Shown: one piece after another, positions 1-64,000 of the stretch | Numbering within the stretch: position 1 is the first letter of the stretch | Layout: every line of letters starts with the position of its first letter | Source of the DNA: an uncultured Pseudomonadota bacterium | GTDB taxonomy: Bacteria; Pseudomonadota; Gammaproteobacteria; Ga0077536 | Direction: 5' to 3' | NCBI GenBank assembly: GCA_903825645.1 | Contig: CAIKBL010000042.1 | Coordinates: 117,289-181,288, forward strand | DNA length: 64,000 nt | Program-made: the position numbers and the translations under genes | Notes under the pieces: model-generated | The model's database searches: none | What the model was told of the DNA's origin: nothing | What the model saw: the letters and a program-made list of their open reading frames with translations, nothing else

Positions 1-32
1 AGGCCCACGGTTCGCCGCGCGACCGTGGGTGG

Positions 33-1232
33 CTACGGGCTGGTCCGCCAGCGCAGCCGAAGATCTTTCATCGTCCTTAACTGCCCGCTTTCATACAGGG
101 GCTGGGTATCGGGTTCCAGTTCGAATTCCGGGATCTGTCGCAGGAACTCTTCGATGGCGATGCGGATTTCCAGGCGCGCGAGGTGCTCGCCAAGACAGCG
201 ATGTGGGCCCACCCCGAAGGCGGTGTGGACCACTTCGTGGCGATGAACATCAAAATCCTGCGGGTTCGAACACACGTCAGGATCCCGCGAGGCCGCCGCG
301 TAGTTCAGCGCAATCCGATCGCCCGGCTTCAGGGTGATCGCGCCGACGACGACGTCCGCGCGCACCGAGCGCCCGACCGCCACTACGGGGGCATACAGCC
401 GTACGGTTTCCTCGACGGCTGTCGGCAGCGTGGCCGGCTCCTCGCGTAGCATACGCCGCAGGGCGGGGGCCTGGGCGAGCGCCAGAATGGCCCCCGACAT
501 GGCATGGGTGGTCGTCGCGAGCCCGCCAAACACCACATCGAGCGCGACGTGCACTTTGTCTGCCCACGAGCAGGGCTCACCCACCTCATTTTCCACGCCC
601 GCTAAGATCACATCCACCAAATCACCCCGCGGCGGCTGGGTCGCGCGATCTTCGAGAAAATGTTGGAGATAGGTATACACCCGGCCGAACGCCGGTGTCC
701 GCGCCGCCATGTCGCCGAAGGAATACACATCAATATCAGCGAAAAGGGTTGGCAGATCCGCAACCGGCACCGGCAGGATGTGCCTGAACAGGATAAGGCC
801 GGGTAATTGGGCGGCGAAGTCGGCGACATATTCGCACTGCCCGCGGGCGGCAAAACGGGTGATCAGCGCGCCCGCATATTGGCGCGCCGCGGCCTCAAGC
901 GGGGCCACGGCCTCCGCGCTGAAAAACGGGTTGAGCACCCGCCGCCAGTGGCTGTGGTAAGGCGGATCCAGATCTTCCGGCAGAATCTTGATGTTGCCTT
1001 CGGGCGGATTCAACATCCAGCCATCGGCGCTGCTGAACGTGCGCCAATCCTGCGCACAACGGCGCACGTCCTGATAGCGGTTGAACACCGTGTAACCCGC
1101 CCCCCTGTCGCTGTGCGCCACCGGACACTGGGCCACCAGGTGATCCATGACCGCCTCGAAGCGCTCGGCAAAAACAGGATCGTCAATATCGAACTGGGTA
1201 TGCAGGCGATTGAATTCGTCGGAATTTTTCAC
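33..1232 (-). CDS. cytochrome P450 monooxygenase
   Basis: 399-aa ORF. Heme-thiolate signature FGVGPHRCLG near the C-terminus. Full-length P450 architecture. Confidence 0.85.
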   Translation of the reverse strand: MKNSDEFNRLHTQFDIDDPVFAERFEAVMDHLVAQCPVAHSDRGAGYTVFNRYQDVRRCAQDWRTFSSADGWMLNPPEGNIKILPEDLDPPYHSHWRRVLNPFFSAEAVAPLEAAARQYAGALITRFAARGQCEYVADFAAQLPGLILFRHILPVPVADLPTLFADIDVYSFGDMAARTPAFGRVYTYLQHFLEDRATQPPRGDLVDVILAGVENEVGEPCSWADKVHVALDVVFGGLATTTHAMSGAILALAQAPALRRMLREEPATLPTAVEETVRLYAPVVAVGRSVRADVVVGAITLKPGDRIALNYAAASRDPDVCSNPQDFDVHRHEVVHTAFGVGPHRCLGEHLARLEIRIAIEEFLRQIPEFELEPDTQPLYESGQLRTMKDLRLRWRTSP

Positions 1233-1426
1233 ACATCACCTAAAAACATCGCGGCAAACAATGAAGCGGGCTTGCAGGCAGGTCTTTTACCGGTACCCGA
1301 AGGGTCCGGAATAGTGTCGCGCTCGCCGGCGCAATACAAGCGCAATTCACAGACGGCGCGCAAGAAGCCGGTTATCGGACGATGAATGAACGATAATGCG
1401 GAATATTCCTCACTGGCGCTGGCCCC

Positions 1427-2281
1427 ATGAAAACCCCCAGGGATCTTGAAGCATTAATCGAAGACGGTGTGATCGACGAAGTCTTGTGGCCGCTTAGAAG
1501 CGGCAAGGAAGCCGCGGTCTATGCCGTGCGGGTCGGCACCGAGGTGCGCTGCGCAAAGGTCTACAAGGACCTGGCGCAGCGCAGCTTCCAGGCGCGGGCC
1601 CAATATCAGGAAGGGCGTAAGACACGCGGATCCCGACAGGCCCGCAGCATGGGTAAGGCGTCCCGTTTCGGACGACGGGAGTCGGAGACGCAGTGGAAGA
1701 ACACCGAAGTCGATGCCTTATACCGGTTGGCCAAAGCCGGAGTCTGCGTGCCGACGCCGCACGGCTTTTTCAATGGGGTGCTGATTATGGCGCTCGTCAC
1801 GGACGCGGAAGGTCAGGCGGCCCCGCGATTGGGCGAAGTGGACCTCAGCGCGGAGGAGGCCCGGGACTTTCATCACCGCTTGATTGGGGATGTAGTGCGG
1901 ATGCTCGCCCTGGGTCTTATCCATGGCGACTTATCCGAATACAACGTACTGGTCGCGCCCGACGGCCCGGTGCTCATCGATTTTCCGCAGGTGGTGAATG
2001 CCGCTGGCAACAATGCGGCGCGCGCGCTTTTGCTGCGCGACGTCCATAACTTGCGCGACACGTTGGGACGCTTCGCCCCCGAACTCAATGACACCCATTA
2101 CGGCGAAGAAATGTGGGCGCTCTACGAGACAGGCGAATTGCGGGCGGACAGCGTCCTGACCGGTCAGTTTGTCTTTGACACCGAGCTGGCCGATGTGGAG
2201 ACGATCATGCTGTCAATTGAGGATGCCCGACAGGAGGCTGAAGCGCGAGAGCTCGGGCGTAGCGCCAGCGCCGGTGACTAA
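1427..2281 (+). CDS. RIO1-family serine protein kinase
   Basis: 284 aa. Catalytic loop LIHGDLSEYNVLV and metal-binding IDFPQVV segments characteristic of RIO kinases. Confidence 0.65.
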   Translation: MKTPRDLEALIEDGVIDEVLWPLRSGKEAAVYAVRVGTEVRCAKVYKDLAQRSFQARAQYQEGRKTRGSRQARSMGKASRFGRRESETQWKNTEVDALYRLAKAGVCVPTPHGFFNGVLIMALVTDAEGQAAPRLGEVDLSAEEARDFHHRLIGDVVRMLALGLIHGDLSEYNVLVAPDGPVLIDFPQVVNAAGNNAARALLLRDVHNLRDTLGRFAPELNDTHYGEEMWALYETGELRADSVLTGQFVFDTELADVETIMLSIEDARQEAEARELGRSASAGD

Positions 2282-3326
2282 CGTGTCCACACTCAGCACC
2301 CGTTTTACCACCCTGCTCGGCATCACCCATCCAGTGATGCAGGAAGGACTGGGGCCCTACAAGACCGTTCATCTGGCCGCCGCGGTCTCGAATGCCGGCG
2401 GACTCGGCACCGTGAGCATCCCGGGGATCAGCGAGGCACCGGCGGCGGGTGCGCGGAAATTGCGCGGTTACATCGAACAGGCCTGCGCGCTCACCGAGCG
2501 TCCCTTTGCCGTGAACATCCCGGTGGGCGCCGACAAACACGGCAATGTTCTGCCCTTCAGCGCGGCCTACGTCGGCGCCGTGGTTGAAGCCGTCCGCGAT
2601 CGGGAGATTGCCCGACGACTGCGGGTCATTACGACGTCAGCCGGTCCGCCGGCCGCCGCACGGCGCCTGATCGCCGATTCCGGCCTCGTGCATATCCACA
2701 AGGTGGGCGGGACACGCCAGGCTGTTCGCGCCGCCGCAGAGGGGGTCGATATGGTGATCGCCTCCGGCTACGAAGCCGGTGGTCATACCCACGCCCGCCC
2801 GGTCCACACCTTTGTGCTCGGCCCGAGTGTCTCCGAAGCGGTGCGTTGCCCCGTGATTTTGGCCGGCGGGATCCGCGACGGACGCGGCCTCGCCGCCGCG
2901 CTCGCCCTCGGTGCCGATGCCGTCGCCTTGGGAACGCGCTTTGTCGCCAGTCACGACAATCCGGATTGGCATCCCGCCTATGCAGAGCGCATCTTGCGGG
3001 CGCGCGAAGGCGAAGACATCGTGTTTCAGGCGCTCTATGGGCCTTCCCGTGCGCTGATGAGCGCCGCAATTGACGAGTTGGCCGCCATGGAGGCGACGGG
3101 GAGCTGGTCAGAGGAAGCCCTAACCCACTTCAAGGACGAACGCCTGATCGCCGCACAGCAAGCGGGTGACATGACAGGGGGGATCCTACCCTGTGGACAG
3201 ATTGCGGGTGCTCTGCAGGATCTCATCCACGTCGCCGAGTTCGTGCCCGGCATGGTGCGGGATGCGATCGCGGTGCTGGCACAGGTGCGCGCGCACATCG
3301 TCACTGTGAGCCCGTTGCCCGGATAG
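2282..3326 (+). CDS. nitronate monooxygenase (NMO, FMN-dependent 2-nitropropane dioxygenase family)
   Basis: ORF 2169..3326. Conserved NMO blocks GITHPVMQEGLGP, VIASGYEAGGHTH, PVILAGGIRDGRG. Start placed at the GTG just after the upstream stop; exact start uncertain. Confidence 0.75.
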
Positions 3327-3341
3327 CCGCGCGCCCTGACG

Positions 3342-4364
3342 CTAGCCGGCCGGATTGAACGCGGCCGCGGCGAAAACCTCAGCACCCCGCATAAATTCCG
3401 CAGCACTCGTGGCCTGCGGGCTGATGACGAGGGTATCGATGCCCTGTGCGTAGTGGGCGCGTAACTGGGCGTGGCAGTGGGCGACGGATCCAAACAGGAA
3501 AATACGGGACACCATCTCATCCGTGATGGCACGGGTGACGCGCGCCCGATCGCGCGCGGCATAGCCTGCCCGCACCTCGGCGACCGCCTCCGGGTAGCCC
3601 AGCTGTTCGATCATCGTCTGATAGACCGGTGCCGAGGCATAGAAGGCAAAATGTTGTCGGAAGAATTCACGTGCGTGGACTTCTTCTTCGGGACTGGAGA
3701 TCACGACCACCGCGCGACGTTTCACAATTTCGAGATCTTCCGCCCGACGCCCACGCCGCTTGGCCCCGAGATCAAGCTGCTCCATCGCCCAAGCCAGCCG
3801 ATCGAGGGGGGTGAAGTCATTGAGGACGACGCCATCGGCGACTTCACCGGCGAGTTGCAACATCTTCGGCCCCATCGCCCCCAGATGAATCGGTAAGGCG
3901 ACACCCGGCAGGGCCTGCAAACGAAAGCCCTCACTGCGGAGTAGCTCGCCTTTGAAATGCGTTTTTTCGCCGGCGAAAATCTGTCGCAGCAGGGCGACGT
4001 ACTCTCGCACGTGCGTCAATGGACGCTTGAAGGGTACGCCGTACCAGCGATCGACCATGTTGCTCGTGGACGAGCCCAGGCCAAGCACAAAACGGCCGGG
4101 CGCCTGCTCGGTAATCACACTGACGCCGGTAGCCAGCACCGCGGGGGGGCGATTGAACACCGGGACCACCCCGGTGCACAGCCGGATGCGGCGGGTCGAC
4201 ACCGCCAGCGCAGCCGCCAGCGAAATCGGATCTTGCATGCCCTCTGCATCCGGAAACCAGAGATCGTCAAAACCAGCGTCCTCCGCCCACCGGCCCCGGG
4301 CAAAACCCGCATCCAGACCGGGCACCGGCCACAGCATCAGACCAAGGCGTTTCGAGCGTGTCAT
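3342..4364 (-). CDS. LLM-class (luciferase-like) flavin-dependent oxidoreductase
   Basis: TIM-barrel luciferase-like N-terminus (GLMLWPVP...FDDLWFPD). About 340 aa. Start chosen at MTRSKRLGLML; the ORF extends to 4415. Confidence 0.75.
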   Translation of the reverse strand: MTRSKRLGLMLWPVPGLDAGFARGRWAEDAGFDDLWFPDAEGMQDPISLAAALAVSTRRIRLCTGVVPVFNRPPAVLATGVSVITEQAPGRFVLGLGSSTSNMVDRWYGVPFKRPLTHVREYVALLRQIFAGEKTHFKGELLRSEGFRLQALPGVALPIHLGAMGPKMLQLAGEVADGVVLNDFTPLDRLAWAMEQLDLGAKRRGRRAEDLEIVKRRAVVVISSPEEEVHAREFFRQHFAFYASAPVYQTMIEQLGYPEAVAEVRAGYAARDRARVTRAITDEMVSRIFLFGSVAHCHAQLRAHYAQGIDTLVISPQATSAAEFMRGAEVFAAAAFNPAG

Positions 4365-4431
4365 CAGGGACTCTCCCGTGGCGTGCACCGGCGCCCCTTG
4401 GCGCACCGCAGACATCGATTAAATTGAGATC

Positions 4432-5076
4432 TCAGACTACCCCAGCCGAGAATACCGACAAATCCTGCGGGCCACCGCGCTCGAGTGCCCGACGATAAGC
4501 CGGCCGCGCGCGAAGGCGCGCCAGATAGGCCTGTATGGCGGGCAACGCCTTCGTTCGACCCCGCGCCTCGCTGAATTCAAGCGACCAGCCGAGGTTGATA
4601 TCCGCCGCCGAAAAGCCGCTTGGCAGAAGGTAGGCCTGATCCGTTAACGCCGCTTCGACGTACTGATGGTTTTTGGTGATTTCGACCTCGAAGAAGCTCA
4701 TGAAAACGGCGTTGCCGCCGCCGGTCCAGGCGTAGATGAGATCAACGCCGAGCCCGGGGAACAAGGTTCCTTCCGAGAAGGCGAGCCATTGCAGATATTG
4801 GCCGTAATCGGGCGCGCTGGGCGCCCGGCTGAGGCGTCCACCGGCACACACCTGGCAGATGTATTCGATGATGGCATCGGTTTCGATGATCGTCTGCCCA
4901 TCGTGCTCAATGGTCGGCGCCTTGCCGAGGACATGCACGGCCCGCAGCGAATCCGGGGCCCGCAGTGTTTCCGCATCCCGCTGGTGGTGCACCAGCGTGT
5001 AATCGATACCGAGCTCTTCGCATAACCACACGATGCGTTGCGAACGGGAGTTATTGAGATGATGCACGGTCAGCAT
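4432..5076 (-). CDS. glutathione S-transferase
   Basis: 214 aa. Thioredoxin-like N-terminal GST domain (RSQRIVWLCEELGIDY) plus a C-terminal helical domain. Confidence 0.8.
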   Translation of the reverse strand: MLTVHHLNNSRSQRIVWLCEELGIDYTLVHHQRDAETLRAPDSLRAVHVLGKAPTIEHDGQTIIETDAIIEYICQVCAGGRLSRAPSAPDYGQYLQWLAFSEGTLFPGLGVDLIYAWTGGGNAVFMSFFEVEITKNHQYVEAALTDQAYLLPSGFSAADINLGWSLEFSEARGRTKALPAIQAYLARLRARPAYRRALERGGPQDLSVFSAGVV

Positions 5077-5105
5077 AATTTTTCCTCGAAAAAAATAAGG
5101 GTGCG

Positions 5106-6338
5106 CTAACGACGATGGGCTTTTAATTTGACCGGCAGATGTTTAAGTCCGCCGACGAACGTGGACTGCACCCGTTCGACGGGTCCGGAGATTTCGATGC
5201 CGTCATGGCGTGACAGCAGGGCTTCCAGGGCAAGCCGGATCTCCAGCTTGGCGAGCGGTCCGCCGAGACAAAAGTGCGGCCCCGCACCGAAACCCAGGTG
5301 AAGATTCGGATGCCGGGTCACATCAAAATCATAAGGCCGCGCGAACACTGCCGCGTCCCGGTTGGCCGACGGAAACCACAGCATGACCCGCTCGCCTTCG
5401 CGAATGCGTTGCCCCGCCAATTCGGTATCTGCGGTGGGCGTGCGCATCAGCGAGATGACCGGGTCCGACCAGCGGATAATTTCTTCTGCCGCGAGCCGCA
5501 GACGGCGCGGATCTTCCCGCAGCAGCGCCATTTGTGCCGGATGTTCCAGCAGCGCCAAGACGCCCCCAGAAAACGCATTGCGGGTGGTTTCAAAGCCGGC
5601 CAGGATAATCTGGGCCGCGTTGTGCGCCACCATCGAGGCGGGCAACGCCTGTGCCTCGAGGGTGGCATTGGCCAGCAGGGTGAGGGGATCCGAGCGCGGA
5701 CATCCCCGCCGCTCCGCGGCCCGCCGCAGGCCATAGGCATGGAGCTGCTCGAAGCCGTAACGCACGGTTTGTGCCACGGTGCCCTGCCGGTATTCGGGAT
5801 CGGTGCCTCCGATCGCCATTTTGCCCCAGACGAGCATGTCGTCCCAATCCTCCGCCGGCAATTCGAGGATGTCACAAATCACCGCCATCGGAATGCGCAC
5901 CGCGAGATCGGCGACCAAGTCGATTTCGCCATGAGCGGGGATGTCATCGAAGATTTTGCCGATGAGCGCCCGCGTCCGCGCCTCGCTACCGGCCAACGCC
6001 TTGGGCAGAAAAGGGGCCGAGATGACCTTGCGGACGGCCGTATGCCGGGGCGCATCAATCATGGCGACGTTCTGACCCACCCCCCAGGCCTCTGCCGCGA
6101 TCGCCGCCATCTCGGCGTCTATCACGGGCGCCACGCCTTCGCGTTCAGAACTGAACAGATTCGGCGCGTTCAGGATGGTTTTCAGATCCGCGTGGCGGAA
6201 GATGGACCAGTAACCTCGACCATCGGGGCTCTGCGTCCAGTGGATCGGATCTTCGGCGCGTAGGCGGTCAAACAACGCGTAATGCGCGCCGGTGGCAAAA
6301 AACGCCGGATCGTTCAGCTTCTCGTCGACGTTTATCAC
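5106..6338 (-). CDS. cytochrome P450 monooxygenase (paralogue A)
   Basis: 410 aa. FGAGPHFCLGGPLAKLE heme-binding loop. N-terminal 190 aa nearly colinear with the P450 at 40310..41563. Confidence 0.9.
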   Translation of the reverse strand: MINVDEKLNDPAFFATGAHYALFDRLRAEDPIHWTQSPDGRGYWSIFRHADLKTILNAPNLFSSEREGVAPVIDAEMAAIAAEAWGVGQNVAMIDAPRHTAVRKVISAPFLPKALAGSEARTRALIGKIFDDIPAHGEIDLVADLAVRIPMAVICDILELPAEDWDDMLVWGKMAIGGTDPEYRQGTVAQTVRYGFEQLHAYGLRRAAERRGCPRSDPLTLLANATLEAQALPASMVAHNAAQIILAGFETTRNAFSGGVLALLEHPAQMALLREDPRRLRLAAEEIIRWSDPVISLMRTPTADTELAGQRIREGERVMLWFPSANRDAAVFARPYDFDVTRHPNLHLGFGAGPHFCLGGPLAKLEIRLALEALLSRHDGIEISGPVERVQSTFVGGLKHLPVKLKAHRR

Positions 6339-6424
6339 GCACAGCTCCTCGCCCGGAATCGGGCCAATCCCCCCGGGTTCGCGGGAGTGCCGACTTGAAG
6401 GGCGAAACTAATAATCCCATACTC

Positions 6425-6444
6425 GATTTGTCCGAACAAGTTGA
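6425..6444. promoter_or_regulatory. GntR/FadR-type operator-like palindrome GATTTGTCCGAACAAGTTGA
   Basis: TTGTCCGAACAA near-palindrome (the core on which the GT-N-AC FadR/GntR-type consensus is read) in the divergent P450/GntR intergenic region. A near-identical site lies at 11218..11238. Confidence 0.45.
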
Positions 6445-6534
6445 CTTGTGGCGGACGTGATCCCGCCACGCGGGTGCGTGATGGGCGGCCTCGCGCCGCC
6501 CCCCTCTTCTCGTTGTTCGGACAGGAGCCTGCCC

Positions 6535-7323
6535 ATGTCGACGTCACCGCCGGCCGCGTCCATCACCACCCCAACACCGCGCCGGCGTGGCGCATCGAAA
6601 CACAGTACGGTGGCGGCGCAACTCCTCGAGCAGATCCGATCAGGGCATTTCCCACCTGGCGCACGCCTACCCTCGGAGCCTGACCTGTGTCGCCACTTTG
6701 GCGTAAGCCGACACACCGTCCGAAGCGCCTTACGTTCCCTCTATGAGAAGGGCCTTGTGCTGAGTCAGCAAGGCCGCGGAACCGTCGTCCAAACCGCCGC
6801 GGCGACGCCGCGCTATGCCTTCGCCTGTAACTCGGTTGACGATCTCCTCCAATATGCCGCAGCGGCCCCGCGCGAACTTCGCCAAACGAGTCGGCGCCAG
6901 GTCGATCCGGCGCTTGCCCAATGGCTGGGTTGCGGGCCGGGCGAGGACTGGTGGGAAATGCGGACCTGCCGGATCGAAAAACAAGGCCAGACGGTCATTG
7001 CGGCCTCCCGCATCTACGTGCCCGATCGCTTCGCGGAGGCCGTGGCCGAGCTCGCCACCAGTCCGTTGCCGCTGTTTGCTCTGATCGAACAACGCTACGG
7101 TCATCACATCGCACAGGTTCGGCAGAATTTTTCAGTGGCCCACGCGACCCCGGACGAAGCCACTGATCTCGGGCTGACGGTCGGCGCGGCAGTGATGTGC
7201 GTCGAACGCCGTTTCTTCGACGAGCGTGGCAGCCTGCTGGAAGTGTCCTGTTCGGTCCATCCGCCGCTCGGGTTTCGCTACGAAATGACCGTGCGCCAAA
7301 TCATCGGTCAGGGTAGCGCCTGA
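6535..7323 (+). CDS. GntR/HutC-family transcriptional regulator (wHTH plus UTRA effector domain)
   Basis: N-terminal GntR helix-turn-helix (PSEPDLCRHFGVSRHTVRSALRSL) followed by a UTRA-like C-terminal domain. Start set at MSTSPP within ORF 6448..7323. Confidence 0.75.
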   Translation: MSTSPPAASITTPTPRRRGASKHSTVAAQLLEQIRSGHFPPGARLPSEPDLCRHFGVSRHTVRSALRSLYEKGLVLSQQGRGTVVQTAAATPRYAFACNSVDDLLQYAAAAPRELRQTSRRQVDPALAQWLGCGPGEDWWEMRTCRIEKQGQTVIAASRIYVPDRFAEAVAELATSPLPLFALIEQRYGHHIAQVRQNFSVAHATPDEATDLGLTVGAAVMCVERRFFDERGSLLEVSCSVHPPLGFRYEMTVRQIIGQGSA

Positions 7324-7353
7324 GGCGCCACCCTGACGCTTTCCACGCCCCCA

Positions 7354-10300
7354 CTAGGCCTCGGCGGCGCGGGCTAACGCCTCGCCGAGATCGAGCGAAC
7401 CATAGCCCAACGTCCGCTCGAGATCGTGCCAGACCGGCAAGGCAGCCCGCAGGGCCGCCTGCTTCACATGACCAAAGCCCCGAATGCTGTCCACCACCTG
7501 CGCCAGACTGACCAGCTGGGAGTAGCTCGCTGGGGTCAGGTGTTGCAAGCCCATTTCAATCGACTGCCGGTAGGCTTCAATCAGACGCCGCTCCAACTTG
7601 CGCTCTGCCGTATAGCCGAAGGGATCGAAGGGTGTCCCCCGGAGACCTTTAAAGTGCTGTAACACCTGTAGCACCGGGCGCAACCAGGGGCCAAACGCCT
7701 GCTTCTGGGGCCGCCCCGCCGCATCGCGGCGCCCCAGTAGCGGGGGCGCAAGGTGAAAATTAAGCTTCGGGCTCCCCCCAAACGCGGTGTTCAGTTGCTG
7801 CTGAAAGGCCGGGAGGGAAAAAAGCCGCGCCACCTCATACTCATCCTTGTAGGCAAGCACCCGGTAGTACCCTTCCGCCACCGCCTGCGTCAGGGCATAG
7901 TCCTGCGCCGCGCTATCGCGCTGGCGCACCGTCTCCACCAATTGACGGAAGCGGTTGGCGTAACCCCGGTGCTGATAGGCGCAAAGCCGTGTCGCCAAGG
8001 CCTCCACGCGGTCTTGCAGCCGCGTCAGCGGATCGACCGCCGCGGCCGCCTCGGTCTCGGCGGTCACTGCGAGGGCGTCAACGCGCGCCACCGCGGCCCG
8101 ACGACCCAACGTAAAGGCCTGAATATTGTCCTTGACCGCCACACCATTCAGATCAATGGCCCGCAGCAAAGCGCGGGCACTGAGCGGAATGTGGCCGCGC
8201 TGAAAGGCAAACCCCAGCAGTAGCAGATTCCCGCTCTGGGTATTGCCCAGCAAAGATTCCGCCAGATCGGTGCTATCGAGCGCGGTATAGCGACCACTGA
8301 CTGCGGTGGTCAGCAAGTCGACGAGCTCAGCCCGGGGAAACGTCCATTCGCGATCCTGCGCAAAAGCCCCGGTCGGTTGCTCGAAGGTGTTGACCACCGC
8401 GACCGTGCGATCGGCATGGATGCGGGCGACGACTTCGGGATCGCCCGCCGTGATGAGATCATAGGCGAGCAACAGATCGGCTTCGCCGGCGGCGATACGC
8501 TGGCCGCGCAGATGGGTGTCATCATCGGCAATGCGGATGTGGGACATCACCGCGCCGTTCTTCTGGGACATGCCGGTCATATCGAGCACGCTGACTCGCT
8601 TGCCCTCCAGATGGGCCGCCATGCCGAGCAAGGCGCCGACGGTAATCACGCCGCTGCCGCCGACCCCGGTGACCAGGATATTGAAGGGGCGCGGGAGTGT
8701 CGGCACGGGCGGCTCTGGGAGCTCAATTTCCGCGCTCAGTACCGACACGTCGGCGCGCCGCCGCGCCGGGGTTTCGACCTCGACGGTCACAAAGCTAGGG
8801 CAAAATCCCTCGACGCAGGAAAGATCGCCATTACACGCATCCTGATCGATGGCCCGCTTACGTCCCAATGTCGTCTCGAGCGGCAGGATTGCCGTGCAGT
8901 TCGACGCCCGACCACAGTCCCCGCAGCCCTCGCAGATCTCGGGATTGATAAACACCCGGCGAGGCGCTTTAGGAAACTGTCCCTGTTTGCGTCGGCGCCG
9001 CTTCTCGGCCGCGCAGGTCTGATCGTAAACCAGCACGCTGACCCCGGGATAATCCCGCAAGGTCTGCTGCACCGCCTCGAGCTCGGTGCGGTCATGCACG
9101 GTCACCAGCGGGGCTGACATCGCCTGCGCACGGTGCGGCGCTGGGTTTTCGGCCACGACCGCGATTCGGCGCACCCCTTCGGCCGCCACCTGATGGACGA
9201 TGTCGCGCACCGATAGCGGGCCGTCAATCGGTTGTCCGCCCGTCATAGCGACCGCATCGTTGAATAGAATTTTGTAGGTAATGTTGACCCCGGCGGCGAC
9301 CGCCGCCCGGATCGCGAGACTCCCTGAATGGTAGTAAGTCCCGTCGCCGAGGTTCGCGAAGACATGCTCAAGCGTGGAGAAGGGAGCCTGTCCGATCCAG
9401 GTCACCCCTTCACCCCCCATCTGGGTCATGGTCCGGTTCGACTCAGGGAAGATGGCGGTCGCCATCACGTGGCAGCCAATCCCAGCCAGCGCAATGCTGC
9501 CCTCGGGTGTTCGCGTCGAACGGTTATGGGGACAGCCCGCGCAGTAGTAAGCGGATCGCGGCGGGGGCTTAAAGGTATGCACCAAGGCCGCCTCCTTGGC
9601 TTCCAGAAAATGGAGCCGGGCCGTGATGGCGTCACTGTGGTGAAAACGCTGTAGGCGATTGGCCAGCACCCGGGCTATCTGCGCAATCGAAAAATCGCCC
9701 TTCGCCGGCAGCAGCCATTCCCCACGGGGGGCCACCCACTCGCCGTGCTCGTCGAATTTTCCGATCACCCGCGGGCGCACATCGTCGCGCCAGTTGTAGA
9801 GCTGCTCTTTCAGTTGATATTCAATAAGCTGGCGTTTTTCCTCCACCACCACGATTTCTTCGAGTCCAGTGGCGAATTCACGGATGCTCTCCGCTTCCAG
9901 TGGCCAAGGCATCGAGACCTTGAACAGCCGAAGCCCGATCTGCTGGGCCGCGCGCTCGTCGATGCCGAGCTCTTCCAGTGCCTCGAGCACATCCACATAC
10001 GACTTGCCGGAGGCTACGACGCCGAGGCGGGCCGGCCGCGAATTCCACACAATCCGATTGAGATGATTCTCCCGGGCGTAGGCGAGCGCCGCATAGATTT
10101 TAAAATCCTGCATCAGCGCTTCCTGCTGGCGTGCCTGCCGCCCCAGGGGCTCGTTCGAGAGGCGCGCGTTCAGGCCTTGTGGCGGCAAATTCGGATAATC
10201 GGGGAACCGTGTCTCGACGAGGAAGGGATCCGCACTCACGCTCGCAGAGGACTCGACGGTATCGGCCAGCGCCTTGAACCCCACGGCACACCCGGAGAAG

Positions 10301-10878
10301 CGAGACATCGCCCAGGCATGCAGGCCGAGGGTCAGGTATTCGTGCACATCGCATGGATACAGCACCGGAATCATCGCAGCGGCGAACTGGTGATCGCTCT
10401 GGTGGGGCAGGGTCGAGGAGTAGGCCCCATGATCATCACCGGCCACGAGGATCACCCCGCCGTGGCGCGAGGTACCGGCATGATTCAGGTGTTTGAACAC
10501 ATCGCCGCAGCGATCAACGCCGGGCCCCTTGCCGTACCACAAAGCGAAAACGCCGTCATAACGGGCCGGTCCCAGCAGGGCGACTTGCTGGGTGCCCCAC
10601 ACGGCCGTCGCGGCAAGCTCTTCGTTCACGGCGGGCCAGAACTTGATGTGGTGCCGACCGAGATGGGGAGCGGCTTTCCAGGCGGCCTTGTCGAGCCCGC
10701 CGAGCGGTGAGCCGCGGTAGCCGGAAATAAAGCCGGCCGTATTGAGGCCGTCGGCGACGTCGCGCAGGCGCTGCAAGATCGGCAAGCGAATGAGCGCTTG
10801 CACGCCGCTGAGGTAAATTCTGCCCGCCGTTGCGGTGTACTTATCGTCAAGCGTCAGATGTGGGTCGATGACCGACAT
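7354..10878 (-). CDS. indolepyruvate ferredoxin oxidoreductase family protein (fused alpha/beta 2-oxoacid:ferredoxin oxidoreductase)
   Basis: 1174 aa. TPP/pyrimidine-binding N-terminal region, ferredoxin-like CxxCxxCxxxC (CEGCGDCGRASNC), C-terminal IorB-like region. Confidence 0.85.
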   Translation of the reverse strand: MSVIDPHLTLDDKYTATAGRIYLSGVQALIRLPILQRLRDVADGLNTAGFISGYRGSPLGGLDKAAWKAAPHLGRHHIKFWPAVNEELAATAVWGTQQVALLGPARYDGVFALWYGKGPGVDRCGDVFKHLNHAGTSRHGGVILVAGDDHGAYSSTLPHQSDHQFAAAMIPVLYPCDVHEYLTLGLHAWAMSRFSGCAVGFKALADTVESSASVSADPFLVETRFPDYPNLPPQGLNARLSNEPLGRQARQQEALMQDFKIYAALAYARENHLNRIVWNSRPARLGVVASGKSYVDVLEALEELGIDERAAQQIGLRLFKVSMPWPLEAESIREFATGLEEIVVVEEKRQLIEYQLKEQLYNWRDDVRPRVIGKFDEHGEWVAPRGEWLLPAKGDFSIAQIARVLANRLQRFHHSDAITARLHFLEAKEAALVHTFKPPPRSAYYCAGCPHNRSTRTPEGSIALAGIGCHVMATAIFPESNRTMTQMGGEGVTWIGQAPFSTLEHVFANLGDGTYYHSGSLAIRAAVAAGVNITYKILFNDAVAMTGGQPIDGPLSVRDIVHQVAAEGVRRIAVVAENPAPHRAQAMSAPLVTVHDRTELEAVQQTLRDYPGVSVLVYDQTCAAEKRRRRKQGQFPKAPRRVFINPEICEGCGDCGRASNCTAILPLETTLGRKRAIDQDACNGDLSCVEGFCPSFVTVEVETPARRRADVSVLSAEIELPEPPVPTLPRPFNILVTGVGGSGVITVGALLGMAAHLEGKRVSVLDMTGMSQKNGAVMSHIRIADDDTHLRGQRIAAGEADLLLAYDLITAGDPEVVARIHADRTVAVVNTFEQPTGAFAQDREWTFPRAELVDLLTTAVSGRYTALDSTDLAESLLGNTQSGNLLLLGFAFQRGHIPLSARALLRAIDLNGVAVKDNIQAFTLGRRAAVARVDALAVTAETEAAAAVDPLTRLQDRVEALATRLCAYQHRGYANRFRQLVETVRQRDSAAQDYALTQAVAEGYYRVLAYKDEYEVARLFSLPAFQQQLNTAFGGSPKLNFHLAPPLLGRRDAAGRPQKQAFGPWLRPVLQVLQHFKGLRGTPFDPFGYTAERKLERRLIEAYRQSIEMGLQHLTPASYSQLVSLAQVVDSIRGFGHVKQAALRAALPVWHDLERTLGYGSLDLGEALARAAEA

Positions 10879-11217
10879 GGGAGTTCTCCAAAATTGTGTT
10901 CTGGGTGGAGCAGGCGAAGAGCATCGGGTGGATGCTCGCCAGCCTCGGGCGTTCAGATCTTCGGATAGAAAATCGTCGCGCGGGGTCGATTGCCCTCGGC
11001 GGTAGGCGCGGGGTGATCGAAGGGGCCAACACGTTAATAAAGAGACACGGTCTTGCTGGGCAAATCACCTCCGGAGTAAAGCATGCGGCCGACATCCGGG
11101 CCATCGATGGCAGAGTATCGCAGGCGCTCCGGTTCGTACAACGTGGAAACCCGCCGTGGGGACCGCGAAACGCCAGCAGCCGGCATCAGCTGCGGCGATC
11201 GCCGCCGGCCCCAGCTT

Positions 11218-11238
11218 GATTTGTCCGGACAAGATCGG
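11218..11238. promoter_or_regulatory. GntR/FadR-type operator-like perfect palindrome GATTTGTCCGGACAAGATCGG
   Basis: TTGTCCGGACAA perfect 12-bp palindrome about 130 bp upstream of the citryl-CoA-lyase-like gene, between divergent genes. Matches the site at 6425. Confidence 0.45.
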
Positions 11239-11364
11239 GCATTCTCGCGCCAGCCGTCAGGGCCTCCCGAACTTCACTCAACTCCCGCGCGCGCCGCCGC
11301 CAGGCGATCTCGCGCCCCGCCGTGCGGGCGCCGCACCGCTGGCCAGACCACAGGAACTACTCGC

Positions 11365-12132
11365 ATGTATAAAAAAGCCAATCCGGTCACCCGTCTGTGC
11401 ACGAGCGACGTCGATAACATCTTGATCCGAGGTAGAAATCTGTGTGACGAGCTGATCGGGAAAGTGACGTTTACCGATTTCATTCTGTTTCATTTCTTCG
11501 GTAAAGATCCGACTCCCATGCAGCGTACGATTGTGGACGCGGTCATGGTGTGCATCATGGAGCACGGCATGACTCCCTCCGCCGTTGCCACGCGCATCAC
11601 CTACCTCGGCGCCCCCGAATCGCTCCAGGGCGCAGTGGCCGCCGGACTCCTCGGCGCCGGGACGCGGTTCGTCGGCGCGGCCGATGAAGCCGCTAAACTC
11701 CTCACGCGCATCACCGCCCAGCCGCTCGCCGCGCGGGCCGCGGAAGCCGCCGCAATCGCACAGGAATACACCGCTGCCAAGAAATTCCTGCCGGGTTATG
11801 GTCACCCGATTCACGTCAACGGCGATCCGCGCGTGACCCGACTCAACGCAGTGGCGCGTGCGGCCGGCGCCCAGGGCGACTATCTCGATGCCATGTTTCT
11901 GCTCGGGGACGCCATCAAGGTCGCCAGCGGTAAAAATATCGTGATCAACGTCAATGCCGCGATCGGCGCCGTGCTGCTCGAAGCCGGGATCCCGCCCAGT
12001 ATCGCGCGCGGTTTCAATCTCATCGCCCGTTGTGCCGGTCTGGTCGGTCACCTGCTGGAAGAGCAGGAAGAGCCGGCCGGCTACCACATCTGGCAACTGG
12101 CGGACGAAGGCGTGCCCTACGAGGCACCCTGA
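11365..12132 (+). CDS. citryl-CoA lyase / citrate-synthase-like small domain protein
   Basis: About 255 aa from MYKKANPV. The GYGHPIH motif resembles the citrate synthase / ATP-citrate-lyase C-terminal fold. Upstream part of ORF 11083 is an Arg-rich GC artefact. Confidence 0.6.
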   Translation: MYKKANPVTRLCTSDVDNILIRGRNLCDELIGKVTFTDFILFHFFGKDPTPMQRTIVDAVMVCIMEHGMTPSAVATRITYLGAPESLQGAVAAGLLGAGTRFVGAADEAAKLLTRITAQPLAARAAEAAAIAQEYTAAKKFLPGYGHPIHVNGDPRVTRLNAVARAAGAQGDYLDAMFLLGDAIKVASGKNIVINVNAAIGAVLLEAGIPPSIARGFNLIARCAGLVGHLLEEQEEPAGYHIWQLADEGVPYEAP

Positions 12133-12181
12133 TCGCGCGCGCCCATTCTTGCCTTACGACGGCCCTCGGAGTAACCACACC

Positions 12182-14494
12182 ATGACCCAGACCAAAACGT
12201 CACCTGAACACCAGGAACTCGAAACCATGCTGCGCGACAGCGCCGCCGACTTTTGCGCACGGGCGCTGAAGCGGGAGCGTCTGCGGGCGCTCCGCGGGGC
12301 GGCCCCCGCCTATGATCGGGCACTCTGGCGCCAAATGGCCGAACTCGGCTGGACCGAAATTTTGGTCCCCGCCACACAGGGCGGCCTCGGTCTCGGCGTG
12401 ACGGCCATTGCCGTGGTGTCCCGCAAGCTGGGCAGCGTCATCGCCCCGGAGCCGCTGCTCGAAACCGCGGTGGCGGCCGTGAGCGTGCTCTGCAGTCTGG
12501 GCGATCCGAGTCCGTGTCTGCCCGCCCTGACCGCCGGCACGCACGTGATCGTACCCGCCCTCGGCCAGGTCGGCGGGGACGCTTTTGCCGCCCTACACGC
12601 CACCGCGGTCGATCAATCGCATACCTTGGACGGCACCGTGACGGCACTGCCTCTGGGTCCGGACGCCGATCAGTGGTTGCTGCCAGCAACGCTGGCCGGG
12701 CAGCCGGCCTGGTTCCTCGTCAGCGCCCAGGCCCCCGGCGCCCACTGCGTCTCCCGAGAACTGGCCGACGGCAGCCGGGACGGCCATCTCACCCTGACCG
12801 CGTGCGCCGCCCAACTGCTCGGGCACGGCGAGCCTGCCCGCGCCGCGCTGGCGCTTGCCCGCACCCGAGTTGAAATCGCCTCCGGCGCCTATCTGCTCGG
12901 GCTGGCGGAAACGCTGTTCGCCATGACGCTCGATTATGTCGGGACCCGCCGCCAGTTCGGACAGGCCATCGGCAGCTTCCAGGTGCTGCAACACCGACTG
13001 GTCGACTTGTATATCGGGCTGCGGCTCACGGATGCGGTGCTCTCCGAGAGCTGTGCCACCATCGCGGAGGGGGCGGATGCACAAACCGCCGCCAGTCGCC
13101 TGCGGTACCGCGCCTGCGAAACCACCCTGGCGGTTATCCGGGAGGCCGTACAGATGCACGGCGCCATGGGCTACACCGACGAATGCGATGTCGGGCTCTA
13201 TCTGAACCGGGCGCTGGTGGTGATCACCCGTTACGGCAATGCCCGCGAACACGTCGCCGCGCTATCCGGCAACGGCACCCTACTCGCCGGGAGCGCGCAA
13301 GGGGCGGTCCTCCCCACGGTCAACATCAACTGCGCGACCCCCTCCGACGGTTGGAACAGTCTCGACAACGACACCTTCAGAGCGATCGTGCGCGGTTGGC
13401 ACGAAACACACTATCCGAGCGCGCTGCGCAATCCGCGCTCGCGCCCCCGCTGGACGCAATGCCGCGACTGGTATGCCACCCTGTATGCGCGCGGCTGGGC
13501 CGCGCCGGGCTGGCCGGCCGAGCATGGCGGGATGGGGCTCAGTCCAGACAAGCTCCTCATCTTCATCGAAGAGCGAGAACGCTGGGGGGTGGCGCGCACG
13601 CCGGATCAAGGGATCGTCATGGTCGGGCCGGTGTTAATGCAGCACGGCACGCCCACACAGCTCGCGCAGTATCTCCCCAAAGCCTTAAGCGGCGAGCACA
13701 TCTGGTGTCAGGGTTACTCGGAGCCGAACGCCGGATCTGACTTGGCCTCGTTGCGCACGAGCGCCGTGCGGGAAGGCGACGAATTCGTCATCAATGGACA
13801 GAAGATCTGGACCACCATGGCGCAAGATGCGACCCATATGTTCTGCCTGGTGCGAACCGATCCCCAAGCCAAACCCCAGCGGGGAATAAGCTTCGTGCTC
13901 ATCGACTTCAAGAGCCCGGGGATCACGGTGCGCCCCATCCGCAACATCTCGGGAGATTCGGAATTCTGCGAAGTCTTTCTCGACAATGTCCGCATCCCGG
14001 TCGACAGCGTAGTCGGCGCGCTGCATGACGGCTGGACCATTGCCAAAGCCTTGCTGGGCTTCGAGCGCCTGTTCATCGGCAGCCCCAAATATGGCCAGTA
14101 CGCATTGAACCGGCTACGCAGTCTTGCCGCGGCCCGCGGCCTGCTGGCCGATCCGGTGTTCGTCGACAAACTCACGCGCTTCACGTTGGACGTCGCTGAT
14201 CTGGAGGCCCTGTACAAGGTATTTGCGGACGTCGTAAAGCGCGGCGAGACCCTCGGTGCGGATGTCTCAACGCTCAAAATCTGGGCCAGTGAAACTTTTG
14301 CGCGGCTCAGCGAATTTCTGATCGAATCCGCCGGCCAGATGGGCGCCCAAGTGGGCGACATTGCGTTCGGGGACACTACTGTCGATGTGATGACGCAGTA
14401 TTGGAACGCGCGACCCACGACCATCTATGGCGGCAGTAACGAAATCCAGCGGAACATCATCGCCAAGCAGGTGTTGCGGCTGCCGGCGAATTAG
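12182..14494 (+). CDS. tandem-fused acyl-CoA dehydrogenase (two complete ACAD folds in one 770-aa polypeptide)
   Basis: First half 1-390 and second half 390-770 each contain ACAD N-alpha, beta-barrel and C-alpha domains (e.g. QGYSEPNAGSDLASL, FVINGQKIWTT, IYGGSNEIQRNIIA). Start ATG preceded by GGAG. Confidence 0.8.
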   Translation: MTQTKTSPEHQELETMLRDSAADFCARALKRERLRALRGAAPAYDRALWRQMAELGWTEILVPATQGGLGLGVTAIAVVSRKLGSVIAPEPLLETAVAAVSVLCSLGDPSPCLPALTAGTHVIVPALGQVGGDAFAALHATAVDQSHTLDGTVTALPLGPDADQWLLPATLAGQPAWFLVSAQAPGAHCVSRELADGSRDGHLTLTACAAQLLGHGEPARAALALARTRVEIASGAYLLGLAETLFAMTLDYVGTRRQFGQAIGSFQVLQHRLVDLYIGLRLTDAVLSESCATIAEGADAQTAASRLRYRACETTLAVIREAVQMHGAMGYTDECDVGLYLNRALVVITRYGNAREHVAALSGNGTLLAGSAQGAVLPTVNINCATPSDGWNSLDNDTFRAIVRGWHETHYPSALRNPRSRPRWTQCRDWYATLYARGWAAPGWPAEHGGMGLSPDKLLIFIEERERWGVARTPDQGIVMVGPVLMQHGTPTQLAQYLPKALSGEHIWCQGYSEPNAGSDLASLRTSAVREGDEFVINGQKIWTTMAQDATHMFCLVRTDPQAKPQRGISFVLIDFKSPGITVRPIRNISGDSEFCEVFLDNVRIPVDSVVGALHDGWTIAKALLGFERLFIGSPKYGQYALNRLRSLAAARGLLADPVFVDKLTRFTLDVADLEALYKVFADVVKRGETLGADVSTLKIWASETFARLSEFLIESAGQMGAQVGDIAFGDTTVDVMTQYWNARPTTIYGGSNEIQRNIIAKQVLRLPAN

Positions 14495-14583
14495 CCCGAC
14501 GCGCTTCCCCCCGTTGCGGGGCGGTAGCGCGGGTTCACCCGACACCCCGGGCCGTGACGGTCCGGGGGATCTCCCACGGGGAC

Positions 14584-15825
14584 TTATCGGTAGTGGGGCA
14601 TGACCTCGCGGCCAAAGCGCTCCAACATCCGCTTCATGTCATCCATCGGCAAGTAGCCTTGATCCGACTGCCAGATGAACCATTCTGGGTTCGCGGTCTC
14701 CACCAGCAAGTCCATTTCCTTGCGCACATCTTTTTCATTCCCGACCAAGCAGAAATGGGATTTTTCGAAGCGCTCCATCGTCGCTTCCGATACCGGCAAG
14801 GGCTGGTTCGGGAAGTTGATGTCATCCTCAGGCAACCGGAAGGCGTCGGTGAAACCGAAGTCGTGCGCCCAGCCCGGCCAGCCCGTGCCCATCAAGCCTT
14901 TCATGGCCAGATCGCGCGCCTGCTGACGGGTGTCGGCCATGTAGACGCCCCGGAACACCCCAAAGTTCTCGCCAAGGGCGAGCGCGCGACCATGCAGGGC
15001 GGCCTCTTCGACATGGACCTCGGCAAAACGCCGCAAAATCGCCGGATCGGAGGTCAACACCGTCGGGATTGAGCCTTCCTTCGCCGCCCAGCGGATGGTG
15101 CTTTCGCTCTGGGAGAATGCCTGGAAAAGTGGCGGATGCGGCTTCTGGTAGGGCTTCGGCACCACATCAATCAGCTGGATGTTGCCAGCATCATCGACTT
15201 CCCCTGGCGAGCCGTATTTACGGGTCCAGTTGTGCGCCGGCCACGGGGTCCCGGTCTCGTAGGGATAAGGATATTCGTAGTACTTGCCCTTATAGCGGAA
15301 ACCGCCGTCTTTCCAGGCCAGCTTGATGATGTCAAAGACTTCCTGAAACGCTTCGCGGTTCACCGCATCATTGGTCGGTTGGCTTTCCTTGGTATTCATG
15401 GCGGCCGCACCGACGTGCAGATGTTGGGCCATCTGGTTCAGCCAGCGCGCCTGGTAACCCCGGGCGAAGCCGACAATCGTGCGTCCCTTGGTGATTTGAT
15501 CAAGCCAGGCGATTTCCAGGGCGAGTCGCAGTGGATCCCAACCCGCGAGGACATAGCCGATCGGACCGGCCTTGATAGTTTTGGTGTTGGCCAGAACATG
15601 CTGCGTCAGCAGCGGCAGGCTGCCCATTTCACCGCCCTCGGTGTGCAGGTGATGTTCGGGATAGGTCACTGCGGTGAAGCCGAGATCTTCGGCCATCTGC
15701 GAGAGCTCGACGACCTCGTCGAGCATCTGTTGGAACTTGTCCGTGCGACTGGCAATGGGGCGCAGTTTTTCACGCTCGTCCAGGGTTGCCGGAATCGCCG
15801 GGTAGAAGAAAAAAACAAATTTCAT
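14584..15825 (-). CDS. LLM-class flavin-dependent oxidoreductase
   Basis: 413 aa luciferase-like monooxygenase fold (TAVTYPEHHLHTEGG...). Confidence 0.8.
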   Translation of the reverse strand: MKFVFFFYPAIPATLDEREKLRPIASRTDKFQQMLDEVVELSQMAEDLGFTAVTYPEHHLHTEGGEMGSLPLLTQHVLANTKTIKAGPIGYVLAGWDPLRLALEIAWLDQITKGRTIVGFARGYQARWLNQMAQHLHVGAAAMNTKESQPTNDAVNREAFQEVFDIIKLAWKDGGFRYKGKYYEYPYPYETGTPWPAHNWTRKYGSPGEVDDAGNIQLIDVVPKPYQKPHPPLFQAFSQSESTIRWAAKEGSIPTVLTSDPAILRRFAEVHVEEAALHGRALALGENFGVFRGVYMADTRQQARDLAMKGLMGTGWPGWAHDFGFTDAFRLPEDDINFPNQPLPVSEATMERFEKSHFCLVGNEKDVRKEMDLLVETANPEWFIWQSDQGYLPMDDMKRMLERFGREVMPHYR

Positions 15826-16268
15826 CGACAGTCTCCAGTTGGGCGGGGGATCGCCACGCGCTGTTGGTTTCGGGACTCGGCAAAAACCTCGAAACCATGT
15901 AACCGGTCACCGAGGCGATGGCAGAGACGTGACACTTCACGAATTTTTCGGGCAACATTGTCGCAAGATACGGAAGGAAGTACACGCCGCAAAATAGCGG
16001 CCTCTGCGCCGGACCGTAACCAAGGAGGCTGCCCGTAATCACCGGGATGTTCAGGCGCGCCACGCGGAAGTGGCCGGCGACACGTCAAAGTGCAGCGCCG
16101 CGCCCCTAAATGCCCTAAAATCTTTGCGCCCACCGGTCTGCCCTCCCACGAGGAGATCACCGGAGAGGGGATGGCAAGCCCGTCCGCGCCGGGCACGGAA
16201 AAACACCGCGTGCGCCTGACGCGGACTACCCGACCCGGCAATCCCGGGCGGCAAGCCAAGAGGTTCAC

Positions 16269-18107
16269 ATGAATCAAGACCCCGCGCGGCCCGCGGTCGA
16301 CAACATCACTTATGGCGACGTCGCCTCCGTCTCGGGCGCACCCCTGTCGGCGATCCGCGAGGAAGACCGCGGACACGCTAAGCGCGGCGCGCAAATTCTC
16401 GCCGCGGCCCTGCGTGCCGAAGGCGTCGAATGTCTGTTCGGTTATCCGGGCGGCGCCAATCTCGAAATCTTCGATGTGCTGTCCGAATTCGGCATCCTGT
16501 GTTACCGCACCGAACACGAGCAGGGCGCCATTCATGCGGCCCAGGGCTACGCGCGCGCCACCGGTCGGGTCGGCGTGTGTCTCGCGACCTCTGGCCCCGG
16601 CGCCTGCAATCTAGTCACGGGTCTTGCCGATGCGAAAAGTGACTCGACGCCTATTGTCGCCATCACCGGCAACGTCCCCAGCTACCTCCTCGGCAAAAAT
16701 GCCTTCCAGGAGGCTGACATCGTCGGCATCACGCGGCTGATCACCAAGATCAGCATTCTGGTCGGCAGTGTGGCCGAGATCCCGGCGGCCGTGCGCAAAG
16801 GGTTTGCGCACGCCGTCATCAATCGCCCCGGGCCGGTGCTGATTGATCTCCCCAAAGACATCCAGCAGCATTTTCCACGCGATCCCGAAGGCCGTTATGT
16901 CCCACCTCGGATCCCGGCGGTGATCGATTCACCCGAAGTCGTGGTGGGCGCCATTCCAGAGTCCCAGCTGAAGCAATGCTTGCGCATGATCGCCGAAGCC
17001 GAGCGCCCCGTGATCTATGCCGGTGGTGGCATCGTCTCGAGCGGCACGGAAGCACGCCTCGTCGCCCTCGCGGACAAACTCGGCTGCCCGGTGACCACGA
17101 CGATCATGGGCTTGGGCGCGGTGCCTTCCGACCACCCCCTGTGGTTACATGTGCTGGGCATGCACGGCAGCTACACCGCGAATGTGGCCGTCAACGAGGC
17201 CGATCTGGTGATCGCCCTGGGTGTGCGGTTTGACGATCGCGTGACGGGCAACGTGAAGGAATTCATCAAGGATGGCCAGATCATCCATATCGACGTCGAT
17301 CGCGCCGAACTTAATAAGAATAAGGGCGTGACGCTCGGCATCGCGGCCGATCTCAGCACGGCCCTCGAACAGTTGATCGAGGCCGCCGTGCCCGGCGACT
17401 ACGCCGCATGGCGGCGACGCCTCGAGGCGATGAAAGCGCAATACCCGCTCAAGGCCCGCACCCGCGAAATCCTCGGCGGGCCGGCGGCCATCGAGCTGCT
17501 CTCGGATATGACGGCGGGTGACGCGCTGGTGACCGTCGGCGTCGGACAACACCAGATGTGGGCCATGCAGCACTACGCCATCAATCGCCGGCGCTCCTTC
17601 CTGTCCAGCTCCGGCTTCGGCACCATGGGCTACGGGCTGCCCGCCGCCATCGGCGCCAAGGTGGGCTGTCCAGATCGGCTCGTCATCGATATCGACGGCG
17701 ACGGCAGCCTCAACATGAGCATTCACGAGCTCTCCACCTGCCACCGTTATGGCATTGGCGTGAAAATCGTGTGCATCAATAACCAGTGGCTGGGGATGGT
17801 GCGTCAGTGGCAGGACATGATCTATTCGGGACACCGGGCTAATTCCTCGCTCGGCGATCCGATGGCGGTGAAGGCCGTCAGCGATGACGACATTTATCCC
17901 GATTTCGTGACCATTGCGGCCGGTTACCGAATCAAGGCCGAACGCGTCAGCACGGCGCGCGATCTGCCGGCGGCCTACGCACGCCTGCTGGCCGATCCGC
18001 AGGAGCCCTATCTGCTCGATGTCATTGTCGATCGCGAGCAGAACGTCTACCCGATGATTCCGGCGGGCGGCAGCTATCGCGACATCATTCTGGAAGGCGA
18101 CGGTTAA
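16269..18107 (+). CDS. thiamine-pyrophosphate enzyme of the acetolactate synthase (ALS) large-subunit family
   Basis: 612 aa. Pyr domain (GYPGGANLEIFD, TSGPGACNLVTGLADA), central domain and PP domain with TPP GDG...N motif (DGDGSLNMSIHEL). Confidence 0.85.
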   Translation: MNQDPARPAVDNITYGDVASVSGAPLSAIREEDRGHAKRGAQILAAALRAEGVECLFGYPGGANLEIFDVLSEFGILCYRTEHEQGAIHAAQGYARATGRVGVCLATSGPGACNLVTGLADAKSDSTPIVAITGNVPSYLLGKNAFQEADIVGITRLITKISILVGSVAEIPAAVRKGFAHAVINRPGPVLIDLPKDIQQHFPRDPEGRYVPPRIPAVIDSPEVVVGAIPESQLKQCLRMIAEAERPVIYAGGGIVSSGTEARLVALADKLGCPVTTTIMGLGAVPSDHPLWLHVLGMHGSYTANVAVNEADLVIALGVRFDDRVTGNVKEFIKDGQIIHIDVDRAELNKNKGVTLGIAADLSTALEQLIEAAVPGDYAAWRRRLEAMKAQYPLKARTREILGGPAAIELLSDMTAGDALVTVGVGQHQMWAMQHYAINRRRSFLSSSGFGTMGYGLPAAIGAKVGCPDRLVIDIDGDGSLNMSIHELSTCHRYGIGVKIVCINNQWLGMVRQWQDMIYSGHRANSSLGDPMAVKAVSDDDIYPDFVTIAAGYRIKAERVSTARDLPAAYARLLADPQEPYLLDVIVDREQNVYPMIPAGGSYRDIILEGDG

Positions 18108-18160
18108 GTCACCGCGCCGCTTGGTTTACGTCCCTGTCTTTATCACGGTCACAGGAGAAC

Positions 18161-18490
18161 ATGATGGCTATCTATGAAATGCGTACCTACACCCTGCAGG
18201 TCGGCAAGATGAGTGAGGCGGTGAAGCTTTATACCGAAATCGGCTATCCCGTGCTGCAGAAAAGCGGCCTGGACAAGAAGCTCATCGGTTATTTCCAGGC
18301 CGACACGGGCCTGATCAATCAGCTCGTCCACCTGTGGAAGTTTGATGACGACGCCGACCGGCGCGCGCATTGGGCGGCGCTCTATGCAAATCCGGATTTC
18401 ATGGACGGTTTTGCCCCGAAATTCCGTCCGCTACTCGTCTCCCAGGAAGTCAAATTACTGGTCGCCGCGCCCTGGGGTCCACATCCCTGA
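18161..18490 (+). CDS. NIPSNAP-family protein
   Basis: 109 aa with a dimeric alpha/beta-barrel-like sequence (MAIYEMRTYTLQVGKM). 56 bp after the TPP-enzyme stop. Confidence 0.65.
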   Translation: MMAIYEMRTYTLQVGKMSEAVKLYTEIGYPVLQKSGLDKKLIGYFQADTGLINQLVHLWKFDDDADRRAHWAALYANPDFMDGFAPKFRPLLVSQEVKLLVAAPWGPHP

Positions 18491-18535
18491 TTGGCAAAGT
18501 TTGCGTCGGCAAACCGCGCATAAGGAAACTAGCCC

Positions 18536-19780
18536 ATGTCGACCCTGCCTGATCCCGACGCCTTGCCGCTGGACCAGATCGATGTCAGCAATCCGCGCCT
18601 TTATCAGGCGGATGTCATCGGCCCGTACTTTGCGCGGCTGCGCCGTGAGGCGCCGGTGCATTACTGTGCGGACAGCGCGTATGGGCCGTTCTGGTCCATC
18701 ACCCGCTACGAGGACATCGTGACCGTCAACGCGGATGATGACGCGTTTTCCTGCAGTTACGAAAAGGGTGGCCATATTCTCGGTTACGAGAAACTCTTTC
18801 GGCGCCATGGGGTCGACGCGCGGATGTTTCAATCGACCGATGCGCCGCTGCACACCGCGCAGCGCAAAGCCATCGCACCGATTGTCGCCCGTGCGAGCGT
18901 GCGCGACATGGCGCTCATCATCCGCGAGCGCTGCGCCGAGGTGCTGGACGGTCTGCCCGTGGGCGAGCCCTTCAACTGGGTCGAAGCGGTGTCCATCGAG
19001 ATCACCACGCAGGTGCTGGCCGCCCTCTTCGATTTCCCCTGGGCGCAACGGCGATTGCTGACCCGTTGGTCAGATGTGGCCGTGACCGAGCCCGGCTTCG
19101 GTATCATCGACAGCTGGGAGGCCCGCCGACAAGAGCTCGAGGCCTGCTTCACCACCTTCGCCGAACTCTGGCAAACGCGTTTGACTGGCCCCCCGCGCGG
19201 CGATTTGCTGTCACTCATGGTGCACGCCGAGGGGACCAAGGATTTAAGTCCCGAGGAATTTCTCGGCAACTTGATTAACCTCATCGTCGGCGGGAATGAC
19301 ACCACCCGCAACTCGATGACCGGCGGCATCGTCGCCCTCAATCGGTATCCGCAGGCCTACGCGAAACTACGCACCGATCAGACCCTCGTCGACAGCATGG
19401 TGCCGGAGATTATTCGCTGGCAGACCCCCATCTCCCACATGGCCCGCACGGCGCTGCGCGATTACCGACTCGGCGAGGCGGAAATCAAGGCCGGCGATCG
19501 GATCGCCCTGTGGTACCTCTCGGGTAACCGGGACGACACCGCCATCGATGATCCGGAAACCTTCATCATCGACCGCCCTCAGCCGCGCCGACACTTATCG
19601 TTCGGCTTCGGCGCCCACCATTGCGTTGGCTACCGACTCGCAGAGCTCCAACTTAAAATCGCCTGGGAAGAAATCTTGAAGCGTTTCCGTCACATTGAGA
19701 TGGTGGGCGAGCCGGTGCGGGTGTGCTCTAACATCATTCACGGTTACACCGCGCTACCCGTTATCGCACACCCCTGGTAA
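18536..19780 (+). CDS. cytochrome P450 monooxygenase
   Basis: 414 aa. FGFGAHHCVGYRLAELQ heme loop and AGxDTT-like I-helix (GGNDTTRNS). Confidence 0.9.
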   Translation: MSTLPDPDALPLDQIDVSNPRLYQADVIGPYFARLRREAPVHYCADSAYGPFWSITRYEDIVTVNADDDAFSCSYEKGGHILGYEKLFRRHGVDARMFQSTDAPLHTAQRKAIAPIVARASVRDMALIIRERCAEVLDGLPVGEPFNWVEAVSIEITTQVLAALFDFPWAQRRLLTRWSDVAVTEPGFGIIDSWEARRQELEACFTTFAELWQTRLTGPPRGDLLSLMVHAEGTKDLSPEEFLGNLINLIVGGNDTTRNSMTGGIVALNRYPQAYAKLRTDQTLVDSMVPEIIRWQTPISHMARTALRDYRLGEAEIKAGDRIALWYLSGNRDDTAIDDPETFIIDRPQPRRHLSFGFGAHHCVGYRLAELQLKIAWEEILKRFRHIEMVGEPVRVCSNIIHGYTALPVIAHPW

Positions 19781-19802
19781 CCCACAAGACCGGCGCCAAG
19801 GC

Positions 19803-20561
19803 TCACGCGCTGAAACCGCCATCCACGCCGATGATCTGGCCGTTGATGTAGCTGGCACCGGGGGAGACGAGGAAGTCGACCACTGCACTGACTTCTTCCG
19901 GACGGCCCATGCGACCCAGGGGGGTGTGACTGACCATCGCGGAAATGACGCCCTGGGCGAGCGGATCGTCGGCGAATTCGGGCGCATAGACGATGCCGGC
20001 ATCAATGACCGCAGGCGCGATGCCATTGCAACGGACGTTGAACGGTCCCATCTCGCGCGCGGCCTGCTTGACCAGTGCGCCCACCGCGGTTTTTGGGCAG
20101 CCGGACATCCCGTCATTCTCCAGCGTGCGCAGCACGGCGGTCGTCAGGAACATGACCAGACTACCGCCACCCGCCGCCTTGAGCGCCCGAGTGCCGTGCT
20201 TGATCACATTGAACGCGCCGCGCACGTCGATGGCATAGACCCGATCAAAATCCTCGTCGGTGACGTCGATCAGCGGCCGCAGCGGGATCGCCGGTCCGGT
20301 CGCGCACACAATGGCCTGCAGACCATCACCGATCCCCTCGGCACGAGCCAGAAACGCCGCCACCGAGGCGGCATCGCGGATATCGACCGGCGCGATGATC
20401 GCCTGTCCGCCGGCGGCCTCGACCTGTCGGGCGAGCGCTTCAGCTTTGGACCGACGCTGGCCATAGCCGATGCAGACCGGGGCGCGCAGCGCGAGGGTCG
20501 TGACCACATGTTCGCCCAGCCCGCCGGTCGCGCCCAGTATCGCAATGGATTTCATATGCAC
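19803..20561 (-). CDS. SDR-family oxidoreductase
   Basis: 252 aa. Gly-rich NAD(P) motif ILGATGGLG and a Rossmann fold. Confidence 0.85.
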   Translation of the reverse strand: MHMKSIAILGATGGLGEHVVTTLALRAPVCIGYGQRRSKAEALARQVEAAGGQAIIAPVDIRDAASVAAFLARAEGIGDGLQAIVCATGPAIPLRPLIDVTDEDFDRVYAIDVRGAFNVIKHGTRALKAAGGGSLVMFLTTAVLRTLENDGMSGCPKTAVGALVKQAAREMGPFNVRCNGIAPAVIDAGIVYAPEFADDPLAQGVISAMVSHTPLGRMGRPEEVSAVVDFLVSPGASYINGQIIGVDGGFSA

Positions 20562-20592
20562 CTCGGATTAGTTATTTCGGAAAAGCCGCGCC

Positions 20593-22140
20593 TTACGGCG
20601 CGGCGAGTTCAAACGTGTGTCGGCCCGCTACGCAGCGAATATCGATGGAGCGCCCGATAACCGTCTCTTCGAAAAGACTGGCCAGACTCGCCGGATGCGC
20701 GCGCCCGGCCCAAGCCAGACAGCGCGCGCCATCGGCCTCGAGACGGGCTACCACAAAGCCTTCACTCGGCACCCCTTTGGCGTAGATGGCTGCATAGGTT
20801 TCGATACGGGCACGTCCTTCAGCGTGCTCGTCAATTCGCACGCCACTGTCCGCCTTGGCGCGCGCCTGGGCTGCGGACGAGGACACCGGGGCCCAGCTCA
20901 CGGGTGCGCGCCCGCTATACACGGCCGCGGCATGTTTCGACAGATATCCCCCGTTGGCGACGATGAGACCGTGCGCTTCCCGGTCCGCCCGCAGGCGTTC
21001 CACCAGCGTGGCGATCGCATGCAGGCTGTAGTTGTTGCCGGGTCCGCCAAAGAAGGGCAATCCGCCGGTCAGCGTCAGCGGACGACTGCCGTCGAGCGGC
21101 AGACCGAGCGATGCGGCAACGCTCGATACCGCAATCGGAAAACAGCTATAGATGTCGAGATATTGAATCTCCGCGATATCGCGCCCGGCGGCCTCCAGCG
21201 CTGCATGCACCGCCAGTCGCTGGGCTGGGGAGTCCGCGAGATCTGGCCGTTTCAGCACCGTGCGCTCGTCTACATCCGCATACCCCGAGAGATAGACCCA
21301 GCGTGAGGCCGGGATCCCCAGCTCGCGCGCGACGCCGACCGACGTCAACACCACCGCCGCCCCCTGATTGACCGCATCCTGCGCCACCATCCAGCGCGTA
21401 TAGGGTTCGCAGAGTGCGTAGTTCTGAGCCGACAGCGTCTGCAGAAACTCAGGCGTCTGCGCGTGGGGAAACTGGGCGTACGGATGGGCGGCGGCGACCG
21501 CGCTGAATGGCGCAAAAAGCTGCGCCATATCCGCCCGATAGGCCGCGCTTGACAACCCGCGTTGGGCGCGTCGGACCTGCTCGAACAGGGCATAGACATG
21601 GATGGGCCACGCGATACCCTGTGCCTGCTCGTAGGGCGTCACGAAGGGTACGCCTGGCCAGTGATCTTCAAAGGCCCCTTCGACTTCCTCACGCCAATCG
21701 AGGGCGATCCCCTGCCGGGTCGCCTGTCGGATCGTCGCGATGGCTTCAGCCCCCGTCAGCACCGCGAGTCGGACCTCGCCCGCGTGGACTCGCTCGGCCA
21801 GCCGGTTGATCAGCCGCTGAGGAGATTGTCCCCCGACTTCGGCGTAAATGGCCTCCCGCGGATGCAACCCGGTGCGCTGAGCGACCGACCAGGGGACGTT
21901 ATTCGTGCAGCCGAAAGGGTTCGGCCACATGGAGGCGTCAGCGATCGAGTGTTCGAACAGACGCACCACCGCGAGCACATCCACCTCGGCGCGCGCGGCG
22001 GCACTGAGGCCCGCGTCATCAAGCGCGCGATGGGTCGCGAGCGCCGCGAGTTCAATCGGCGAGCGGAGCTGCGCCGGGCGGCTGAGGTCGCGCTCCACCA
22101 CCTGACCGACGCCGACCAGAATAGGCAACTTGTCTTGCAT
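20593..22140 (-). CDS. thiolase-like protein with C-terminal extension (lipid-transfer/SCP-x-like family)
   Basis: 515 aa. N-terminal region has thiolase-fold character (LVGVGQVVERD...). About 120-aa extra C-terminal domain. Canonical thiolase Cys motifs not confidently identified. Confidence 0.55.
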   Translation of the reverse strand: MQDKLPILVGVGQVVERDLSRPAQLRSPIELAALATHRALDDAGLSAAARAEVDVLAVVRLFEHSIADASMWPNPFGCTNNVPWSVAQRTGLHPREAIYAEVGGQSPQRLINRLAERVHAGEVRLAVLTGAEAIATIRQATRQGIALDWREEVEGAFEDHWPGVPFVTPYEQAQGIAWPIHVYALFEQVRRAQRGLSSAAYRADMAQLFAPFSAVAAAHPYAQFPHAQTPEFLQTLSAQNYALCEPYTRWMVAQDAVNQGAAVVLTSVGVARELGIPASRWVYLSGYADVDERTVLKRPDLADSPAQRLAVHAALEAAGRDIAEIQYLDIYSCFPIAVSSVAASLGLPLDGSRPLTLTGGLPFFGGPGNNYSLHAIATLVERLRADREAHGLIVANGGYLSKHAAAVYSGRAPVSWAPVSSSAAQARAKADSGVRIDEHAEGRARIETYAAIYAKGVPSEGFVVARLEADGARCLAWAGRAHPASLASLFEETVIGRSIDIRCVAGRHTFELAAP

Positions 22141-22167
22141 GGTGAAACGCTCCTCGCGGGTCGTGGA

Positions 22168-23631
22168 TCAGGCCGTCATCGTATATTCGTTGAAATCGGG
22201 CGCCGCCATTTCAGCTTGGAAACGCTCCAGCGTCCACGGCCACAGAATTGGCTGCCCGGATTTGTCCAGGTACCAGCTCCGACAGCCACTGACCCACACG
22301 GTGTCCTTCATTGCCGCACGCAGATCTGCGTTGAAGGCGGCGCAGGCCTCCGCGCGCGGCGCCACGGCCCGACAATGCCCCGCGCGTAGCGGGGCCAACA
22401 GCTGGAGCAGATAGGCCACCTGCATCTCGGCCACCATGATGAGCGAGAAGTTGCCAATGGGGCTGTTCGGACCAATCAACATGAAAAAATTCGGGAAGCC
22501 CGGCACCGAGAGGCTGCGATGGGTGGTCAGCCCCGTGGCCCAGGTCTGTTCGAGTCGGTGACCGTCGGCACCGATGATGTCGATTGAACGCACGAAGCGG
22601 TGGGCATCAAAACCGGTGGCGTAGACGAGCACATCGAGCTCGCGCAAGGTGCCATCGCTGAGCCGGATCCCGCGCGGTTCAATGCGCGTAATCGGCGTGG
22701 TCTCAACCGCCGCGTGCGGACGCTGGATAGCCGCATAAAAGGTTTCGGACATGATGAGCCGCTTGCAGGCCACCTGGTAATCCGGCGTCAGCTTGGCCCG
22801 CAAGTCCGGATCGGGCACGTGCTGCATCAGGTTGTCGCGACAGGCCTGAGCAATTTTCGCAAGCTGCTCTTGATCGCCAATCACCGCCCGCGCGAGGGTG
22901 GTCCTGATGCGATCGAGCCACTGCTGATAGGCCTGCTGGAGGGTCTCGGGATGTGCCCGGAAATGTATTTTCTGGGCTTCGGTAAACACCGGGTTGGGCA
23001 GCGGCAAGACCCATTGGGGGGTTCGCTGGAACAGCGTCAGGGCCGCGACTTCATCGACGATCGCGGGCACCAGCTGAATCGCGGTCGAGCCAGTGCCGAC
23101 GATCCCGACACGTTTGCCGGCCAGGCTCACCCCGGTCTGCCAGCGGGCGGTGTGAAAGGCCGGTCCCGCGAAATCGCTGCGTCCCGGGATGTCGGGCAGG
23201 ATCGGGTGGTGCAAAACGCCGGTGGCCGCAATCACCACGTCGGCCTCGGCCTGTGTACCATCCGTGAACGTCAGCTGCCAGACTTCGCCCTGACGCGCCG
23301 CCGCGCATAACGTCTTGCCGAAGCGAATGTGATCGGTGATCGCATGTTTATGCGCCACCGCGTCCAGATAACGGAGGATTTCGCTGCCCGGCGAAAACAA
23401 ACGGCTCCACTCCGGATTGAGTTCGAAGGAATAACAGTAGTGCTGTGAGGGCACATCGCAGGTCAACCCCGGGTAGACGTTATCCCGCCAGGTGCCCCCT
23501 AAGCGATCGGCCTTCTCGTAGACCGTCACCGCGGTATAGCCGGCTTCCCGAAATTTGAGGGCCGCAAGAATGCCGGACATGCCGGCGCCGATGATGGCTA
23601 CCCGTAAGGGAGTCGTGTTCGCGGAAATCAT
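22168..23631 (-). CDS. Baeyer-Villiger (flavin-containing) monooxygenase
   Basis: FAD GxGxxG (AIIGAGMSG), BVMO fingerprint FAGPAFHTARW, second Rossmann (VGIVGTGSTA). Start at MISANTTP within ORF 22168..23751. Confidence 0.85.
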   Translation of the reverse strand: MISANTTPLRVAIIGAGMSGILAALKFREAGYTAVTVYEKADRLGGTWRDNVYPGLTCDVPSQHYCYSFELNPEWSRLFSPGSEILRYLDAVAHKHAITDHIRFGKTLCAAARQGEVWQLTFTDGTQAEADVVIAATGVLHHPILPDIPGRSDFAGPAFHTARWQTGVSLAGKRVGIVGTGSTAIQLVPAIVDEVAALTLFQRTPQWVLPLPNPVFTEAQKIHFRAHPETLQQAYQQWLDRIRTTLARAVIGDQEQLAKIAQACRDNLMQHVPDPDLRAKLTPDYQVACKRLIMSETFYAAIQRPHAAVETTPITRIEPRGIRLSDGTLRELDVLVYATGFDAHRFVRSIDIIGADGHRLEQTWATGLTTHRSLSVPGFPNFFMLIGPNSPIGNFSLIMVAEMQVAYLLQLLAPLRAGHCRAVAPRAEACAAFNADLRAAMKDTVWVSGCRSWYLDKSGQPILWPWTLERFQAEMAAPDFNEYTMTA

Positions 23632-23837
23632 ACGGCATCCAATCCCGGGTGCGAGGCATACGCTTTGCCGGGAAGTTCGAGCACCGCGCCCGGCGCATCG
23701 CCGTCGGTTCCGACCGCGCGGTTCTCTGCGTACAACGCCGGTTCCGCGCAATTTTTATAAATAAAACAGGGCCTACGCGGGGCGCTATCGATTTCCATGC
23801 ATGGTCTCCGTTCCCCAGTCTGGCGTGGGGGGTCAAT

Positions 23838-24323
23838 TCAATTCCGGGTCAAGGCCTGCAAATTGGCCTTGATAAGGCCGAGGATCCGCAGACCTGCCCG
23901 GACGTCGGCCGGTTCAAGCCCAGCCAGAATGCGCGCATTGAGCCCGAGGGCGACCCCCCGCAGCGTGACGACGGCGTGTCGGCCCGCCGGAGTCAGAAAC
24001 ACCGCCCAAATGCGCCGATCCGCGGCGCTGCCGCGTTTTTCCACCAAACCGGCACTACTCAGTCGCTCCACACATTCACCCACGGCGACCTTGCCGAGCT
24101 CGAGCTGCTGCGCCAGTGCTGATTGAGACAAGCCGTCCCGCTGCGAAAGATGACGTAAGACCGACGCCTGCGCCGTGGTGAACCCGACAGGCCGGAGGGC
24201 GTCGTCGAACACCTGTCGACGCAAGCGTGCCGCATCATTAATCGCGAAGCCGAGTTTGAGCGCCTGCTGCTCGTCGAGCGACTCCGCCGTGGCGGGCTGG
24301 CAAGGGGGGGAGGGAAGCGGCAT
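23838..24323 (-). CDS. MarR-family transcriptional regulator
   Basis: 161 aa. Winged-HTH region TTAQASVLRHLSQRDGLSQSALAQQLELGKVAVGECVERL. Confidence 0.8.
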   Translation of the reverse strand: MPLPSPPCQPATAESLDEQQALKLGFAINDAARLRRQVFDDALRPVGFTTAQASVLRHLSQRDGLSQSALAQQLELGKVAVGECVERLSSAGLVEKRGSAADRRIWAVFLTPAGRHAVVTLRGVALGLNARILAGLEPADVRAGLRILGLIKANLQALTRN

Positions 24324-24324
24324 G

Positions 24325-24360
24325 CTTCAATTATAGTGCGGTACCGTACTACAATTGAAG
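24325..24360. promoter_or_regulatory. 36-bp near-perfect palindrome abutting the marR start codon (putative MarR operator)
   Basis: CTTCAATTATAGTGCGGTACCGTACTACAATTGAAG has 32/36 positions self-complementary with a central CGGTACCG core. It sits between the divergent marR and MDR-reductase genes. Confidence 0.5.
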
Positions 24361-24447
24361 CCGCAAACGGGCCGAATACGGCGCCGTTCCCCTATCCCCG
24401 GGCGGGTCCGGCGCGACGTGCCCGCCGCCAAGCCTCAGGAGCTACCC

Positions 24448-25461
24448 ATGTCCGAACCCCTCAATCGTCAGGTCGTGCTGGCGGCCCGTCCCAACGGGAT
24501 CCCGCAGGCCCATGATTTCGAGATCGTCACGCGCCCCATGCCCATGCCAGGCGACGGTGAAGTCCGGGTGCGCAACCTGTTTCTCTCCGTCGAGCCGGCG
24601 ATGCGGGGCTGGGTGTCGAGTGTCGGAAACTATTCCGAGCCGGTCGCGATAGGGGCGGTCATGCGCGCGCTCACCGTCGGACAGATCGAGGCGTCGAACC
24701 TCCCCGGGATGGCCGTTGGCGAGTACGTCACCGGCATGTTCGGCTGGCAGGAATACGCGCTCGCCAATGCCCAGACCATCGATCGCCGGGTCCCGCCGCC
24801 CGGACTGCCGATTGCCACCGCGCTGGGGATCCTCGGGATCAACGGCAATGCCGCCTATTTTGGTCTCCTCGACATCGGCCAGCCCAAGGCCGGCGAGACC
24901 GTGGTGGTCTCCACGGCTGCCGGCGCCGTCGGCGCCTGTGTCGGGCAAATCGCGAACCTCCAGGGTTGCCGTACCGTCGGCATTGCGGGCGGCGCAGTCA
25001 AAACGCGACTCTGTACCGAAATCTTCGGCTATGCCGCAGCCATCGATTACAAGACAGCCGATCTCGATACCGCCCTGCGTGCGGCCTGTCCGTCCGGGAT
25101 CGACGTCTATTTCGACAATACCGCCGGCCCCATCACCGACGCGGTACTGCGACACCTCAACCCGCGGGCACGCGTCGTCATTTGTGGGACCGCCGCGGTG
25201 GCGAGTTGGGATCCGCCGCCCCTAGGGCCGCGGATCGAACGTCATTTTTTAGTCAAACGGGCGCGCATGGAGGGCTTCGTCGTGTTCGATTACAAGACGC
25301 GCTACCCCGAAGCCTTGGCCGCCTTAACGCAGTGGGTCAGCGCCGGACAGATCCGCTACCGCGAAGACATCCTGCACGGCCTGGAAGCAGCGCCGGATGC
25401 CATTGCGGGACTCTATCGGGGCGAGAATCTAGGCAAACGACTCATTCAACTCGGCGCATGA
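24448..25461 (+). CDS. NADP-dependent oxidoreductase, MDR superfamily (alkenal/one reductase-like)
   Basis: 338 aa. GroES-like N-terminal domain plus Rossmann (AAGAVGACVGQIA). AGGAG RBS. Paralogue at 36172. Confidence 0.85.
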   Translation: MSEPLNRQVVLAARPNGIPQAHDFEIVTRPMPMPGDGEVRVRNLFLSVEPAMRGWVSSVGNYSEPVAIGAVMRALTVGQIEASNLPGMAVGEYVTGMFGWQEYALANAQTIDRRVPPPGLPIATALGILGINGNAAYFGLLDIGQPKAGETVVVSTAAGAVGACVGQIANLQGCRTVGIAGGAVKTRLCTEIFGYAAAIDYKTADLDTALRAACPSGIDVYFDNTAGPITDAVLRHLNPRARVVICGTAAVASWDPPPLGPRIERHFLVKRARMEGFVVFDYKTRYPEALAALTQWVSAGQIRYREDILHGLEAAPDAIAGLYRGENLGKRLIQLGA

Positions 25462-25536
25462 GCAGACTCGCCAGACCGGTCAGCGCGCGCCCATAATGCC
25501 CGACATACCCCGTTACTCCAGTTAGAGGAAGACTCC

Positions 25537-26412
25537 ATGCAAATCGGTTTTCTGCACATCGCGACCACCCAGGCCGGCGATCTCCCCACCCTCGCACGGC
25601 GCGCGGAGGCGATCGGCTTTGACTCGATGTGGATCCCGGAACATCCCGTCATCCCGGTGGAACGCACGACGCCTTACCTGTTGGGTGGAGAGCTGCCTGA
25701 GCATTACGGCCGTTGGACCGATCCGTTCATCTCGCTGACGATGGCCGCCGCGGTGACCACCAAACTCAAACTTGCGACCGGCATCTGCTTGTTACCTGAG
25801 CGGGAAACGCTGGTGACCGCGAAAACGATCGCGACCCTCGATTACTATTCGCGTGGCCGGGTGGTGCTGGGGATCGGCGCCGGCTGGCTCCGGGAAGAAA
25901 CGGAAGTCATGGGGGCCTCGTTCACCACCCGCTGGCGCCGGATGCGCGAGATGACCGAAGCCATGCGCCGCTTATGGACCGAAGACAAGCCCAGTTTCAA
26001 CGGAACCGAAATCAAGTTCCCGGCGGTCCGCAGCGAACCCAAACCCGTGCAGGCCGGCGGCCCACCGTTCCTCCTCGGCGGTCACGGCGAGAAGGCCTTG
26101 ACCCGGATCGCGCGAACCTACGACGGCTGGTGTCCCATCGTAGCGGGCCCGGATGAGTTCGCGGCAGAAGCCGCGCAACTGCGCGAGATGATGCGCGCCA
26201 ACGGTCGCGATCCGGCCAAGCTCATCCTGAGCCCGTTTGTCGATCCGGAGGACGGCAAATTATCCGAGGCAACCCTCAAAGCGTATCGCGCCGCCGGCGC
26301 GCACCGCATTGTCCTTTTCTCAATACAAATGTCGGAAGAAATCGCGAACGGTGCGGCGGGTGACTGGCTGGAGAAAACCGCCAACATCGTGAGCCGTAAC
26401 GCCGCCCTGTAA
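25537..26412 (+). CDS. LLM-class F420/flavin-dependent oxidoreductase
   Basis: 291 aa luciferase-like TIM barrel (GFDSMWIPEHP). RBS GAGGAAG. Confidence 0.75.
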   Translation: MQIGFLHIATTQAGDLPTLARRAEAIGFDSMWIPEHPVIPVERTTPYLLGGELPEHYGRWTDPFISLTMAAAVTTKLKLATGICLLPERETLVTAKTIATLDYYSRGRVVLGIGAGWLREETEVMGASFTTRWRRMREMTEAMRRLWTEDKPSFNGTEIKFPAVRSEPKPVQAGGPPFLLGGHGEKALTRIARTYDGWCPIVAGPDEFAAEAAQLREMMRANGRDPAKLILSPFVDPEDGKLSEATLKAYRAAGAHRIVLFSIQMSEEIANGAAGDWLEKTANIVSRNAAL

Positions 26413-26500
26413 GCTGCGCGGCAACGTCCGTCCCCTGACCGACTGGCCGGGGACGGATCGCGCGATCAACCCTGCGTCCCCACCACCGAGAGAGGACCGT

Positions 26501-26863
26501 ATGACCTGGGCCACCACTTTTGCCACTCGCTGGCAGGACTTCTACAACCATGCCGTCGAACGCCTCGTCAACGAGTGTTACGCCACAGACTGCGCCATCC
26601 ATGCCATGGGCGCAGGAGTGTTCCACGGCCGCGCCGCGCTGCTCAAAATAGAGCGGGCCGTCTTACGTGCCGCCCCGACACGTTTCCTGAAGCTGGACAC
26701 GGTGCGCGGCGATGACACGTGCATCATCATCGAGGCGACCCTGCAGGAAACACCCGAAGTCGGCGCCTGGCAAATCCCCTTCTGCGCCGTCCTCACGCTG
26801 GAGAATGGATTGGTGGTGCGAGATCACACCTACGCGGACTGGTCAAAGTGGCCAGGTCTCTAA
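26501..26863 (+). CDS. SnoaL/NTF2-like small protein
   Basis: 120 aa with the size and hydrophobic pattern of an NTF2-like cone fold. No stronger signature. Confidence 0.45.
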   Translation: MTWATTFATRWQDFYNHAVERLVNECYATDCAIHAMGAGVFHGRAALLKIERAVLRAAPTRFLKLDTVRGDDTCIIIEATLQETPEVGAWQIPFCAVLTLENGLVVRDHTYADWSKWPGL

Positions 26864-26915
26864 CCCCCGATCGCCCTAGCGCGCACGGCTTCTTTACCGC
26901 GCCCGCGGATCCCGC

Positions 26916-28493
26916 TCAGAACGGGTGGTATTGGTAAAGCCAGGTTTCGGACAGCACCGTCGCGCCCTGTTTCAGAAACAACCGCATCTCGACGGGTTCG
27001 GATCCCGCGACCGTCAGGTCAAACTGAATCCGCCAGTGACCGGGCACATCGTCCGGGATGGCTTCGGTCAGGATATAAGAGAACGTTCCACGCGACGCCC
27101 ATAAAACCGGCGACGGCCGCGTGCCGTAGGCCAGTCCCGCGAGCGGCGCGCCCAGAAACTCCACCATGAATTTTCGCACGCCGTGCGGACGCGCCCGGCC
27201 GGGCTGACCGCCGTTGCCGAGCCGCGTCGCGACGCAACGCGCCAGTGGCGTGGGATAAGGCTCATCGGCCAGCCAGTGGAGCCGATAGGCGTATTCGAAA
27301 GTGGCGCCCGGCACCGCCGACTTCTCGGGCACCCAAGTGGCCACGACGTTGTCGTGGATCTCGTCATCCGTCGGGATCTCGATGAGATGGATAGCACCCT
27401 TGCCCCAATCACCCTTAGGCTCGACCCACACACTCGGGCGCCGATCATAGAGAACGCCGTCGAGGTAATGGTCGAAATTGCGATCCCGCTGCAAGAGTCC
27501 GAACCCGCGCGGGTGCTGATCCCCAAACGTCGAGACGGTCACGGTGTCTGGATTATTGATCGGCCGCCACAGATGTTCGCCCTCCCCGGTCCAGACGCTC
27601 AAGCCGTCGGAGTCGTGGACCTCGGGCCGCCAGTCGACAGCCGTTCGCTTCACCGTCTCGGAAAACCAGTACATGGAGGTCAGCGGCGCGATGCCGAAAC
27701 GGCTGATTTTTTCTCGCAGGTAAAGGGCACAGTCGATGTCCATCACCACCCCCTTGGCGCGGGTCATGAGGAATCGGTAGGCGCCGACAATAGACGGGCC
27801 TTCCAGCAGCGCGTGCAAGATCACCCCGTCAGCGGTTTCCGGACCGAGATAGAAATGGGTGAAGTCCGGGAACTCTTCGTTCACGCCCGCCTGCCAGGTG
27901 TCTAGCGCCACCCCGCGAGCGGACAATCCATACTGTCGCAGCTCACCAATGGCCCGAAAATAGGACGCCCCAAGGAACGCGACCCAATCATTCTTTTTCC
28001 AGTCGAGCGCGCCGTCCTTGGACTCCTGGATGCGGAAGCCGGCAAAGCCGGCACCCTGCGGTAACTGATGGGCGACGGAATCCGCGGGCATGTTGAAGTA
28101 GCGCGCGTCATAGAGCACTTCGGCCGATTCCCCGTCCGCGACGACGTGCAGATGCACAGCCTTCTGGAAGAACCGTCCGAGATGGAAGAATTCAATCGGG
28201 AAACGTCCTGCCGTCTCGGCAAATAGCGCGTAATCGGTGTTACTGGTGATCTGGCCCCATTTCTCGTAGTCGATTTGCTCGGTGATCTCCGGCGCCGGAA
28301 GAACGGGCTTGCGGTAAGGCAGGTTGACGAGCCGTTGCGCTTCCCGCTTCAAGATCTCATAGGAAAAAGCGCGCGAGGTCCCGAGTTTGAGTTGGGCGCT
28401 GCTCGCCGCTGCGCCGGCAGGTCCGGCACCGAGCGCCGCGAACGCTGCGGCCATCAGCTTGAGGAAAGTGCGGCGAGCGTGTGGCTCGTTCAT
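26916..28493 (-). CDS. opgD: periplasmic glucan biosynthesis protein OpgD/OpgG family (Tat-exported)
   Basis: 525 aa. Twin-arginine signal RRTFLKLMAAAFA. MdoG/OpgG-like body. Confidence 0.8.
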   Translation of the reverse strand: MNEPHARRTFLKLMAAAFAALGAGPAGAAASSAQLKLGTSRAFSYEILKREAQRLVNLPYRKPVLPAPEITEQIDYEKWGQITSNTDYALFAETAGRFPIEFFHLGRFFQKAVHLHVVADGESAEVLYDARYFNMPADSVAHQLPQGAGFAGFRIQESKDGALDWKKNDWVAFLGASYFRAIGELRQYGLSARGVALDTWQAGVNEEFPDFTHFYLGPETADGVILHALLEGPSIVGAYRFLMTRAKGVVMDIDCALYLREKISRFGIAPLTSMYWFSETVKRTAVDWRPEVHDSDGLSVWTGEGEHLWRPINNPDTVTVSTFGDQHPRGFGLLQRDRNFDHYLDGVLYDRRPSVWVEPKGDWGKGAIHLIEIPTDDEIHDNVVATWVPEKSAVPGATFEYAYRLHWLADEPYPTPLARCVATRLGNGGQPGRARPHGVRKFMVEFLGAPLAGLAYGTRPSPVLWASRGTFSYILTEAIPDDVPGHWRIQFDLTVAGSEPVEMRLFLKQGATVLSETWLYQYHPF

Positions 28494-28746
28494 CTTGAAG
28501 TCTCCGGAAATGCCATCGAAAGGACCGTCACTGCCACCCCAAGGATACGTCGTCTTCCCGACGAGTGGGAGGTGTTTCTCGGAAAGATCTGGCCGGGCTC
28601 ACCGCGGTGCCGCGAAAAGAACCCGACCTGCGAAGGCACCCCGGATGCACGTGGTCGCGCCGAGGATGACACCGCGCTGTCTGCAACGCCGGGTGTCCTG
28701 CGAAAGCGCGCGGGTTCCCTTGAAACAGACGGCGCGCGTTCGCCGA

Positions 28747-29913
28747 TTAATAGCTTTTCGGTAACTCGAGTACCTTCTCAGCAATGAAACACTTGATGAG
28801 CTGCTCGGTCACCGGTGCGATGCGCATGATGGTGACTTCGCGGAGCAGCCGCTCGACGTGATATTCCTTCGCATAGCCAAAACCGCCATGGGTCAGGACC
28901 GCTTGCAGACACGCCTCATGACCGGCTTTCGCACCCAGGTATTTGGCGGCGTTGGCCTCTGCACCACAAGGGCGCTCATTGTCGTACAACCAGGCCGCCT
29001 TCATGACCATGGTGTAGGCCGCCTCGAGATCCATCCAGTTCTCGGCCAACGGGTGTTGAATGCCCTGATTCATGCCGATCGGGCGGCCGAAAACGACGCG
29101 CTCGCGCGCATAGCGCGTCGCGCGACGAAGCGCGTCCTGCCCAATGCCGATGGCTTCTACCGCGACGAGGATGCGCTCGGGATTCAGGCTGTGCAGGATG
29201 TAAGAAAAACCTTTGCCCTCTTCGCCGATACGATCGCTTTCAGGGATGAACAAGTTGTCGATGAAAACCGTGTTCGAATCGACTGCCTTGCGGCCCATCT
29301 TCGGAATGCGTTTCACGTCGATTTTGGTGCGATCGAGATCGGTATAGAAAATCGTGATCCCGTCGGTCGGGCGCTTGCAATCCTCCAGACGGGTAGTCCG
29401 GGTCAGCAGCATGATTTTGTTGGCCACCTGCGCGGTGGAGGTCCACACTTTCTGGCCATTGACCCGATACCCCCCCTCAACCTTCTGGGCGAAGGTCTTG
29501 ATGTGGGTCGTGTTGAGCCCGGCGTCAGGCTCCGTGAAGCCAAAGCAGCACTGATCGGTGCCGGCAACCAGGCGCGGCAACCAGCACGACTTCTGCGCTT
29601 CCGTGCCGAACAGTACGATCGGATGCGGCCCGAACAGGTTCACGTGGACAGACGACGCGGCCGCCATCCCGCCCCCGTGACTCGCCACCTCGTGCATCAT
29701 GATCGCCGCCTCTGTCACGCCAAGTCCCGAGCCGCCATAAGCTTCCGGCAGGGTGATCCCGAGCCAGCCCGCGTCCGCCATCGCCCGATGGAATTCCCGG
29801 GGGAAAACTCCATCCTCATCACGCTCGAGCCAGTAATCCGGCTCGAAACGTTTGGCCACGGTGGCAACGGCGTCGCGGATCGCGCGATGTTCTGGCGAGA
29901 TATCGAAATTCAT
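28747..29913 (-). CDS. acyl-CoA dehydrogenase
   Basis: 388 aa. ACAD N-, middle- and C-domains (CFGFTEPDAGLNTT, YRVNGQKVWTS). Confidence 0.9.
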   Translation of the reverse strand: MNFDISPEHRAIRDAVATVAKRFEPDYWLERDEDGVFPREFHRAMADAGWLGITLPEAYGGSGLGVTEAAIMMHEVASHGGGMAAASSVHVNLFGPHPIVLFGTEAQKSCWLPRLVAGTDQCCFGFTEPDAGLNTTHIKTFAQKVEGGYRVNGQKVWTSTAQVANKIMLLTRTTRLEDCKRPTDGITIFYTDLDRTKIDVKRIPKMGRKAVDSNTVFIDNLFIPESDRIGEEGKGFSYILHSLNPERILVAVEAIGIGQDALRRATRYARERVVFGRPIGMNQGIQHPLAENWMDLEAAYTMVMKAAWLYDNERPCGAEANAAKYLGAKAGHEACLQAVLTHGGFGYAKEYHVERLLREVTIMRIAPVTEQLIKCFIAEKVLELPKSY

Positions 29914-30060
29914 GGAATGACTCCTTATGGCATCAACGGGCTTGTGTCATCGCCGCATTATGCCTCGCAACGGCAAGATTGCACGTGAGGCGCGCCCCTC
30001 AGCGCTGCCGGGATGAGCCGGGACGCGAGGAACCGTGGCGCGTCGGGTGCCGCGAAGGAC

Positions 30061-30088
30061 GGGGCGCACCGGGCGCCCCGTTTTCGTT
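30061..30088. terminator. GC hairpin GGGGCGC-ACCGG-GCGCCCC followed by GTTTTCGTT
   Basis: Lies immediately beyond the ahcY stop (30092). The T-run is on the plus strand, so it may act bidirectionally or terminate an unannotated plus-strand transcript. Confidence 0.3.
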
Positions 30089-30091
30089 CAC

Positions 30092-31535
30092 TTAGTAGCG
30101 GTAGGTGTCGGGCTTATACGGGCCCGTTTTGTTGACCCGGATGTAGGCCGCCTGCTCGTCCGTCAGTTCACTCAGCATGGCGCCGACCTTCTGCAAGTGC
30201 AGACGGGCGACTTTCTCATCCAAGTGCTTCGGCAACACATACACCTGACCCGAGGCGTAGGATTCCGGCCGGGTATAAAGTTCGATCTGCGCAATCGTCT
30301 GATTCGCAAAACTCGAAGACATCACGAAACTCGGATGACCGGTCGCGCAGCCGAGATTCACCAACCGGCCCTTGGCCAGCAGGATGATCTTCTTCGCCGG
30401 CATCCCGTCCATGGCCGGGAAGCGGATGTGATCGACCTGCGGCTTGATCTCGTCCCATTCGTATTTCTCGATTGAGGCGATATCAATCTCGTTGTCGAAA
30501 TGACCGATGTTGCAGACGATCGCCTCATCCTTCATCGCCACCATGTGCGTGTGCGTAATGACCCGCTTGTTGCCCGTCGCCGTGACGAAAATATCCGCCT
30601 TGTCGGCGGCATATTCCATCGTCACCACCTTGTAGCCTTCCATCGCGGCCTGCAGGGCATTGATGGGATCAATCTCGGTCACCCACACCTGCGCACTCAG
30701 GGCGCGCAGTGCTTGGGCAGAGCCCTTGCCCACGTCTCCGTAGCCGGCGACCACCGCGACCTTGCCGGCGATCATCACATCGGTCGCCCGCTTGATGGAA
30801 TCGACGAGTGATTCGCGGCAGCCGTAGAGGTTGTCAAACTTGCTCTTGGTAACGCTGTCATTGACGTTAATGGCGCGGAACAACAGTGTGCCCGCCGCGC
30901 TCATTTCCTTCAGGCGATGGACCCCGGTCGTGGTCTCTTCGGTCACGCCGATGATCGCGGCGGCCTTGCGCGAATACCAGGTCGGATCCACCGCAAGTTT
31001 GGCTTTGATGGCGGCAAACAGACAGGTTTCTTCCTCGCTGGTCGGATTTTCAAGCACCGACGGATCCCCTTCGGCCTTCTTGCCAAGATGCATCAATAGA
31101 GTTGCATCCCCGCCATCATCCAGAATCATGTTCGGCCCTTCCGTCGCCGTCCCCTTGGCGCCGAAGTCAAAAATGCGATGGGTGTACTCCCAATAATCGG
31201 TCAGCGTCTCGCCTTTGTAGGCGAAAATCGGGGTGCCTTCGGCCACCAGTGCGGCGGCCGCATGGTCCTGGGTCGAGAAAATATTGCAGGAGGCCCAGCG
31301 CACCGAAGCGCCGAGTGCTTCCAGAGTCTCAATGAGTACCGCCGTCTGGATGGTCATGTGAATACTGCCGGCGATGCGCGCGCCTTTCAGCGGCTGGGTG
31401 GCGGCGAATTCATGGCGAATGGCCATCAGCCCCGGCATCTCGGTCTCAGCGATTTTGATTTCTTTTCGACCCCATACGGCGAGCGCGAGATCGGCCACTG
31501 CGTGATCGGGTTGCGTTTTCAGATTAGCGTTCATG
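30092..31535 (-). CDS. ahcY: adenosylhomocysteinase (S-adenosyl-L-homocysteine hydrolase)
   Basis: 481 aa from [10 protein letters not shown]. Highly conserved SAHH sequence and NAD-binding region. Upstream part of the six-frame ORF covers the riboswitch and is not coding. Confidence 0.95.
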
Positions 31536-31584
31536 TCAGGCTCCAGTGTTGAACGGAAACCCGCACGGCCGGCAGAGGAGTCGA

Positions 31585-31630
31585 CAAAAAAATCACAGGA
31601 CTCACCCACGAGGACTCGTACGGGTGAGCG
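31585..31630 (-). terminator. riboswitch expression platform: hairpin CUCACCC...GGGUGAG plus U-run (alternative terminator)
   Basis: Minus-strand RNA CUCACCCGUACGAGUCCUCGUGGGUGAG followed by UCCUGUGAUUUUUUU. Its 5' arm overlaps the 3' half of the riboswitch P1 stem. Confidence 0.45.
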
Positions 31631-31695
31631 CGGTTGCTGCAGATCTCCGAGCCTAGGGCACTGGCGTGCCTTGCAACGCTCCTCGGAGGTGGCGC
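31620..31695 (-). ncRNA. SAH riboswitch (S-adenosylhomocysteine-sensing leader of ahcY)
   Basis: Minus-strand RNA CCGAGGAGCGUUGCAAGGCACGCCAGUGCCCUAGGCUCGGAGAUCUGCAGCAACCGCGCUCAC matches the SAH-element consensus (CCGAGGAGCG ... GGCUCGGA ... CAACGGCGCUCAC). Confidence 0.8.
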
Positions 31696-31776
31696 GATTG
31701 TAAGCGGAGCAGCCCGCGGCTGCCAAGTGGATCGCGGGGCACCTGCGCACCACCGATATGCACGAGCGCGCACTCG

Positions 31777-32567
31777 ATGTCACCGCAAGAAACCGCAGAC
31801 GCGCCGGGTCCGGCTAGCGTGGGGGACTTGTTTCGTCTGACCGGAGGATCCCCTGGACACTCACCTCATCCCGCAAATCGAGACCTATGATTGGGCCGCG
31901 TGCGTCGAGACACTCGAGGCCCGAGGTTCCGCGCTGCTGCCGGGGCTACTTGACCCGCTGACGTGCACCATACTGGCCGGGCGTTATGCCGAGGATCCGT
32001 TGTTCCGCAGCCGCGTCATCAGGGCCCGCCATGGCTACGGACGGGGCGAGTACCGTTATTTCGGCTACCCGCTGCCGTCGCCGGTCGCGACGCTCCGCAG
32101 CGCGCTGTATCCACACCTCGTGGCGATCGCAAACCGCTGGCAGGTCGCGCTCGGTCGCGAACCGGCATTTCCGCCCACACACGCCGCGTTCATCGAACGC
32201 TGCCACGCCGCCGGGCAACAGCGCCCGACACCCTTACTGCTGCAATACGGGTCCGAGGACTACAATTGCCTGCACCAAGATCTCTACGGCGCGCAGGTTT
32301 TTCCCCTGCAAGTGGCTATTCTGCTCTCCACGCCTGGCGCGGACTTCGCCGGCGGCGAATTCGTGCTGACCGAGCAGCGTCCGCGCCAGCAATCACGGGT
32401 GGAAGTCGTGTGGCTCAACCAGGGCGATGCCGTTGTGTTCGCCGTCCATGAGCGGCCCGTACAGGGCAGCCGTGGCACCTATCGGGTCAATATGCGACAT
32501 GGCGTAAGCCGCATTCAGCGGCGGACAACGCCACACCCTCGGCGTCATTTTCCACGACGCCACTTGA
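31777..32567 (+). pseudogene. Fe(II)/2-oxoglutarate-dependent oxygenase (prolyl-4-hydroxylase-like), apparently frame-disrupted at both ends
   Basis: Core ORF (track 32000..32917) carries HxD (CLHQDLYG) and distal His (NMRHGVS). Conserved-looking N-terminal 50 aa lie upstream of the first ATG/GTG/TTG after an in-frame TGA at about 31838. The +1 frame after about 32513 gives SGGQRHTLGVIFHDAT-stop (DSBH R-x-T-L..F motif) ending at about 32567. Confidence 0.5.
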
Positions 32568-32575
32568 CGCGGCCC

Positions 32576-34369
32576 TCAGTCGTGCGTGCGCGCGAACACG
32601 GCGAGGAACGCCTCCCCATAACGCTCGAATTTGGTCTGGCCAACCCCACTGACCTGCAGCATATCCAGTGCGCTCACCGGGCGCAGTACCGCCATTTCGA
32701 GCAGCGTCCGGTCATGGAAAATGACGTAGGGCGGGACCCCCTGTGCATCCGCCAGCCGTTTGCGACAGGCGCGGAGCCGCTCCCACAGCGCTACATCGGC
32801 ATCGGCCACGACATCGTTGCGGCGTTTCCGCGGCGGGCGGGCTTCGACAATGTCTTCCCGCAGCATCACGGCTTCCTCGCCACGCAGAATGGGTCGAGCA
32901 TCCTGCGCAAGGCGTAACGCGCCAAAACGCTCCACGTCGGCGAAAACGGCCCCGCGCACCATCAGTTGCCGCAACACCGAGCGCCAGTGATCGGCCGAAT
33001 CCTGCGCCCCTATCCCAAAGGTACTCAAGGTTTCGTGCCCGTGCTGGCGGGTTTTGTCGCTCCCAATCCCCCGCAAGACATCAATCACATGCGCGGCGCC
33101 AAAACGCTGGCCGGTGCGGTAGATGCAGGACAACAGCTTTTGCGCCGCCTCACTCGCATCCCACGTTTTCGGCGGTTCCAGACAGTTGTCGCAGTTCCCG
33201 CAAACCAGCGCGGGCGTCTCCCCGAAATAGGCCAACAGCGGTCGGCGCCGGCATTCGCTCGTCTCGCACCAGGCGAGCAAGGCATCGAGTTTGTGTCGCT
33301 CGATGCGTTTGTGCTCTTCGTCCGCCGCCGATTCGTCCACCATCTGCCGCAAGCGGACAACGTCCTGCAGCCCGTAGATCATCCAGGCATCCGCCGGCGC
33401 GCCATCCCGCCCGGCACGCCCCGTCTCCTGATAGTAGGCTTCCACACTTTTCGGCAAATCGAGATGGGCGACAAAACGCACGTCGGGTTTATCGATCCCC
33501 ATGCCGAAGGCGATGGTCGCGACCATGATGACGGCGTCCTCCCGGAGGAAGCGCTCCTGATGCCGCGCGCGCGTACGCGCGTCGAGGCCGGCGTGGTAGG
33601 GCAAGGCCGCGTAGCCTTCACCGGCGAGCCAGGCGGCCGTCTCATCGACTTTCCGGCGCGACATACAATAAACAATGCCCGCCGCCCCGGTCTGGGTGCC
33701 CAGAAACTGCGTGAGCTGGTGGCGCGCCTGCCCACGGGCGCGGACCGTGTAGCGGATGTTGGGACGGTCGAAACCGTCGACAAAACACGCCGGATCATCC
33801 AGCGCCAGTCGAGCCGCAATATCCACGCGCGTGCGGGCATCAGCGGTCGCTGTGAGGGCCATACGGGGGACACCCGGGAAATGGCTGCGCAATTGTCCGA
33901 GTTCGAGATAGTCCTGCCGAAAATCGTGCCCCCATTGCGACACGCAGTGGGCTTCGTCGACGGCGATGAGGATGGGCTGGGCCCGTACCAGCTCGGCAAG
34001 CGTCTTGGCCTGCAGAATGCGCTCGGGAGCGACGTAAAGCACGCGTAGGCTACCGGCCGCGAGTTGTGACCGCACAGCCGCCTGCTCGGCGCCACTCAGG
34101 CTCGAATTGAGACAGGCGGCCGCGACGCCCAGCTCCCGCAGCGCCATGACCTGGTCGTGCATCAACGCAATGAGCGGCGAGATGACGATGACCAGCCGTT
34201 GCGCCACCAGCGCCGGGATTTGGTAGCACAGGGACTTGCCCCCCCCTGTCGGCATCAGCACCACGCTGTCCCGACCGGCCATGGCTGTCGCAATCGCCGC
34301 TGCCTGCTGGCCGCGGAAGGCATCGTAACCATAGACCTGTTTGAGCACGGCGAGGGTGGGTGTGGACAT
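32576..34369 (-). CDS. recQ: ATP-dependent DNA helicase RecQ
   Basis: 598 aa from [11 protein letters not shown]. Walker A ([10 protein letters not shown]), DEAH ([15 protein letters not shown]), Zn-binding Cys cluster (CGNCDNC), RQC and HRDC regions. Confidence 0.95.
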
Positions 34370-34582
34370 GGATCCTGATTGGCGGCGGACGGCATCCGCG
34401 GGACGCGACATTATAGCCGTTCGCGTGACCCAACCGCGCAACACATCCGACAGCGGCTTCCCGGACCGGTGAGGGATGGTTATTCTTGTCGGCACCGCCA
34501 GGCGCCCTGTCGCCTAGGCACCCCACGGCGACGCCCGTCGCCCGCAACGCCCGCCAACCCCTAACCCATAAGGATCACTTCG

Positions 34583-35254
34583 ATGGGACAACGACAACTG
34601 ACCGCGTCCGATGGTTTCACCTTCGGCGCCTATGAAGCGCTACCAGCCGGCAAACCCAAAGGGGCCGTGCTCGTGATTCAGGAAATCTTCGGCGTCAATG
34701 CACACGTCCGGGCCGTTGCCGACGGCTATGCGCAAGCCGGTTACGTCGCCCTCGCGCCGCAGATCTTCGATCGCGCAGAGGCGAATGTCGAACTCGGTTA
34801 CACCGATCAGGACGAGTTCCAGAAAGGGATCAAACTGGCCTTCCAAGATCTCAAAATGCCACAGACCCTGCTGGATCTGCAGGCCGGCATTGATGCCCTG
34901 GCCGGATACGGCAAGGTGGGCGTCGTCGGCTATTGTTTCGGCGGGCTGCTGACTTGGCTGTCGGCCTGTGAGTTAAAAGGCGTCGTGGCCGCGTCGGCCT
35001 ATTACGGCGGCGGCATAGCCAAGGAAGCCACCCGCGCCCCGAAATGTCCGGTCATGATGCACTTCGGCGAGCGCGACGCCCACATCCCGCTGACAGACGT
35101 CGAGACGATCCGCGCGGCCCAGCCGGGGGTTCAGATTTTCGTTTATGCCGCCGACCATGGGTTCAATTGTGATGCCCGTGGCAGCTATGACGCCCCAAGT
35201 GCCAAGCTGGCCCTTGAACGCACCCTGGCGTTCTTCGGTCAGCACCTCGGCTAG
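34583..35254 (+). CDS. dienelactone hydrolase family protein
   Basis: 223 aa. Nucleophile elbow GYCFGG and a DLH-like alpha/beta fold. Confidence 0.8.
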   Translation: MGQRQLTASDGFTFGAYEALPAGKPKGAVLVIQEIFGVNAHVRAVADGYAQAGYVALAPQIFDRAEANVELGYTDQDEFQKGIKLAFQDLKMPQTLLDLQAGIDALAGYGKVGVVGYCFGGLLTWLSACELKGVVAASAYYGGGIAKEATRAPKCPVMMHFGERDAHIPLTDVETIRAAQPGVQIFVYAADHGFNCDARGSYDAPSAKLALERTLAFFGQHLG

Positions 35255-35296
35255 GCGCACGTGTGCGAAGGCGGACTGACGCCCGCCTTCGCCCCG

Positions 35297-36016
35297 TTAG
35301 TCTCGACCGGCCTCGAGGATAGCCTGCGCCAAGCGGGTCGGATTGGTGAAACACAACTCATGGCTGCCGGGCGTCTGGACGAGTCGGAACAAGCCGAGCT
35401 TTTGCGATAACCGCGGATGCCACGGGAATGCATGTGGCATCGAGGTATCTTCGGTCGCGTTGATATAGGACTTCCCGCACGTAAAATCCGCGGGACTCCG
35501 GGTCAGCTGGATGGCATCCGTAAAGGTCTTCCAGGGGTGCCGGTTCAGTTGCGCATGGGCGGCTTGGGCCTGTTCGAGCGAGGCGTCGTTCATGAAAGCC
35601 TCACGCCACACCGGGAACGGAATCATCATCCCGCCGTCCGGCGCGACCAGAGACTGGAACATCTGCACGTAATGCGGAGGCACTAAATCGTTCAGGGATT
35701 CCCCGTGGTGGGGTACAAACGCATTCCAGTAGACCAGTCGGCGAATGCGCGCAGGCACCCGATCGGCTACCCCGGTAATCACCATTCCCGCGTAGCTGTG
35801 TCCGACCAAGACAATATCCTGCAAATCATCCGCTTCCAAAATCTGGACCAGCGAGTCAATGGCGGCTGACAACCCCACTGTGCGGGAATCGCCCGGCCGA
35901 TTCCCCGCGAGCGTCGGCAAGTGAACCGTATGGCCGGCCACACGCAGTGGCGCGGCCGTCGCCTCGAGCTGCGCGCCGGTATGCCAGGCTCCGTGCACGA
36001 ACACAAAGGTACTCAT
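35297..36016 (-). CDS. alpha/beta hydrolase (methylesterase/SABP2-like)
   Basis: 239 aa. FVFVHGAWH start and GHSYAG nucleophile elbow. Confidence 0.75.
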   Translation of the reverse strand: MSTFVFVHGAWHTGAQLEATAAPLRVAGHTVHLPTLAGNRPGDSRTVGLSAAIDSLVQILEADDLQDIVLVGHSYAGMVITGVADRVPARIRRLVYWNAFVPHHGESLNDLVPPHYVQMFQSLVAPDGGMMIPFPVWREAFMNDASLEQAQAAHAQLNRHPWKTFTDAIQLTRSPADFTCGKSYINATEDTSMPHAFPWHPRLSQKLGLFRLVQTPGSHELCFTNPTRLAQAILEAGRD

Positions 36017-36171
36017 CTAATTCTCCTCTTCAGCGGCGGCCCTCAGGGGGCGCTTTGCGGGAGCGGATTATAGGCATAACCGAGCACCAAGTCCTTTTGT
36101 GCTAAGGTCTCGCGCGCGGCACGGGCACACCTGCGCCGTCTCCACTCTTACCCCCCAACGGGAGAACGACT

Positions 36172-37179
36172 ATGACTGACATGAATCGAGTATGGCGCCT
36201 GCGTAAGCGACCGGTTGGCGTCATTGGTGACGATATCTTGAGCTTCGATAAAGAAGCGATGCCGGTGCCGGCAGACGGCCAATTTCTGTTTCGCCTCAAC
36301 TATCTCTCTCTCGATCCGACCAATCGGGTCTGGATGAGCGATATGGATCAGTACATGCCTCCGGTTGCCATCGGGGAAGCCATGCGTGGCGTGGTGTGTG
36401 GGACCGTCGTCAGCTCAAAACATCCCGACTTTGCGGCTGGGGATGTCGTCAGCGGGCTGGGCAGCTGGTCCGAATATCAACTGGGCAGCCCGCCCTTTTT
36501 GAATAAGCTGGGTCCGCTCGGCGGTGCTGCCGTGGCGGATGCGTTTGGTTTGTTTGCGGTGGTCGGTCCGACCGCATATTTCGGGCTTATCGATCTCGGG
36601 CAACCTAAAGCCGGCGAAACCGTCGTGGTCTCTGCCGCGGCGGGCGCGGTGGGCTCCATCGTCGGCCAAATCGCGAAGCTCAAGGGCTGCCGTGCGGTGG
36701 GTCTGGCCGGCAGTGCCGAAAAATGTGCCTGGCTCGTCAATGATCTCGGGTTCGATGCGGCCATCAACTATAAGACGGAAGACGTCAGCGCCGCGCTCAA
36801 GCGCGCCTGCCCCAAAGGCATCGATATCTATTTTGACAATGTCGGCGGTGACATCCTCGACGCGTGCCTGAAGCAGATGAATTACAAAGGACGGATCCCA
36901 ACCTGTGGGCTCATCTCGCAGTACAACGCGACCGACGAGGTCCCAGGTCCTAAAAACTACCCGATGATCCTCATGCAACGCCTGAAGGTGGAAGGATTCA
37001 TCGTGCTCGACTACGCGAACCGGTACCCGGAAGCGGTGGGGGCCCTGGGGGAATGGCTGGCGAAAGGCCAGATCAAATTCCGATTGGATATGCAGGAAGG
37101 CCTCGAGAACGCCGTGACGACGCTGCGCAAGCTCTACACGGGCGAGAATCAGGGCAAGCTGATGTTGCATGTGAGCTAG
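36172..37179 (+). CDS. NADP-dependent oxidoreductase, MDR superfamily (paralogue of 24448..25461)
   Basis: 335 aa. Same domain layout and many colinear blocks with the 24448 gene (AAGAVGSIVGQIAK). Confidence 0.85.
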   Translation: MTDMNRVWRLRKRPVGVIGDDILSFDKEAMPVPADGQFLFRLNYLSLDPTNRVWMSDMDQYMPPVAIGEAMRGVVCGTVVSSKHPDFAAGDVVSGLGSWSEYQLGSPPFLNKLGPLGGAAVADAFGLFAVVGPTAYFGLIDLGQPKAGETVVVSAAAGAVGSIVGQIAKLKGCRAVGLAGSAEKCAWLVNDLGFDAAINYKTEDVSAALKRACPKGIDIYFDNVGGDILDACLKQMNYKGRIPTCGLISQYNATDEVPGPKNYPMILMQRLKVEGFIVLDYANRYPEAVGALGEWLAKGQIKFRLDMQEGLENAVTTLRKLYTGENQGKLMLHVS

Positions 37180-37195
37180 CCTAAACAGGCTCTTC

Positions 37196-37233
37196 GGGGG
37201 CTTCCTTTGGGTATCCACGCGAAGGAAGCCCCC
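37196..37233 (+). terminator. 12-bp perfect stem hairpin GGGGGCTTCCTT-loop-AAGGAAGCCCCC
   Basis: 17 nt after the MDR-reductase stop. No clear U-run, so it may be a Rho-dependent or RNA-stability element. Confidence 0.4.
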
Positions 37234-37325
37234 GGATCTGGCGACTATGGCGTGACCGGCACGAGCGCCGCAAAACGCGGTAGCTGTCGAGCGCACGATA
37301 AAGATGAGCTAATGGTGCTTGCTAC

Positions 37326-37679
37326 ATGTTTTACCGATTTTTGATCGTGGGCTCCACCGGTTTTTTGATCGACTCAAGTGTCACCCTGCTGTTGATTTCT
37401 TTCGGGTGCAAGCCGCTTATCGCCCGAGTTCCTGCCCTTGCCTTATCGATGGCGATGACGTGGCTCATGAATCGTTTCTACACCTTCAAAGTCGGCGCAT
37501 ACAGGACTGGGGAGGTGACCAAATATGTGTTGGTGAGTATTTCCATTGCCTGCCTTAACTACGTGCTCTACGCGATGTTGGTCGCGCGCGGGGTAGCACC
37601 CTTTTTTGCCGTGGCCTTGGCCACCGCCACCCAAGCCGGCATTGCATTCGTAGCCTACCGCAACATCGTATTCAAATAA
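37326..37679 (+). CDS. GtrA-family membrane protein
   Basis: 117 aa. Four predicted TM helices. GtrA-like FLIVGSTGFLIDSSV start. Confidence 0.65.
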   Translation: MFYRFLIVGSTGFLIDSSVTLLLISFGCKPLIARVPALALSMAMTWLMNRFYTFKVGAYRTGEVTKYVLVSISIACLNYVLYAMLVARGVAPFFAVALATATQAGIAFVAYRNIVFK

Positions 37680-37870
37680 GTCAGATGAGTGCGGTAATCG
37701 TCTCAATATTTTTCGCAAACAAAGGGACTGTCTTCGTCGTTGCCTTATTTATAGGCATCGATCCTTGGTTCGCGACACGCCAGCAGCACTCTTTAAAAAA
37801 GTTCACCTAGTTCGCTTGATCAAACACTTCGCGATCTGCGGAACCCCGTGTGCGGTGCCTTCCGCTATCG

Positions 37871-37897
37871 CACAAAAAAGCCGCCCGAAGGCGGCTT
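37871..37897 (-). terminator. Rho-independent terminator of the RRM-protein gene
   Basis: Minus-strand RNA AAGCCGCC-UUCG-GGCGGCUU followed by UUUUUUG. Confidence 0.75.
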
Positions 37898-37955
37898 AAT
37901 TGATGATTCGTCTTGCGACGAATCACATATCGAGCGCGAACGCTCGATACAATCC

Positions 37956-38231
37956 TCAGTAAGAGTTGCGGCGCGGTGCGCTGTTCGTCTCGCGGGGACG
38001 TGCTTCGTTCACGCGCATATTGCGCCCCTTCAAAGGCTGCTCGTTCAGCGCCTTGATGGCCGCTTCGCCCTGCTGCTTGTTCGGCATTTCGACAAAGCCG
38101 AAGCCTTTCGACTCACCCGAAATCTTGTCCATGATGATCGTCGCGCTGCTGACTTCGCCGGAGGCCGCAAAGGCATCACGCAAATCACCATCAGTCACGC
38201 CGTAGGCCAGATTTCCAACATATATATTCAT
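37956..38231 (-). CDS. RNA-binding protein with a single RRM domain
   Basis: 91 aa. RNP2 IYVGNL and RNP1 KGFGFVEM motifs. Confidence 0.9.
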   Translation of the reverse strand: MNIYVGNLAYGVTDGDLRDAFAASGEVSSATIIMDKISGESKGFGFVEMPNKQQGEAAIKALNEQPLKGRNMRVNEARPRETNSAPRRNSY

Positions 38232-38516
38232 TCATATCTCGCAAATTAAAACGTGCGTTGTCCACAATCGCGATCCCGGCAGCCAGCGTCACAAGTAATG
38301 CAGGAATCGATTTGCCGGAAGCCGGCGAATGCTTTGAGGGCCCAGTCAGAGTTGTCGTGAAAATTTGGAAATGGGGCGGCTCGGTGAAGGGTTTGACGGT
38401 GCGGGACCTGAACGTACGCACCTGTTGAATGTCAAGGAGCATACGCGCCATCGCCGGCAAAAGATAGGACTTTTTGCAACACCGCACTTTGGCGACATCC
38501 ACGGGGCTCGCTTATA

Positions 38517-39431
38517 GTGCAGATAGGTTTCTCAGCAGGGAGCAATCTCTTGGGTGTGCTCGCGGGTAAACGGGTGGTCATCACAGGCTCATCGCGCGGT
38601 CTCGGTCGAGCCTTTGCCGTCGAGATGGCAAAAGAAGGCGCCATGCTGGTCGTGAACGGCACCCAGGCGGACGCGCTCGCGGAGACGGTCGCGCAGATTG
38701 ACGCGAGTGGGGGTCGCGCCGTCGCCGTACTCGGCTCAGTTGCGGACGCAACACTCTGCACACGACTCGTACAAACCGCCGTCGATACGTACGGTGGTAT
38801 TGATGTCCTCAGCAATAACGCTGGCGTGGTGCGAGATCGCACCCTTTTCAAGATGACCGAGGCGGAATTCGACGAGGTGATCGCGGTCCATTTACGCGGC
38901 CCCTGGGCGTGCGGCAAGCAGGCCGCGATCGCAATGCGCGCGCAGGGCGGCGGCCATATCATCAACGTGATTTCGAACTCAGGCCTCAGCGGAGGCTTCG
39001 GGCAGAGCAATTATGCGGCCGCTAAAGCCGGCATGATGGGCCTGCAACGTACCTGGCTTCTGGAATTGTCCCGCGTTGGGATCCACTGCAATGCCTTCTG
39101 GCCGGTGGCGCAAACCGAGATGACCCAGATCATCTTCGACCGCGCAGCCCGGGACGCGAGTCTGCAAGGCGCGCCACCACCGACGCCCGTCGACATGGGC
39201 TTCGGCACCGCGGCGGAAGTGGCGCAAGGCATGATCTGGCTGGCGAGTGACGCGGCCAATCATTTCAACGGACAGTGCATCACGTTTAACGGTCGCAAGA
39301 CCGCCCTGTGGACTCATCCCGAAGAGTCCCAGATAGCCGTGCGTCCGAACGCATGGACACATGCGGCGTTAGCGGCCCACTACGCCAACATAACCCCACT
39401 GCGGCAACCTCAAGCGCGGCTCGCGGACTAA
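38517..39431 (+). CDS. SDR-family oxidoreductase
   Basis: TGSSRGLG cofactor motif and YAAAK catalytic motif. Start may be a downstream TTG/GTG. Confidence 0.8.
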   Translation: MQIGFSAGSNLLGVLAGKRVVITGSSRGLGRAFAVEMAKEGAMLVVNGTQADALAETVAQIDASGGRAVAVLGSVADATLCTRLVQTAVDTYGGIDVLSNNAGVVRDRTLFKMTEAEFDEVIAVHLRGPWACGKQAAIAMRAQGGGHIINVISNSGLSGGFGQSNYAAAKAGMMGLQRTWLLELSRVGIHCNAFWPVAQTEMTQIIFDRAARDASLQGAPPPTPVDMGFGTAAEVAQGMIWLASDAANHFNGQCITFNGRKTALWTHPEESQIAVRPNAWTHAALAAHYANITPLRQPQARLAD

Positions 39432-39459
39432 CGGTCGCGCGATCTACCCGGAGTCTTTC

Positions 39460-40212
39460 ATGCAAAACCCTCGCATCCTACTCATCACCGGCGGTAGCCG
39501 CGGCATTGGCGCCGCTACCGTGCGACGCGCCGCAGCCGCAGGTTATACGGTCCTTTTCAGTTACGTGCGTGCTGGCGCTGCCGCCGAAACGCTTTGCCAG
39601 GAGATCGCCGCGGCCGGCGGCAGTGCCTATGCGGTTCAGGCCGACATGACGGTGGAGGCCGAAATCCTACGGCTGTTCGAGACCATCGATACGCGCTACG
39701 GGCCGCTGTGCGCGCTGGTCAACAATGCGGGCATTGCCGAGCGCCAGATCCGGGTAGACGAAATGGACGCAGCCCGCCTGACGCGGGTCTTTGCCACCAA
39801 TGTCATCGGTCCGTTCCTGTGCGCACGCGAGGCGGTCAAACGGATGTCGACGCGGCACGGGGGTAACGGTGGTGCCATTGTGAATGTCTCTTCGGCCGCC
39901 GCCCGGCTCGGCTCGCCGGGGGAATATGTCGACTACGCCGCCTCCAAAGGTGCACTTGATACGTTCACGACCGGGCTCGCCAAAGAGGTCGCGACAGAGG
40001 GGATCCGCGTCAACGCGGTACGACCGGGGCTCATTTACACCGAAATCCACGCGAGCTACGGCGATCCGGGGCGAGTCGATCGTGTCCGCGTCAGTGTCCC
40101 CATGCAGCGCGGCGGCACCGCCGAGGAAGTTGCTGAGGCCATTATCTGGCTGCTCGGGGAGCAGGCGTCCTATTGTGTCGGTAATTTTATCGACGTCTCG
40201 GGCGGACGCTAA
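39460..40212 (+). CDS. SDR-family oxidoreductase
   Basis: 250 aa. TGGSRGIG motif and YAASK catalytic tetrad region. Confidence 0.85.
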   Translation: MQNPRILLITGGSRGIGAATVRRAAAAGYTVLFSYVRAGAAAETLCQEIAAAGGSAYAVQADMTVEAEILRLFETIDTRYGPLCALVNNAGIAERQIRVDEMDAARLTRVFATNVIGPFLCAREAVKRMSTRHGGNGGAIVNVSSAAARLGSPGEYVDYAASKGALDTFTTGLAKEVATEGIRVNAVRPGLIYTEIHASYGDPGRVDRVRVSVPMQRGGTAEEVAEAIIWLLGEQASYCVGNFIDVSGGR

Positions 40213-40309
40213 AGGGGATCCGCCGTCGTGCCCTATCGCCTTGAGGCCACCCTCGTCTTCGGTGAGCTTTGCGTCTACAGTCGAGCCTCGACTATCCGGA
40301 TCGGGTGCC

Positions 40310-41563
40310 ATGACGACTGATGAGAAACTGAATGATCCCGCGTTCTTCGCGACCAACGAACACTATGCACTGTTCGATCACCTGCGCCAGCATGATCCGG
40401 TCCGCTGGACGGAGAGTCCAGATGGTCGGGGCTACTGGTCAGTGTTTCGACACGCGGACATCAAACACATCTTGAATGAGCCCGCGTTGTTCAGCTCTGA
40501 GCGCGGCGGGGTCATGCCGGTAATCGATGACGCCATGGGCGCAATCGCCCTAGAGGCGATGGGTGTCGGCGAAAATGTCCTGACCATCGACCCGCCTCGC
40601 CACGGCGAGATCCGGAAGGTCATGGCAGCGCCCTTCCTCCCGAAAGCCCTCGCGGACGGGGAAGCCCGCACTAAAACACTCATTGGTGAAATTTTCGATC
40701 AGTTACCCGCACATGGCGAGATCGATCTCGTCAGCGAGCTCGCCGTGCAGATCCCGATGGCCGTGATTTGTGACATTCTTAAATTGCCACGTGAAGACTG
40801 GGCCGCCCTCCTTGGCTGGGGCAAGATGGCTATTGGTGGCACCGATCCGGAATATCAGCAGGGCTCTGCCGCCGAGACGGTGAGCGGTGGCTTTCGCCAG
40901 CTTTATGAGTATAGCCTGCAGCGCTCTAGCGAACGCCGCGGTTGTCCCTTCTCCGATCCCCTGACGGCACTGGTCAACGCGACCGTCAACGCGCAACCGC
41001 TCACACCCTCGCAGATAGCCCACAACGGGGTGCAACTGATGTTGGCCGGTTTTGAAACCACCCGGAATGCTTTCTCCGGGGGCGTACTCGCGTTACTTCA
41101 ACATCCGGACCAGATGGCCCTGCTGCGAGCAGATCCCAAAGGTCTGCGTCTGGCCGTGGAAGAAATCGTGCGCTGGTCCGATCCCGTCATTTCATTGATG
41201 CGCATCGCCACCGCGGACACGGTCATCGGCCAGCAATCGGTGCGGGCGGGCGATCGCGTCCTGCTGTGGTTTCCCTCTGCCAACCGTGATGCCGACGTGT
41301 TTGAAAAGCCTTATACCTTTGATGTCACGCGTCACCCCAACCTGCATCTCGGCTTCGGGGCAGGTCCACACTTCTGTCTCGGTGGATCACTCGCTAAAAT
41401 CGAAATCCGGCTGGCGATGGAAGCGCTGATGGAGCGCTACGATGGGATCGAAATCATCGGCGAGGTATCGCGTGTGCAATCAAGCTTTGTCGGTGGCCTC
41501 AAACATCTGCCCGTCAAACTGATCCCGCACGCCGGCGGGCGGCGAAAAGCGATCGCCAGCTGA
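40310..41563 (+). CDS. cytochrome P450 monooxygenase (paralogue B)
   Basis: 417 aa from MTTDEKLNDPAFFAT. FGAGPHFCLGGSLAKIE heme loop. Strongly colinear with the 5106..6338 P450. Confidence 0.9.
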   Translation: MTTDEKLNDPAFFATNEHYALFDHLRQHDPVRWTESPDGRGYWSVFRHADIKHILNEPALFSSERGGVMPVIDDAMGAIALEAMGVGENVLTIDPPRHGEIRKVMAAPFLPKALADGEARTKTLIGEIFDQLPAHGEIDLVSELAVQIPMAVICDILKLPREDWAALLGWGKMAIGGTDPEYQQGSAAETVSGGFRQLYEYSLQRSSERRGCPFSDPLTALVNATVNAQPLTPSQIAHNGVQLMLAGFETTRNAFSGGVLALLQHPDQMALLRADPKGLRLAVEEIVRWSDPVISLMRIATADTVIGQQSVRAGDRVLLWFPSANRDADVFEKPYTFDVTRHPNLHLGFGAGPHFCLGGSLAKIEIRLAMEALMERYDGIEIIGEVSRVQSSFVGGLKHLPVKLIPHAGGRRKAIAS

Positions 41564-41860
41564 TCAGCCCGCTCATCCATTAAGCTGAGCTTTACAATAC
41601 CCCACCGGGAATGGCTAGCGGGGCTGCGGGGATCTCGTCAGGGGCCTTGGACTCGTGCATTCATTTTGGCGTGCACTGGCCCGTTCAGACACGTGCAGAT
41701 GGAAAGCCCGCGTTGAATCCCGTGAGAGTTAAATACGAGTCGGTACACGTTAAAATCTGTCTTGGTCTTGACAGCGTCGTGCCGAGAGGTTCACTTCCGG
41801 ACGTTCGCCTGGCGGATCCCCTTTCAAGTGTTTGAGAAACATCAGCGTGGAAACTAAATT

Positions 41861-42388
41861 ATGACCAACGGCCTGCCAGGATTTTCCCATATCGATCATG
41901 TCGGACTCACCGTGCCCGACCTTGATGCCGCCGCGCGTTTCTACTGCGAGATTATCGGTGGACACGAGCTCTATCGCATGGGCCCCTTCGATGCTGCGGA
42001 AATGCCGCGGATGGCAGATGGGCGTGACTGGGCCGAAGCCCATGTCAACGTCGCGGATGCCCGACTGACCATCGTCATGCTACAGATCGGGCCCCACTTG
42101 ATGCTCGAACTCTTCCATTACGAACGACCCGAAAACGCGCGCACAACACCGCCGCGCAATTGTGATTGGGGTGGACATCACATCGCGTTCAAGGTCACCG
42201 ATCTCGAGATTGCCAAGACCTATCTCGCCGCAAACGGCTGCAGGGTCATGGCCGGCCCTATCGTGCTCGAACAGGGACCTTGCGCACCCATGCGCGTCAA
42301 TTACGTGCTCGATCCTTGGGGCAACCAGCTCGAGTTGGTGGAATATCTCACGCAGCGGCTCGACCCTACGGCGCCCGCCAAGAGCTAA
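41861..42388 (+). CDS. VOC-family (glyoxalase/dioxygenase fold) protein
   Basis: 175 aa. Paired beta-alpha-beta-beta-beta modules (HIDHVGLTV ... HHIAFKV). Confidence 0.7.
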   Translation: MTNGLPGFSHIDHVGLTVPDLDAAARFYCEIIGGHELYRMGPFDAAEMPRMADGRDWAEAHVNVADARLTIVMLQIGPHLMLELFHYERPENARTTPPRNCDWGGHHIAFKVTDLEIAKTYLAANGCRVMAGPIVLEQGPCAPMRVNYVLDPWGNQLELVEYLTQRLDPTAPAKS

Positions 42389-42550
42389 CGGCGCTGCATT
42401 CACGCCGTGCGGAGCTTAGCGTGACATGCGCACTTGCGGCGGCGCACGGAACGTCTGGCACGCGGGATCACGCGTCGTCCAAGATCTCAACCTTCATTCA
42501 GGACGGGCCAGACCGCTTCCACACGCGCGCGGCCGCGGCGCGCGACGAAG

Positions 42551-43246
42551 TTAACCATCCCACTGGTCCCAGTAGGTCACGGTCTCCAGCGGGAGGCGAA
42601 CGGCCGGTTTGAGATCACCACCGGTCAACCAGGCCACTGGCAGCAACGCGGCTTGCGTAAAATCAGCCGGGATCCCGAGCATCTCGCTGATTTCACGTTC
42701 GTAGAGCAGGTGCAACGTTGTCCAGGCGGACGCAATTCTCCGTGCCCGCAGCGCGAGCATGAGGGACCAGGTCGCGGGCAGGATAGAGCCCCACATTGAA
42801 GCCTGGGTAAACACATCGTCCTGCTCGAAACGACCCTCGATACACGGAATAATCATAACCGGCACGCGCTGGAGGTTTTCCATCAGGAAACCACCCGACT
42901 TCATCATCGCCTCGCGCTGCTGCTGACGCAGATCGCTCGAGGCATATTCGCGCATCATCGTCACGCCAGTGCGTGAAAGGCCGGTCTTACCGCCGACATA
43001 CGCCTCGGCGGCGAGACGATAATAATCCGCGATTTTCGCCCGTTTTACGGGATCAGTGATCACCATGAACCGCCAAGTCTGGGTATTCGCACCGGTAGGC
43101 GCCTGGAGCGCGATATCAAGCGCTTCGCGGATGAGCGTGGCAGGGACCGGCCGATCGAGATCGAGTCGACGGCGCACACTGCGGGTGGTTTTCAGAACGT
43201 GATCGACGCTGGCCAGGTCGAACGTGGCGGGCGGTGGCGTTGTCAT
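42551..43246 (-). CDS. nitroreductase-family protein
   Basis: About 231 aa from MTTPPP. Conserved QAPTGANTQTWRF segment. Confidence 0.75.
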   Translation of the reverse strand: MTTPPPATFDLASVDHVLKTTRSVRRRLDLDRPVPATLIREALDIALQAPTGANTQTWRFMVITDPVKRAKIADYYRLAAEAYVGGKTGLSRTGVTMMREYASSDLRQQQREAMMKSGGFLMENLQRVPVMIIPCIEGRFEQDDVFTQASMWGSILPATWSLMLALRARRIASAWTTLHLLYEREISEMLGIPADFTQAALLPVAWLTGGDLKPAVRLPLETVTYWDQWDG

Positions 43247-43295
43247 AGGGTAATCGTCCTTGCGTAGAGAGCGGGGCGCGCGATGACAGGCGCTG

Positions 43296-43784
43296 TCAGG
43301 TTTCCCAGGTGGGTGCATTGGTGTGCTCCCACAGCTGAATCATGTTGCCTTCGGTGTCGTAGAAGAGGAACGAGCGACCAATGCTCGCGCACGGCCACAC
43401 GTACTCGGTCTGCGTCTGGTATCCGGCTTCCCGGACCTTCGTAAACCAACCATCGATATCTTTCACCACCAAGCCCAGTTCGTGGAAGCCGGTGTGGCCA
43501 TAGCGCAGATTCTCGGGCGGCGTTTTCTGGATGTTTGGCATTTCGCATTGCTGTAGCTCAATGAGCGCGCCTTCATCAGACGCCAGCAACACCATCTTGG
43601 AGCGGGCGCCCTTCACCTTGAAGATGTCATCAAGCAGTTCGGGGTACATGAACACCTTGGGCCCGGGCGCAGGACCGTCCGGGATCACGTTGTCCACCAC
43701 CACCTTGAACCCGAGGACATCCCGCCACAACCGGACGGCTTCGGTCATGTCGCTAACAAAAATCGCCATGTGATGAAAATTCAT
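43296..43784 (-). CDS. VOC-family protein
   Basis: 162 aa with glyoxalase-fold pattern (HHMAIFVSD ... GFHELGLVV). Confidence 0.7.
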   Translation of the reverse strand: MNFHHMAIFVSDMTEAVRLWRDVLGFKVVVDNVIPDGPAPGPKVFMYPELLDDIFKVKGARSKMVLLASDEGALIELQQCEMPNIQKTPPENLRYGHTGFHELGLVVKDIDGWFTKVREAGYQTQTEYVWPCASIGRSFLFYDTEGNMIQLWEHTNAPTWET

Positions 43785-43818
43785 GTCAGATCCCCCGGGT
43801 TTACGCGACTAAAACGAC

Positions 43819-44733
43819 TCAGGCGAGGCCAAGGTGCGGTTTCACCCACGCCGCGAGTTTCGCAATCGCGTCATCAGCTTCAGGTGCCCGACCTGCCATG
43901 AACTGGAAGACGTGCTGCATTTCAGGGTAGACATCACAGTGGCAGTCCACGCCGGCCGCTTTGGCGCGTTCGGTAAAGCGCAGCGAATCATCCAGCAGTG
44001 CCTCATACCCGCCGACCTGAATGTAAATGGGGGGCAGGCCTTTGCAGTCCGCGTACAGGGGATTGACGAGCGGATCTTTGGGCGACGTCTTGCCGATGTA
44101 CATCTGGACCATGCTGCCGGAGACCGCCGGCGTGACCAGTCGATCGACCTTAGCGTTGGTCGTCATGCTGGCCCCGAGCCCTTCCATGTCGTACCACGGG
44201 GACATCGGCATCAGGGCGGCCGGGAGCGGCAGTTTTTTGTCGCGGGCAGCCAGGACTACCGCCGTGCACAGATTGCCGCCGGCGGAATCGCCCACGGTCG
44301 CAATGTGTGCGGGCTTGATACCCTGTCCGAGCAGCCATTCGTAGGCCTTGAGACAATCACTCACCTGGGTCGGATGTTGTTGCTCCGGCGCGCGGCCGTA
44401 GTCGACGATCAGCGCCCGGCAACCCACCTGCTTAGCAATGTGGGCAAACAGCTTGCGATGGGTAAAACGATCGCCGGTGACACAGCCACCGCCGTGCGCG
44501 GACAGCAGCACGCGATCTTCGCGACACCCTTTGGGCACCGCCCACAGACACGGGATCCCGTCGGCGTCCGCTTCCAGGTAATCCACCCCACCCGGCTCGG
44601 CCGCCAGATCTCCACACTGGCCGAACAGATCGCGCAGAGTGTCGAGCGACATCCCCGGGTCTGCCGTCATGGCGGTAATAAAACTGTCGAACAGGCGATC
44701 AATCGCGGCGGCTTGTGGACTGGCCATGGTCAT
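43819..44733 (-). CDS. alpha/beta hydrolase, HSL-type esterase/lipase
   Basis: HGGG oxyanion motif (SAHGGGC) and GDSAGG nucleophile elbow. Confidence 0.85.
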   Translation of the reverse strand: MTMASPQAAAIDRLFDSFITAMTADPGMSLDTLRDLFGQCGDLAAEPGGVDYLEADADGIPCLWAVPKGCREDRVLLSAHGGGCVTGDRFTHRKLFAHIAKQVGCRALIVDYGRAPEQQHPTQVSDCLKAYEWLLGQGIKPAHIATVGDSAGGNLCTAVVLAARDKKLPLPAALMPMSPWYDMEGLGASMTTNAKVDRLVTPAVSGSMVQMYIGKTSPKDPLVNPLYADCKGLPPIYIQVGGYEALLDDSLRFTERAKAAGVDCHCDVYPEMQHVFQFMAGRAPEADDAIAKLAAWVKPHLGLA

Positions 44734-44869
44734 CTCCCCTCAAATGGTTGGAATAGTCAATTCAGTGGCCGGACTATACGGGGTGTGCACTGCGATGGAG
44801 AAGCACCCGACGCCCTATTTTCGATGCTCGACACTCAACTTTGGCCCGGCACTGCCGCTCCCTTGCAGC

Positions 44870-46135
44870 ATGAAACTCCTGCTCATCGATACCTCCCGCA
44901 CCTTCATGGCCGCCACCCGGCGGGCCTTGGCGGCCGGTATGCCTACACTCGAGATCACCGAATACGACGCTGAGCAGCAGGGTCCGCCGGGCGCTGATTT
45001 CCGCTGGCACGTCTATGGGGCCGCGCTCTTGAGCCATGAACTGGGCGCCGGTCAGACTGGGCTGCAATGGCTGCAGCGCTACCGCGGGGTAGCCGGGTTT
45101 CCGCCCGTGATCTTGTATGCCGCAAGCGGAGATGAATATTTGGCGGTGGCCGCCGTCAAGGCCGGCGCCGAAGATTATCTGCGGCGAGCGGATGTCCCGA
45201 GTGCGCGAACCCTCGAACGCCTGCGGGCCCTAGAAACGCGCCCCAGCGCTGGCGAGCCCTCCCTGCGGCTCGATCATTTCGCGCGCGAAGTGCTCGACTT
45301 CCCGATCGCCCCGGAGGGCCCGGCGATCGAAGCGTCGCCGCATCGTTTCGTGCGACTCATCGGCCAGGGGGGATTCGCCAGTGTCTACCTCGCAGAGCGG
45401 ACGCACGACCGCACCCCGATCGTGCTCAAGATCATCAACACCCAGGAAATACAGGAGCCGGCAGTTGTTCAGCGCTTTATGCGCGAAGCGACTATCGTGG
45501 CCGGCATTGACCATCCTCAAGTGGTCAAAATCTACGAGCAGGGATTCACGCCGGAGTACGGCTTCATCGCCATGGAGTTTTTCCAGCGCGGCGATTTGAA
45601 ACAACGGATGGAGCGCGGCCTGCCCACCGCGCTCGCGGTGGCCTACATGCGTTCGATTGCACTCGGCCTGCGCGCGATCCACGCTCAGCAGATTGTGCAT
45701 CGCGATCTCAAACCCGGGAACATCATGTTCCGCGCGGATGATAGTCTCGCCTTGGCCGATTTCGGTATCTCGAAGCGCCTGGATGATCCCTTGGATCTCA
45801 CCACCCGCTCCGGTCTCATCGGGACGCCGAGTTATTTGAGCCCGGAGCAGGCGCTTGGCGCGCCGACCGATCAGCGCAGCGATCTCTATAGCGCCGGAGT
45901 GATTTTCTACGAGTTACTGACGGGACAAAAACCCTTCCGGGCGGAATCCGCTGCGGCCCTCGTCTATCAGCACGTCCATGCCACACCGCCACGCCTGCCG
46001 GCCACGCTCGCGCCGATTCAGCCGGTGCTGGATCTGCTGCTGGCCAAAGATCCCGCCGATCGCTTCCACTCAGCGGACGAACTGCTCAGCGGTCTCGACG
46101 ACTGGCTGACGCCCGCTTTCCGCCGCGCCGCCTAA
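44870..46135 (+). CDS. Hanks-type Ser/Thr protein kinase with N-terminal degenerate receiver-like domain
   Basis: 421 aa. N-terminal 120 aa resemble a CheY-like receiver, but the phospho-acceptor position is ...ALLSHEL (no Asp). Kinase core HRDLKPGNIM, DFG (ADFGIS), APE-like SPE. Confidence 0.75.
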   Translation: MKLLLIDTSRTFMAATRRALAAGMPTLEITEYDAEQQGPPGADFRWHVYGAALLSHELGAGQTGLQWLQRYRGVAGFPPVILYAASGDEYLAVAAVKAGAEDYLRRADVPSARTLERLRALETRPSAGEPSLRLDHFAREVLDFPIAPEGPAIEASPHRFVRLIGQGGFASVYLAERTHDRTPIVLKIINTQEIQEPAVVQRFMREATIVAGIDHPQVVKIYEQGFTPEYGFIAMEFFQRGDLKQRMERGLPTALAVAYMRSIALGLRAIHAQQIVHRDLKPGNIMFRADDSLALADFGISKRLDDPLDLTTRSGLIGTPSYLSPEQALGAPTDQRSDLYSAGVIFYELLTGQKPFRAESAAALVYQHVHATPPRLPATLAPIQPVLDLLLAKDPADRFHSADELLSGLDDWLTPAFRRAA

Positions 46136-46142
46136 CGCGCGC

Positions 46143-47189
46143 TCAGTAGCCGAGATCGCGCGCCGCGCGTGCCAGCACAACGGGCACCGACCAGGCGGTC
46201 CGCGCGAGGCGGATATCCTGGCTGCGACCGCTGGCATAAAGGCCCGAAGCACTCATCCAGAACGCCACCGAGCGCATCGCATAGAGCGCGTTGTAGTAGC
46301 GGCAGGCCGCTTCATCAATGGCAAAACCGGTCGCGGCTTCGTAATCCTTGAAAAAGGCGTCACGGGCGACCAGATTCGAGAGCAAGGGCGTGCCTTCGCG
46401 GTTCAAGTCACTGAGGACGTAAGCCACGTCATACATCGGATCGCCAATGACCTGCAGCTCCCAGTCAAGCACCGCGGAGACGCGATCTTCATGGATAAGG
46501 AGGTTGCCGGTGCGGTAGGCCCCATGCACCAGGGTGAGACGGTCGGTCGCCGGGATATGGGTCTCCAACCAGCCGATGAGATCGGTGAGGATAGGCTCCG
46601 GCGGGGCCTCTGAAAGCGCGATAAGTGCGCGCCACTTGGCGATCTCCCGCCGCGTAAAATCTTCTCCGTTGGCCGGCACGCCCAGAAAATCGAGCCCCGC
46701 CGCGCGCCAGTCAAGGGTATGCAATGTCGCCAAGGTCCCGGTAAAACTGGTCGGCAAGATCGCACGATCCGCAGCCGCCTGATAAAACGCCCGACCCTCA
46801 CGCCCCCAGGGACTTGGGCAGGTTCCCGGGACCTTCTCCATCACCAGGAAAGGCGCGTCCAGAATCGCCGGATCCGCTTCGAACCAATACGCCTTAGGGG
46901 TTGGCAGCGCGGTACTTTCTAGACATTTGAGCACACGGAACTGCTCTTCCAGCGAGGACAGATGGCGCAGCAACGCGTTACCCGGATCGCGCCGCAGACA
47001 GAGTCCGCGCGTGCATGCGGTCCCGGCTTCGCGATACGTGAGATCGAACAACCAGGTTTCGTGCGACCAACCGACGGCAATCCGTTGGACGTCGTGTAGC
47101 GCCAGCGCGCTGGCCTGCGGCATCTGGCGTTTCAAGTAATCGAGAATGCGCGACTGCAGCACTTCGGTGCTATCGGTGGAGCGGCTCAC
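46143..47189 (-). CDS. phosphotransferase (APH/ChoK-like kinase fold) family protein
   Basis: 348 aa. Brenner-type loop LVHGAYRTGNLLI and LDWELQ (DFG-equivalent). GTG start overlapping the upstream stop (GTGA). Confidence 0.75.
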   Translation of the reverse strand: MSRSTDSTEVLQSRILDYLKRQMPQASALALHDVQRIAVGWSHETWLFDLTYREAGTACTRGLCLRRDPGNALLRHLSSLEEQFRVLKCLESTALPTPKAYWFEADPAILDAPFLVMEKVPGTCPSPWGREGRAFYQAAADRAILPTSFTGTLATLHTLDWRAAGLDFLGVPANGEDFTRREIAKWRALIALSEAPPEPILTDLIGWLETHIPATDRLTLVHGAYRTGNLLIHEDRVSAVLDWELQVIGDPMYDVAYVLSDLNREGTPLLSNLVARDAFFKDYEAATGFAIDEAACRYYNALYAMRSVAFWMSASGLYASGRSQDIRLARTAWSVPVVLARAARDLGY

Positions 47190-47602
47190 GCGGCGTACTC
47201 CATGCGCCGGTCGAGGGACCCCCGAAGCGTTTGTCGCACCCGACCGAGCACCTGAGTGAAGCGGACTTCGCCGAGCGCCTCACGGCCCGCATACAGGGCA
47301 GCGATGAAGTGACTCAGGGCGGCCGCGTCGCGGCTTTGCGTCAGCCGTGCGCGTGCGGCATTGACGTCTGCGACCGGTGCACCCGTCGACAACAGCGGCT
47401 CGAGATCCTGCAAGAGCGCATCAAGCGCGACCGTCTCGGCCGCCGTATGGACATCGCTCAGCGCGAGTTGCTGACCGAGCTTCTGCAACACCACACCGGC
47501 CATGAACGCCTGCGTTTTCGGATATTCGGCCTCAATGGCCGGCCCGATCTCCTGACGGAGCGTGCTGGCGATACGTTGCAGGAGTTCACCTTCTGTCATC
47601 AC
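47186..47602 (-). CDS. small hypothetical protein (138 aa), translationally coupled between acyl-CoA synthetase and APH-family gene
   Basis: No recognisable motif. Alpha-helical, Ala/Leu-rich. Stop and start overlaps on both sides. Confidence 0.5.
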   Translation of the reverse strand: MMTEGELLQRIASTLRQEIGPAIEAEYPKTQAFMAGVVLQKLGQQLALSDVHTAAETVALDALLQDLEPLLSTGAPVADVNAARARLTQSRDAAALSHFIAALYAGREALGEVRFTQVLGRVRQTLRGSLDRRMEYAA

Positions 47603-49278
47603 AGCTGTCCTTTGTCGCGTTCGAGACGCATCGGTGCCAGTGTTTTGGCGACCTCGCGCAGTTTGAATTTCTGAATCTTGCCACTCGGCGTCCGCGGAAA
47701 CTCGGCGATCACCTCGAGTCGCTCCGGCCAGTAGGGTTTGATGAGCCCCGCGCTGTCGAGATAGGCGAGCATGCCCGCGAAATCGAGCGTGGTTCCGGGT
47801 TGCAGGGTCACAAAAGCGCAGCCCCGCTCGCCGAGCCTGTCGTCAGGCATGGCGACAATCGCCGCGTCCTGAATCGCCGGATGACGGTAAAGGAGCTCTT
47901 CGACCTCCACGATCGGAATATTTTCGCCGCCACGGATGATGAGATCTTTCGAGCGGCCCGTGATCCGGATATAGCCATCGGCGTCCATACGGGCGTTGTC
48001 GCCGGTCTCGAGCCAACCGTCGGCATCCACCCCGTACGCCTCAGGTCGTTTCAGATAGCCGACGAAGGTCGTCGCGCAGCGGGCCTGCAACCGTCCCTCG
48101 GTGTCCGGTGGGACGCACACCCCCGCCTCATCCACCACACGAACGGCCTGATGGGGCAAGGCGCGGCCATCGGTGTCAATCACCTTGTCGAGCGGATCCC
48201 CCGGATAAGTGGCCGTCGCGATCCCCATTTCGGTCATCCCCCAAGCGCTCATCACATAGAGATTCGGGTGGCGTTCACGCGCGGCCTGGACCAGCACCCG
48301 GGGAATGGGCGCCCCGGCGCAGAGGAATAGTCGCAGACGGGAGAGATCGTAGCCCGCTATCTCCGGTGCATGAACTAAATCACGCAAAAACGGCGTCGAG
48401 CCCAGCGTCAGCGTACAGCCTTCCGCGGTCATGAGCCGCGCGGCGATCGCGGGCTCCCAGATATCCTGCAGCACACACTTGACCCCGTGATACATCGCCA
48501 GCACGGCGGCGTACATGAAGCCCGTCTGATGGGCGAGCGGCGAGCCCATGAAGATCACATCCTCGGCGGTAAAGCCGAACAGCGTCGTCGCAAGTTTGGC
48601 CTTGCACAGCAGCGTGTTGGCCGTGTGCATGACGCCCTTGGGCTCCCCGGTGGTCCCCGAGGTATACATGATCTCAGTGACCTCATCGGGGGTCGGTCGG
48701 CGGGCCGCGAAAAGCGCCGGCACATCGGTTTCGGTTTCCCACGCGCGGTCCAAAACACGACTTTCGAAGGCGCTCGCCGGATCGACTCCCCCCACCACCA
48801 GGATTTCGCGGAGCGCCGGCAAGCGGCTTTGCAGCTCGGCCGCCATCGGCGGGTAGGCGAAACCCCGAAACTCACGGGGCACGATGAGTACCCGCGCCTC
48901 GGCGAGTCCCAGCATGAACTCGAGCTCGCGTGCCCTAAAAATCGGCATCAACGGATTGATGACCGCACCAAGCCGCACACAGGCCGCGTGCAGGGCGGCA
49001 TAGTGCCACCAGTTGGGCAACTGGACGGCGACGACATCTCCGCGTTCCACCCCTAATGCCGCAAGGGCGCAGGCAATGCGAATGGAATGCGCCTGCAACT
49101 CGCGGTAGGTGAGGACGTTGCGCGAACCGTCCATGCTGTTGTGGTCGACGATCGCGACGGCGTCGGGCGTCGACGCCGCCACCGCATCCAGACAATCGAT
49201 GATCAGACGGTCCTGCCATAGGCCCTGGGCGGTCAACTCGGTCCGCCGGGCGGGCGTAATCAGGGGATCAAAATTCAT
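47599..49278 (-). CDS. acyl-CoA synthetase (AMP-forming, FadD-like)
   Basis: 559 aa. AMP-binding motifs TSGTTGEPKGV and a C-terminal invariant Lys region. Confidence 0.9.
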   Translation of the reverse strand: MNFDPLITPARRTELTAQGLWQDRLIIDCLDAVAASTPDAVAIVDHNSMDGSRNVLTYRELQAHSIRIACALAALGVERGDVVAVQLPNWWHYAALHAACVRLGAVINPLMPIFRARELEFMLGLAEARVLIVPREFRGFAYPPMAAELQSRLPALREILVVGGVDPASAFESRVLDRAWETETDVPALFAARRPTPDEVTEIMYTSGTTGEPKGVMHTANTLLCKAKLATTLFGFTAEDVIFMGSPLAHQTGFMYAAVLAMYHGVKCVLQDIWEPAIAARLMTAEGCTLTLGSTPFLRDLVHAPEIAGYDLSRLRLFLCAGAPIPRVLVQAARERHPNLYVMSAWGMTEMGIATATYPGDPLDKVIDTDGRALPHQAVRVVDEAGVCVPPDTEGRLQARCATTFVGYLKRPEAYGVDADGWLETGDNARMDADGYIRITGRSKDLIIRGGENIPIVEVEELLYRHPAIQDAAIVAMPDDRLGERGCAFVTLQPGTTLDFAGMLAYLDSAGLIKPYWPERLEVIAEFPRTPSGKIQKFKLREVAKTLAPMRLERDKGQL

Positions 49279-49336
49279 AGACGCTCACGTTGTCAGCTGC
49301 GGGCATTGAAACGACCATCATTGGGGTCGCGCGCGG

Positions 49337-50287
49337 TCAAGCGGTGCCGGACCGCGCTTCGCGTTGTCGCCTTGCCCAGCGGTGGACCGGCCACATGTCC
49401 TGATCTTCCCCCCAAGCCACGACACCCCCGCCGAGATCCCAGCGGATGAGACTATTGATGTCGATGAAAGTATGGCGGTTCAGGATGATTCGACTGACTG
49501 GCACGCCGATCGCGTGAAGCCGGCGACCCTCGGCGTCTTGGGCCGTCAACGTGATCCGAGTGATCCAGCCCTCGGTCGGATCCCGCTCGACCACTCGCTC
49601 ACCGCCGACGAGCGATACCGTCAGACTGTCCTGTCGCAGGAAGCCGTAGGAAACGGCATCCTGCTCCGGTTTGCCCTGGGTCACGGCCAGAAAGCCCGTT
49701 GCCGCATCAGCAGCACCGGTGATATAAGCCGCCTGACGCGGGCGATCCTCCGGGCGCCGTCCCCAAGTCCGATCGCGCATACCGATGCAGTCGATGGCAA
49801 TGCGCTCGCCGTGCAGCACCAGCGTGCCGGTCACGCGACCGAATTGGTCAAAGTGATGGGCACTGCCGAAAGTCGACCCGACGGCGGTCAGCGGCTCCGG
49901 CGGCATGACCCCTTCGAAGGTAAGATTAGCCTGGAGGCGATCGCCATCCGCGTAGCCCAGGGCATAGCGGTGGCAAGGCTCCAGTACCCGAATGGACACC
50001 CCGTTGGGCAACGTGCAATCGGCAAGATCGAGCGCACGCGAGAGTTGCTGCGCCGAATAATTCGCGGAATAAAGCGCTTCCCACGGCAGATGGGCCTGGT
50101 GGTCCCAGATCCAGACACCGCCGGCGACGGTGCCGATATTGGGACGCACCATCGTATAGAACCAGCCTCCCAGTCGGCGCTCGGGATGGTGGAAAGAAAA
50201 CCATGACGTCTCCGTCGCCCACCAGTCCTCGCCCATTTCGGCGAAATGAAAGTGATCGTCCCGCGCGGTAAATAACTGCGCGCTCAT
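49337..50287 (-). CDS. hypothetical protein (316 aa), possibly lipocalin/CrtC-AttH-like
   Basis: Trp-rich (WWATETSWFSF, GGWFY). No confident family call. ATGA overlap with the SMP-30 gene. Confidence 0.45.
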   Translation of the reverse strand: MSAQLFTARDDHFHFAEMGEDWWATETSWFSFHHPERRLGGWFYTMVRPNIGTVAGGVWIWDHQAHLPWEALYSANYSAQQLSRALDLADCTLPNGVSIRVLEPCHRYALGYADGDRLQANLTFEGVMPPEPLTAVGSTFGSAHHFDQFGRVTGTLVLHGERIAIDCIGMRDRTWGRRPEDRPRQAAYITGAADAATGFLAVTQGKPEQDAVSYGFLRQDSLTVSLVGGERVVERDPTEGWITRITLTAQDAEGRRLHAIGVPVSRIILNRHTFIDINSLIRWDLGGGVVAWGEDQDMWPVHRWARRQREARSGTA

Positions 50288-51231
50288 CGCTGCGCCGCCA
50301 GTGGCAGGCCCGGAACGGGGCTGCGCACATGAACCACATAGTCACTCACCACACTGCCGATGTAGAGATCGCGCATATCCGGGCCACCCCAGCTGACATT
50401 GGTTGGACTGCGCATCAGCACGCCATCGGGATCACTCAGCATCGTCACCACCGTGCCGGCGGGCGTGATCGCGACCACCTTGTTCGACATCACCAGCGTC
50501 ACCCAGAGATTCCCGTCCTGGTCGAACCCACAGCCGTCGGTGGCGCCCAGTTCGCTTCGCAGCGCCGGCGTCAGCGGGCGGCGATCTTGGACCTCATGGT
50601 GCGACAGGCCAAGTTGTGGTCCGTAACGCTCGGGCGCGCCCAGACTGCCATCCGCCAGAATCGGTAACCGCACCACATCGCAAGCCGACGTCTGGCACAC
50701 GAAAAGGTTTTTCTCTGCGGCGTCGAAGGCTATCCCGTTGGCGAATTTTAGGCCTTCGGCGAGCACCGTGGCTTGGCCATCGCCGTCATACCGAAAGATG
50801 CTGCCGTCATCGAGCCCATCGAAGGCGGCGCTGACGGGGCCGAAGGTCGAATGTGAGCACCACACGCGCCCGCGCGAATCGACAAGCGGATAATTCGCGC
50901 CGAAAAGCGCGCGACCGTTAAGCGCAGCGCAGAGCGTCGTGACTTCCCCGGTGCGGGGATCAAGACGTTGCAGGGGACCGACACCGTCTTCCGGTCCACC
51001 GAAGTTCGCGATAAGCACCCGTCCCTCGAGATCGAGATTGATGCCGTTGGGGGCACCCCCGGCGCGGCCGACACGATCGATACCGCCATCGGGTCGTACT
51101 CGGGCGCAAGCGCTGGCCTGGTCGGAAATCCAGACCGTGCCATCCCGCGCGACGGCCACATCTTCCGGCCGTTTGACCCCGACGCCGACCTTACGGCAAT
51201 CGGTAAGCCTGAGCGTTTTGAGTAGGCTCAC
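50284..51231 (-). CDS. SMP-30/gluconolactonase/LRE-family protein (six-bladed propeller lactonase-type hydrolase)
   Basis: 315 aa. Repeated propeller-blade motifs (PEDVAVARDGTVWISD, PNGINLDLEGRVLIAN). Confidence 0.8.
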   Translation of the reverse strand: MSLLKTLRLTDCRKVGVGVKRPEDVAVARDGTVWISDQASACARVRPDGGIDRVGRAGGAPNGINLDLEGRVLIANFGGPEDGVGPLQRLDPRTGEVTTLCAALNGRALFGANYPLVDSRGRVWCSHSTFGPVSAAFDGLDDGSIFRYDGDGQATVLAEGLKFANGIAFDAAEKNLFVCQTSACDVVRLPILADGSLGAPERYGPQLGLSHHEVQDRRPLTPALRSELGATDGCGFDQDGNLWVTLVMSNKVVAITPAGTVVTMLSDPDGVLMRSPTNVSWGGPDMRDLYIGSVVSDYVVHVRSPVPGLPLAAQR

Positions 51232-51261
51232 ACGGGGCTCCTTAGGGTTCGTGTCCGGGTT

Positions 51262-52032
51262 TTAGGGGTAATGGGGGGTGCGTTTCTCGCGGAACGCCGC
51301 CACACCCTCGGCAAAATCAGCCCCGGCCCGCACACGATCGCCCTGTGCCTGTTCGGCCGCCTCACGCGCCAGGGTGGCGAGCGCGACGCCCTCGCTGACA
51401 TGCTGTTTGACAGCCTGCACGGCGACCGGGCTGTTGGCCGCGATGACGGTCGCCAAATCGATCGCCCGTTGGAGCAAGCTATCCGCCGGGACTATCTCGT
51501 TGATGAGTCCAATGCGCAGCGCTTCGTTAGCGTCAATCATCTCAGCGGACAGGATGAGTCGCATCGCGTGCACATAATTAATCTGGCTGAAGAGCTTGGC
51601 AGTTGCCCCGCCGAAGGGGTAAATACCCCACTTGACTTCGGGCAACCCAAAGCGCGCGTGCGGCGCTGCAAACCGGATATCGGAGGCCAGCATGAGCTCT
51701 ACCCCGCCGCCCGCACACACGCCATTAATGGCGGTGATGATGGGTTTCGGATAAGCCGAGGTCTTCAGCAACGAGCGGTTGACCATGCGCGCGGTCTCCT
51801 CGCTGGCGCTCAAATCGCCGCTAATATCGGCCCCCGCGTTGAACGCCTTGTCACCGGCACCGGTTAACACGATGCAGCGACAGCTGGAGGTTTCAAGCTG
51901 ATCCCACAGCCCACAGAGCTCGGCCATCATCGCCCTGCTCATGGCGTTGCGTTTGGCCGGATTGTCGATGGTGAGCAGGGCGACGTGTGGGTGCGGAAAG
52001 TCGATCAGGATCGGCATACTCGAATTCCTCAA
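51262..52032 (-). CDS. enoyl-CoA hydratase/isomerase (crotonase) family protein
   Basis: 256 aa. Oxyanion-hole region LTGAGDKAFNAGADI. Confidence 0.85.
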   Translation of the reverse strand: MRNSSMPILIDFPHPHVALLTIDNPAKRNAMSRAMMAELCGLWDQLETSSCRCIVLTGAGDKAFNAGADISGDLSASEETARMVNRSLLKTSAYPKPIITAINGVCAGGGVELMLASDIRFAAPHARFGLPEVKWGIYPFGGATAKLFSQINYVHAMRLILSAEMIDANEALRIGLINEIVPADSLLQRAIDLATVIAANSPVAVQAVKQHVSEGVALATLAREAAEQAQGDRVRAGADFAEGVAAFREKRTPHYP

Positions 52033-52156
52033 AAGATGGGTCCAATCAGGACCGCGGCTGTCATTGCTGTGCGCCCGCCCCAGCCTGCTGGCGGGGGCGT
52101 CGAACCGGACGCGCAGTTTACACGCAAGTCCGGGCGCTGTTCGAACCTCGACCGGC

Positions 52157-53335
52157 TTAGCCGATCGCGCCTGCCTGGGTCAACGCGGCGATGTCCTGTG
52201 CCGTCCCGCCAATCGACTCCAGCACCTCGACGGTATGTTCGCCCAAGGCCGGCGAAGGTCGCCGGACCGTGCACGGCTCGCCGGCAAAAATGGCGGGCGC
52301 CCGTGCCTGGCGCATGCGGCCACCTTGCGGGTGATCGTATTCGATGATGCTGTCGCGATGACGCACGCGCGGATCCGTACAGACTTCATCCAGCGAATTC
52401 GCTTTGGCACACGGCACATCTTCCTCCAGGAGACGGGCGATGAGTGCATCACTCCCGAGATGCCGAGCCGCCTGCTCAAAGGCCGCGTGCATATCCGAGT
52501 AATTGGCAAAGCGATCTGAAAGGGACTTGAAGCGCGGATCGCCCAACAGAGACTCCAGGCCGAGGGCCCGACAGGCGCCGGCGAACTCCCCGTCACCGAC
52601 GATGATGATCATGATGAACCCATCGGCCGTGCGAAGCAGTCGATAGAACTCAGCGATCGTCGGCTTATTGGTCACCCCTTCGGTCCCGACAAAGCCATGG
52701 TTCCAGAACACTTCGGGCCAGAGGAAGGCAAGACTGGCATCCAGCATGGAGAGTTCAACATGATGTCCGCCCGCCCCACGGGTACGGGCGAACAGCGCGG
52801 CGGTGATCGCCTGCGCCGCGGTGAGCGCCGCGACCTTGTCGCTGGCGATGGTTTTCATCAGCGCCGGATCACCACCCGTGCCCTGGGCCGCCGCAAATCC
52901 TGCGACACATTGAATAACGGGATCGTAGACCCGTTGTCGGGCCCCGGGGCCGGTAGCGCCGAACCCGGAAATCGAGACATAGATGAGATTGGGGTTCACC
53001 TGGTGCAGCGCCTCATACCCGTAACCCGCCCGTTCAAGCGCACCGGGCCGAGAATTCTGTACAAACACATCCGCCGATTCGATCAGCCGGTAAATCCAAG
53101 GGCGTACCGCGGCGCTCTTCAGATCGACCGCCATCGAGCGCTTGTTCCGGTTCATGTAGGCACTGTAGGACGAGACCCCACCGCGGGTACCGCCGACATG
53201 CCGGGACGGATCGCCCGAACCTATCGGCTCCAAGCGAATCACGTCCGCCCCTTGATCGGCGAGCATGCCGACCGCCATGGGTCCCGAGGCATTGCTCGTC
53301 GCGTCGATGATCCGGATCCCCGTTAATGGCTCCAT
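52157..53335 (-). CDS. CoA-transferase family III (CaiB/BaiF-like)
   Basis: 392 aa. GIRIIDATSNASGPMAVGMLADQGADVI N-terminus typical of family III. Confidence 0.85.
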   Translation of the reverse strand: MEPLTGIRIIDATSNASGPMAVGMLADQGADVIRLEPIGSGDPSRHVGGTRGGVSSYSAYMNRNKRSMAVDLKSAAVRPWIYRLIESADVFVQNSRPGALERAGYGYEALHQVNPNLIYVSISGFGATGPGARQRVYDPVIQCVAGFAAAQGTGGDPALMKTIASDKVAALTAAQAITAALFARTRGAGGHHVELSMLDASLAFLWPEVFWNHGFVGTEGVTNKPTIAEFYRLLRTADGFIMIIIVGDGEFAGACRALGLESLLGDPRFKSLSDRFANYSDMHAAFEQAARHLGSDALIARLLEEDVPCAKANSLDEVCTDPRVRHRDSIIEYDHPQGGRMRQARAPAIFAGEPCTVRRPSPALGEHTVEVLESIGGTAQDIAALTQAGAIG

Positions 53336-53444
53336 GCTGACCTCTTTTCAGATGTGTAGACGGGGCTGCAGAATCGCGCCCCTTGCAATTGAACAGCACA
53401 TTAACCGCGCCTCCGCCGGAAGGCTAGCCACCGGCGGCGCTGAC

Positions 53445-54539
53445 TCAGGCGGCTTTCGCAATCTGCTGATTGATACGCGGCATGACTTCTTCGGCCATGA
53501 GACGCATCGAGTGGCGCATCGCGGTCCGGTCCTGCCAATCATGGGCCGCGTAGAGGAGCGTCCCGAAATCGCCGACCCGATCGCGCAGGCCTAAAAGCTT
53601 GGCGGCCACCGTCTCGGGACTGCCGTAAATGACGCACGCGTCGCGAATCTGCTGGTGATCCAGCTGCCTCGGATCATCGCCTTCCCGGGCGACGAAAGGG
53701 GCACGGTAATTCGTACGATCGAAAATCTTGAACAGATAATCGAAATAGTAGTCGTACGCGCCGCCCGGCGCCCGCACAAACGCTTCGGCTTGCGCGTCGG
53801 TGTCCGCCACGAAAATGCTGCGGGCGACATGCCAATCCGCGGACTTCGGTGTGTAGCCGGTACTCGCGGCGCCCGCGAGGTAGGTAGGCCAATGCGTCTT
53901 CAGGACCCACTCGGCAATAAAATTCGCGGAGACCGGCATATAGCCGTGTGCGCCCGCATAGCGGATGGAACCCGAGGATGGACTCATCGCCGACATGGCA
54001 ATCGGCGGATGCGGCTGCTGAAGCGGCTTCGGCACATACCCCATCTTGATGTCATGGTGGGTCCATTGGGTCATGTCGCTCGACCAGTACTTGCCCTTGA
54101 GCTGATACGGGGGATCCGTGGTCCAAAGCGCCAAGATTTGCTGCAGGGACTCCTCGACCATTTCGGTGCGGTTCTGACCCATCACGCCGAAGAGCTCGAA
54201 ATCCGAAGGCAGACCGCCCGGGCCCACACCCATGATGAAACGCCCCTGGCTGAGGTGGTCAAACATCGCCGCCTGGCCGGCGATCACGGCAGGATGGTAT
54301 TGCGGCAGACACATCACCCCGGTCGCAAATTTGATTTGCTTGGTCCGTGCGATGAGATTCGCGTGGAACAGGAGCGGGGAGGTGATTTGCTCGACCGCTG
54401 CCGAGTAATGTTCGCCCACCCAGGCTTCGGTAAAGCCTAATTCATCGGCGTACACCACCGCCTCGACATCGTCCTGCAGCGTCTGGTGATAGGCGCTGTC
54501 TGCGTGATGCAGCGGCATCATGAAATACCCTAAGTGCAT
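53445..54539 (-). CDS. LLM-class flavin-dependent oxidoreductase
   Basis: 364 aa luciferase-like (LGFTEAWVGEHYS). Confidence 0.8.
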   Translation of the reverse strand: MHLGYFMMPLHHADSAYHQTLQDDVEAVVYADELGFTEAWVGEHYSAAVEQITSPLLFHANLIARTKQIKFATGVMCLPQYHPAVIAGQAAMFDHLSQGRFIMGVGPGGLPSDFELFGVMGQNRTEMVEESLQQILALWTTDPPYQLKGKYWSSDMTQWTHHDIKMGYVPKPLQQPHPPIAMSAMSPSSGSIRYAGAHGYMPVSANFIAEWVLKTHWPTYLAGAASTGYTPKSADWHVARSIFVADTDAQAEAFVRAPGGAYDYYFDYLFKIFDRTNYRAPFVAREGDDPRQLDHQQIRDACVIYGSPETVAAKLLGLRDRVGDFGTLLYAAHDWQDRTAMRHSMRLMAEEVMPRINQQIAKAA

Positions 54540-54596
54540 AAAGATCCTCCGCGCACGACCTCGTGCCTGATTGATGAAAAGTCCCGCTCCCCGGCC

Positions 54597-55289
54597 TCAG
54601 ACATGGAACGACGCCCACGCCTCCAGCGGTGCGCGCTCGGTACGCAAGCTGTTTTCGACGGCCGCCGAATCCTCGTAGCCGAGGGAAAGCCCGCACAGTA
54701 CCTGCTCGTTATCCGGCAATTGCAGACTCGCTGCAATCACCCGTTGAAACTGGGCAAAGGCAAACTGCGGGCAGGTGTGCAACCCGCGCGCACGCGCCGC
54801 CGTCATGAGATTACCCATAAAAAGACCGTAGTCCACCCAGGCGGCATAACCGAAACTGCGATCGACGGTAAAAATCATGCCGACCGGGGCATCAAAAAAC
54901 TGGAAATTGCGCGCGTGCTGCGCGTGCGTCCGGGCGTGCTCACCCTTGCCGATCCCCAACAGGCCGTAGAGATCCCAACCGACCTTGCGACGCCGGTCAA
55001 GGTAGGGCGACACCCATGCCGAGGGATAAATCGAAAATTCGCTTTGATGTTGGGGCAGCGCCTCAGGATCGTTGAAGACCTGAAGGATGGCGCTGGAGAG
55101 GCGCGTCTTGGCCGCCCCTGTCACCACGTGTACCAGCCAGGGCTGGGTATTGGTGCCCGACGCCGCACGGGCCGCCACCCTCAGTAATTCCTCGACCGTC
55201 GCCTGCGGCACGGGGGTCGGCAGGAAGGCGCGCACCGAGCGCCGGGAAATGATGGCCTCATCAACCGGATTGGGGGCAGCAGCGTCCAT
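54597..55289 (-). CDS. nitroreductase-family protein
   Basis: About 230 aa from MDAAAPNP. IISRRSVRAF and SGTNTQPW motifs. Confidence 0.75.
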   Translation of the reverse strand: MDAAAPNPVDEAIISRRSVRAFLPTPVPQATVEELLRVAARAASGTNTQPWLVHVVTGAAKTRLSSAILQVFNDPEALPQHQSEFSIYPSAWVSPYLDRRRKVGWDLYGLLGIGKGEHARTHAQHARNFQFFDAPVGMIFTVDRSFGYAAWVDYGLFMGNLMTAARARGLHTCPQFAFAQFQRVIAASLQLPDNEQVLCGLSLGYEDSAAVENSLRTERAPLEAWASFHV

Positions 55290-55356
55290 GCAGTCTCTCT
55301 CAAGGCAAGGGTCAAAGGGCGGTATTGTAGTCACAATCCACCCCGCCGAGCGCCAC

Positions 55357-55368
55357 ACAACGCGTTGT
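55357..55368. promoter_or_regulatory. perfect palindrome ACAACGCGTTGT upstream of the long minus-strand operon
   Basis: 12-bp self-complementary site about 70 bp upstream of the nitroreductase start. A second arm-palindrome ATTGTagtcACAAT at about 55324..55337 shares ATTGTAGT with the marR palindrome half-site. Confidence 0.3.
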
Positions 55369-55536
55369 CGCATTGACACTTGGTCGCGAGTGAAGAATTA
55401 TCCGACACCGCCTGCCCAAATCAATCCTGGTGCGAGGAGACGTCCACGCCGAGGCGACTCGGCGGTGGAGGTGCGCAGCGGACAGCCCGTTCAATGAAAA
55501 GCCCGAGCATTCGGGCATTCTGGTGGGAGACTGGGG

Positions 55537-56127
55537 ATGTTCTTCAAGGTCTATGACGATCTCGTACCCGAGTGGCTGCAAGCGCATTACCAGTTATCGA
55601 TACTGGGCCGATCCGATGGTCATGCCCTGCACCCCACCGTTGATTTTCGCTGCAAGTACGAGGACACCGCGTTGGATAGCCGTGGAGAGCCCCCCATGTC
55701 TTTCTATCACGTGCTGAAATCCAGCGCGGCCAACTCGGTGCATTTCGATAGTTTTTATGAAATCCCGCGCTTGTTCTGCCGCGCCGAGAACCTCGTGCTG
55801 CAAGAGCTCCTGGCCGCGCGCATTTACTTGATCATGCCGTACGCGACGGAATTGCGTCACTATGCGCCGCATATCGACTTTCCGGTACCGCACACGGTGC
55901 TGCTCTACTATGTCAATGACGCGGATGGCAACACTGTGTTTTTCAACAAGAAAAAAGAAGTCGTCGAGGAAGTCCAGCCGAAAAAAGGCCGACTGCTCGC
56001 CTTCGACGGGACGGTCTACCATGGTGGGGGGATCCCCCGGACGGGTCCGCGCTGCGTGGTCAACTACAACCTCATCTGCCATGCCCGGCCACCGCCTGGC
56101 CAGGCCCCGAATCCCGCCGCCCGGTAG
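55537..56127 (+). CDS. small putative Fe(II)/2OG-oxygenase-like protein
   Basis: 196 aa. Candidate HxD (YAPHID) and distal His (VYHGGG). GC content visibly lower than neighbours. Confidence 0.4.
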   Translation: MFFKVYDDLVPEWLQAHYQLSILGRSDGHALHPTVDFRCKYEDTALDSRGEPPMSFYHVLKSSAANSVHFDSFYEIPRLFCRAENLVLQELLAARIYLIMPYATELRHYAPHIDFPVPHTVLLYYVNDADGNTVFFNKKKEVVEEVQPKKGRLLAFDGTVYHGGGIPRTGPRCVVNYNLICHARPPPGQAPNPAAR

Positions 56128-56277
56128 TGCCTTGCGCGGCGGAGGGCATAGCTACCCGGGTCATGCCCCAAATGCACTACCCCAATCGGGGATGCCGCCG
56201 CTCTCGCCGTGTTGCTAGTGTCGGACGCTGATGGTTGCCGAAGAGCGATCACACAGAGCCCCCGAAGAGTGACAACA

Positions 56278-57249
56278 ATGACAGCAGGCACCACCACGCC
56301 CGAAGGTCGGCTGCGCTACGGTCTCCAACAGGGAGATCCCGTGTGGCTGGCCTTTTCCCGCGTTGGCGGCCGACATCTCGGCGCCATCGCGGCCCTTATT
56401 CTAGTCCCGGCCAGCGGCCCGCTCGTGACATTGCTGCTGGTCAGTTACCTCCTGCGGATCTGGGCGATGGAAGCGGTGTATCACCGTTATTTCTCGCACG
56501 CCGCCTATCGGGCCGGCCGCCTCACCCAGTTTTTGCTGGCACTATGGGGCACACAATGCGGTCAGCGCGGCCCGCTGTGGTGGGCTGCCACCCATCGTGC
56601 CCACCACCGTTTTGCGGATCTGCCGGCAGATCCGCATTCACCCCGCGCAAAAGGTTTCCTGCACGCCCATGCGCGCTGGCTGACCGACGGGCGTTGGCTC
56701 TCCACGGATCTCGACGTCGTTGCCGACTACGCCCGTTTCCCGGAATTACGCTGGCTGAACAAGTACTACTACGTGCCACTTTATCTCGCCGTCCCCGCAC
56801 TCTATGGCATCGGACAGGCTGGTTGGTTGGGACCACACATCTCGGGGCTTGCGGCCGTTTTATGGGGCGGGTTCCTGCCGACTACACTCGCGCTCCACAT
56901 GACTTCATTCGTCAACTCACTGGGGCACCTACCGAGTTTCCCGGGTGGCTATCGCCGTTATCCGACCCTCCGGGATGATTCCATGAACCGACCGATCTTG
57001 GGCCTCGTCACCCTCGGCGCGGGCTGGCACAACAACCACCACCGTTACAGCGCAGCCGCCCGCACGGGGTTCGCCTGGTACGAAATCGATGGGGTGTATT
57101 GGTCTCTTCGTGCGCTGCAGGCGGCCGGCGTCATTTACGGGCTGAAAGGCGTAATCCCAGACGCCATTCTCCGCGAGGGCGGACTTGTATCCACCAAGCA
57201 GGCCACGCGGCTGCATGCAAAACCGGGCGCATCAGCCGAAACAGGTTAG
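56278..57249 (+). CDS. acyl-CoA (Delta9-type) fatty-acid desaturase, membrane di-iron
   Basis: 323 aa. Three histidine boxes HRYFSH, HRAHHRF, HNNHHRY. TM segments. Confidence 0.85.
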   Translation: MTAGTTTPEGRLRYGLQQGDPVWLAFSRVGGRHLGAIAALILVPASGPLVTLLLVSYLLRIWAMEAVYHRYFSHAAYRAGRLTQFLLALWGTQCGQRGPLWWAATHRAHHRFADLPADPHSPRAKGFLHAHARWLTDGRWLSTDLDVVADYARFPELRWLNKYYYVPLYLAVPALYGIGQAGWLGPHISGLAAVLWGGFLPTTLALHMTSFVNSLGHLPSFPGGYRRYPTLRDDSMNRPILGLVTLGAGWHNNHHRYSAAARTGFAWYEIDGVYWSLRALQAAGVIYGLKGVIPDAILREGGLVSTKQATRLHAKPGASAETG

Positions 57250-57369
57250 ACGGCAGACACCCGGCACCCGGGCTATCAAAACTCGGAGAGGGAAGAAGAA
57301 CTCTCCATCACAGCGCCGGCTATAATCGCTTTTCGCAAAAAGTGGCACCCAGCCTGTGCAGCGCGTCGT

Positions 57370-58161
57370 TCAGACAAGCGTGATGTTGATCCCCGCCAGC
57401 CTGAAATCCCGGGTGCCGCACGACAACCCGTAGCGCGCTGCGGTGGCGAGGATGTCCGTCATCCGGCGAGTCGCGAGAGAAAGACCCACGAGCGCGTCCG
57501 CGCGACCCGATGTTTGCGGCAGGAAATGTAGCCGGGCGTTCTCCAGCGCCAACACGGGGTGGCCCGTCTCTTTCAGCAACGGACGCACCGTTACGGCCGC
57601 CCAGCAGGCCGCCACTTTGTCCGGATCGGTGCACGCGATCGCGGCCGCCGCGATGCCCTCGACCCAACCTTTCCCCGGCGCGGCCCGCCAGTCGGAACCT
57701 GCCGGCATCCAGGGACCGTCCGGCGCCTGCGCGTGCGGGCCAAGCTGCTCGTCTATTTCCAGAAAGCTGCCGCCGGTGTCCCGGGGATGCAGTTGCATAT
57801 GGATGAACTCAGTCGTTTGAAAACTGTGCACGGTGCGCACCCCCAGCGCACTCGCCCGCGCACGGTAAGGCGCGTGTGGGCCGCATTGGGTGATGACCAT
57901 ATAGCCACCCGGTCCGCCCTGGCGCGCGAGTTGGCGGGCGCCGGCGCAATCTGCACGGACGGGCGCCACGATTTCAATGAACTGGTGGCCAATCGAAAAG
58001 AGCACATTCTCGAGCCCGAATTCCGCGACGGCCGGGTCGCGATGACACACCGAAAGCCCGAGCACGGCCTGAAACAGATCAATTAATGGCGGTAGGGCAG
58101 GTGCGAGTAGCGCTATCTGACGAAGTCGCAACCAAGCGGGGGAAGGAGGAGTGTCCGTCAT
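57370..58161 (-). CDS. glyoxalase-like (VOC) domain protein
   Basis: About 264 aa. Weak VOC-fold pattern. Confidence 0.45.
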   Translation of the reverse strand: MTDTPPSPAWLRLRQIALLAPALPPLIDLFQAVLGLSVCHRDPAVAEFGLENVLFSIGHQFIEIVAPVRADCAGARQLARQGGPGGYMVITQCGPHAPYRARASALGVRTVHSFQTTEFIHMQLHPRDTGGSFLEIDEQLGPHAQAPDGPWMPAGSDWRAAPGKGWVEGIAAAAIACTDPDKVAACWAAVTVRPLLKETGHPVLALENARLHFLPQTSGRADALVGLSLATRRMTDILATAARYGLSCGTRDFRLAGINITLV

Positions 58162-58208
58162 GCGTCGTTCAGGCACGACAAGAGGCAGCCGCCCGCGGGC
58201 ACCCGCGC

Positions 58209-58457
58209 CTAGCCCCCTTCGAGAAGCGGCAGGAAAAACACTTCGCTCGTCGGCCCGATGGGCTCGAGCAGGGGATCTTGATAAATCTGCCCGTCAATCG
58301 CGACGGCGGTGCGGATCGCCACGCCCTCGGCGAAACCGGGATAACGCTCATCGAGGGTATCGATGAGCGTCTGATAATCCGCAGCGTCTACCTCCAGGGT
58401 GATCACCCCATCGGTATAACGCCGCGCAAACGCGGGCTGCAGGATAACGGTCGCCAA
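58209..58457 (-). CDS. MoaD/ThiS-family ubiquitin-like sulfur-carrier protein
   Basis: 82 aa ending in Gly-Gly (…LPLLEGG). Confidence 0.7.
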   Translation of the reverse strand: MATVILQPAFARRYTDGVITLEVDAADYQTLIDTLDERYPGFAEGVAIRTAVAIDGQIYQDPLLEPIGPTSEVFFLPLLEGG

Positions 58458-58490
58458 AGCGTGCTCCCTGCAGCCCGATCAGGGCTAGCC

Positions 58491-60764
58491 TTACGCCTTC
58501 GCCTTCTGCAGCGCCGACAGCAACCGAGGGGGCGAGATCGGCAGATCATTCACCCGCACGCCACTGGCACGCGCCACCGCATTCGCCACCGCGGCAAGCG
58601 GGGGCACGATCGGCACTTCGCCGACACCACGCACCCCAAACGGATGGGTGGGGTTCGGGACTTCCACTATAACGGTGTCAATCATCGGCAAATCGGAGGC
58701 CACGGGCATCCGGTAGTCGAGGAAGCCGGCATTCTGCATTTGCCCCTGCTCGCTGTAGACATACTCTTCGTTCAGCGCCCAGCCAATGCCCTGGACCGCG
58801 CCGCCTTGCATCTGGCCTTCGACATAGGACGGATGAATTGCACGCCCCACGTCCTGGACGACCGTGTAGCGCACCACCGAAGTACGGCCGGTTTCCGGAT
58901 CGACTTCCACATCACAGATATGGGTGCCGAACGCAGCCCCTGCGCCGCCCACATTGAGCGCCGCCTTGCCGGTGATGGGTCCGCCTGTCCGCGCCGCACT
59001 GGCGGCGATTTCAGCCAGCGAAAGCTGGGTACGGGCATCCGTCTGGCCCTGCGCGGGATAGGCCACGCCGTCTTTCCAGATGACATCCTCGATACCGCAT
59101 TTCCAGAGCTTCGCCGCGCGGGCACGGAGCTGCTCGACGATGTCGTTAGCGGCTTCACAAACTGCCTTGCCGGTGGCAAACGTCACCCGGCTACCCCCCG
59201 TCAGGAAGGTGTAGCCGATCGAGGCGGTATCGCCGACCAGCGGCTTGACCTTGGCCAGATCGATACCGAGCACTTCTGCCGCCATCATCGCCATGGAAGC
59301 GCGCGAGCCGCCGATGTCCGGGCTACCGGTCACAACTTCCGCGGTGCCGTCTTCATTGATGTGAATTGCGGCGGTCGATTGACCTCCGATGTTGAACCAG
59401 AAACCCGACGCCACGCCGCGGCCCTGATTGGCCTTGAGTGGGGCGCTATAGTGCGGATGGGCCTTGGCCGCTTCAAGGGTCTCAACGAAACCGATGATCG
59501 GGAACTTCGGGCCGTAAAGGGCACGGGTCCCTTCCTTCGCCGCGTTCTTCAGACGCAAGGCCAACGGATCCATGCCAAGCTCAATGGCGAGCTCATCCAG
59601 CGCGGATTCCACAGCAAAGCTCGAAATCGGGGCGCCTGGCGCCCGATAGGCCGCACATTTGGCGCGGTTCGAAACGACGTCGTAGCCGACGGCTTTGGCA
59701 TTCGCCATGTCGTACGGGGCAAACGCTGTCATGCAACCCGGGACCGCCGGCGAGCCCGGGAAGGCGCCCGCCTGGTAGGCCAGCTCCAGCGATCCAGCAA
59801 CCAACGTACCGTCACGCTTGGCACCGATTTTGACCGTCATGTGGGCACCCGAAGTCGGGCCACTGGCGCGGAACACTTCGTCCCGTGACATCACCAGCTT
59901 GACCGGCTTACCCGTCTTACGGGAAAGCGCGACCGCGAGGGGTTCGAGATAAACCGTGGTCTTGCCACCGAAGCCACCACCGATTTCAGCGGGGATGACG
60001 CGCAGTTGGGCATCTTCAAGATGGAGCAGCTTGGCGCAGAACTCACGGATCATGAACTGACCCTGGCTGCTGCACCAAATAGTCGTCATGCCATCCGCCG
60101 CCATGCTGGCGATCGCCGCGTGCGGCTCGATGTAGCCCTGATGGACCGGCTGCGTGGTGTATTCGCGTTCGATCACAACATCAGAGTCTTTGAAGCCCTG
60201 CTCCACATCACCCATGTTGAATTCGGTACGGGCCGCGATGTTCGACGCTTTGGTCGGCTTCGGCTCAACGCCACTGGTGATCATGTCTTCATGCAGGATC
60301 GGCGCGTCGGGACGCATGGCCGCGCGGACGTCGATGACGTGCGGGAGCACTTCATAGTCGACGGTGATGAGCGCCAGCGCCGCTTCTGCGATGCTCGCAC
60401 TGATGGCGGCAACGGCCGCAACCGACTGGCCTTCGTAGAGCGCCTTGTGCCGGGCAATGACGTTCTCGGAGATGTGCCGATAGTTGACGGGCGATTCACC
60501 GCCGGCCACCACTTCGGACGGCAGTTCGGGGAAATCGGCGGCGGTGATGACCGCACGCACGCCCGGGAGGGCAAGGGCGCGCGAGGCATCAATCGACTTG
60601 ATGCGGGCATGGGCGTGGGGGCTGCGCAGCACCCGACCGGCCAACATGCCCGGCAACGTGAAGTCTGCACCGTAATTCGCCTGACCCGTGACTTTGTCCA
60701 CACCATCCGGACGCACCGGACGCGTGCCGACCCATTTAAATTGTTGTTTACCTTCATTACCCAT
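58491..60764 (-). CDS. xanthine dehydrogenase family molybdopterin-binding large subunit (CoxL/aldehyde oxidoreductase-like)
   Basis: 757 aa from MGNEGKQQFKWVG. MoCo-binding domains. GGAG RBS inside the upstream gene's end. Confidence 0.9.
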   Translation of the reverse strand: MGNEGKQQFKWVGTRPVRPDGVDKVTGQANYGADFTLPGMLAGRVLRSPHAHARIKSIDASRALALPGVRAVITAADFPELPSEVVAGGESPVNYRHISENVIARHKALYEGQSVAAVAAISASIAEAALALITVDYEVLPHVIDVRAAMRPDAPILHEDMITSGVEPKPTKASNIAARTEFNMGDVEQGFKDSDVVIEREYTTQPVHQGYIEPHAAIASMAADGMTTIWCSSQGQFMIREFCAKLLHLEDAQLRVIPAEIGGGFGGKTTVYLEPLAVALSRKTGKPVKLVMSRDEVFRASGPTSGAHMTVKIGAKRDGTLVAGSLELAYQAGAFPGSPAVPGCMTAFAPYDMANAKAVGYDVVSNRAKCAAYRAPGAPISSFAVESALDELAIELGMDPLALRLKNAAKEGTRALYGPKFPIIGFVETLEAAKAHPHYSAPLKANQGRGVASGFWFNIGGQSTAAIHINEDGTAEVVTGSPDIGGSRASMAMMAAEVLGIDLAKVKPLVGDTASIGYTFLTGGSRVTFATGKAVCEAANDIVEQLRARAAKLWKCGIEDVIWKDGVAYPAQGQTDARTQLSLAEIAASAARTGGPITGKAALNVGGAGAAFGTHICDVEVDPETGRTSVVRYTVVQDVGRAIHPSYVEGQMQGGAVQGIGWALNEEYVYSEQGQMQNAGFLDYRMPVASDLPMIDTVIVEVPNPTHPFGVRGVGEVPIVPPLAAVANAVARASGVRVNDLPISPPRLLSALQKAKA

Positions 60765-60766
60765 GA

Positions 60767-61243
60767 CTATGCACTCCTCATGACTGCGGCGGCCTTCTGG
60801 ACCGCGCGGACGATTTTGTCGTAACCCGTACACCGGCACAGATTGCCGGCCAACCAGAATCGGATCTCTTCTTCACTGGGATCAGCATTTTCCTCCAGCA
60901 GGGCTTTGGCCGCCACGATGATCCCGGGGGTGCAGATCCCGCATTGCAATGCGGCTTCATTCAAAAATACCTGCTGCAAAGGATGCAGTACGCCGGCCTT
61001 GGCGACACCTTCGATGGTCTCGACAGCGGCGCCGTTCAGCTCGGCACCCAGAACCAGGCAGGCACAGACCAGACGACCATCGACACGAACGCTGCACGCG
61101 CCGCAGTCACCGGAGCCGCAGCCCTCTTTCGAGCCCGTCAGACCAAGCTCGTCGCGCAGTACGTCGAGCAGGGTTTGCTCGGTCTCGCACAGGAACTCGG
61201 TCGGATCGCCATTAACCGTCAGACTGATGTGATGTTTGCTCAT
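60767..61243 (-). CDS. (2Fe-2S)-binding small subunit (CoxS-like)
   Basis: 158 aa. Plant-type CGSGDCGAC cluster and a second CxxC...CRCTGY cluster. Confidence 0.9.
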   Translation of the reverse strand: MSKHHISLTVNGDPTEFLCETEQTLLDVLRDELGLTGSKEGCGSGDCGACSVRVDGRLVCACLVLGAELNGAAVETIEGVAKAGVLHPLQQVFLNEAALQCGICTPGIIVAAKALLEENADPSEEEIRFWLAGNLCRCTGYDKIVRAVQKAAAVMRSA

Positions 61244-62106
61244 GCTCGGCTCCTCGCGCGCTCGTAGGCGATTATCGCGGCGCGTTTCGCGAGCACGCCG
61301 GCCACCTGGGTACGGAATTCAATGGTGCCCCGCTTGTCATTAATGGGGGCGCAGGCTGCACGGGCAGCGGCAGCTAGCGCTTCAAGCGCGGCCGCTTCAA
61401 CCCGGGTGCCGACAAGCGCATGGCTGGCGGCTTCCACCAGCAATGCGCGGGGGGCCACCGCACCGAGTGCCACGCGCGCGTGCGTGCAGACGCCGCTCGC
61501 GTCGAGCAGGAGATTCACCGCGGCACCGACCACGGCAATGTCCATTTCCGTTCGCGGAATGAAACGCAGGTAGGCATCGCCGCCCTTTGCGGCTTGCGCC
61601 GGCAGAAAGAAATCAACTACGAATTCGCCGGGAGCGAGGCTCGTCTTGCCGGGGGAAACGGCAATGGCGTCAACCGCGACCACCCGGCGTCCGCCTGGAC
61701 CGACGATCGTGCAGGTGGCGCCGGCCGCGATCAGGCCAGGCACGCCGTCCGCGGCGGGCGATGCATTGCAGACGTTGCCACCAAGGCTTGCTCGACCCTG
61801 AATCTGGGTTGAGCCGATCAGACGCGCGCCTTCGATCACGCCCGGCCACATGGTGGACAGGGCGGGATGTTCACCGAGCTCAGCCCCGCTGACGGCGGCG
61901 CCGATCCGGAAACCGCCGTTTTCGGTTCGGATAGTTCGCAACTCCGGGATACGCTTCAAGTCGACGACGCCCTGCGCCTGTATGCGGCCACTGCGTAGTT
62001 GCACCAGCAAGTCTGTACCGCCAGCCAGTACCCGCTGACGCGAGTCTGTCTTTTGCAGCAACGCCACGGCCTCTTCAACCGTGGTCGGGTTGTTGAAAGT
62101 CAGCAA
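61240..62106 (-). CDS. FAD-binding medium subunit (CoxM-like) of molybdenum hydroxylase
   Basis: 288 aa. FAD-binding PCMH-type AGGTDLLVQ motif. 4-bp overlap with the small subunit. Confidence 0.85.
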   Translation of the reverse strand: MLTFNNPTTVEEAVALLQKTDSRQRVLAGGTDLLVQLRSGRIQAQGVVDLKRIPELRTIRTENGGFRIGAAVSGAELGEHPALSTMWPGVIEGARLIGSTQIQGRASLGGNVCNASPAADGVPGLIAAGATCTIVGPGGRRVVAVDAIAVSPGKTSLAPGEFVVDFFLPAQAAKGGDAYLRFIPRTEMDIAVVGAAVNLLLDASGVCTHARVALGAVAPRALLVEAASHALVGTRVEAAALEALAAAARAACAPINDKRGTIEFRTQVAGVLAKRAAIIAYERARSRA

Positions 62107-62329
62107 GGGCTACCTCCCGATAATTCTGTATTATTTGTATTCCCTGGGGCGCGTCAGCGCGCGCCCCTCTCCCGCGCGAGAGCGGTGGGGGCTCTCAGGA
62201 TAAAGTGGATCGCGGCTTTAATACAGCCTTCGCGACCTGCCGAGCCCGATTAATCCCCGAATGGGGTTAAATCGCTCTGCCGGCCGTCTGTTCACGATGC
62301 TGAGGTCACGCCCTTTAAAGTTCTATTTT

Positions 62330-62356
62330 TTGCAACTTATTAGCACTTGGTTGCAA
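62330..62356. promoter_or_regulatory. TTGCAA-N15-TTGCAA paired palindromic hexamers in an AT-rich divergent promoter region
   Basis: TTGCAACTTATTAGCACTTGGTTGCAA lies between the cox-like operon and gmd. Also TGTATtattTGTAT at about 62130. Confidence 0.3.
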
Positions 62357-62488
62357 ATAACCTCGTCGCGACTGCGAAAGAACGGACTTTCTGCCTGCCG
62401 AACCGGACGCGCGCCCCGATCATCATCCCGTAACAATGCCCGAGGAGGATGACGGCTTTGTTACTCCCCGCGGGGTGGACTGTTCGTC

Positions 62489-63661
62489 TTGAAAAAAGCC
62501 CTTATCACCGGCATCACCGGCCAAGACGGTTCCTATCTCGCAGAGCTCCTGCTCGAGAAAGGCTACGAAGTCCATGGCATCAAGCGTCGTGCCTCCTCTT
62601 TCAATACCCAGCGGGTCGATCACCTCTATGAAGATCCGCACGCCCCGAACCCCCGTTTTTTCCTGCACTATGGGGATTTGACGGACAGCTCAAACCTGAC
62701 CCGCATTCTGGCTGAGGTAGCGCCCGACGAAGTCTACAATCTTGGCGCACAGAGCCATGTCGCAGTCAGTTTTGAGGCACCCGAGTACACGGCGGACGTC
62801 GACGCGATGGGAACCCTCAGGCTGCTCGAGGCCATCCGCTTCCTTGGATTCGAGAAGAAAACGCGCTTTTACCAAGCCAGTACTTCTGAGCTCTACGGCC
62901 TCGTGCAGGAGATCCCTCAGCGCGAGACAACCCCGTTTCATCCCAGAAGTCCCTATGGTGTCGCCAAGCTGTACGCTTATTGGATCACCGTGAACTATCG
63001 CGAGGCCTATGGCCTGTATGCCTGCAATGGGATCCTCTTCAATCACGAAAGTCCACGCCGGGGCGAAACTTTTGTGACGCGAAAGATCACCCGGGGGCTT
63101 GCCCACATCGCGCAAGGGCTCGACACCTGCCTTTATATGGGTAATCTGGATGCCTTGCGCGACTGGGGCCACGCCCGAGATTATGTCCGGGTGCAGTGGC
63201 TGATGTTGCAACAAGACGAACCCGCGGACTTTGTCATCGCGACCGGCAAACAGTATTCCGTGCGGGAATTCGTGCAATGGAGCGCCGCCGAACTCGGGGT
63301 GACGCTGCGCTTCGAGGGCAAAGGCATCGAGGAGAAAGGCTACGTGGACACCCTCTCGGGAGATCGGGCCCCCGCCCTCAAGCCCGGGGATTGCGTGGTC
63401 GCGATCGATCCGGGATATTTCCGCCCCGCGGAAGTCTCGAGCCTGCTGGGCGATCCGACCAAGGCCCGGGAGCGTCTCGGCTGGGTCCCGGAAATCACCG
63501 CCCAGGCGATGTGCGCGGAGATGGTCCGGGAAGATTTACAGGCTGCACAGCGCCTAGCGCTCCTGCACCGGCACGGTCTTCCGGCCTCGGGTAAGGCATT
63601 ACCGCCGACGGCTGCGGAGCCCACCTGCCAGTCGACCAAACGACGGATTCCGTATGGCTGA
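62489..63661 (+). CDS. gmd: GDP-mannose 4,6-dehydratase
   Basis: 390 aa. [26 protein letters not shown], catalytic YxxxK ([10 protein letters not shown]). TTG start per the ORF track. Confidence 0.95.
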
Positions 63662-64000
63662 GGCGGAACAGATCTTTGTTGCCGGCCATCGGGGAATGGT
63701 GGGCGCGGCCATTGTGCGGCGTCTCGAAGCACTCGGGATGTGCGATCAGATCCTGACCGCCGAGCGGGCAAGCCTAGATCTCACCTGTCAGGCGGCCGTG
63801 CGTCAGTTCTTCGAAACCCACCAGATTGCGCAAGTGATCCTGGCGGCTGCAAAGGTCGGCGGGATCCACGCGAACGATACCTACCCTGCGGACTTCCTGG
63901 TCGAAAACCTGCTGATCCAGACCCAGGTGATTCAGGCGGCCCACGCGACTCAGGTCGGGCGTCTGTTATTCCTTGGTTCGTCTTGCATTTATCCCAAAGA
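63654..64000 (+). CDS. fcl: GDP-L-fucose synthase (partial, runs off the window)
   Basis: [25 protein letters not shown]-terminus. Overlaps the gmd stop. Truncated at the window end. Confidence 0.9.

Follow-up and report, generated by a model that had tools for sequence, protein, structure and literature searches.

A CG-centred palindrome as the putative operator of a HutC-subfamily GntR regulator and of an adjacent citryl-CoA-lyase-like/acyl-CoA dehydrogenase operon

A 16-bp palindrome with the consensus wTTGTmCGkACAAg recurs in intergenic DNA of the analysed window, a stretch of 64,000 nucleotides, and very probably serves as the operator at which the adjacent GntR/HutC regulator represses both the gene that encodes it and neighbouring catabolic genes. 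With a probability of about 0.85, the sites A, B, C and perhaps D described below are operators of the HutC-subfamily regulator encoded at 6535–7323 (plus strand), which would act as a repressor that is released by an effector. The computations established the motif, where it occurs and that it is conserved with both the regulator gene and the lyase-like gene; its conserved partners are the regulator, a citryl-CoA-lyase-like gene and a fused acyl-CoA dehydrogenase (ACAD). An operator function for the adjacent GntR-family regulator had been proposed in the initial annotation and is supported by the fact that most related loci carry the palindrome upstream of their regulator orthologue. Such a site would be an ordinary kind of bacterial switch, here in a regulator family without earlier study. 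General understanding of GntR regulators is unchanged by this result. What it provides is a predicted operator with its position weight matrix, together with a core regulon, for a family whose roughly 70 protein clusters carry no annotation beyond 'GntR family transcriptional regulator'. A literature search returned no characterised member of this family and nothing specific on the enzyme module.

The two sequences on which the proposal was based, GATTTGTCCGAACAAGTTGA at 6425–6444 and GATTTGTCCGGACAAGATCGG at 11218–11238, are located as originally given. Their near-identity within GATTTGTCCGnACAAG is real, but amounts to 15 of 16 positions rather than the 16 of 17 initially counted. Operator A (ATTTGTCCGAACAAGT, 6426–6441) is the distal member of a pair in the intergenic region between the P450 and GntR genes, and its core TTGTCCGAACAA (6428–6439) has one mismatch to TTGTCCGGACAA (11221–11232), the perfect palindrome at the core of operator C (ATTTGTCCGGACAAGA, 11219–11234). 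The latter lies 131 bp upstream of the ATG of the citryl-CoA-lyase-like gene. Two sites were incomplete as a list, since operator B (CGTTGTTCGGACAGGA, 6511–6526, core 6513–6524) is found 85 bp from A, ending 8 bp before the GntR ATG, and a weak candidate operator D (TCCGGTTCGTACAACG, 11128–11143, core GTTCGTAC at 11132–11139) is found 91 bp to the left of C. The inner GTmCGkAC is present in about 40 sites.

The pairwise match between A and C says little about significance. Direct 16-mer pairs with at most one mismatch number 157 in the window and 64–82 (about 70) in Markov shuffles, and the 12-mer with at most two mismatches has 3 matches where 2.2 are expected. The 15/16 identity was therefore rejected as significant on its own, such pairs being common in the window, and these counts would suit two unrelated intergenic sequences sharing a short palindrome by chance. 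The significance of the palindrome derives instead from independent evidence, namely a matrix built from the sites of other loci only. This matrix ranks C (11219, 21.7 bits), A (6426, 20.9 bits) and B (6511, 15.7 bits) first to third in the window, against null maxima of 18.7, 15.4 and 13.2 bits for the first, second and third match. All three fall between genes, next to either the GntR gene or the lyase-like gene, while D (10.6 bits) is inside the noise by score alone. When 450 kb were scanned (the window plus 26 loci), all but one of the strong matches, defined as at least 15 bits, were intergenic and beside the GntR gene, the lyase-like gene or a nearby gene, the last class comprising two distant relatives only. 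In addition, a matrix from the first two sites recovers the motif in the corresponding position of 15 out of 20 orthologue loci; taken together, these results effectively refute a chance resemblance. No strong match in the window precedes the luciferase-like (14584–15825) and ThDP (16269–18107) genes, whose counterparts in other loci are conserved partners; a 12-bit match at 15735–15750 was left out of the count as it lies inside a coding region. Likewise, none of the best 25 window matches precedes the P450 paralogue of 73% identity (about 40310–41530).

In those 15 loci the best match of the two-site matrix lies 23–135 bp upstream of the orthologous GntR start. Locus L014 has its best match in front of the lyase-like gene and the next best at −66 of the GntR gene. 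The comparison with orthologues, in which the initial annotation had seen a possible refutation, thus found the palindrome ahead of the regulator gene in the majority of related loci. No site near the gene is seen in three homologue loci (L002, L022 and L018); L018 was dropped as a negative control because its operon start is beyond the contig. The neighbours of the regulator vary by locus (luciferase-like monooxygenase, Baeyer-Villiger monooxygenase, esterase, thiolase-like protein or P450), and the site keeps company with the regulator gene whatever these neighbours are. Operator A aligns with a conserved site of L001 and L019, the equivalent position of B carries a site in L001, L019 and L020, and D aligns on a strong distal site of L001, TCCTGTCCGTACAAGC. 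In L001 and L014 the palindrome also precedes the citryl-CoA-lyase-like/double-ACAD genes: C lies within a block of roughly 40 nt that is conserved with L001, and its equivalent in L014 is 74 bp upstream of the lyase-like gene. In alignments of the window with L001, the operators fall within the only long conserved intergenic blocks.

Between loci, conservation is limited to the palindrome. This bears on the proposal that the sites are what remains of a duplicated promoter cassette or of a small mobile element, or act as an RNA hairpin and not as a DNA operator. A and C do have a few flanking bases in common (CTyGATTTGT...ACAAGwT), but their likeness stops about 3 nt outside the palindrome. 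A loopless 12-nt palindrome cannot make a stable hairpin, an Rfam search of 6000–11700 gave no match, and no terminator-like site was found at the palindrome positions. Hence, we consider remnants or a hairpin extremely improbable.

The presumed binder of A–D is a protein of 262 amino acids with an N-terminal GntR-type winged helix-turn-helix (HTH; PF00392, E 9.4e-21, residues 24–85) and a C-terminal UTRA effector domain of chorismate-lyase fold (PF07702, E 4.8e-18, residues 117–244). FadR models match it in the HTH only (residues 30–88). The FadR/GntR-type reading of the palindrome in the initial annotation therefore has to be replaced: the regulator carries UTRA, not FCD, and the gap between GT and AC is 4 nt, not the 2–3 nt of FadR-type sites (PMC4494728). 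GT-N4-AC is the geometry of the HutC subfamily, whose operator consensus is NyGTMTAKACNy (PMC4494728); spacing and the M/K positions agree with it, whereas the central TA is replaced by CG. Within this subfamily the protein scores below the NCBIfam equivalog cut-offs of the named groups HutC, PhnF, Rv0792c/MoyR, TreR and PhnR (84.8 versus 220 bits for HutC, 84.4 versus 156.8 for PhnF, 84.1 versus 400 for Rv0792c and 72.2 versus 212 for TreR).

The closest solved structures are NagR/YvoA from B. subtilis and DasR from Streptomyces, with which the regulator has the predicted recognition mode in common, including a conserved wing glycine. In NagR, Arg48 at the start of the recognition helix reads G−4 (PMC4333415). 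Arg59 of the window protein, in ...GVSRHTVR..., is invariant in 12 homologues and is, by its sequence pattern, the predicted equivalent of this residue, to which Arg45 of FadR also corresponds. In the dre sites of NagR and DasR, GG at −5/−4 is read by two arginines and the centre is TA; in the window protein the first of these arginines (Arg38 in NagR) corresponds to Pro49, which fits the T found at −5 in place of G, and the centre is CG. Amino-sugar phosphates serve as effectors of NagR and DasR. His60 (HTH position 39) was considered as reader of the CG centre, but this assignment is weakened by the unrelated HutC regulator of locus L006, which has Thr at this position yet also has CG-centred sites.

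CG-centred sites are not confined to this family. For IolR of Beutenbergia, another HutC-subfamily member, the sites ATGTCCGGACAT and ATGTTCGGACAA were predicted (supplement of PMC4494728). The CG-centred core of this actinobacterial IolR, TGTyCGGACA, is almost identical to the window motif; therefore, the CG-centred variant is already catalogued in the HutC subfamily. IolR, however, belongs to another orthologous group (HTH SRPTAR versus SRHTVR in the window protein), another phylum and an inositol regulon. The near-identical motifs of IolR and of the L006 regulator leave some room for a real protein-binding site that serves another transcription factor, global or local, instead of the adjacent GntR protein. 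Such a factor is highly improbable: across loci that otherwise differ in their genes the GntR orthologue is the only constant neighbour of the site, the geometry suits the HutC subfamily, and the family shows hardly any variation in its HTH residues.

The arrangement of the sites relative to putative promoters points to repression by the HutC-subfamily regulator. Because a generic sigma-70 promoter scan of 6200–11600 returned none at its threshold, the following promoter proposals draw on conservation only. A putative gntR promoter on the plus strand (6395–6423) consists of TTGAAG (6395–6400), a 17-nt spacer and CATACT (6418–6423), and TTGAAC-17-CATACT is conserved in L001 and L019. Operator A begins 3 bp past the CATACT −10 element and would overlie the transcription start of gntR. 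An alternative or additional divergent promoter may be read on the minus strand (6411–6439), with a −35 element TTGTTC (complement of 6434–6439, within operator A), a 17-nt spacer and a −10 element GATTAT (complement of 6411–6416); these elements, too, show conservation in L001 and L019. Nine loci have their proximal site between TTGnnn and a TAnnnT that ends 6–7 nt before the ATG, and the site therefore occupies the core promoter. For the lyase-like/ACAD operon, a putative plus-strand promoter (11216–11245) is formed by TTGATT (11216–11221), an 18-nt spacer that contains operator C, and CATTCT (11240–11245). The block CTTGATTTGTnCGnACAAG..GGCATTCT at this promoter is conserved with L001, and in L014 the lyase-like site is framed by TTGAGT-17-TATCCT.

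In the mechanism that we propose, a regulator dimer reads the 16-bp palindrome via its winged HTH. Without inducer, A and B, about 8 helical turns apart, would both be occupied. A would overlie two putative promoters, that of gntR at its start region and the divergent one at its −35 element and spacer, B would sit directly before the gntR start codon, and their occupation would repress gntR and the divergent operon. C would be occupied too, inside the promoter spacer of the citryl-CoA-lyase-like/fused-ACAD operon. A small molecule of the pathway presumably binds the UTRA domain, whereupon the DNA would be released. Alternatively, the regulator might act at these sites as an activator or dual regulator of the catabolic operons. 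Activation would suit the distal sites, which lie 63–107 bp farther upstream than the proximal ones, and the promoter assignments are consensus readings. The proximal sites, on the other hand, fall within core promoters, where they overlap the start or occupy the stretch that separates the putative −35 and −10 elements, and HutC, NagR and DasR are repressors released by their effector. We therefore regard an activating or dual role as improbable.

HutC, the histidine-utilisation repressor of Pseudomonas (operator TGTA-N2-TACA), is a parallel in several respects. It has the same pair of GntR winged HTH and UTRA domains, its operator geometry is likewise TGT-N4-ACA, and it is an effector-released repressor at core promoters. 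It differs from the window protein, which falls short of its equivalog cut-off, in an A/T instead of a CG operator centre and in its context, hut genes instead of acyl-CoA and monooxygenase catabolism. A second parallel is MoyR (Rv0792c) of M. tuberculosis, which likewise belongs to the HutC subfamily and whose divergon includes monooxygenase genes, luciferase-like ones among them. Rv0792c is among the best NCBIfam matches of the window regulator, which by its score is not a member of that group. For MoyR, the operator described consists of direct repeats of ACGTATTA, in contrast to the window palindrome.

The genes that the initial annotation assigned to the regulon are correctly identified as encoding a P450, a GntR protein with UTRA domain, a fused indolepyruvate-ferredoxin-oxidoreductase (IOR) family protein of 1174 amino acids, a member of the citryl-CoA-lyase subfamily and a double ACAD. 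The regulator, lyase-like protein and double ACAD stand as conserved partners. The lyase-like protein (255 amino acids, 11365–12132, plus strand) matches the C-terminal part of PF00285, reaches 307.5 bits with NF004868 (cut-off 193 bits) and has citryl-CoA lyase 6hxp as its best PDB match; its gene adjoins GntR orthologues in L001, L013, L014, L015, L017 and the P0020 locus. The double ACAD (12149–14494, plus strand) has 781 amino acids from its likely TTG start at 12149, the reading frame being open from 11954. Its N-terminal half resembles PimD and its C-terminal half PimC, and the best PDB matches are the heteromeric steroid ACADs Tcur3481/3483 (6wy8) and 4x28. The orthologues (766–782 amino acids) always follow the lyase-like gene.

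For the P450, the divergent unit is probably not this gene alone (5106–6338) but P450, GST (4432–5076) and an F420-type luciferase-like oxidoreductase (3342–4415), a minus-strand operon at 3342–6338 with intergenic gaps of 29 and 16 nt. In L001 and L019 the GST and luciferase-like genes are likewise found after the divergent gene, the P450 itself being missing from this unit in L019. Control of this operon by the regulator is plausible. Membership of the IOR gene (7354–10878, minus strand; NF009588, 1550 bits) in the regulon, in contrast, is uncertain and not supported by conservation. Its start is 341 bp from C and 250 bp from D, both of which lie upstream. Among the loci compared the gene is present in the window and L001 only, and loci without it retain the site before the lyase-like gene.

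The regulator is tied to a recurrent enzyme trio of citryl-CoA-lyase-like protein, fused double ACAD and ThDP enzyme, located among P450s, Baeyer-Villiger and luciferase-like monooxygenases. Where sites are paired, their gaps are 63–64, 74–75, 84–86, 97–98 or 107 bp, which corresponds to 6–10 helical turns. Such helically phased gaps suggest cooperative binding; the C–D gap of 91 bp is out of phase. HutC forms higher oligomers on hutU promoter DNA (PMC12977541), and tetrameric DNA binding was reported for MoyR (bioRxiv 10.1101/2025.08.21.671446). A further-reaching reading, which we offer only tentatively and hold to be rather doubtful, is that two operators on the same face are mandatory for a loop-forming dimer of dimers, through which this clade might control an enzyme module for catabolism of bulky alicyclic or isoprenoid compounds.

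GntR regulators are usually described as plain dimers, and to our knowledge a loop-forming dimer of dimers is hardly documented in this family. The looping reading takes its basis from the ladder of 6, 7, 8, 9 and 10 turns seen across loci. The module it refers to comprises the citryl-CoA-lyase-like protein, the fused heteromeric-type ACAD and an acetolactate-synthase-like ThDP enzyme, and its hosts are uncultured Gammaproteobacteria. The helically phased operator pairs provide a simple natural test case for cooperative binding or looping.

Upstream of the GntR regulator gene and of the citryl-CoA-lyase-like gene, the window carries GATTTGTCCGAACAAGTTGA (6425-6444) and GATTTGTCCGGACAAGATCGG (11218-11238), both where the initial annotation had placed them. 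The two sites are identical at 15 of 16 positions over GATTTGTCCGnACAAG. The perfect palindrome TTGTCCGGACAA lies inside the second site, and the first is one base off. A third site absent from that annotation, TTGTTCGGACAG at 6513-6524, is located shortly 5' of the regulator ATG (6535). The surrounding genes are those named before: a P450 (5106-6338, minus strand), the regulator with GntR and UTRA domains (6535-7323, plus), a fused IOR-family protein of 1174 aa (7354-10878, minus), a citryl-CoA-lyase-subfamily protein (11365-12132, plus) and a double acyl-CoA dehydrogenase (ACAD), whose ORF is open from 11954, likely starts at TTG 12149 and ends at 14494.

The identity of these two sites alone is no more than chance. 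It is insufficient as evidence, since 16-mer direct pairs with at most one mismatch number 157 in the window (64-82 in shuffled sequence) and the 12-mer with at most two mismatches has three matches, namely these two and the third site, all intergenic, against 2.2 expected. Chance resemblance is nevertheless excluded by the comparative data, which we regard as the decisive evidence for the predicted operator motif. Scans with the regulator protein yielded 26 loci, all from uncultured Gammaproteobacteria/Pseudomonadota MAGs or unclassified metagenome contigs, and 21 of them carry a homologue (41-70% identity). A matrix trained only on sites of the other loci ranks 11219 (21.7 bits), 6426 (20.9) and 6511 (15.7) highest in the window; in 100 Markov simulations the maxima for the best, second and third score were 18.7, 15.4 and 13.2 bits. 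With a matrix built from the two originally annotated sites alone, the top match lies 23-135 bp 5' of the regulator start in 15 of 20 loci, and in locus L014 it lies 74 bp 5' of the lyase-like gene, with the runner-up at -66 of the regulator. Throughout 450 kb (window plus 26 loci), all matches of at least 15 bits but one are intergenic and adjoin the regulator or lyase-like gene or, in two distant relatives, another nearby gene; the sole exception (L002:11742) falls within a glutamate-dehydrogenase gene. Absence of the motif upstream of orthologues, named at the outset as counterevidence, is thus not what is found, because strong matches cluster at regulator and lyase-like genes across loci. 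L002 and L022, with a co-directional nitroreductase-luciferase-like-gntR order, have no site in nearby spacers. No site was seen in L018 (42% identity) either, but its operon start falls off the contig; in L023 (45% identity) a single strong site lies in a divergent spacer nearby. Binding by a protein other than the regulator is unlikely, as no gene but gntR constantly adjoins the site. The repeats are also unlikely to stem from a mobile element or to form an RNA hairpin, because the likeness stops at the palindrome, which leaves no room for a loop, and neither Rfam nor a terminator scan gave a match.

The motif was originally assigned to the GntR/FadR type, but its geometry is that of HutC. 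In the consensus wTTGTmCGkACAAg four bases separate GT from AC, as in the HutC-subfamily operator NyGTMTAKACNy, whereas this distance is two or three bases in FadR-type sites (PMC4494728). The protein is consistent with HutC geometry, since its C-terminal domain is UTRA and not FCD. Only the central dinucleotide departs from the subfamily consensus (CG instead of TA). CG-centred sites of this kind have been catalogued before, for IolR of actinobacteria (ATGTCCGGACAT), and the Pseudomonas HutC operator TGTA-N2-TACA shares the geometry of the window motif. The residues expected to read the DNA agree with the NagR-DNA structure: NagR Arg48 reads G-4, and its counterpart R59 is invariant in the window regulator family; Arg38 reads G-5, and here its counterpart is a proline (P49) and base -5 is T, not G. 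His60 could be tied to the CG centre, but the case is weak, because the different HutC regulator of locus L006 has Thr at this position yet adjoins CG-centred sites. In this locus, from a Solirubrobacteraceae MAG, that regulator (62% identity, HTH portion only) is encoded beside an FGGY kinase and an amino-acid permease, with two copies of AACGTCATCCTGTYCGTACAG (L006:5395-5410 and 9896-9911); the CG-centred motif type therefore appears to serve another regulon in another phylum. The window regulator falls below every curated cut-off of the named HutC-subfamily groups (including HutC, PhnF, Rv0792c and TreR), and a literature search found no paper on it. It belongs to an unstudied orthologous group of HutC type.

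Two sites lie 5' of the regulator in most loci. Paired sites are 63-64 bp (L017, L003/L004, L016), 74-75 bp (L008/L009, L010, L024-L026), 84-86 bp (L015, window A-B at 6426-6441 and 6511-6526, L001/L019, L005), 97-98 bp (L021, L007) or 107 bp (lyase-like spacer of L001) apart. These classes correspond to 6, 7, 8, 9 and 10 turns at ~10.7 bp per turn, and a Rayleigh-type permutation test of the spacing phase gave p < 5e-5 (12 loci), or p = 0.004 with the five spacing classes. Since the L017 pair has no divergent gene, the distal site is more than the operator of a second promoter. We infer that the regulator may bind cooperatively on one helix face, forming a small loop or a dimer of dimers; HutC, MoyR and Atu1419 are reported to form higher oligomers. 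The weak window site D (11128-11143) aligns onto the strong distal site of L001, but its 91-bp distance from C (11219-11234) is out of phase, which speaks against D or against cooperativity at the lyase-like promoter.

The centre of the proximal site lies 23-25 bp 5' of the ATG, between TTGnnn and TAnnnT elements. In nine loci (L003, L004, L007, L008, L010, L015, L017, L021, L024; e.g. L007:3985-4023) only 6-7 nt without a Shine-Dalgarno sequence separate TAnnnT from the regulator ATG, which suggests leaderless gntR transcripts and an operator inside the promoter spacer, where the repressor would occupy the core promoter. A subclade made up of the window, L001 and L019 is laid out differently: the putative promoter TTGAAS-17-CATACT (window 6395-6400 and 6418-6423) is conserved directly before site A, and site B lies shortly before the start codon. 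Equally conserved is a minus-strand TTGTTC (within A)-17 nt-GATTAT, which might serve as the promoter of the divergent operon. The window and L001 share a single long conserved block in the spacer between the IOR and lyase-like genes, CTTGATTTGTnCGnACAAG..GGCATTCT; it holds operator C inside a putative TTGATT-18-CATTCT promoter directed at the lyase-like gene. Activation instead of repression is unlikely, since the sites overlap putative core promoters. From sequence comparison we thus predict an effector-controlled HutC-type repressor-operator system, ordinary in kind; wider interest is confined to the phasing of its paired operators and to the uncharacterised enzyme module.

The lyase-like and fused double ACAD genes travel with the regulator, often together with an acetolactate-synthase-like ThDP enzyme (L001, L013, L014, L015, L017, L024-26 and the P0020 locus), and in several loci they follow gntR directly as a single operon. 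Variable partners are luciferase-like monooxygenases (L003, L004, L015), Baeyer-Villiger monooxygenases (BVMO; L016, L021, L024), an esterase with a GMC oxidoreductase (L013), and a thiolase-like protein, GST and luciferase-like oxidoreductase (L001, L019). The divergent unit includes the P450 in the window and L001 but not in L019; therefore the regulated unit in the window is likely P450-GST-luciferase-like (3342-6338) and not the P450 alone. Control of the IOR, also predicted initially, is not supported: only the window and L001 have this gene, placed between gntR and the lyase-like gene, and from site C it is 131 bp to the start of the lyase-like gene versus 341 bp to that of the IOR. Hence the initial interpretation largely holds, once corrected for the subfamily, the site count and the membership of the regulon. 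The block CTCCAAAATTGTGTTCTGGG (10886-10905), directly 5' of the start codon of the minus-strand IOR gene, is near-perfectly conserved with L001 and contains a ribosome-binding site and perhaps another signal. The operator-like ACTTGTCCGTGCGACT (15735-15750; 12 bits, within noise level) lies within a luciferase-like gene (14584-15825), ~90 nt from its 5' end; in L003, L004 and L015, homologues of this gene stand divergently to the regulator. The conserved enzyme module is decaying in places: the lyase-like gene has shrunk to a 70-aa ORF in L024 (8817-9029), L025 and L026, and the ThDP enzyme to a 72-aa fragment in L016 (10841-11059).

The closest structures are heteromeric steroid-pathway ACADs (6wy8, 4x28) for the ACAD and citryl-CoA lyase 6hxp for the lyase-like protein. 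Together with the four P450s, BVMO, SDRs and esterase also encoded in the window, these matches suggest, with low confidence, that bulky alicyclic or isoprenoid compounds are catabolised. Monoterpene-type substrates are hinted at by a linalool dehydratase/isomerase-family gene (PF18566; L016:6046-7719) near the regulator and its divergent BVMO. The P450 genes lie at 33-1232(-), 5106-6338(-), 18536-19780(+) and about 40310-41530(+). The last comes after two SDR genes and is 73% identical to the regulator-adjacent P450; no operator-like site was found at it, so these paralogues are apparently under different regulation. A RIO-domain kinase (1427-2281, plus) and a eukaryotic-type Ser/Thr protein kinase (44639-46135, plus) also lie among the catabolic genes, and the window holds three more perfect or near-perfect 16-nt palindromes: CCGCATTGCAATGCGG (60939-60954), GATCTGCCGGCAGATC (56617-56632) and TTTTCGCCGGCGAAAA (3964-3979).

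Follow-up and report, generated by a model that had tools for sequence, protein, structure and literature searches.

A fused beta-alpha acyl-CoA dehydrogenase encoded next to a citryl-CoA-lyase-like gene in an uncultured gammaproteobacterial lineage

Gene content of the locus

We analyzed a 64,000-nt stretch of DNA from an uncultured Pseudomonadota bacterium, hereafter the window (contig CAIKBL010000042.1 of assembly GCA_903825645.1, positions 117,289 to 181,288). On its plus strand, the gene for a 255-aa citryl-CoA-lyase-like (CCL-like) protein of the citrate synthase fold (11365..12132; NF004868, 6hxp_A) is followed after 49 bp by that of a 770-aa fused beta-alpha acyl-CoA dehydrogenase (ACAD; 12182..14494), identified by Pfam, NCBIfam, PDB search, and an AlphaFold model. 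We infer that these two genes form an operon (11365..14494), the CCL-like gene coming first. Divergent from it on the minus strand, across a 487-bp intergenic region that holds a palindrome, lies the gene for a 1174-aa fused protein of the indolepyruvate/2-oxoacid:ferredoxin oxidoreductase (IOR) family (7354..10878; NF009588 and domain matches). The plus strand further encodes a GntR/HutC-type regulator with GntR HTH and UTRA domains (6535..7323) and a 612-aa acetolactate synthase (AHAS) large-subunit-like ThDP/FAD enzyme (16269..18107; TIGR00118).

The three genes described in the first-pass annotation (IOR family, CCL-like, and ACAD) are all present, with one start codon corrected: the long ORF 11083..12132 was rejected as the CCL-like gene, whose real start is the ATG at 11365. 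The ACAD gene is nested in a longer ORF (11954..14494) and has a GGAG ribosome-binding site before its start. For the GntR gene, the mechanical ORF begins at 6448, but the ATG at 6535, which has an AGGAG ribosome-binding site before it, is the probable start.

Two complete acyl-CoA dehydrogenase folds in one chain

The ACAD gene is a single uninterrupted reading frame whose translation has zero internal stops. Pfam finds Acyl-CoA_dh_N and Acyl-CoA_dh_1 twice each, while Acyl-CoA_dh_M is found once, in the C half, and not in the N half. NCBIfam places PimD_small on residues 40-366 and PimC_large on residues 395-766. The AlphaFold model (pLDDT 88.9, pTM 0.90) contains two complete alpha-beta-alpha ACAD folds, and its top Foldseek matches are 6wy8/6wy9 (Tcur3481/Tcur3483) and 4x28 (ChsE4-ChsE5). 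The linker between the folds (residues about 364-395; 13274..13366, plus strand) is a low-confidence coil without secondary structure; 10-residue blocks over 361-380 have a pLDDT of 63-68, and values fall below 50 at 371-374. Pfam, NCBIfam, and AlphaFold thereby bear out the earlier proposal of two tandem complete ACAD folds, and the second half is an ACAD by its matches to PimC_large, Tcur3483, and ChsE4.

Separate alpha and beta gene pairs do occur in other genomes (L029, L034), as would be expected if a frameshift, an overlooked stop codon, or a chimera in the assembly had artificially joined two neighboring ACAD genes. We give this practically no chance. The translation is free of stops, the same 770-aa protein recurs in independent samples, contigs of three separate samples share an identical gene arrangement, and more than 100 full-length homologues measure 750-800 aa, which together refute an assembly origin; moreover, the unfused pairs run alpha then beta, the reverse of the window fusion.

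The two halves differ in motifs and conservation

The N half (residues 1 to about 364; 12182..13273, plus strand) is a beta-type and predicted non-catalytic ACAD fold, with beta subunits as its best PDB sequence matches (Tcur3481, E = 3e-32, and ChsE5). The C half (residues about 396-770; 13367..14491, plus strand) is of the alpha type and predicted to be catalytic; it matches the alpha subunits Tcur3483 (E = 7.5e-48) and ChsE4 (2.9e-43), as well as TIGR03204 PimC_large (288 bits over residues 395-766). As first noted, the MCAD-type Glu of the canonical YEG is missing in both halves: the N half has Gly at this position (YGN, 351-353) and the C half reads YGG (749-751). The N half also carries Thr at the IVD Glu position (LARTRVE, 225-231) and lacks a catalytic Glu as well as FAD motifs of its own, in agreement with the suggestion that one half may be non-catalytic. 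A base at the IVD/LCAD-type position, also suggested at the time, finds a good candidate in Glu628 (GFER, residues 626-629; codon 14063..14065, plus strand), which is invariant among 50 homologues (alignment A1) and aligns to the ER of ChsE4 "LNHERV", the IVD/ChsE4 position. From position only, we predict Glu628 to be the catalytic base of the C half.

An intact reading frame, both folds, and an asymmetric retention and conservation of motifs characterize this protein. In the 50-sequence alignment A1, the C half has about 100 invariant positions, E628, SEPxxGSD, and KxWTT included, and the N half about 31, concentrated in RxxFG and QxHGxxG. The cis FAD motifs of the C half, QGYSEPNAGSD (510-520) and KIWTT (541-545), are invariant or nearly so. 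The N half keeps the RxxFG and QxHGxxGY motifs as TRRQFG (255-260) and QMHGAMGY (324-331), with R256, F259, G260, Q324, H326, G327, and G330 invariant. By analogy with known ACAD structures, these two motifs may be trans contacts to the partner FAD, and it is from the motifs and the pTM only that an FAD interface within the chain is suggested.

Proposed mechanism and substrate class

We propose that the 770-aa product is an intramolecular counterpart of the alpha-beta heterodimer in alpha2beta2 acyl-CoA dehydrogenases. The C half would hold FAD via its own middle domain and use Glu628 as the catalytic base, while the N half, having lost its own FAD site and base, would complete the C-half FAD site through RxxFG and QxHGxxGY. 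With the site shared in this way and the N half lacking a site or base of its own, each chain would have one FAD and one active site. Chains would then dimerize to mimic the alpha2beta2 tetramer, convert acyl-CoA to 2-enoyl-CoA, and pass the electrons to ETF. Enzymes of this class have one enlarged pocket, which, together with the PimCD-like and ChsE-like affinities, suggests bulky or carboxylated acyl-CoAs as the substrate class. In the window, genes for ETF, an enoyl-CoA hydratase, or an acyl-CoA ligase/transferase are absent next to the CCL-ACAD operon. In a 45%-identical clade, the ACAD gene is found between those of a family III CoA-transferase and an enoyl-CoA hydratase, a context that fits ordinary acyl-CoA catabolism.

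Among solved structures, the nearest ones come from steroid ACADs, and the domain order and placement of the catalytic residue are as reported for CasC (PMC8399759). The protein could accordingly be seen as a true orthologue of ChsE3 (FadE34) or CasC that acts on the CoA ester of a C5 steroid or bile-acid side chain; several family members are named "3-oxochol-4-en-24-oyl-CoA dehydrogenase" by JGI, and the window is rich in P450s and encodes a type-1 thiolase-like protein and a Baeyer-Villiger-type monooxygenase. We nevertheless find such orthology very unlikely. The JGI names are automatic transfers and not functions from tests, the halves have their best NCBIfam matches in PimC and PimD, whose substrates are dicarboxylyl-CoAs, and the conserved partners, the CCL-like and AHAS-like proteins, lie outside known steroid pathways. 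In addition, no KstD, KshA, HsaA-D, ChsH/Ltp2 hydratase-aldolase, or FadD19-type ligase is present among the ORFs examined in the window and its relatives.

The CCL-like gene is the tighter partner of the ACAD

Against NF004868 (cutoff 193), the CCL-like protein reaches 306 bits, and among PDB entries it is matched best by 6hxp_A (E = 1e-29, over 215 residues). The earlier description of a citrate-synthase-fold lyase-like protein therefore stands as regards fold and family, but not as regards the active site, where NVN aligns to the NVD of the true lyase and the catalytic Asp is gone. NVN is found in 6/6 syntenic homologues, and family alignment A2 has Asn or Ser throughout at the Asp position, so the name should not be taken as the function. 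In the same alignment, H67, H147, R156, and R222 are invariant; by position, we take them to be His274, His320, Arg329, and Arg401 of citrate synthase. Members of a sister CCL-like subfamily are encoded 3' of a PaaK-like CoA ligase in three loci.

The CCL-like/ACAD pair is kept in seven of the ten informative loci, with identities across loci of 78-90% for the CCL-like protein versus 64-74% for the ACAD. The IOR gene adjoins the ACAD in just three of the ten, and such adjacency is confined to the window, its two closest relatives, L001 and L002, and the window-identical contigs, which makes the CCL-like gene the tighter partner. L003 and L006 have no IOR gene there; the CCL-like and ACAD genes come directly after the GntR gene. 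The IOR-family protein itself is a full-length match to NF009588 (1550 bits, cutoff 952) with TPP_enzyme_C, POR, and DUF6537 domains; our literature search found no paper mentioning DUF6537.

A palindrome, TTGTCCGRACAA, occurs both at the GntR gene and at the CCL-ACAD promoter and recurs 5' of the CCL-like gene in relatives. A perfect copy, the candidate GntR operator TTGTCCGGACAA (11221..11232), lies 133 bp upstream of the CCL-like start, and a motif scan located TTGTCCGAACAA (6428..6439) between the divergent P450 and GntR genes and TTGTTCGGACAG (6513..6524) directly before the GntR ribosome-binding site. Allowing up to one mismatch, there are five strand-matches versus 0.47 expected, a count reached by 0/100 shuffles. 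The site keeps its position 5' of the CCL-like gene in L002 and L006 and is degenerate in L001. A promoter scan returned no sigma-70-like site. From these sites, the nearby HutC-type GntR is the probable repressor of the CCL-ACAD operon, with TTGTCCGRACAA as its candidate operator.

The first-pass annotation had linked these genes into a route from 2-oxoacid to acyl-CoA to enoyl-CoA, in which IOR makes the acyl-CoA and the ACAD desaturates it, both under a shared GntR operator. Enzymes of the 2-oxoacid:ferredoxin oxidoreductase family do yield acyl-CoA, the two divergent units have the palindrome-bearing intergenic region in common, and the arrangement is retained in L001, L002, and the window-identical contigs. 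However, adjacency was the sole basis for the route, and it is limited to three of the ten loci and absent in L003 and L006. As for the shared operator, the palindrome is there, but L006 keeps it 5' of the CCL-like gene without IOR, and in the window it lies 343 bp from the IOR start versus 133 bp from the CCL-like start. While the pathway reading of the module is partly supported, we consider a joint IOR-ACAD route unlikely.

The AHAS-like protein (625.6 bits against TIGR00118, cutoff 538) figures in another conceivable pathway. Its gene is found downstream of orthologous fused ACADs in 6/7 loci, and the protein is 78-85% identical and encoded adjacent or nearly so in L001, L003, L004, L038, and L039/L040. 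The CCL-ACAD genes could serve a route for beta-branched 3-carboxy-acyl-CoAs, such as alkylsuccinyl-CoA: the ACAD would form a 2-enoyl-CoA, hydration would give a citryl-CoA-like tertiary alcohol, the CCL-like protein would split this into acetyl-CoA and a 2-oxoacid, and the neighboring ThDP enzymes (AHAS-like or IOR-family) would use up the 2-oxoacid. The tight pairing of the two genes and the higher conservation of the CCL-like protein speak for this scheme, as do its four invariant His and Arg residues, the action of both recurrent neighbors on 2-oxoacids, the PimCD-like affinity, which points to carboxylated acyl-CoAs, and the PaaK-like ligase preceding the sister subfamily. Yet the entire scheme is derived from chemistry, and we see it as a long shot. 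The Asn or Ser found family-wide at the position of citrate synthase Asp375, the NVD Asp of the Hydrogenobacter thermophilus enzyme, argues against efficient Claisen or retro-Claisen chemistry, the operon encodes no hydratase, and the AHAS adjacency could be gene order inherited within one lineage.

Altogether, the best explanation, which we hold to be likely, is a GntR-repressed CCL-like/ACAD operon whose product is an intrachain alpha-beta ACAD that desaturates an acyl-CoA.

Comparison with known systems

FadE34 is about 711 aa long, a length not seen in any of the 150 top representatives of 50%-identity clusters for our ACAD. Fused proteins make up 98 of these 150, 75 in the beta-alpha order of the window and 23 in the reverse order. 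Bacterial steroid degradation already offers examples of the double-ACAD layout, which is common in environmental Proteobacteria; with these counts and its publication for CasC (PMC8399759), the module can no longer be called unusual, as it had been.

Like the H. thermophilus citryl-CoA lyase (6hxp), the CCL-like protein keeps both catalytic His, along with two Arg that by position match the citrate-binding arginines. It differs by the Asn in place of the NVD Asp (Asn or Ser family-wide) and by its context, next to an ACAD instead of a citryl-CoA synthetase. The IOR-family protein resembles the PRK13029/PRK13030 fused proteins, with IOR-alpha-like, IOR-beta-like, and DUF6537 regions.

The kinship first proposed, to alpha2beta2 ChsE/FadE enzymes and the fused FadE34 type, is borne out by the matches of the halves to ChsE5 and ChsE4 and by the CasC-like layout. 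CasC of Rhodococcus jostii RHA1 and FadE34/ChsE3 of Mycobacterium tuberculosis are fused double ACADs that act as steroid side-chain dehydrogenases. CasC has its catalytic Glu in the C-terminal domain alone and depends on the N-terminal domain for FAD binding (PMC8399759). The window protein is like them in having two ACAD domains per chain, Glu only in the C-terminal one, and an N-terminal domain that would serve FAD binding, and unlike them in coming from an uncultured gammaproteobacterial lineage without steroid-pathway context. Since no sequence of FadE34 length appears among the 150 best representatives, we regard the window protein, set beside CasC and FadE34 by description and length, as only distantly related to them, and the fusion may be independent.

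PimC/PimD pimeloyl-CoA dehydrogenase (TIGR03204/TIGR03203) gives the best NCBIfam match for each half, but the scores of 288 and 120 bits stay far under the equivalog cutoffs, 624 and 653. PimC and PimD come from separate genes, and related pairs that are not fused run large then small.

The closest parallels in sequence and fold are the alpha2beta2 enzymes ChsE4-ChsE5 (4x28) and Tcur3483-Tcur3481 (6wy8/6wy9), at just 26-30% identity, with the C half corresponding to alpha and the N half to beta. Whereas their subunits are separate polypeptides, the halves in the window are covalently joined in beta-alpha order through a linker some 30 residues long. Enzymes of this type have the Glu in one subunit only and one FAD at each alpha-beta interface (PMC8399759), and the same one Glu and one FAD per alpha-beta pair would be expected of the fused chain.

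Gene content of the module

All three genes that the first-pass annotation had placed in the module were recovered as open reading frames (ORFs) with matches to family models. The gene at 7354..10878 (-) encodes a 1174-aa protein matched over its full length by NF009588, at 1550 bits where the cutoff is 952. Pfam adds TPP_enzyme_C, POR and DUF6537, and the translation shows two Cys-rich ferredoxin-like motifs; these matches assign its predicted product to the fused indolepyruvate/2-oxoacid:ferredoxin oxidoreductase (IOR) family. On the other strand, the gene at 11365..12132 (+) encodes a 255-aa citryl-CoA-lyase-like (CCL-like) protein of the citrate-synthase fold, which passes the cutoff of 193 bits for the NCBIfam "citryl-CoA lyase" subfamily model NF004868 with 306 bits. 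The ORF itself (11083..12132, +) is longer than the real gene, homology beginning at ATG 11365. Directly downstream, at 12182..14494 (+), a GGAG ribosome-binding site precedes the 770 codons of the fused acyl-CoA dehydrogenase (ACAD); this frame contains no internal stop, which disposes of the earlier concern that two genes with an overlooked stop between them had been read as one. Literature searches on the fused IOR/DUF6537 family and on clusters of CCL-like and ACAD genes returned nothing relevant, and a promoter and terminator scan gave nothing informative.

Further downstream lies an acetolactate-synthase large-subunit-like (AHAS-like) gene (16269..18107, +; TIGR00118, 625.6 bits against a cutoff of 538). 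A 237-aa ORF (orf237; 15822..16535, -) overlaps its 5' end, has no family matches and was rejected; it is probably not a gene, since in relatives the only similarity of its N-terminus is to the AHAS 5' end read in antisense.

The window carries an unusually high density of genes for oxygenases and acyl-CoA enzymes (33..6338, 14584..15825, 18536..29913, 39884..41563 and 53445..54539). Its oxygenases are four P450s, four luciferase-like monooxygenases, a Baeyer-Villiger-type flavin monooxygenase and a nitronate monooxygenase, and it also encodes a GST, a type-1 thiolase-like protein, a 388-aa standard ACAD, an AMP-forming ligase and a family III CoA-transferase.

Two divergent ACAD folds in one chain

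The 770-aa protein had been described as a tandem pair of complete ACAD folds, and Pfam, NCBIfam, PDB matches, an AlphaFold2 model and Foldseek all agree with this description. Pfam detects the N- and C-terminal ACAD domains twice each, whereas its single match to the middle domain lies in the C half. NCBIfam places the small subunit PimD at residues 40-366 and the large subunit PimC at 395-766, with scores far below the equivalog cutoffs (PimC, TIGR03204, 288.5 against 623.85; PimD, TIGR03203, 120.1 against 652.7). The best PDB sequence matches of the C half are Tcur3483 (E = 7.5e-48) and ChsE4 (2.9e-43), which are alpha subunits of solved alpha2beta2 steroid ACADs, while those of the N half, Tcur3481 (3e-32) and ChsE5 (4e-23), are beta subunits of the same enzymes. 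An AlphaFold2 model computed from a 50-sequence alignment (mean pLDDT 88.9, pTM 0.90) contains two complete helix-sheet-helix ACAD folds (residues 8-363 and 396-764) with a linker of low confidence between them, and Foldseek against the PDB ranks 6wy8/6wy9 and 4x28 at the top, with TM-scores to the targets of 0.85-0.88. As modelled, each half has the helical N-terminal, middle beta and helical C-terminal domains of the ACAD superfamily.

The two halves share only 25% identity over 97 residues, which rules out a recent tandem duplication; they are ancient paralogues. The same divergence argues against the fusion being an artefact of assembly or annotation, such as a missed stop or a chimera. 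As an identical protein with the same gene arrangement is found on contigs from separate samples, and hundreds of homologues are 750-800 aa long, we regard an artefact as excluded.

The halves have retained complementary motifs. YGN (351-353) and YGG (749-751) are present in the translation as the first-pass annotation had reported, and therefore the MCAD-type Glu is absent from both halves. That annotation had proposed that the base may lie elsewhere, as in IVD/LCAD-type enzymes, or that one half may be non-catalytic, and the alignments favor both proposals, each for a different half. In the C half, GFER (626-629) lines up with "LNHERV" of ChsE4, placing E628 at the ChsE4/IVD position, and E628 and R629 are invariant across 50 homologues. 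In the N half, which has Gly at the MCAD position, "LARTRVE" aligns to "LDYERV" of an IVD homologue, so that a Thr sits where the base would be. Two cis FAD motifs, SEPxxGSD and KxWTT, occur in the C half only, as QGYSEPNAGSD (510-520) and KIWTT (541-545), and are invariant or nearly so in the 50 homologues. Conversely, RxxFG and QxHGxxGY, which in canonical ACADs touch the flavin of the neighboring subunit, are lost from the C half and retained in the N half as TRRQFG (255-260) and QMHGAMGY (324-331), where R256, F259, G260, Q324, H326, G327 and G330 are invariant in the 50 homologues. Across this 50-sequence alignment, about 31 positions are invariant in the N half against roughly 100 in the C half. 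From these residues, the C half looks catalytic and the N half looks non-catalytic.

Fused ACADs are abundant and occur in both orders

A word-indexed search scored 8000 candidates, of which 389 proteins reached E <= 1e-10; the best 120 listed are nearly all 750-810 aa long and come mostly from uncultured Gammaproteobacteria. We also searched 1.84 billion cluster representatives exhaustively with HMMER and obtained 4294 proteins at E <= 1e-30. The best 150 of these comprise 75 fused beta-alpha proteins, the order of the 770-aa ACAD, 23 fused in the alpha-beta order (P0285, P0287, P0290 and 20 other representatives, with Saccharopolyspora among the sources), 30 single alpha subunits and 22 fragments. 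Unfused pairs found in genomes are encoded alpha then beta (loci L029 and L034). Given these counts and the two fusion orders, the architecture is abundant, and the fusion probably arose more than once. The module can therefore no longer be called unusual on account of its double ACAD, an architecture that was already known. The value of the present analysis is mainly corrective: the double ACAD is no curiosity but one of a large proteobacterial family, mostly unstudied so far, in which alpha and beta units are covalently fused in either order.

In the complete genome of Ramlibacter terrae H242 (CP053418.1; L035 8001-10242), the homologue of the fused ACAD matches only as four separate pieces, which suggests sequencing-error frameshifts or a pseudogene.

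Gene neighborhoods in relatives

We compared ten informative loci with orthologues at 62-74% identity (the window, L001-L006, L026, L038 and L039/L040). The CCL-like gene lies directly upstream of the ACAD gene in seven of them (the window, L001, L002, L003, L005, L006 and L026), and its product is 78-90% identical across these seven, exceeding the conservation of the ACAD. An AHAS-like gene (78-85% identical) lies downstream of the ACAD gene in 6/7 loci extending far enough. It abuts the ACAD gene in L003 (10348-12186), L038 (8761-10593) and L039/L040 (L039 10573-12411), with no AHAS small-subunit gene seen beside it in L038 or L039/L040. A luciferase-like monooxygenase gene lies between the two in the window and L004, and ~3.6 kb separate them in L001, with only a fragmentary monooxygenase-gene match inside. 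A GntR gene adjoins the module in three loci, the window, L003 and L006; in L003 and L006 it stands immediately ahead of the CCL-like and ACAD genes, in the same orientation. Several of the metagenome-assembled genome records matched here (L001, L011, L018, L022, L024, L025 and L032) bear the title "Klebsiella pneumoniae" or "Bordetella parapertussis", which is doubtful in view of what genes they contain and of their environmental origin; the organism names given there are not to be relied on.

The IOR-family gene adjoins the ACAD module only in the window, L001 and L002 among the ten loci, and the link is confined to one lineage. The first-pass annotation had read the module as a route in which the IOR-family enzyme feeds the ACAD. 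Such a route is possible in this lineage, but it has adjacency as its sole basis and we regard it as rather unlikely. Overall, what that annotation observed is confirmed, and its interpretation is supported in part.

More distant fused ACADs have other neighbors. In a paralogous clade (L041, L042 and L043; 56-58% identity), the ACAD gene lies beside an enoyl-CoA hydratase gene, which in L042 and L043 is divergent from it, with a three-subunit xanthine-dehydrogenase/CO-dehydrogenase-type molybdoenzyme downstream. Both paralogues occur together in the genome from which L003 and L043 come. In a Burkholderiales clade (45% identity), a family III CoA-transferase gene and an enoyl-CoA hydratase gene flank the ACAD gene, with TctC-type receptors alongside. 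Judging from these contexts, members of the family behave like ordinary catabolic ACADs that were recruited into acid-degradation cassettes of various kinds.

The CCL-like partner lacks the catalytic Asp

The best solved relative of the CCL-like protein is the citryl-CoA lyase of Hydrogenobacter thermophilus (6hxp_A, E = 1e-29). In the alignment, "lvlNVDgaia" of 6hxp_A faces "ivinVNaaig", and the catalytic Asp is therefore replaced by Asn. While citrate synthase and true citryl-CoA lyase have Asp (NVD), the CCL-like protein has NVN, as do 6/6 syntenic homologues (L001, L002, L003, L005, L006 and L026), and the position is Asn or Ser in 15/15 family members aligned, down to 53% identity. H67, H147, R156 and R222 are invariant in the same 15-member alignment. 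The catalytic triad of citryl-CoA lyase (two His and the NVD Asp) is thus present only in part, with both His kept and the Asp changed to Asn, and by its residues the protein is not a canonical citryl-CoA lyase.

A distant subfamily of the protein has "NAS" at the Asp position, and its gene comes after genes for a GST and a PaaK-like CoA ligase at three loci (L046 5934-8771, L047 3953-6768 and L048 2976-5829). In L047 and L048, a P450 and a glyoxalase-fold protein precede the GST and ligase, and a branched-chain-type ABC transporter follows; the arrangement in L046-L048 looks like an uncharacterized acid-CoA catabolic cassette. We compared the GST and P450 beside this subfamily with those of the window, and they are not orthologous.

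The Asp-less CCL-like protein and the fused ACAD, as a conserved pair of enzymes, might make up, together with the recurrent 2-oxoacid-using ThDP enzymes (AHAS-like or IOR-family), an aerobic route, as yet undescribed, for acyl-CoAs that are beta-branched or carry a 3-carboxy group. In such a route, a lyase homologue with a non-canonical catalytic set would cleave or otherwise process a citryl-CoA-like intermediate, and the ThDP enzymes would act at the end. The scheme is chemically coherent and would account for the recurrent partner genes, but it is improbable given that the CCL-like protein lacks the catalytic Asp and a hydratase is missing. Of the loose ends in the region, the tight and highly conserved pairing of the CCL-like protein with the ACAD is the most interesting.

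A candidate GntR operator

The palindrome TTGTCCGRACAA is a candidate operator for the GntR regulator. Allowing at most one mismatch, it gives 5 strand-matches against 0.47 expected, a count that none of 100 shuffles reached; with two mismatches allowed, matches are at chance level (14 observed against 12.8 expected). We counted only three sites as operator copies: one at 6428, where the P450 and GntR genes diverge, one at 6513, just ahead of the GntR ribosome-binding site, and a third at 11221, a perfect palindrome that precedes the CCL-like start by 133 bp. The mechanically called GntR ORF starts at GTG 6448, but an in-frame ATG at 6535 is preceded by AGGAG and is the probable true start, since family matches begin ~20 residues after it. 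With this start, the second copy falls over the ribosome-binding-site region.

Intergenic alignment shows that the palindrome, as TTGAtTTGTCCGGACAAG, keeps its position ahead of the CCL-like gene in both L002 and L006, and L006 has a further copy upstream of its GntR gene. In L001, TTGAtTTGTCCGGACAAG is degenerate and no GntR gene stands in the expected position next to the IOR-family gene. The shared GntR operator proposed for the whole module is hence real as a sequence feature, but the palindrome belongs to the GntR autoregulatory region and the promoter of the CCL-like and ACAD genes, whether or not the IOR-family gene is present. We infer that the GntR regulator binds it.

Altogether, the explanation we favor, and consider likely, is that the GntR regulator would control a two-gene operon whose products are the CCL-like protein and a beta-alpha ACAD contained in one chain; the ACAD would desaturate some bulky or carboxylated acyl-CoA. 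With its Asp-less CCL-like partner, clean palindromic operator and regulator of the HutC type, the system offers a tractable way to the substrate of this ACAD clade.

Comparison with known alpha-beta ACADs

The 770-aa ACAD shares the layout of CasC/FadE34 (ChsE3), a single chain with two ACAD domains and a C-terminal catalytic Glu, as compared with the description in PMC8399759. Its architecture would fit a ChsE3/CasC orthologue acting on steroid side chains, and family members do bear the name "3-oxochol-4-en-24-oyl-CoA dehydrogenase". That name was assigned automatically by JGI, and neither it nor "citryl-CoA lyase" for the partner should be trusted as a function. The gene context does not fit either: among the ORFs examined, no steroid or bile-acid side-chain cluster surrounds the fused ACAD in the window or in the neighborhoods of its relatives, where the neighbors are the CCL-like and AHAS-like proteins, the GntR regulator, the IOR-family protein, luciferase-like monooxygenases and P450s. 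Such orthology is therefore very doubtful.

In alpha2beta2 ACADs, the Glu is found in one subunit only and each alpha-beta interface holds one FAD, and in CasC two ACAD domains are fused (PMC8399759). The fused ACAD likewise appears to have its catalytic Glu in one unit only, and we conclude that it is a covalently linked beta-alpha ACAD. Each chain would carry one FAD and one active site, and chains would probably dimerize. The pattern of retained motifs in the fused ACAD matches the published account of alpha2beta2 ACADs and CasC (PMC8399759).

Follow-up and report, generated by a model that had tools for sequence, protein, structure and literature searches.

Gene content of the locus

The locus raised the question whether two convergent gene clusters form one catabolic pathway under the control of a single regulator. 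A sequence-only reading had proposed that a marR-led operon with a Baeyer-Villiger monooxygenase (BVMO), a thiolase-like protein and an SDR, and an opposing cluster with a TPP enzyme, a NIPSNAP protein and a P450, make up one island for the degradation of alicyclic ketones or terpenoids. In the window, i.e. the whole stretch of 64 kb that was analyzed, gene calls and domains verified all eight genes of that description, which extend on two strands from the TPP enzyme (16269) through an MDR reductase. Overall, its gene content is that of an ordinary bacterial cluster for oxidation reactions. On the plus strand the gaps are 56 bp (TPP enzyme-NIPSNAP) and 45 bp (NIPSNAP-P450). The close spacing of the minus-strand run, given as 20–30 bp, applies to the BVMO and the thiolase-like gene (27 bp) and to the latter and the SDR gene (37 bp), but not to marR and the BVMO gene, which are 206 bp apart.

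Redox genes are dense across the window (four P450s, four LLMs, two MDRs and three SDRs), so adjacency by itself says little, and co-location is expected from density alone. Several acyl-CoA dehydrogenases (ACADs), an enoyl-CoA hydratase, a CoA-transferase and an acyl-CoA synthetase are also encoded in the window. Gene and domain calls revealed no lactonase or esterase, no aldehyde dehydrogenase and no P450 redox partner in the cluster, and no compositional or mobile-element signature of an island was found.

A conserved palindrome adjoins the marR gene

The MarR-family repressor (161 aa; 23838–24323, minus strand) was recognized by the Pfam model MarR_2 (45.9 bits, cut-off 27), and its N-terminal length agrees with those of its homologues. 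None of the curated MarR equivalogs was matched, the best being the Saro_0803 family with 45.7 bits versus a cut-off of 200. The clade is narrow and comprises 13 homologues with at least 53% identity; the three closest orthologues (67–78% identity) are encoded at the loci L171, L172 and L173.

A near-perfect palindrome of 36 bp (24325–24360) had been reported at the marR start codon. The palindrome is real, but it extends over 38 bp (24324–24361, no strand; GCTTCAATTATAGTGCGGT/ACCGTACTACAATTGAAGC) and directly adjoins the ATG (24323–24321). Its two arms of 19 nt are complementary at 17 of 19 positions and are not separated by a spacer. It is the sole palindrome of such quality in 64 kb, and none was present in 30 Markov shuffles; a degenerate pattern of the full site matched once in the window, versus 0.00 matches expected. 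The 18-bp core, TAGTACGGWWCCKYACTA, is invariant directly 5′ of marR in four loci, i.e. in the window and at the three closest orthologues (the L173 sequence ends 4 nt upstream of the core), whereas the flanks diverge. The conserved core pattern is TAGTACGG-WW-CCKYACTA, and among 176 loci the core was found only 5′ of these marR orthologues. This conservation of the core and not of the flanks strongly supports the earlier proposal that the palindrome is the putative operator of MarR.

Two potential −10 boxes lie within the palindrome. In the direction of marR, TATAAT lies 6 nt ahead of the ATG, and the arrangement TA(T/G)AAT-6 nt-ATG is present in three of the four operator loci. This suggests that marR is self-repressed and probably translated from a leaderless mRNA. 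In the direction of the MDR gene TACAAT is found, which is retained only in the two loci with a divergent MDR gene (the window and L171). The −35 hexamers match at only three of six positions, and for this reason a strict sigma-70 scan found no promoter in the palindrome. A motif scan of the window revealed no second copy of the operator in the marR-BVMO gap, and the site, which occurs once, is missing 5′ of the TPP-P450 cluster.

The arrangement resembles that of autoregulated MarR/SlyA repressors such as E. coli MarR at marO, HpaR and OhrR, with which it shares the winged-helix MarR domain, an inverted repeat of about 20–40 bp in a divergent promoter region, where it overlaps the −10 region and the start of the gene for the regulator itself, and the proximity to catabolic or detoxifying oxidoreductases. 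It differs from them in its narrow clade outside the curated equivalogs and in a −10 box so close to the ATG that a leaderless mRNA is implied.

The BVMO gene is the conserved neighbor of marR

The type I BVMO (487 aa; 22168–23631, minus strand) contains the motifs FAGPAFHTARW and GGTWRDNVYPGLTCD as well as two GxGxxG motifs, and it is short compared with the solved BVMOs of about 540 aa. An ORF of 527 aa extended to a TTG was rejected, since the GxGxxG of the FAD site starts at residue 14, the orthologues have 486 aa, and the gene callers gave 487 aa. Each of the three closest marR orthologues is followed by a BVMO orthologue on the same strand (71–77% identity). The proposed functional tie between marR and the BVMO gene is thus supported, and most likely a MarR-type repressor controls the BVMO. 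Against PAMO, CHMO and STMO alike, the BVMO scored about 230 bits; being equidistant from the three, it does not fall into a cycloketone clade by this test.

The marR-BVMO gap contains an upstream ORF of 56 aa (23628–23798, minus strand), which is preceded by a GGAGA Shine-Dalgarno sequence and the stop codon of which overlaps the BVMO start (ATGA). The peptide sequence is not conserved; by our own reading of the L171 sequence, an ORF of 30 aa lies at the matching position, with the same Shine-Dalgarno/ATG arrangement and the same ATGA overlap. Possibly, the ORF is a leader for translational coupling. The gap could also hold an independent, unregulated promoter.

Regulated BVMO clusters include EthR-EthA (TetR type), ChnR-chnB (AraC type) and CpnR-cpnB (NtrC type). 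Like these, the window has a dedicated local regulator beside a type I BVMO with accessory dehydrogenases; unlike these, its regulator is of the MarR type, and a literature search did not find a described MarR-BVMO catabolic pair. Classical cycloketone clusters also encode a lactone hydrolase, in contrast to the cluster in the window.

Accessory genes on both sides of the putative operator

Divergent from marR, an MDR-superfamily NADPH-dependent alkenal/one double-bond reductase of the CurA/PTGR1/YncB type is encoded (24448–25461, plus strand). A start at TTG 24355 was rejected; the ATG at 24448 is preceded by AGGAG. The protein reached 371 bits with the NCBIfam CurA model (cut-off 440), and its PDB matches are double-bond reductases, including pulegone reductases, which agrees with its earlier designation as an MDR ene-reductase. 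Downstream follow genes for a luciferase-like (LLM) oxidoreductase (25537–26412, plus strand; F420-type TIGR03619, 250 bits, cut-off 166.9) and, by gene call, for a SnoaL/NTF2-like protein of 120 aa (26501–26863, plus strand).

On the other side, the BVMO gene is directly followed by that of a thiolase-like protein type 1 (TLP1, 515 aa; 20593–22140, minus strand; Pfam TLP1_add_C). The earlier reading had called it thiolase-like. Its match is M. smegmatis TLP1 (PDB 4egv, E=1.6e-100), with which it has in common an additional C-terminal TLP1 domain and the replacement of the thiolase motifs NEAF and GHP by YSCF and GGL. This characterized family member has neither the catalytic Cys nor thiolase activity (PMC3406046), and a true thiolase is not predicted here. 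The last gene encodes a classical SDR oxidoreductase of 250 aa (19803–20555, minus strand; domain and gene calls), the position of which is not conserved in related loci.

At the related locus L087 the adjacency of BVMO and TLP1 is kept, together with a divergent pair of an LLM orthologue (80%) followed by a SnoaL orthologue (64%). MarR and MDR are missing there, and no SDR follows TLP1, so that operon membership is fluid.

The TPP-NIPSNAP-P450 cluster has a different conservation pattern

The TPP enzyme (612 aa; 16269–18107, plus strand) is an AHAS-type ThDP/FAD enzyme resembling the acetolactate synthase large subunit. It passed TIGR00118, the model for biosynthetic acetolactate synthases (625.6 bits, cut-off 538.35), plant AHAS are the closest among solved structures (539 bits, 47% identity; the Arabidopsis enzyme is 47% identical), and it keeps the equivalents of the AHAS catalytic and substrate-site residues E144, A122, P197, A205, Q207, D376/R377 and W574. 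The 60 best PDB matches listed did not include cyclohexane-1,2-dione hydrolase (CDH). These results do not support the proposed C-C-cleaving, CDH-like activity, and, as judged from its residues and relatives, the most likely reaction of the enzyme is the usual carboligation of an acetohydroxyacid synthase. In contrast to biosynthetic AHAS from plants, yeast and bacteria, it carries an N-terminal extension of 38 residues and stays below every clade-specific AHAS equivalog cut-off. A firm grouping with biosynthetic acetolactate synthases, with an ilvN/ilvC context elsewhere, had been named as evidence against the island; the AHAS likeness, one half of this, was found. No ilvN/ilvH (small subunit) or ilvC gene adjoins the TPP gene.

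The spot that is usual for the AHAS small subunit is occupied by the NIPSNAP-domain protein (108 aa; 18164–18490, plus strand; domain call). The third gene encodes a P450 of 414 aa (18536–19780, plus strand) with the I-helix motif GGNDTTRN and the heme loop FGFGAHHCVG. It is 56% identical to CYP153A7 (PDB 3rwl; 514 bits, 403 aligned residues) and therefore a CYP153 member. Unlike CYP153 alkane and alicyclic omega-hydroxylases, it lies behind AHAS-like and NIPSNAP genes and has no ferredoxin or ferredoxin reductase gene next to it or elsewhere in the window; a ferredoxin motif occurs in no real ORF of the window.

The order TPP-NIPSNAP-P450 is retained only at L089, with an 88% NIPSNAP orthologue in the matching position. 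TPP orthologues with 70–85% identity are usually solitary or follow a citrate-synthase-like/double-ACAD pair, and P450 or TPP genes were never found beside the marR orthologues of L171, L172 and L173. The two convergent clusters are neighbors in the window and in L089/L087, but they are not co-conserved beyond this one related MAG, in which about 8 kb of unrelated genes lie between them. The lack of co-conservation and of an island signature, together with the unrelated TPP contexts, does not support a single catabolic island. The TPP enzyme is a neighbor of the MarR module, and its membership in the module is not supported; a functional link between the two clusters is conceivable.

Proposed mechanism and alternative explanations

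The probable explanation is that two separable units lie side by side, a MarR-repressed ketone-oxidation module and the TPP-NIPSNAP-CYP153 cluster with its own history. A MarR dimer would sit on the palindrome and cover the −10 boxes of two promoters arranged back to back, TATAAT for a leaderless marR mRNA and TACAAT toward MDR. As the palindrome overlaps both boxes, binding would repress marR-(uORF)-BVMO-TLP1-SDR and, in the opposite direction, the MDR gene, perhaps together with the LLM and SnoaL genes. The inducer that lifts repression would be some lipophilic carbonyl compound. The MDR enzyme would saturate alpha,beta-unsaturated ketones, the SDR would interconvert secondary alcohols and ketones, and the BVMO would insert oxygen to yield an ester or a lactone. 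An alicyclic or terpenoid substrate is possible. The module encodes no hydrolase for an ester or lactone, so that the scheme given here is not a complete pathway. The P450 of the neighboring unit is of the omega-hydroxylase type.

Alternatively, marR and MDR might form a detoxification switch for reactive enones, quinones or aldehydes, with BVMO, TLP1 and SDR as auxiliary functions and not as a carbon-source pathway. MarR-family regulators commonly sense such compounds, members of the CurA/PTGR alkenal/one reductase family reduce reactive enones, and the divergent pair is kept in L171 with an 80% MDR orthologue. However, L172 and L173 have no MDR gene and yet retain the BVMO, which argues that the BVMO is the conserved MarR target. 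In addition, the MarR clade has no conserved cysteine (Cys8 occurs only in the window protein, and a cysteine in the recognition helix is confined to the closest members), so thiol-based sensing is not supported. An electrophile or xenobiotic stress module is thus unlikely.

Less likely still is a sub-terminal oxidation of alkanes or methyl ketones, in which long-chain ketones from CYP153 and SDR would be turned into esters by the short BVMO, and TLP1 with the nearby ACADs would lead into beta-oxidation. CYP153 enzymes are known above all for the omega-hydroxylation of alkanes, the window encodes the fatty acid-type enzymes listed above, and TLP1 homologues most often adjoin ACADs (8 of 80 loci directly, 27 of 80 within 10 kb), unlike the TLP1 downstream of the BVMO studied here. 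However, CYP153 enzymes hydroxylate terminal and not sub-terminal positions, alkB, an esterase and a redox partner are missing locally, and the conservation of marR-BVMO does not extend to the P450.

Least likely is the original island, with ring hydroxylation by CYP153, oxidation to the ketone by SDR and to the lactone by BVMO, enone reduction by MDR and C-C cleavage by the TPP enzyme, all under MarR: CYP153 enzymes do include alicyclic and terpene hydroxylases, the BVMO, SDR and ene-reductase (with its pulegone reductase relatives) are all encoded, and both units are near one another in two related genomes, but the AHAS character and gene contexts of the TPP enzyme, the single operator, the marR neighborhoods, the BVMO equidistance, the missing lactonase, aldehyde dehydrogenase, ferredoxin and ferredoxin reductase, and the density of redox genes speak against it.

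As a minor observation, NTF2-family genes also accompany the BVMO homologues of 48% identity on sphingomonad plasmids.

Gene organization of the MarR module and the TPP cluster

The genes of the span can be divided into two units, for which the ORF list, Pfam, NCBIfam and the public gene calls were in agreement. The first unit, on the plus strand, consists of the genes for a TPP enzyme of 612 aa (16269-18107), a NIPSNAP protein (18164-18490) and a P450 (18536-19780), which are separated by gaps of 56 and 45 bp. It converges on the proposed MarR module, in which an SDR (19803-20555), a thiolase-like protein of 515 aa (20593-22140), a Baeyer-Villiger monooxygenase (BVMO) of 487 aa (22168-23631) and the regulator MarR (23838-24323) are encoded on the minus strand, and an MDR reductase (24448-25461) is encoded divergently on the plus strand; the genes for a luciferase-like oxidoreductase (LLM, 25537-26412) and a SnoaL-like protein (26501-26863), which follow on that strand, may also belong to it. 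The start codon of the MDR gene is the ATG at 24448, which has AGGAG in front of it, and the N-terminal lengths of MarR homologues fit an ATG at 24323. A TTG-extended BVMO ORF of 527 aa was rejected, because the orthologues have a length of 486 aa and residue 14 of the shorter form is already the first of the FAD-binding motif. With a BVMO of 487 aa, the gap between marR and the BVMO gene is 206 bp; the gaps of 20-30 bp that the sequence-only reading had seen on the minus strand thus held for BVMO and thiolase-like protein (27 bp) and for thiolase-like protein and SDR (37 bp), and had to be given up for marR and BVMO. The P450 and SDR genes converge with 22 bp between them, where a scan for terminators had no call, and an Rfam scan revealed no RNA element within the span.

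A conserved palindrome upstream of marR is a candidate operator

A near-perfect palindrome of 36 bp abutting the marR start codon had been proposed as an operator from the sequence alone. The contact with the ATG was confirmed and the extent was revised, because the palindrome finder yielded two arms of 19 nt each (24324-24342 and 24343-24361), which are complementary at 17 of 19 positions and are not separated by a spacer. No other palindrome of equal quality was present in the 64 kb, and none arose in 30 Markov shuffles. A degenerate operator-site pattern matched once in the window, with 0.00 matches expected. No additional half-sites were found elsewhere in the window, and neither the BVMO gene nor the TPP gene is preceded by a second operator copy.

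Read in the direction of marR, the element is GCTTCAATTGTAGTACGGTACCGCACTATAATTGAAGC, directly followed by the ATG. A perfect TATAAT ends 6 nt ahead of this ATG, which is too close for a Shine-Dalgarno sequence to fit in between and would be the signature of a leaderless marR mRNA. In the opposite direction the symmetric position reads TACAAT and is oriented towards the MDR gene. A strict promoter scan called neither of the two elements within the palindrome, which is explained by weak -35 hexamers (TTCAAT) with matches at 3 of 6 positions.

The conservation of the element was assessed in the three closest marR orthologues on usable contigs (loci L171, L172 and L173). In L171 (78% identity of MarR), an MDR gene (80%) is divergent from marR, and a BVMO gene (73%, truncated by the contig end) follows. 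In L172 and L173 (67 and 68% identity of MarR), marR is followed by an LLM gene and then by a BVMO gene (71 and 77%, respectively). The same element was present directly upstream of marR in all three loci. In a four-way alignment including the window the block TAGTACGG..CC..ACTA.A was invariant and the flanks diverged; TAGTACGG was taken as the operator half-site, of which TCTGACGG would be a mutant form. The core pattern TAGTACGGWWCCKYACTA was missing from the other 172 fetched loci, so that 4 of 176 loci carry it. The arrangement of TA(T/G)AAT, 6 nt and ATG was retained in the window, L171 and L173, and the TACAAT element only in the two loci with a divergent MDR gene. At the level of sequence, this restriction of the core to the region upstream of marR in four loci supports the proposal that the palindrome is an operator candidate.

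The palindrome is thus a well supported putative MarR operator, and the phylogenetic footprint is good evidence for a predicted autoregulation of marR and for the BVMO gene as its predicted conserved target. Most likely, MarR would be a repressor seated on a bidirectional promoter/operator. Its targets would be its own leaderless gene, the BVMO, thiolase-like protein and SDR genes and, in the other direction, the divergent enone reductase gene (MDR). The inducer would be a lipophilic ketone or enone. MarR, the core and the short type I BVMO form a clean and testable triplet of regulator, operator and target from an uncultured gammaproteobacterial lineage, which could act as a ketone-responsive switch or lead to a new class of BVMO substrates.

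MarR belongs to a narrow clade

The winged-helix domain of MarR was recognized by the Pfam models MarR_2 (45.9 bits, cut-off 27) and MarR (33.8 bits, cut-off 24.6). Just 13 homologues with at least 53% identity were retrieved, and no cysteine is conserved across this clade. Among 80 metagenome loci with more distant relatives (39-56% identity) none had a BVMO, MDR or thiolase-like protein gene nearby, and the 15 best-matching of these loci lacked a comparable palindrome, save for an unrelated upstream one in L100, which reads ATATCGTATGCATGCATACTATAT. Plasmid searches gave MarR matches of at most 42% identity, and the literature search yielded nothing relevant on MarR together with a BVMO.

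MarR relatives of 41-53% identity in L092, L095, L100, L128, L157 and L164 were often found within about 3 kb of an orthologue (78-87% identity) of the acyl-CoA dehydrogenase encoded in the window at 28747-29913. The two genes are divergent and about 200 bp apart in L092, L095 and L100. In another group of MarR relatives (41-46% identity) an SDR gene precedes on the same strand.

The BVMO is of type I and the MDR is a double-bond reductase

The alignment of the BVMO revealed both Rossmann GxGxxG motifs (IIGAGMSG and VGTGST). Of the two type I fingerprints applied, FxGxxxHxxxW[P/D] and [A/G]GxWxxxx[F/Y]P[G/M]xxxD, the first appears as FAGPAFHTARW, followed by Q in place of the expected P or D, and the second as GGTWRDNVYPGLTCD. 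With these motifs the enzyme is classified as a type I BVMO. The scores against PAMO (234 bits), CHMO (223-230 bits), STMO (222-224 bits) and OTEMO (211 bits) were similar, and each of the alignments was split in two and lacked about 45 residues. In this bit-score comparison the BVMO was not closer to CHMO/CPDMO than to other clades, and owing to the near-equal distances it is not placeable in a cycloketone clade.

The gap between marR and the BVMO gene contains an ORF of 56 aa (23628-23798, minus strand) with a GGAGA ribosome-binding site, the stop codon of which overlaps the BVMO start as ATGA. L171 contains an upstream ORF of 30 aa (about 2678-2770, plus strand) with the same GGAGA/ATG and the same ATGA overlap with the BVMO gene. 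When the two spacers were aligned, nothing was conserved apart from the SD/ATG of the upstream ORF. The lack of conservation of the peptide points to a role in translational coupling rather than to a peptide with a function of its own.

On plasmids, BVMO homologues with at most 48% identity were found next to NTF2, ene-reductase and SDR genes. They were rejected as orthologous clusters and share only a similar logic; the sphingomonad-plasmid clusters, with NTF2-like, ene-reductase and SDR genes, fit a ketone/enone chemistry. The literature search returned nothing relevant on the BVMO of Novosphingobium ES2-1.

The MDR protein has the Pfam architecture ADH_N_2 plus ADH_zinc_N and reached 371 bits on the CurA model, below the equivalog cut-off of 440. 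Its PDB matches were double-bond, pulegone and prostaglandin reductases, which classifies it as a CurA/PTGR-type double-bond reductase.

The thiolase-like protein belongs to the TLP1 family

The protein of 515 aa that is annotated as an acetyl-CoA acetyltransferase matched the Mycobacterium smegmatis thiolase-like protein type 1 (MsTLP1, PDB 4egv) over residues 4-478 (E=1.6e-100), and its C-terminal extra domain was recognized by PF18313 (42.4 bits, cut-off 26.1). Every NCBIfam acetyl-CoA acetyltransferase model remained under its cut-off. The set of thiolase fingerprints CxS, NEAF, GHP and CxG is not complete, as YSCF stands for NEAF and GGL for GHP, as in MsTLP1. MsTLP1, the characterised member of the family, lacks the catalytic cysteine and is devoid of thiolase activity (PMC3406046). 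By its motifs and domains the protein is a TLP1-family member and is not predicted to be a thiolase.

The context of TLP1 is variable. In L087, from a related MAG, the BVMO gene is followed by the TLP1 gene, an LLM-SnoaL pair is divergent, and marR, MDR and SDR genes are missing. GTDB genomes provided 80 TLP1 homologues for comparison. A BVMO gene was adjacent to one of them, an acyl-CoA dehydrogenase gene was adjacent to 8 and within 10 kb of 27, and no conserved BVMO/SDR/MarR context existed; the four-gene operon is thus not a family-wide unit. The SDR is specific to the genome of the window. The BVMO-TLP1 pair occurs in two related loci (window and L087) and, independently, in Hyphomonas. 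From this mixed conservation, operator-marR-BVMO (four loci) and BVMO-TLP1 emerge as the robust units.

The pathway is incomplete, because an esterase is missing and the TLP1 step is unplaced. It is an improbable, highly speculative idea that TLP1 might be a dedicated oxygenase partner that processes oxygenated products, e.g., by cleaving or transferring the BVMO ester in a CoA-dependent manner, in which case it would replace the missing esterase. The idea is based on several independent lineages in which the TLP1 gene directly follows an oxygenase gene, and on invariant Cys, His and Ser residues, which are retained in TLP1.

Two of these cases come from alphaproteobacteria that are unrelated. 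In the Hyphomonas locus L081 (8221-11509) the TLP1 gene is directly downstream of the gene for a BVMO of 551 aa that is unrelated to the BVMO of the window. In L028 (8681-11524), from an alphaproteobacterial MAG, it is directly downstream of a CYP153-like P450 gene, the product of which is 50% identical to the CYP153 of the window. Both pairs are surrounded by housekeeping genes.

The TPP enzyme is an orphan AHAS-type enzyme

The sequence-only reading was largely right; its view of a single island for alicyclic or terpenoid substrates, in which the TPP enzyme would cleave C-C bonds, was not supported, as the TPP enzyme is of the acetohydroxyacid synthase (AHAS) type and has its own contexts, and signs of an island were lacking. 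The enzyme scored 625.6 bits on TIGR00118, the model of the biosynthetic AHAS large subunit (cut-off 538.35), and the NCBI names of its homologues agree with this assignment. All 15 best PDB matches were AHAS, headed by the Arabidopsis enzyme (539 bits, 47% identity). The motifs HEQG, AFQE, RFDDRVTG and QWQD align with E144, Q207, D376/R377 and W574 (Arabidopsis AHAS numbering), i.e., with the catalytic Glu and with acceptor/herbicide-site residues. Cyclohexane-1,2-dione hydrolase was not among the 60 best PDB matches listed. These results speak against the suggested relationship to that C-C-cleaving enzyme.

The alternative named from the sequence alone, a biosynthetic AHAS with an ilvN/ilvC context elsewhere, agrees with the type of enzyme; ilvN, ilvH and ilvC were found neither in the window nor beside the five TPP orthologues examined. 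Since there is no adjacent gene for a small subunit and the score remained under the cut-off of every clade-specific AHAS model, the protein is classed as an orphan AHAS-type enzyme.

Orthologues of 70-85% identity are abundant. The gene is solitary in L005 and L174, is located among other BVMO genes in L090, and in L004 lies behind genes for a citrate-synthase-like protein and a double acyl-CoA dehydrogenase; the window and L089 have both of these genes upstream as well. Of these loci, only L089 shares with the window the NIPSNAP and P450 genes downstream. In L089, a locus of a related MAG, the TPP cluster and BVMO-TLP1 are separated by about 8 kb, which is occupied by unrelated genes, one of them for an IS200-type transposase. 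Judged from these comparisons, nothing indicates a C-C hydrolase chemistry of the TPP enzyme or a membership in the MarR module. A weaker idea than the TLP1 partnership is that NIPSNAP, which occupies the position of ilvN, may be a surrogate small subunit of the orphan AHAS. The literature search gave nothing relevant on an ALS with NIPSNAP and P450.

Upstream of the AHAS-type gene, conservation is highest for the genes of the short citrate-synthase-like protein (255 aa) and of the fused double acyl-CoA dehydrogenase, which has about 770 aa (window 11365-14494, plus strand; L004 6830-9942; L089 4959-7262). In L004 the three genes are tightly clustered on one strand, and a GntR regulator gene precedes them.

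The P450 and the genomic setting

The P450 shows 56% identity to CYP153A7 and contains the family motifs, among them the heme-thiolate loop FGFGAHHCVG. As this loop and an identity of 40% or more to a named CYP153 were the requirements, it is assigned to CYP153. It is not part of a class I operon with ferredoxin and ferredoxin reductase genes: no real ORF of the window contains a ferredoxin Cys motif, which occurred only in out-of-frame artefacts, and a ferredoxin reductase gene was not found in the window. As four P450 genes (33-1232, 5106-6338, 18536-19780 and about 40300-41563) are present in the 64 kb without a detected redox partner gene, the partners must be encoded elsewhere.

The window matches metagenome-assembled contigs exactly, the longest of which has 131 kb (ENA ERZ1426846). 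Among named relatives, uncultured Gammaproteobacteria are the closest, and MdoG, a periplasmic glucan gene, points to a Gram-negative organism. The GC content is about 63% without a compositional break across the span. A horizontally acquired island was rejected, with a GC content of 0.61-0.66 as in the rest of the window and neither tRNA nor integrase genes. In addition to the four P450s, the 64 kb encode four luciferase-like oxidoreductases, two MDR reductases, three SDRs, two acyl-CoA dehydrogenases (one of them the fused double domain), a nitronate monooxygenase, two nitroreductases and a molybdenum hydroxylase. With redox genes at such a density, the location of the P450 beside the BVMO operon says little in favour of a common pathway. 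Three annotations that would mislead a pathway reconstruction were corrected, i.e., TLP1 instead of an acetyltransferase, an AHAS-type enzyme instead of a ring-cleaving hydrolase, and CYP153 for the P450. Apart from these corrections and the triplet of MarR, operator and BVMO, the span is an accessory oxidation cluster of an ordinary kind, and the genome is full of genes of this sort.

Other features of the window

The luciferase-like oxidoreductases are encoded at 25537-26412 (plus strand), 3342-4415, 14584-15825 and 53445-54539; one of them exceeded the cut-off of the F420-dependent model TIGR03619, in a genome that appears Gram-negative and gammaproteobacterial. The only other strong palindrome of the window is a perfect one of 24 bp (56613-56636), and the ORF around it, which has no Pfam match, contains the histidine-box motif HHRFAD...DPHSP, which resembles a membrane fatty-acid desaturase. 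An SAH riboswitch (Rfam RF01057, 61.9 bits, gathering score 37) is located at 31619-31690 on the minus strand upstream of the S-adenosylhomocysteine hydrolase gene, and its position places the true ahcY start downstream of the GTG at 31783 in the ORF list.
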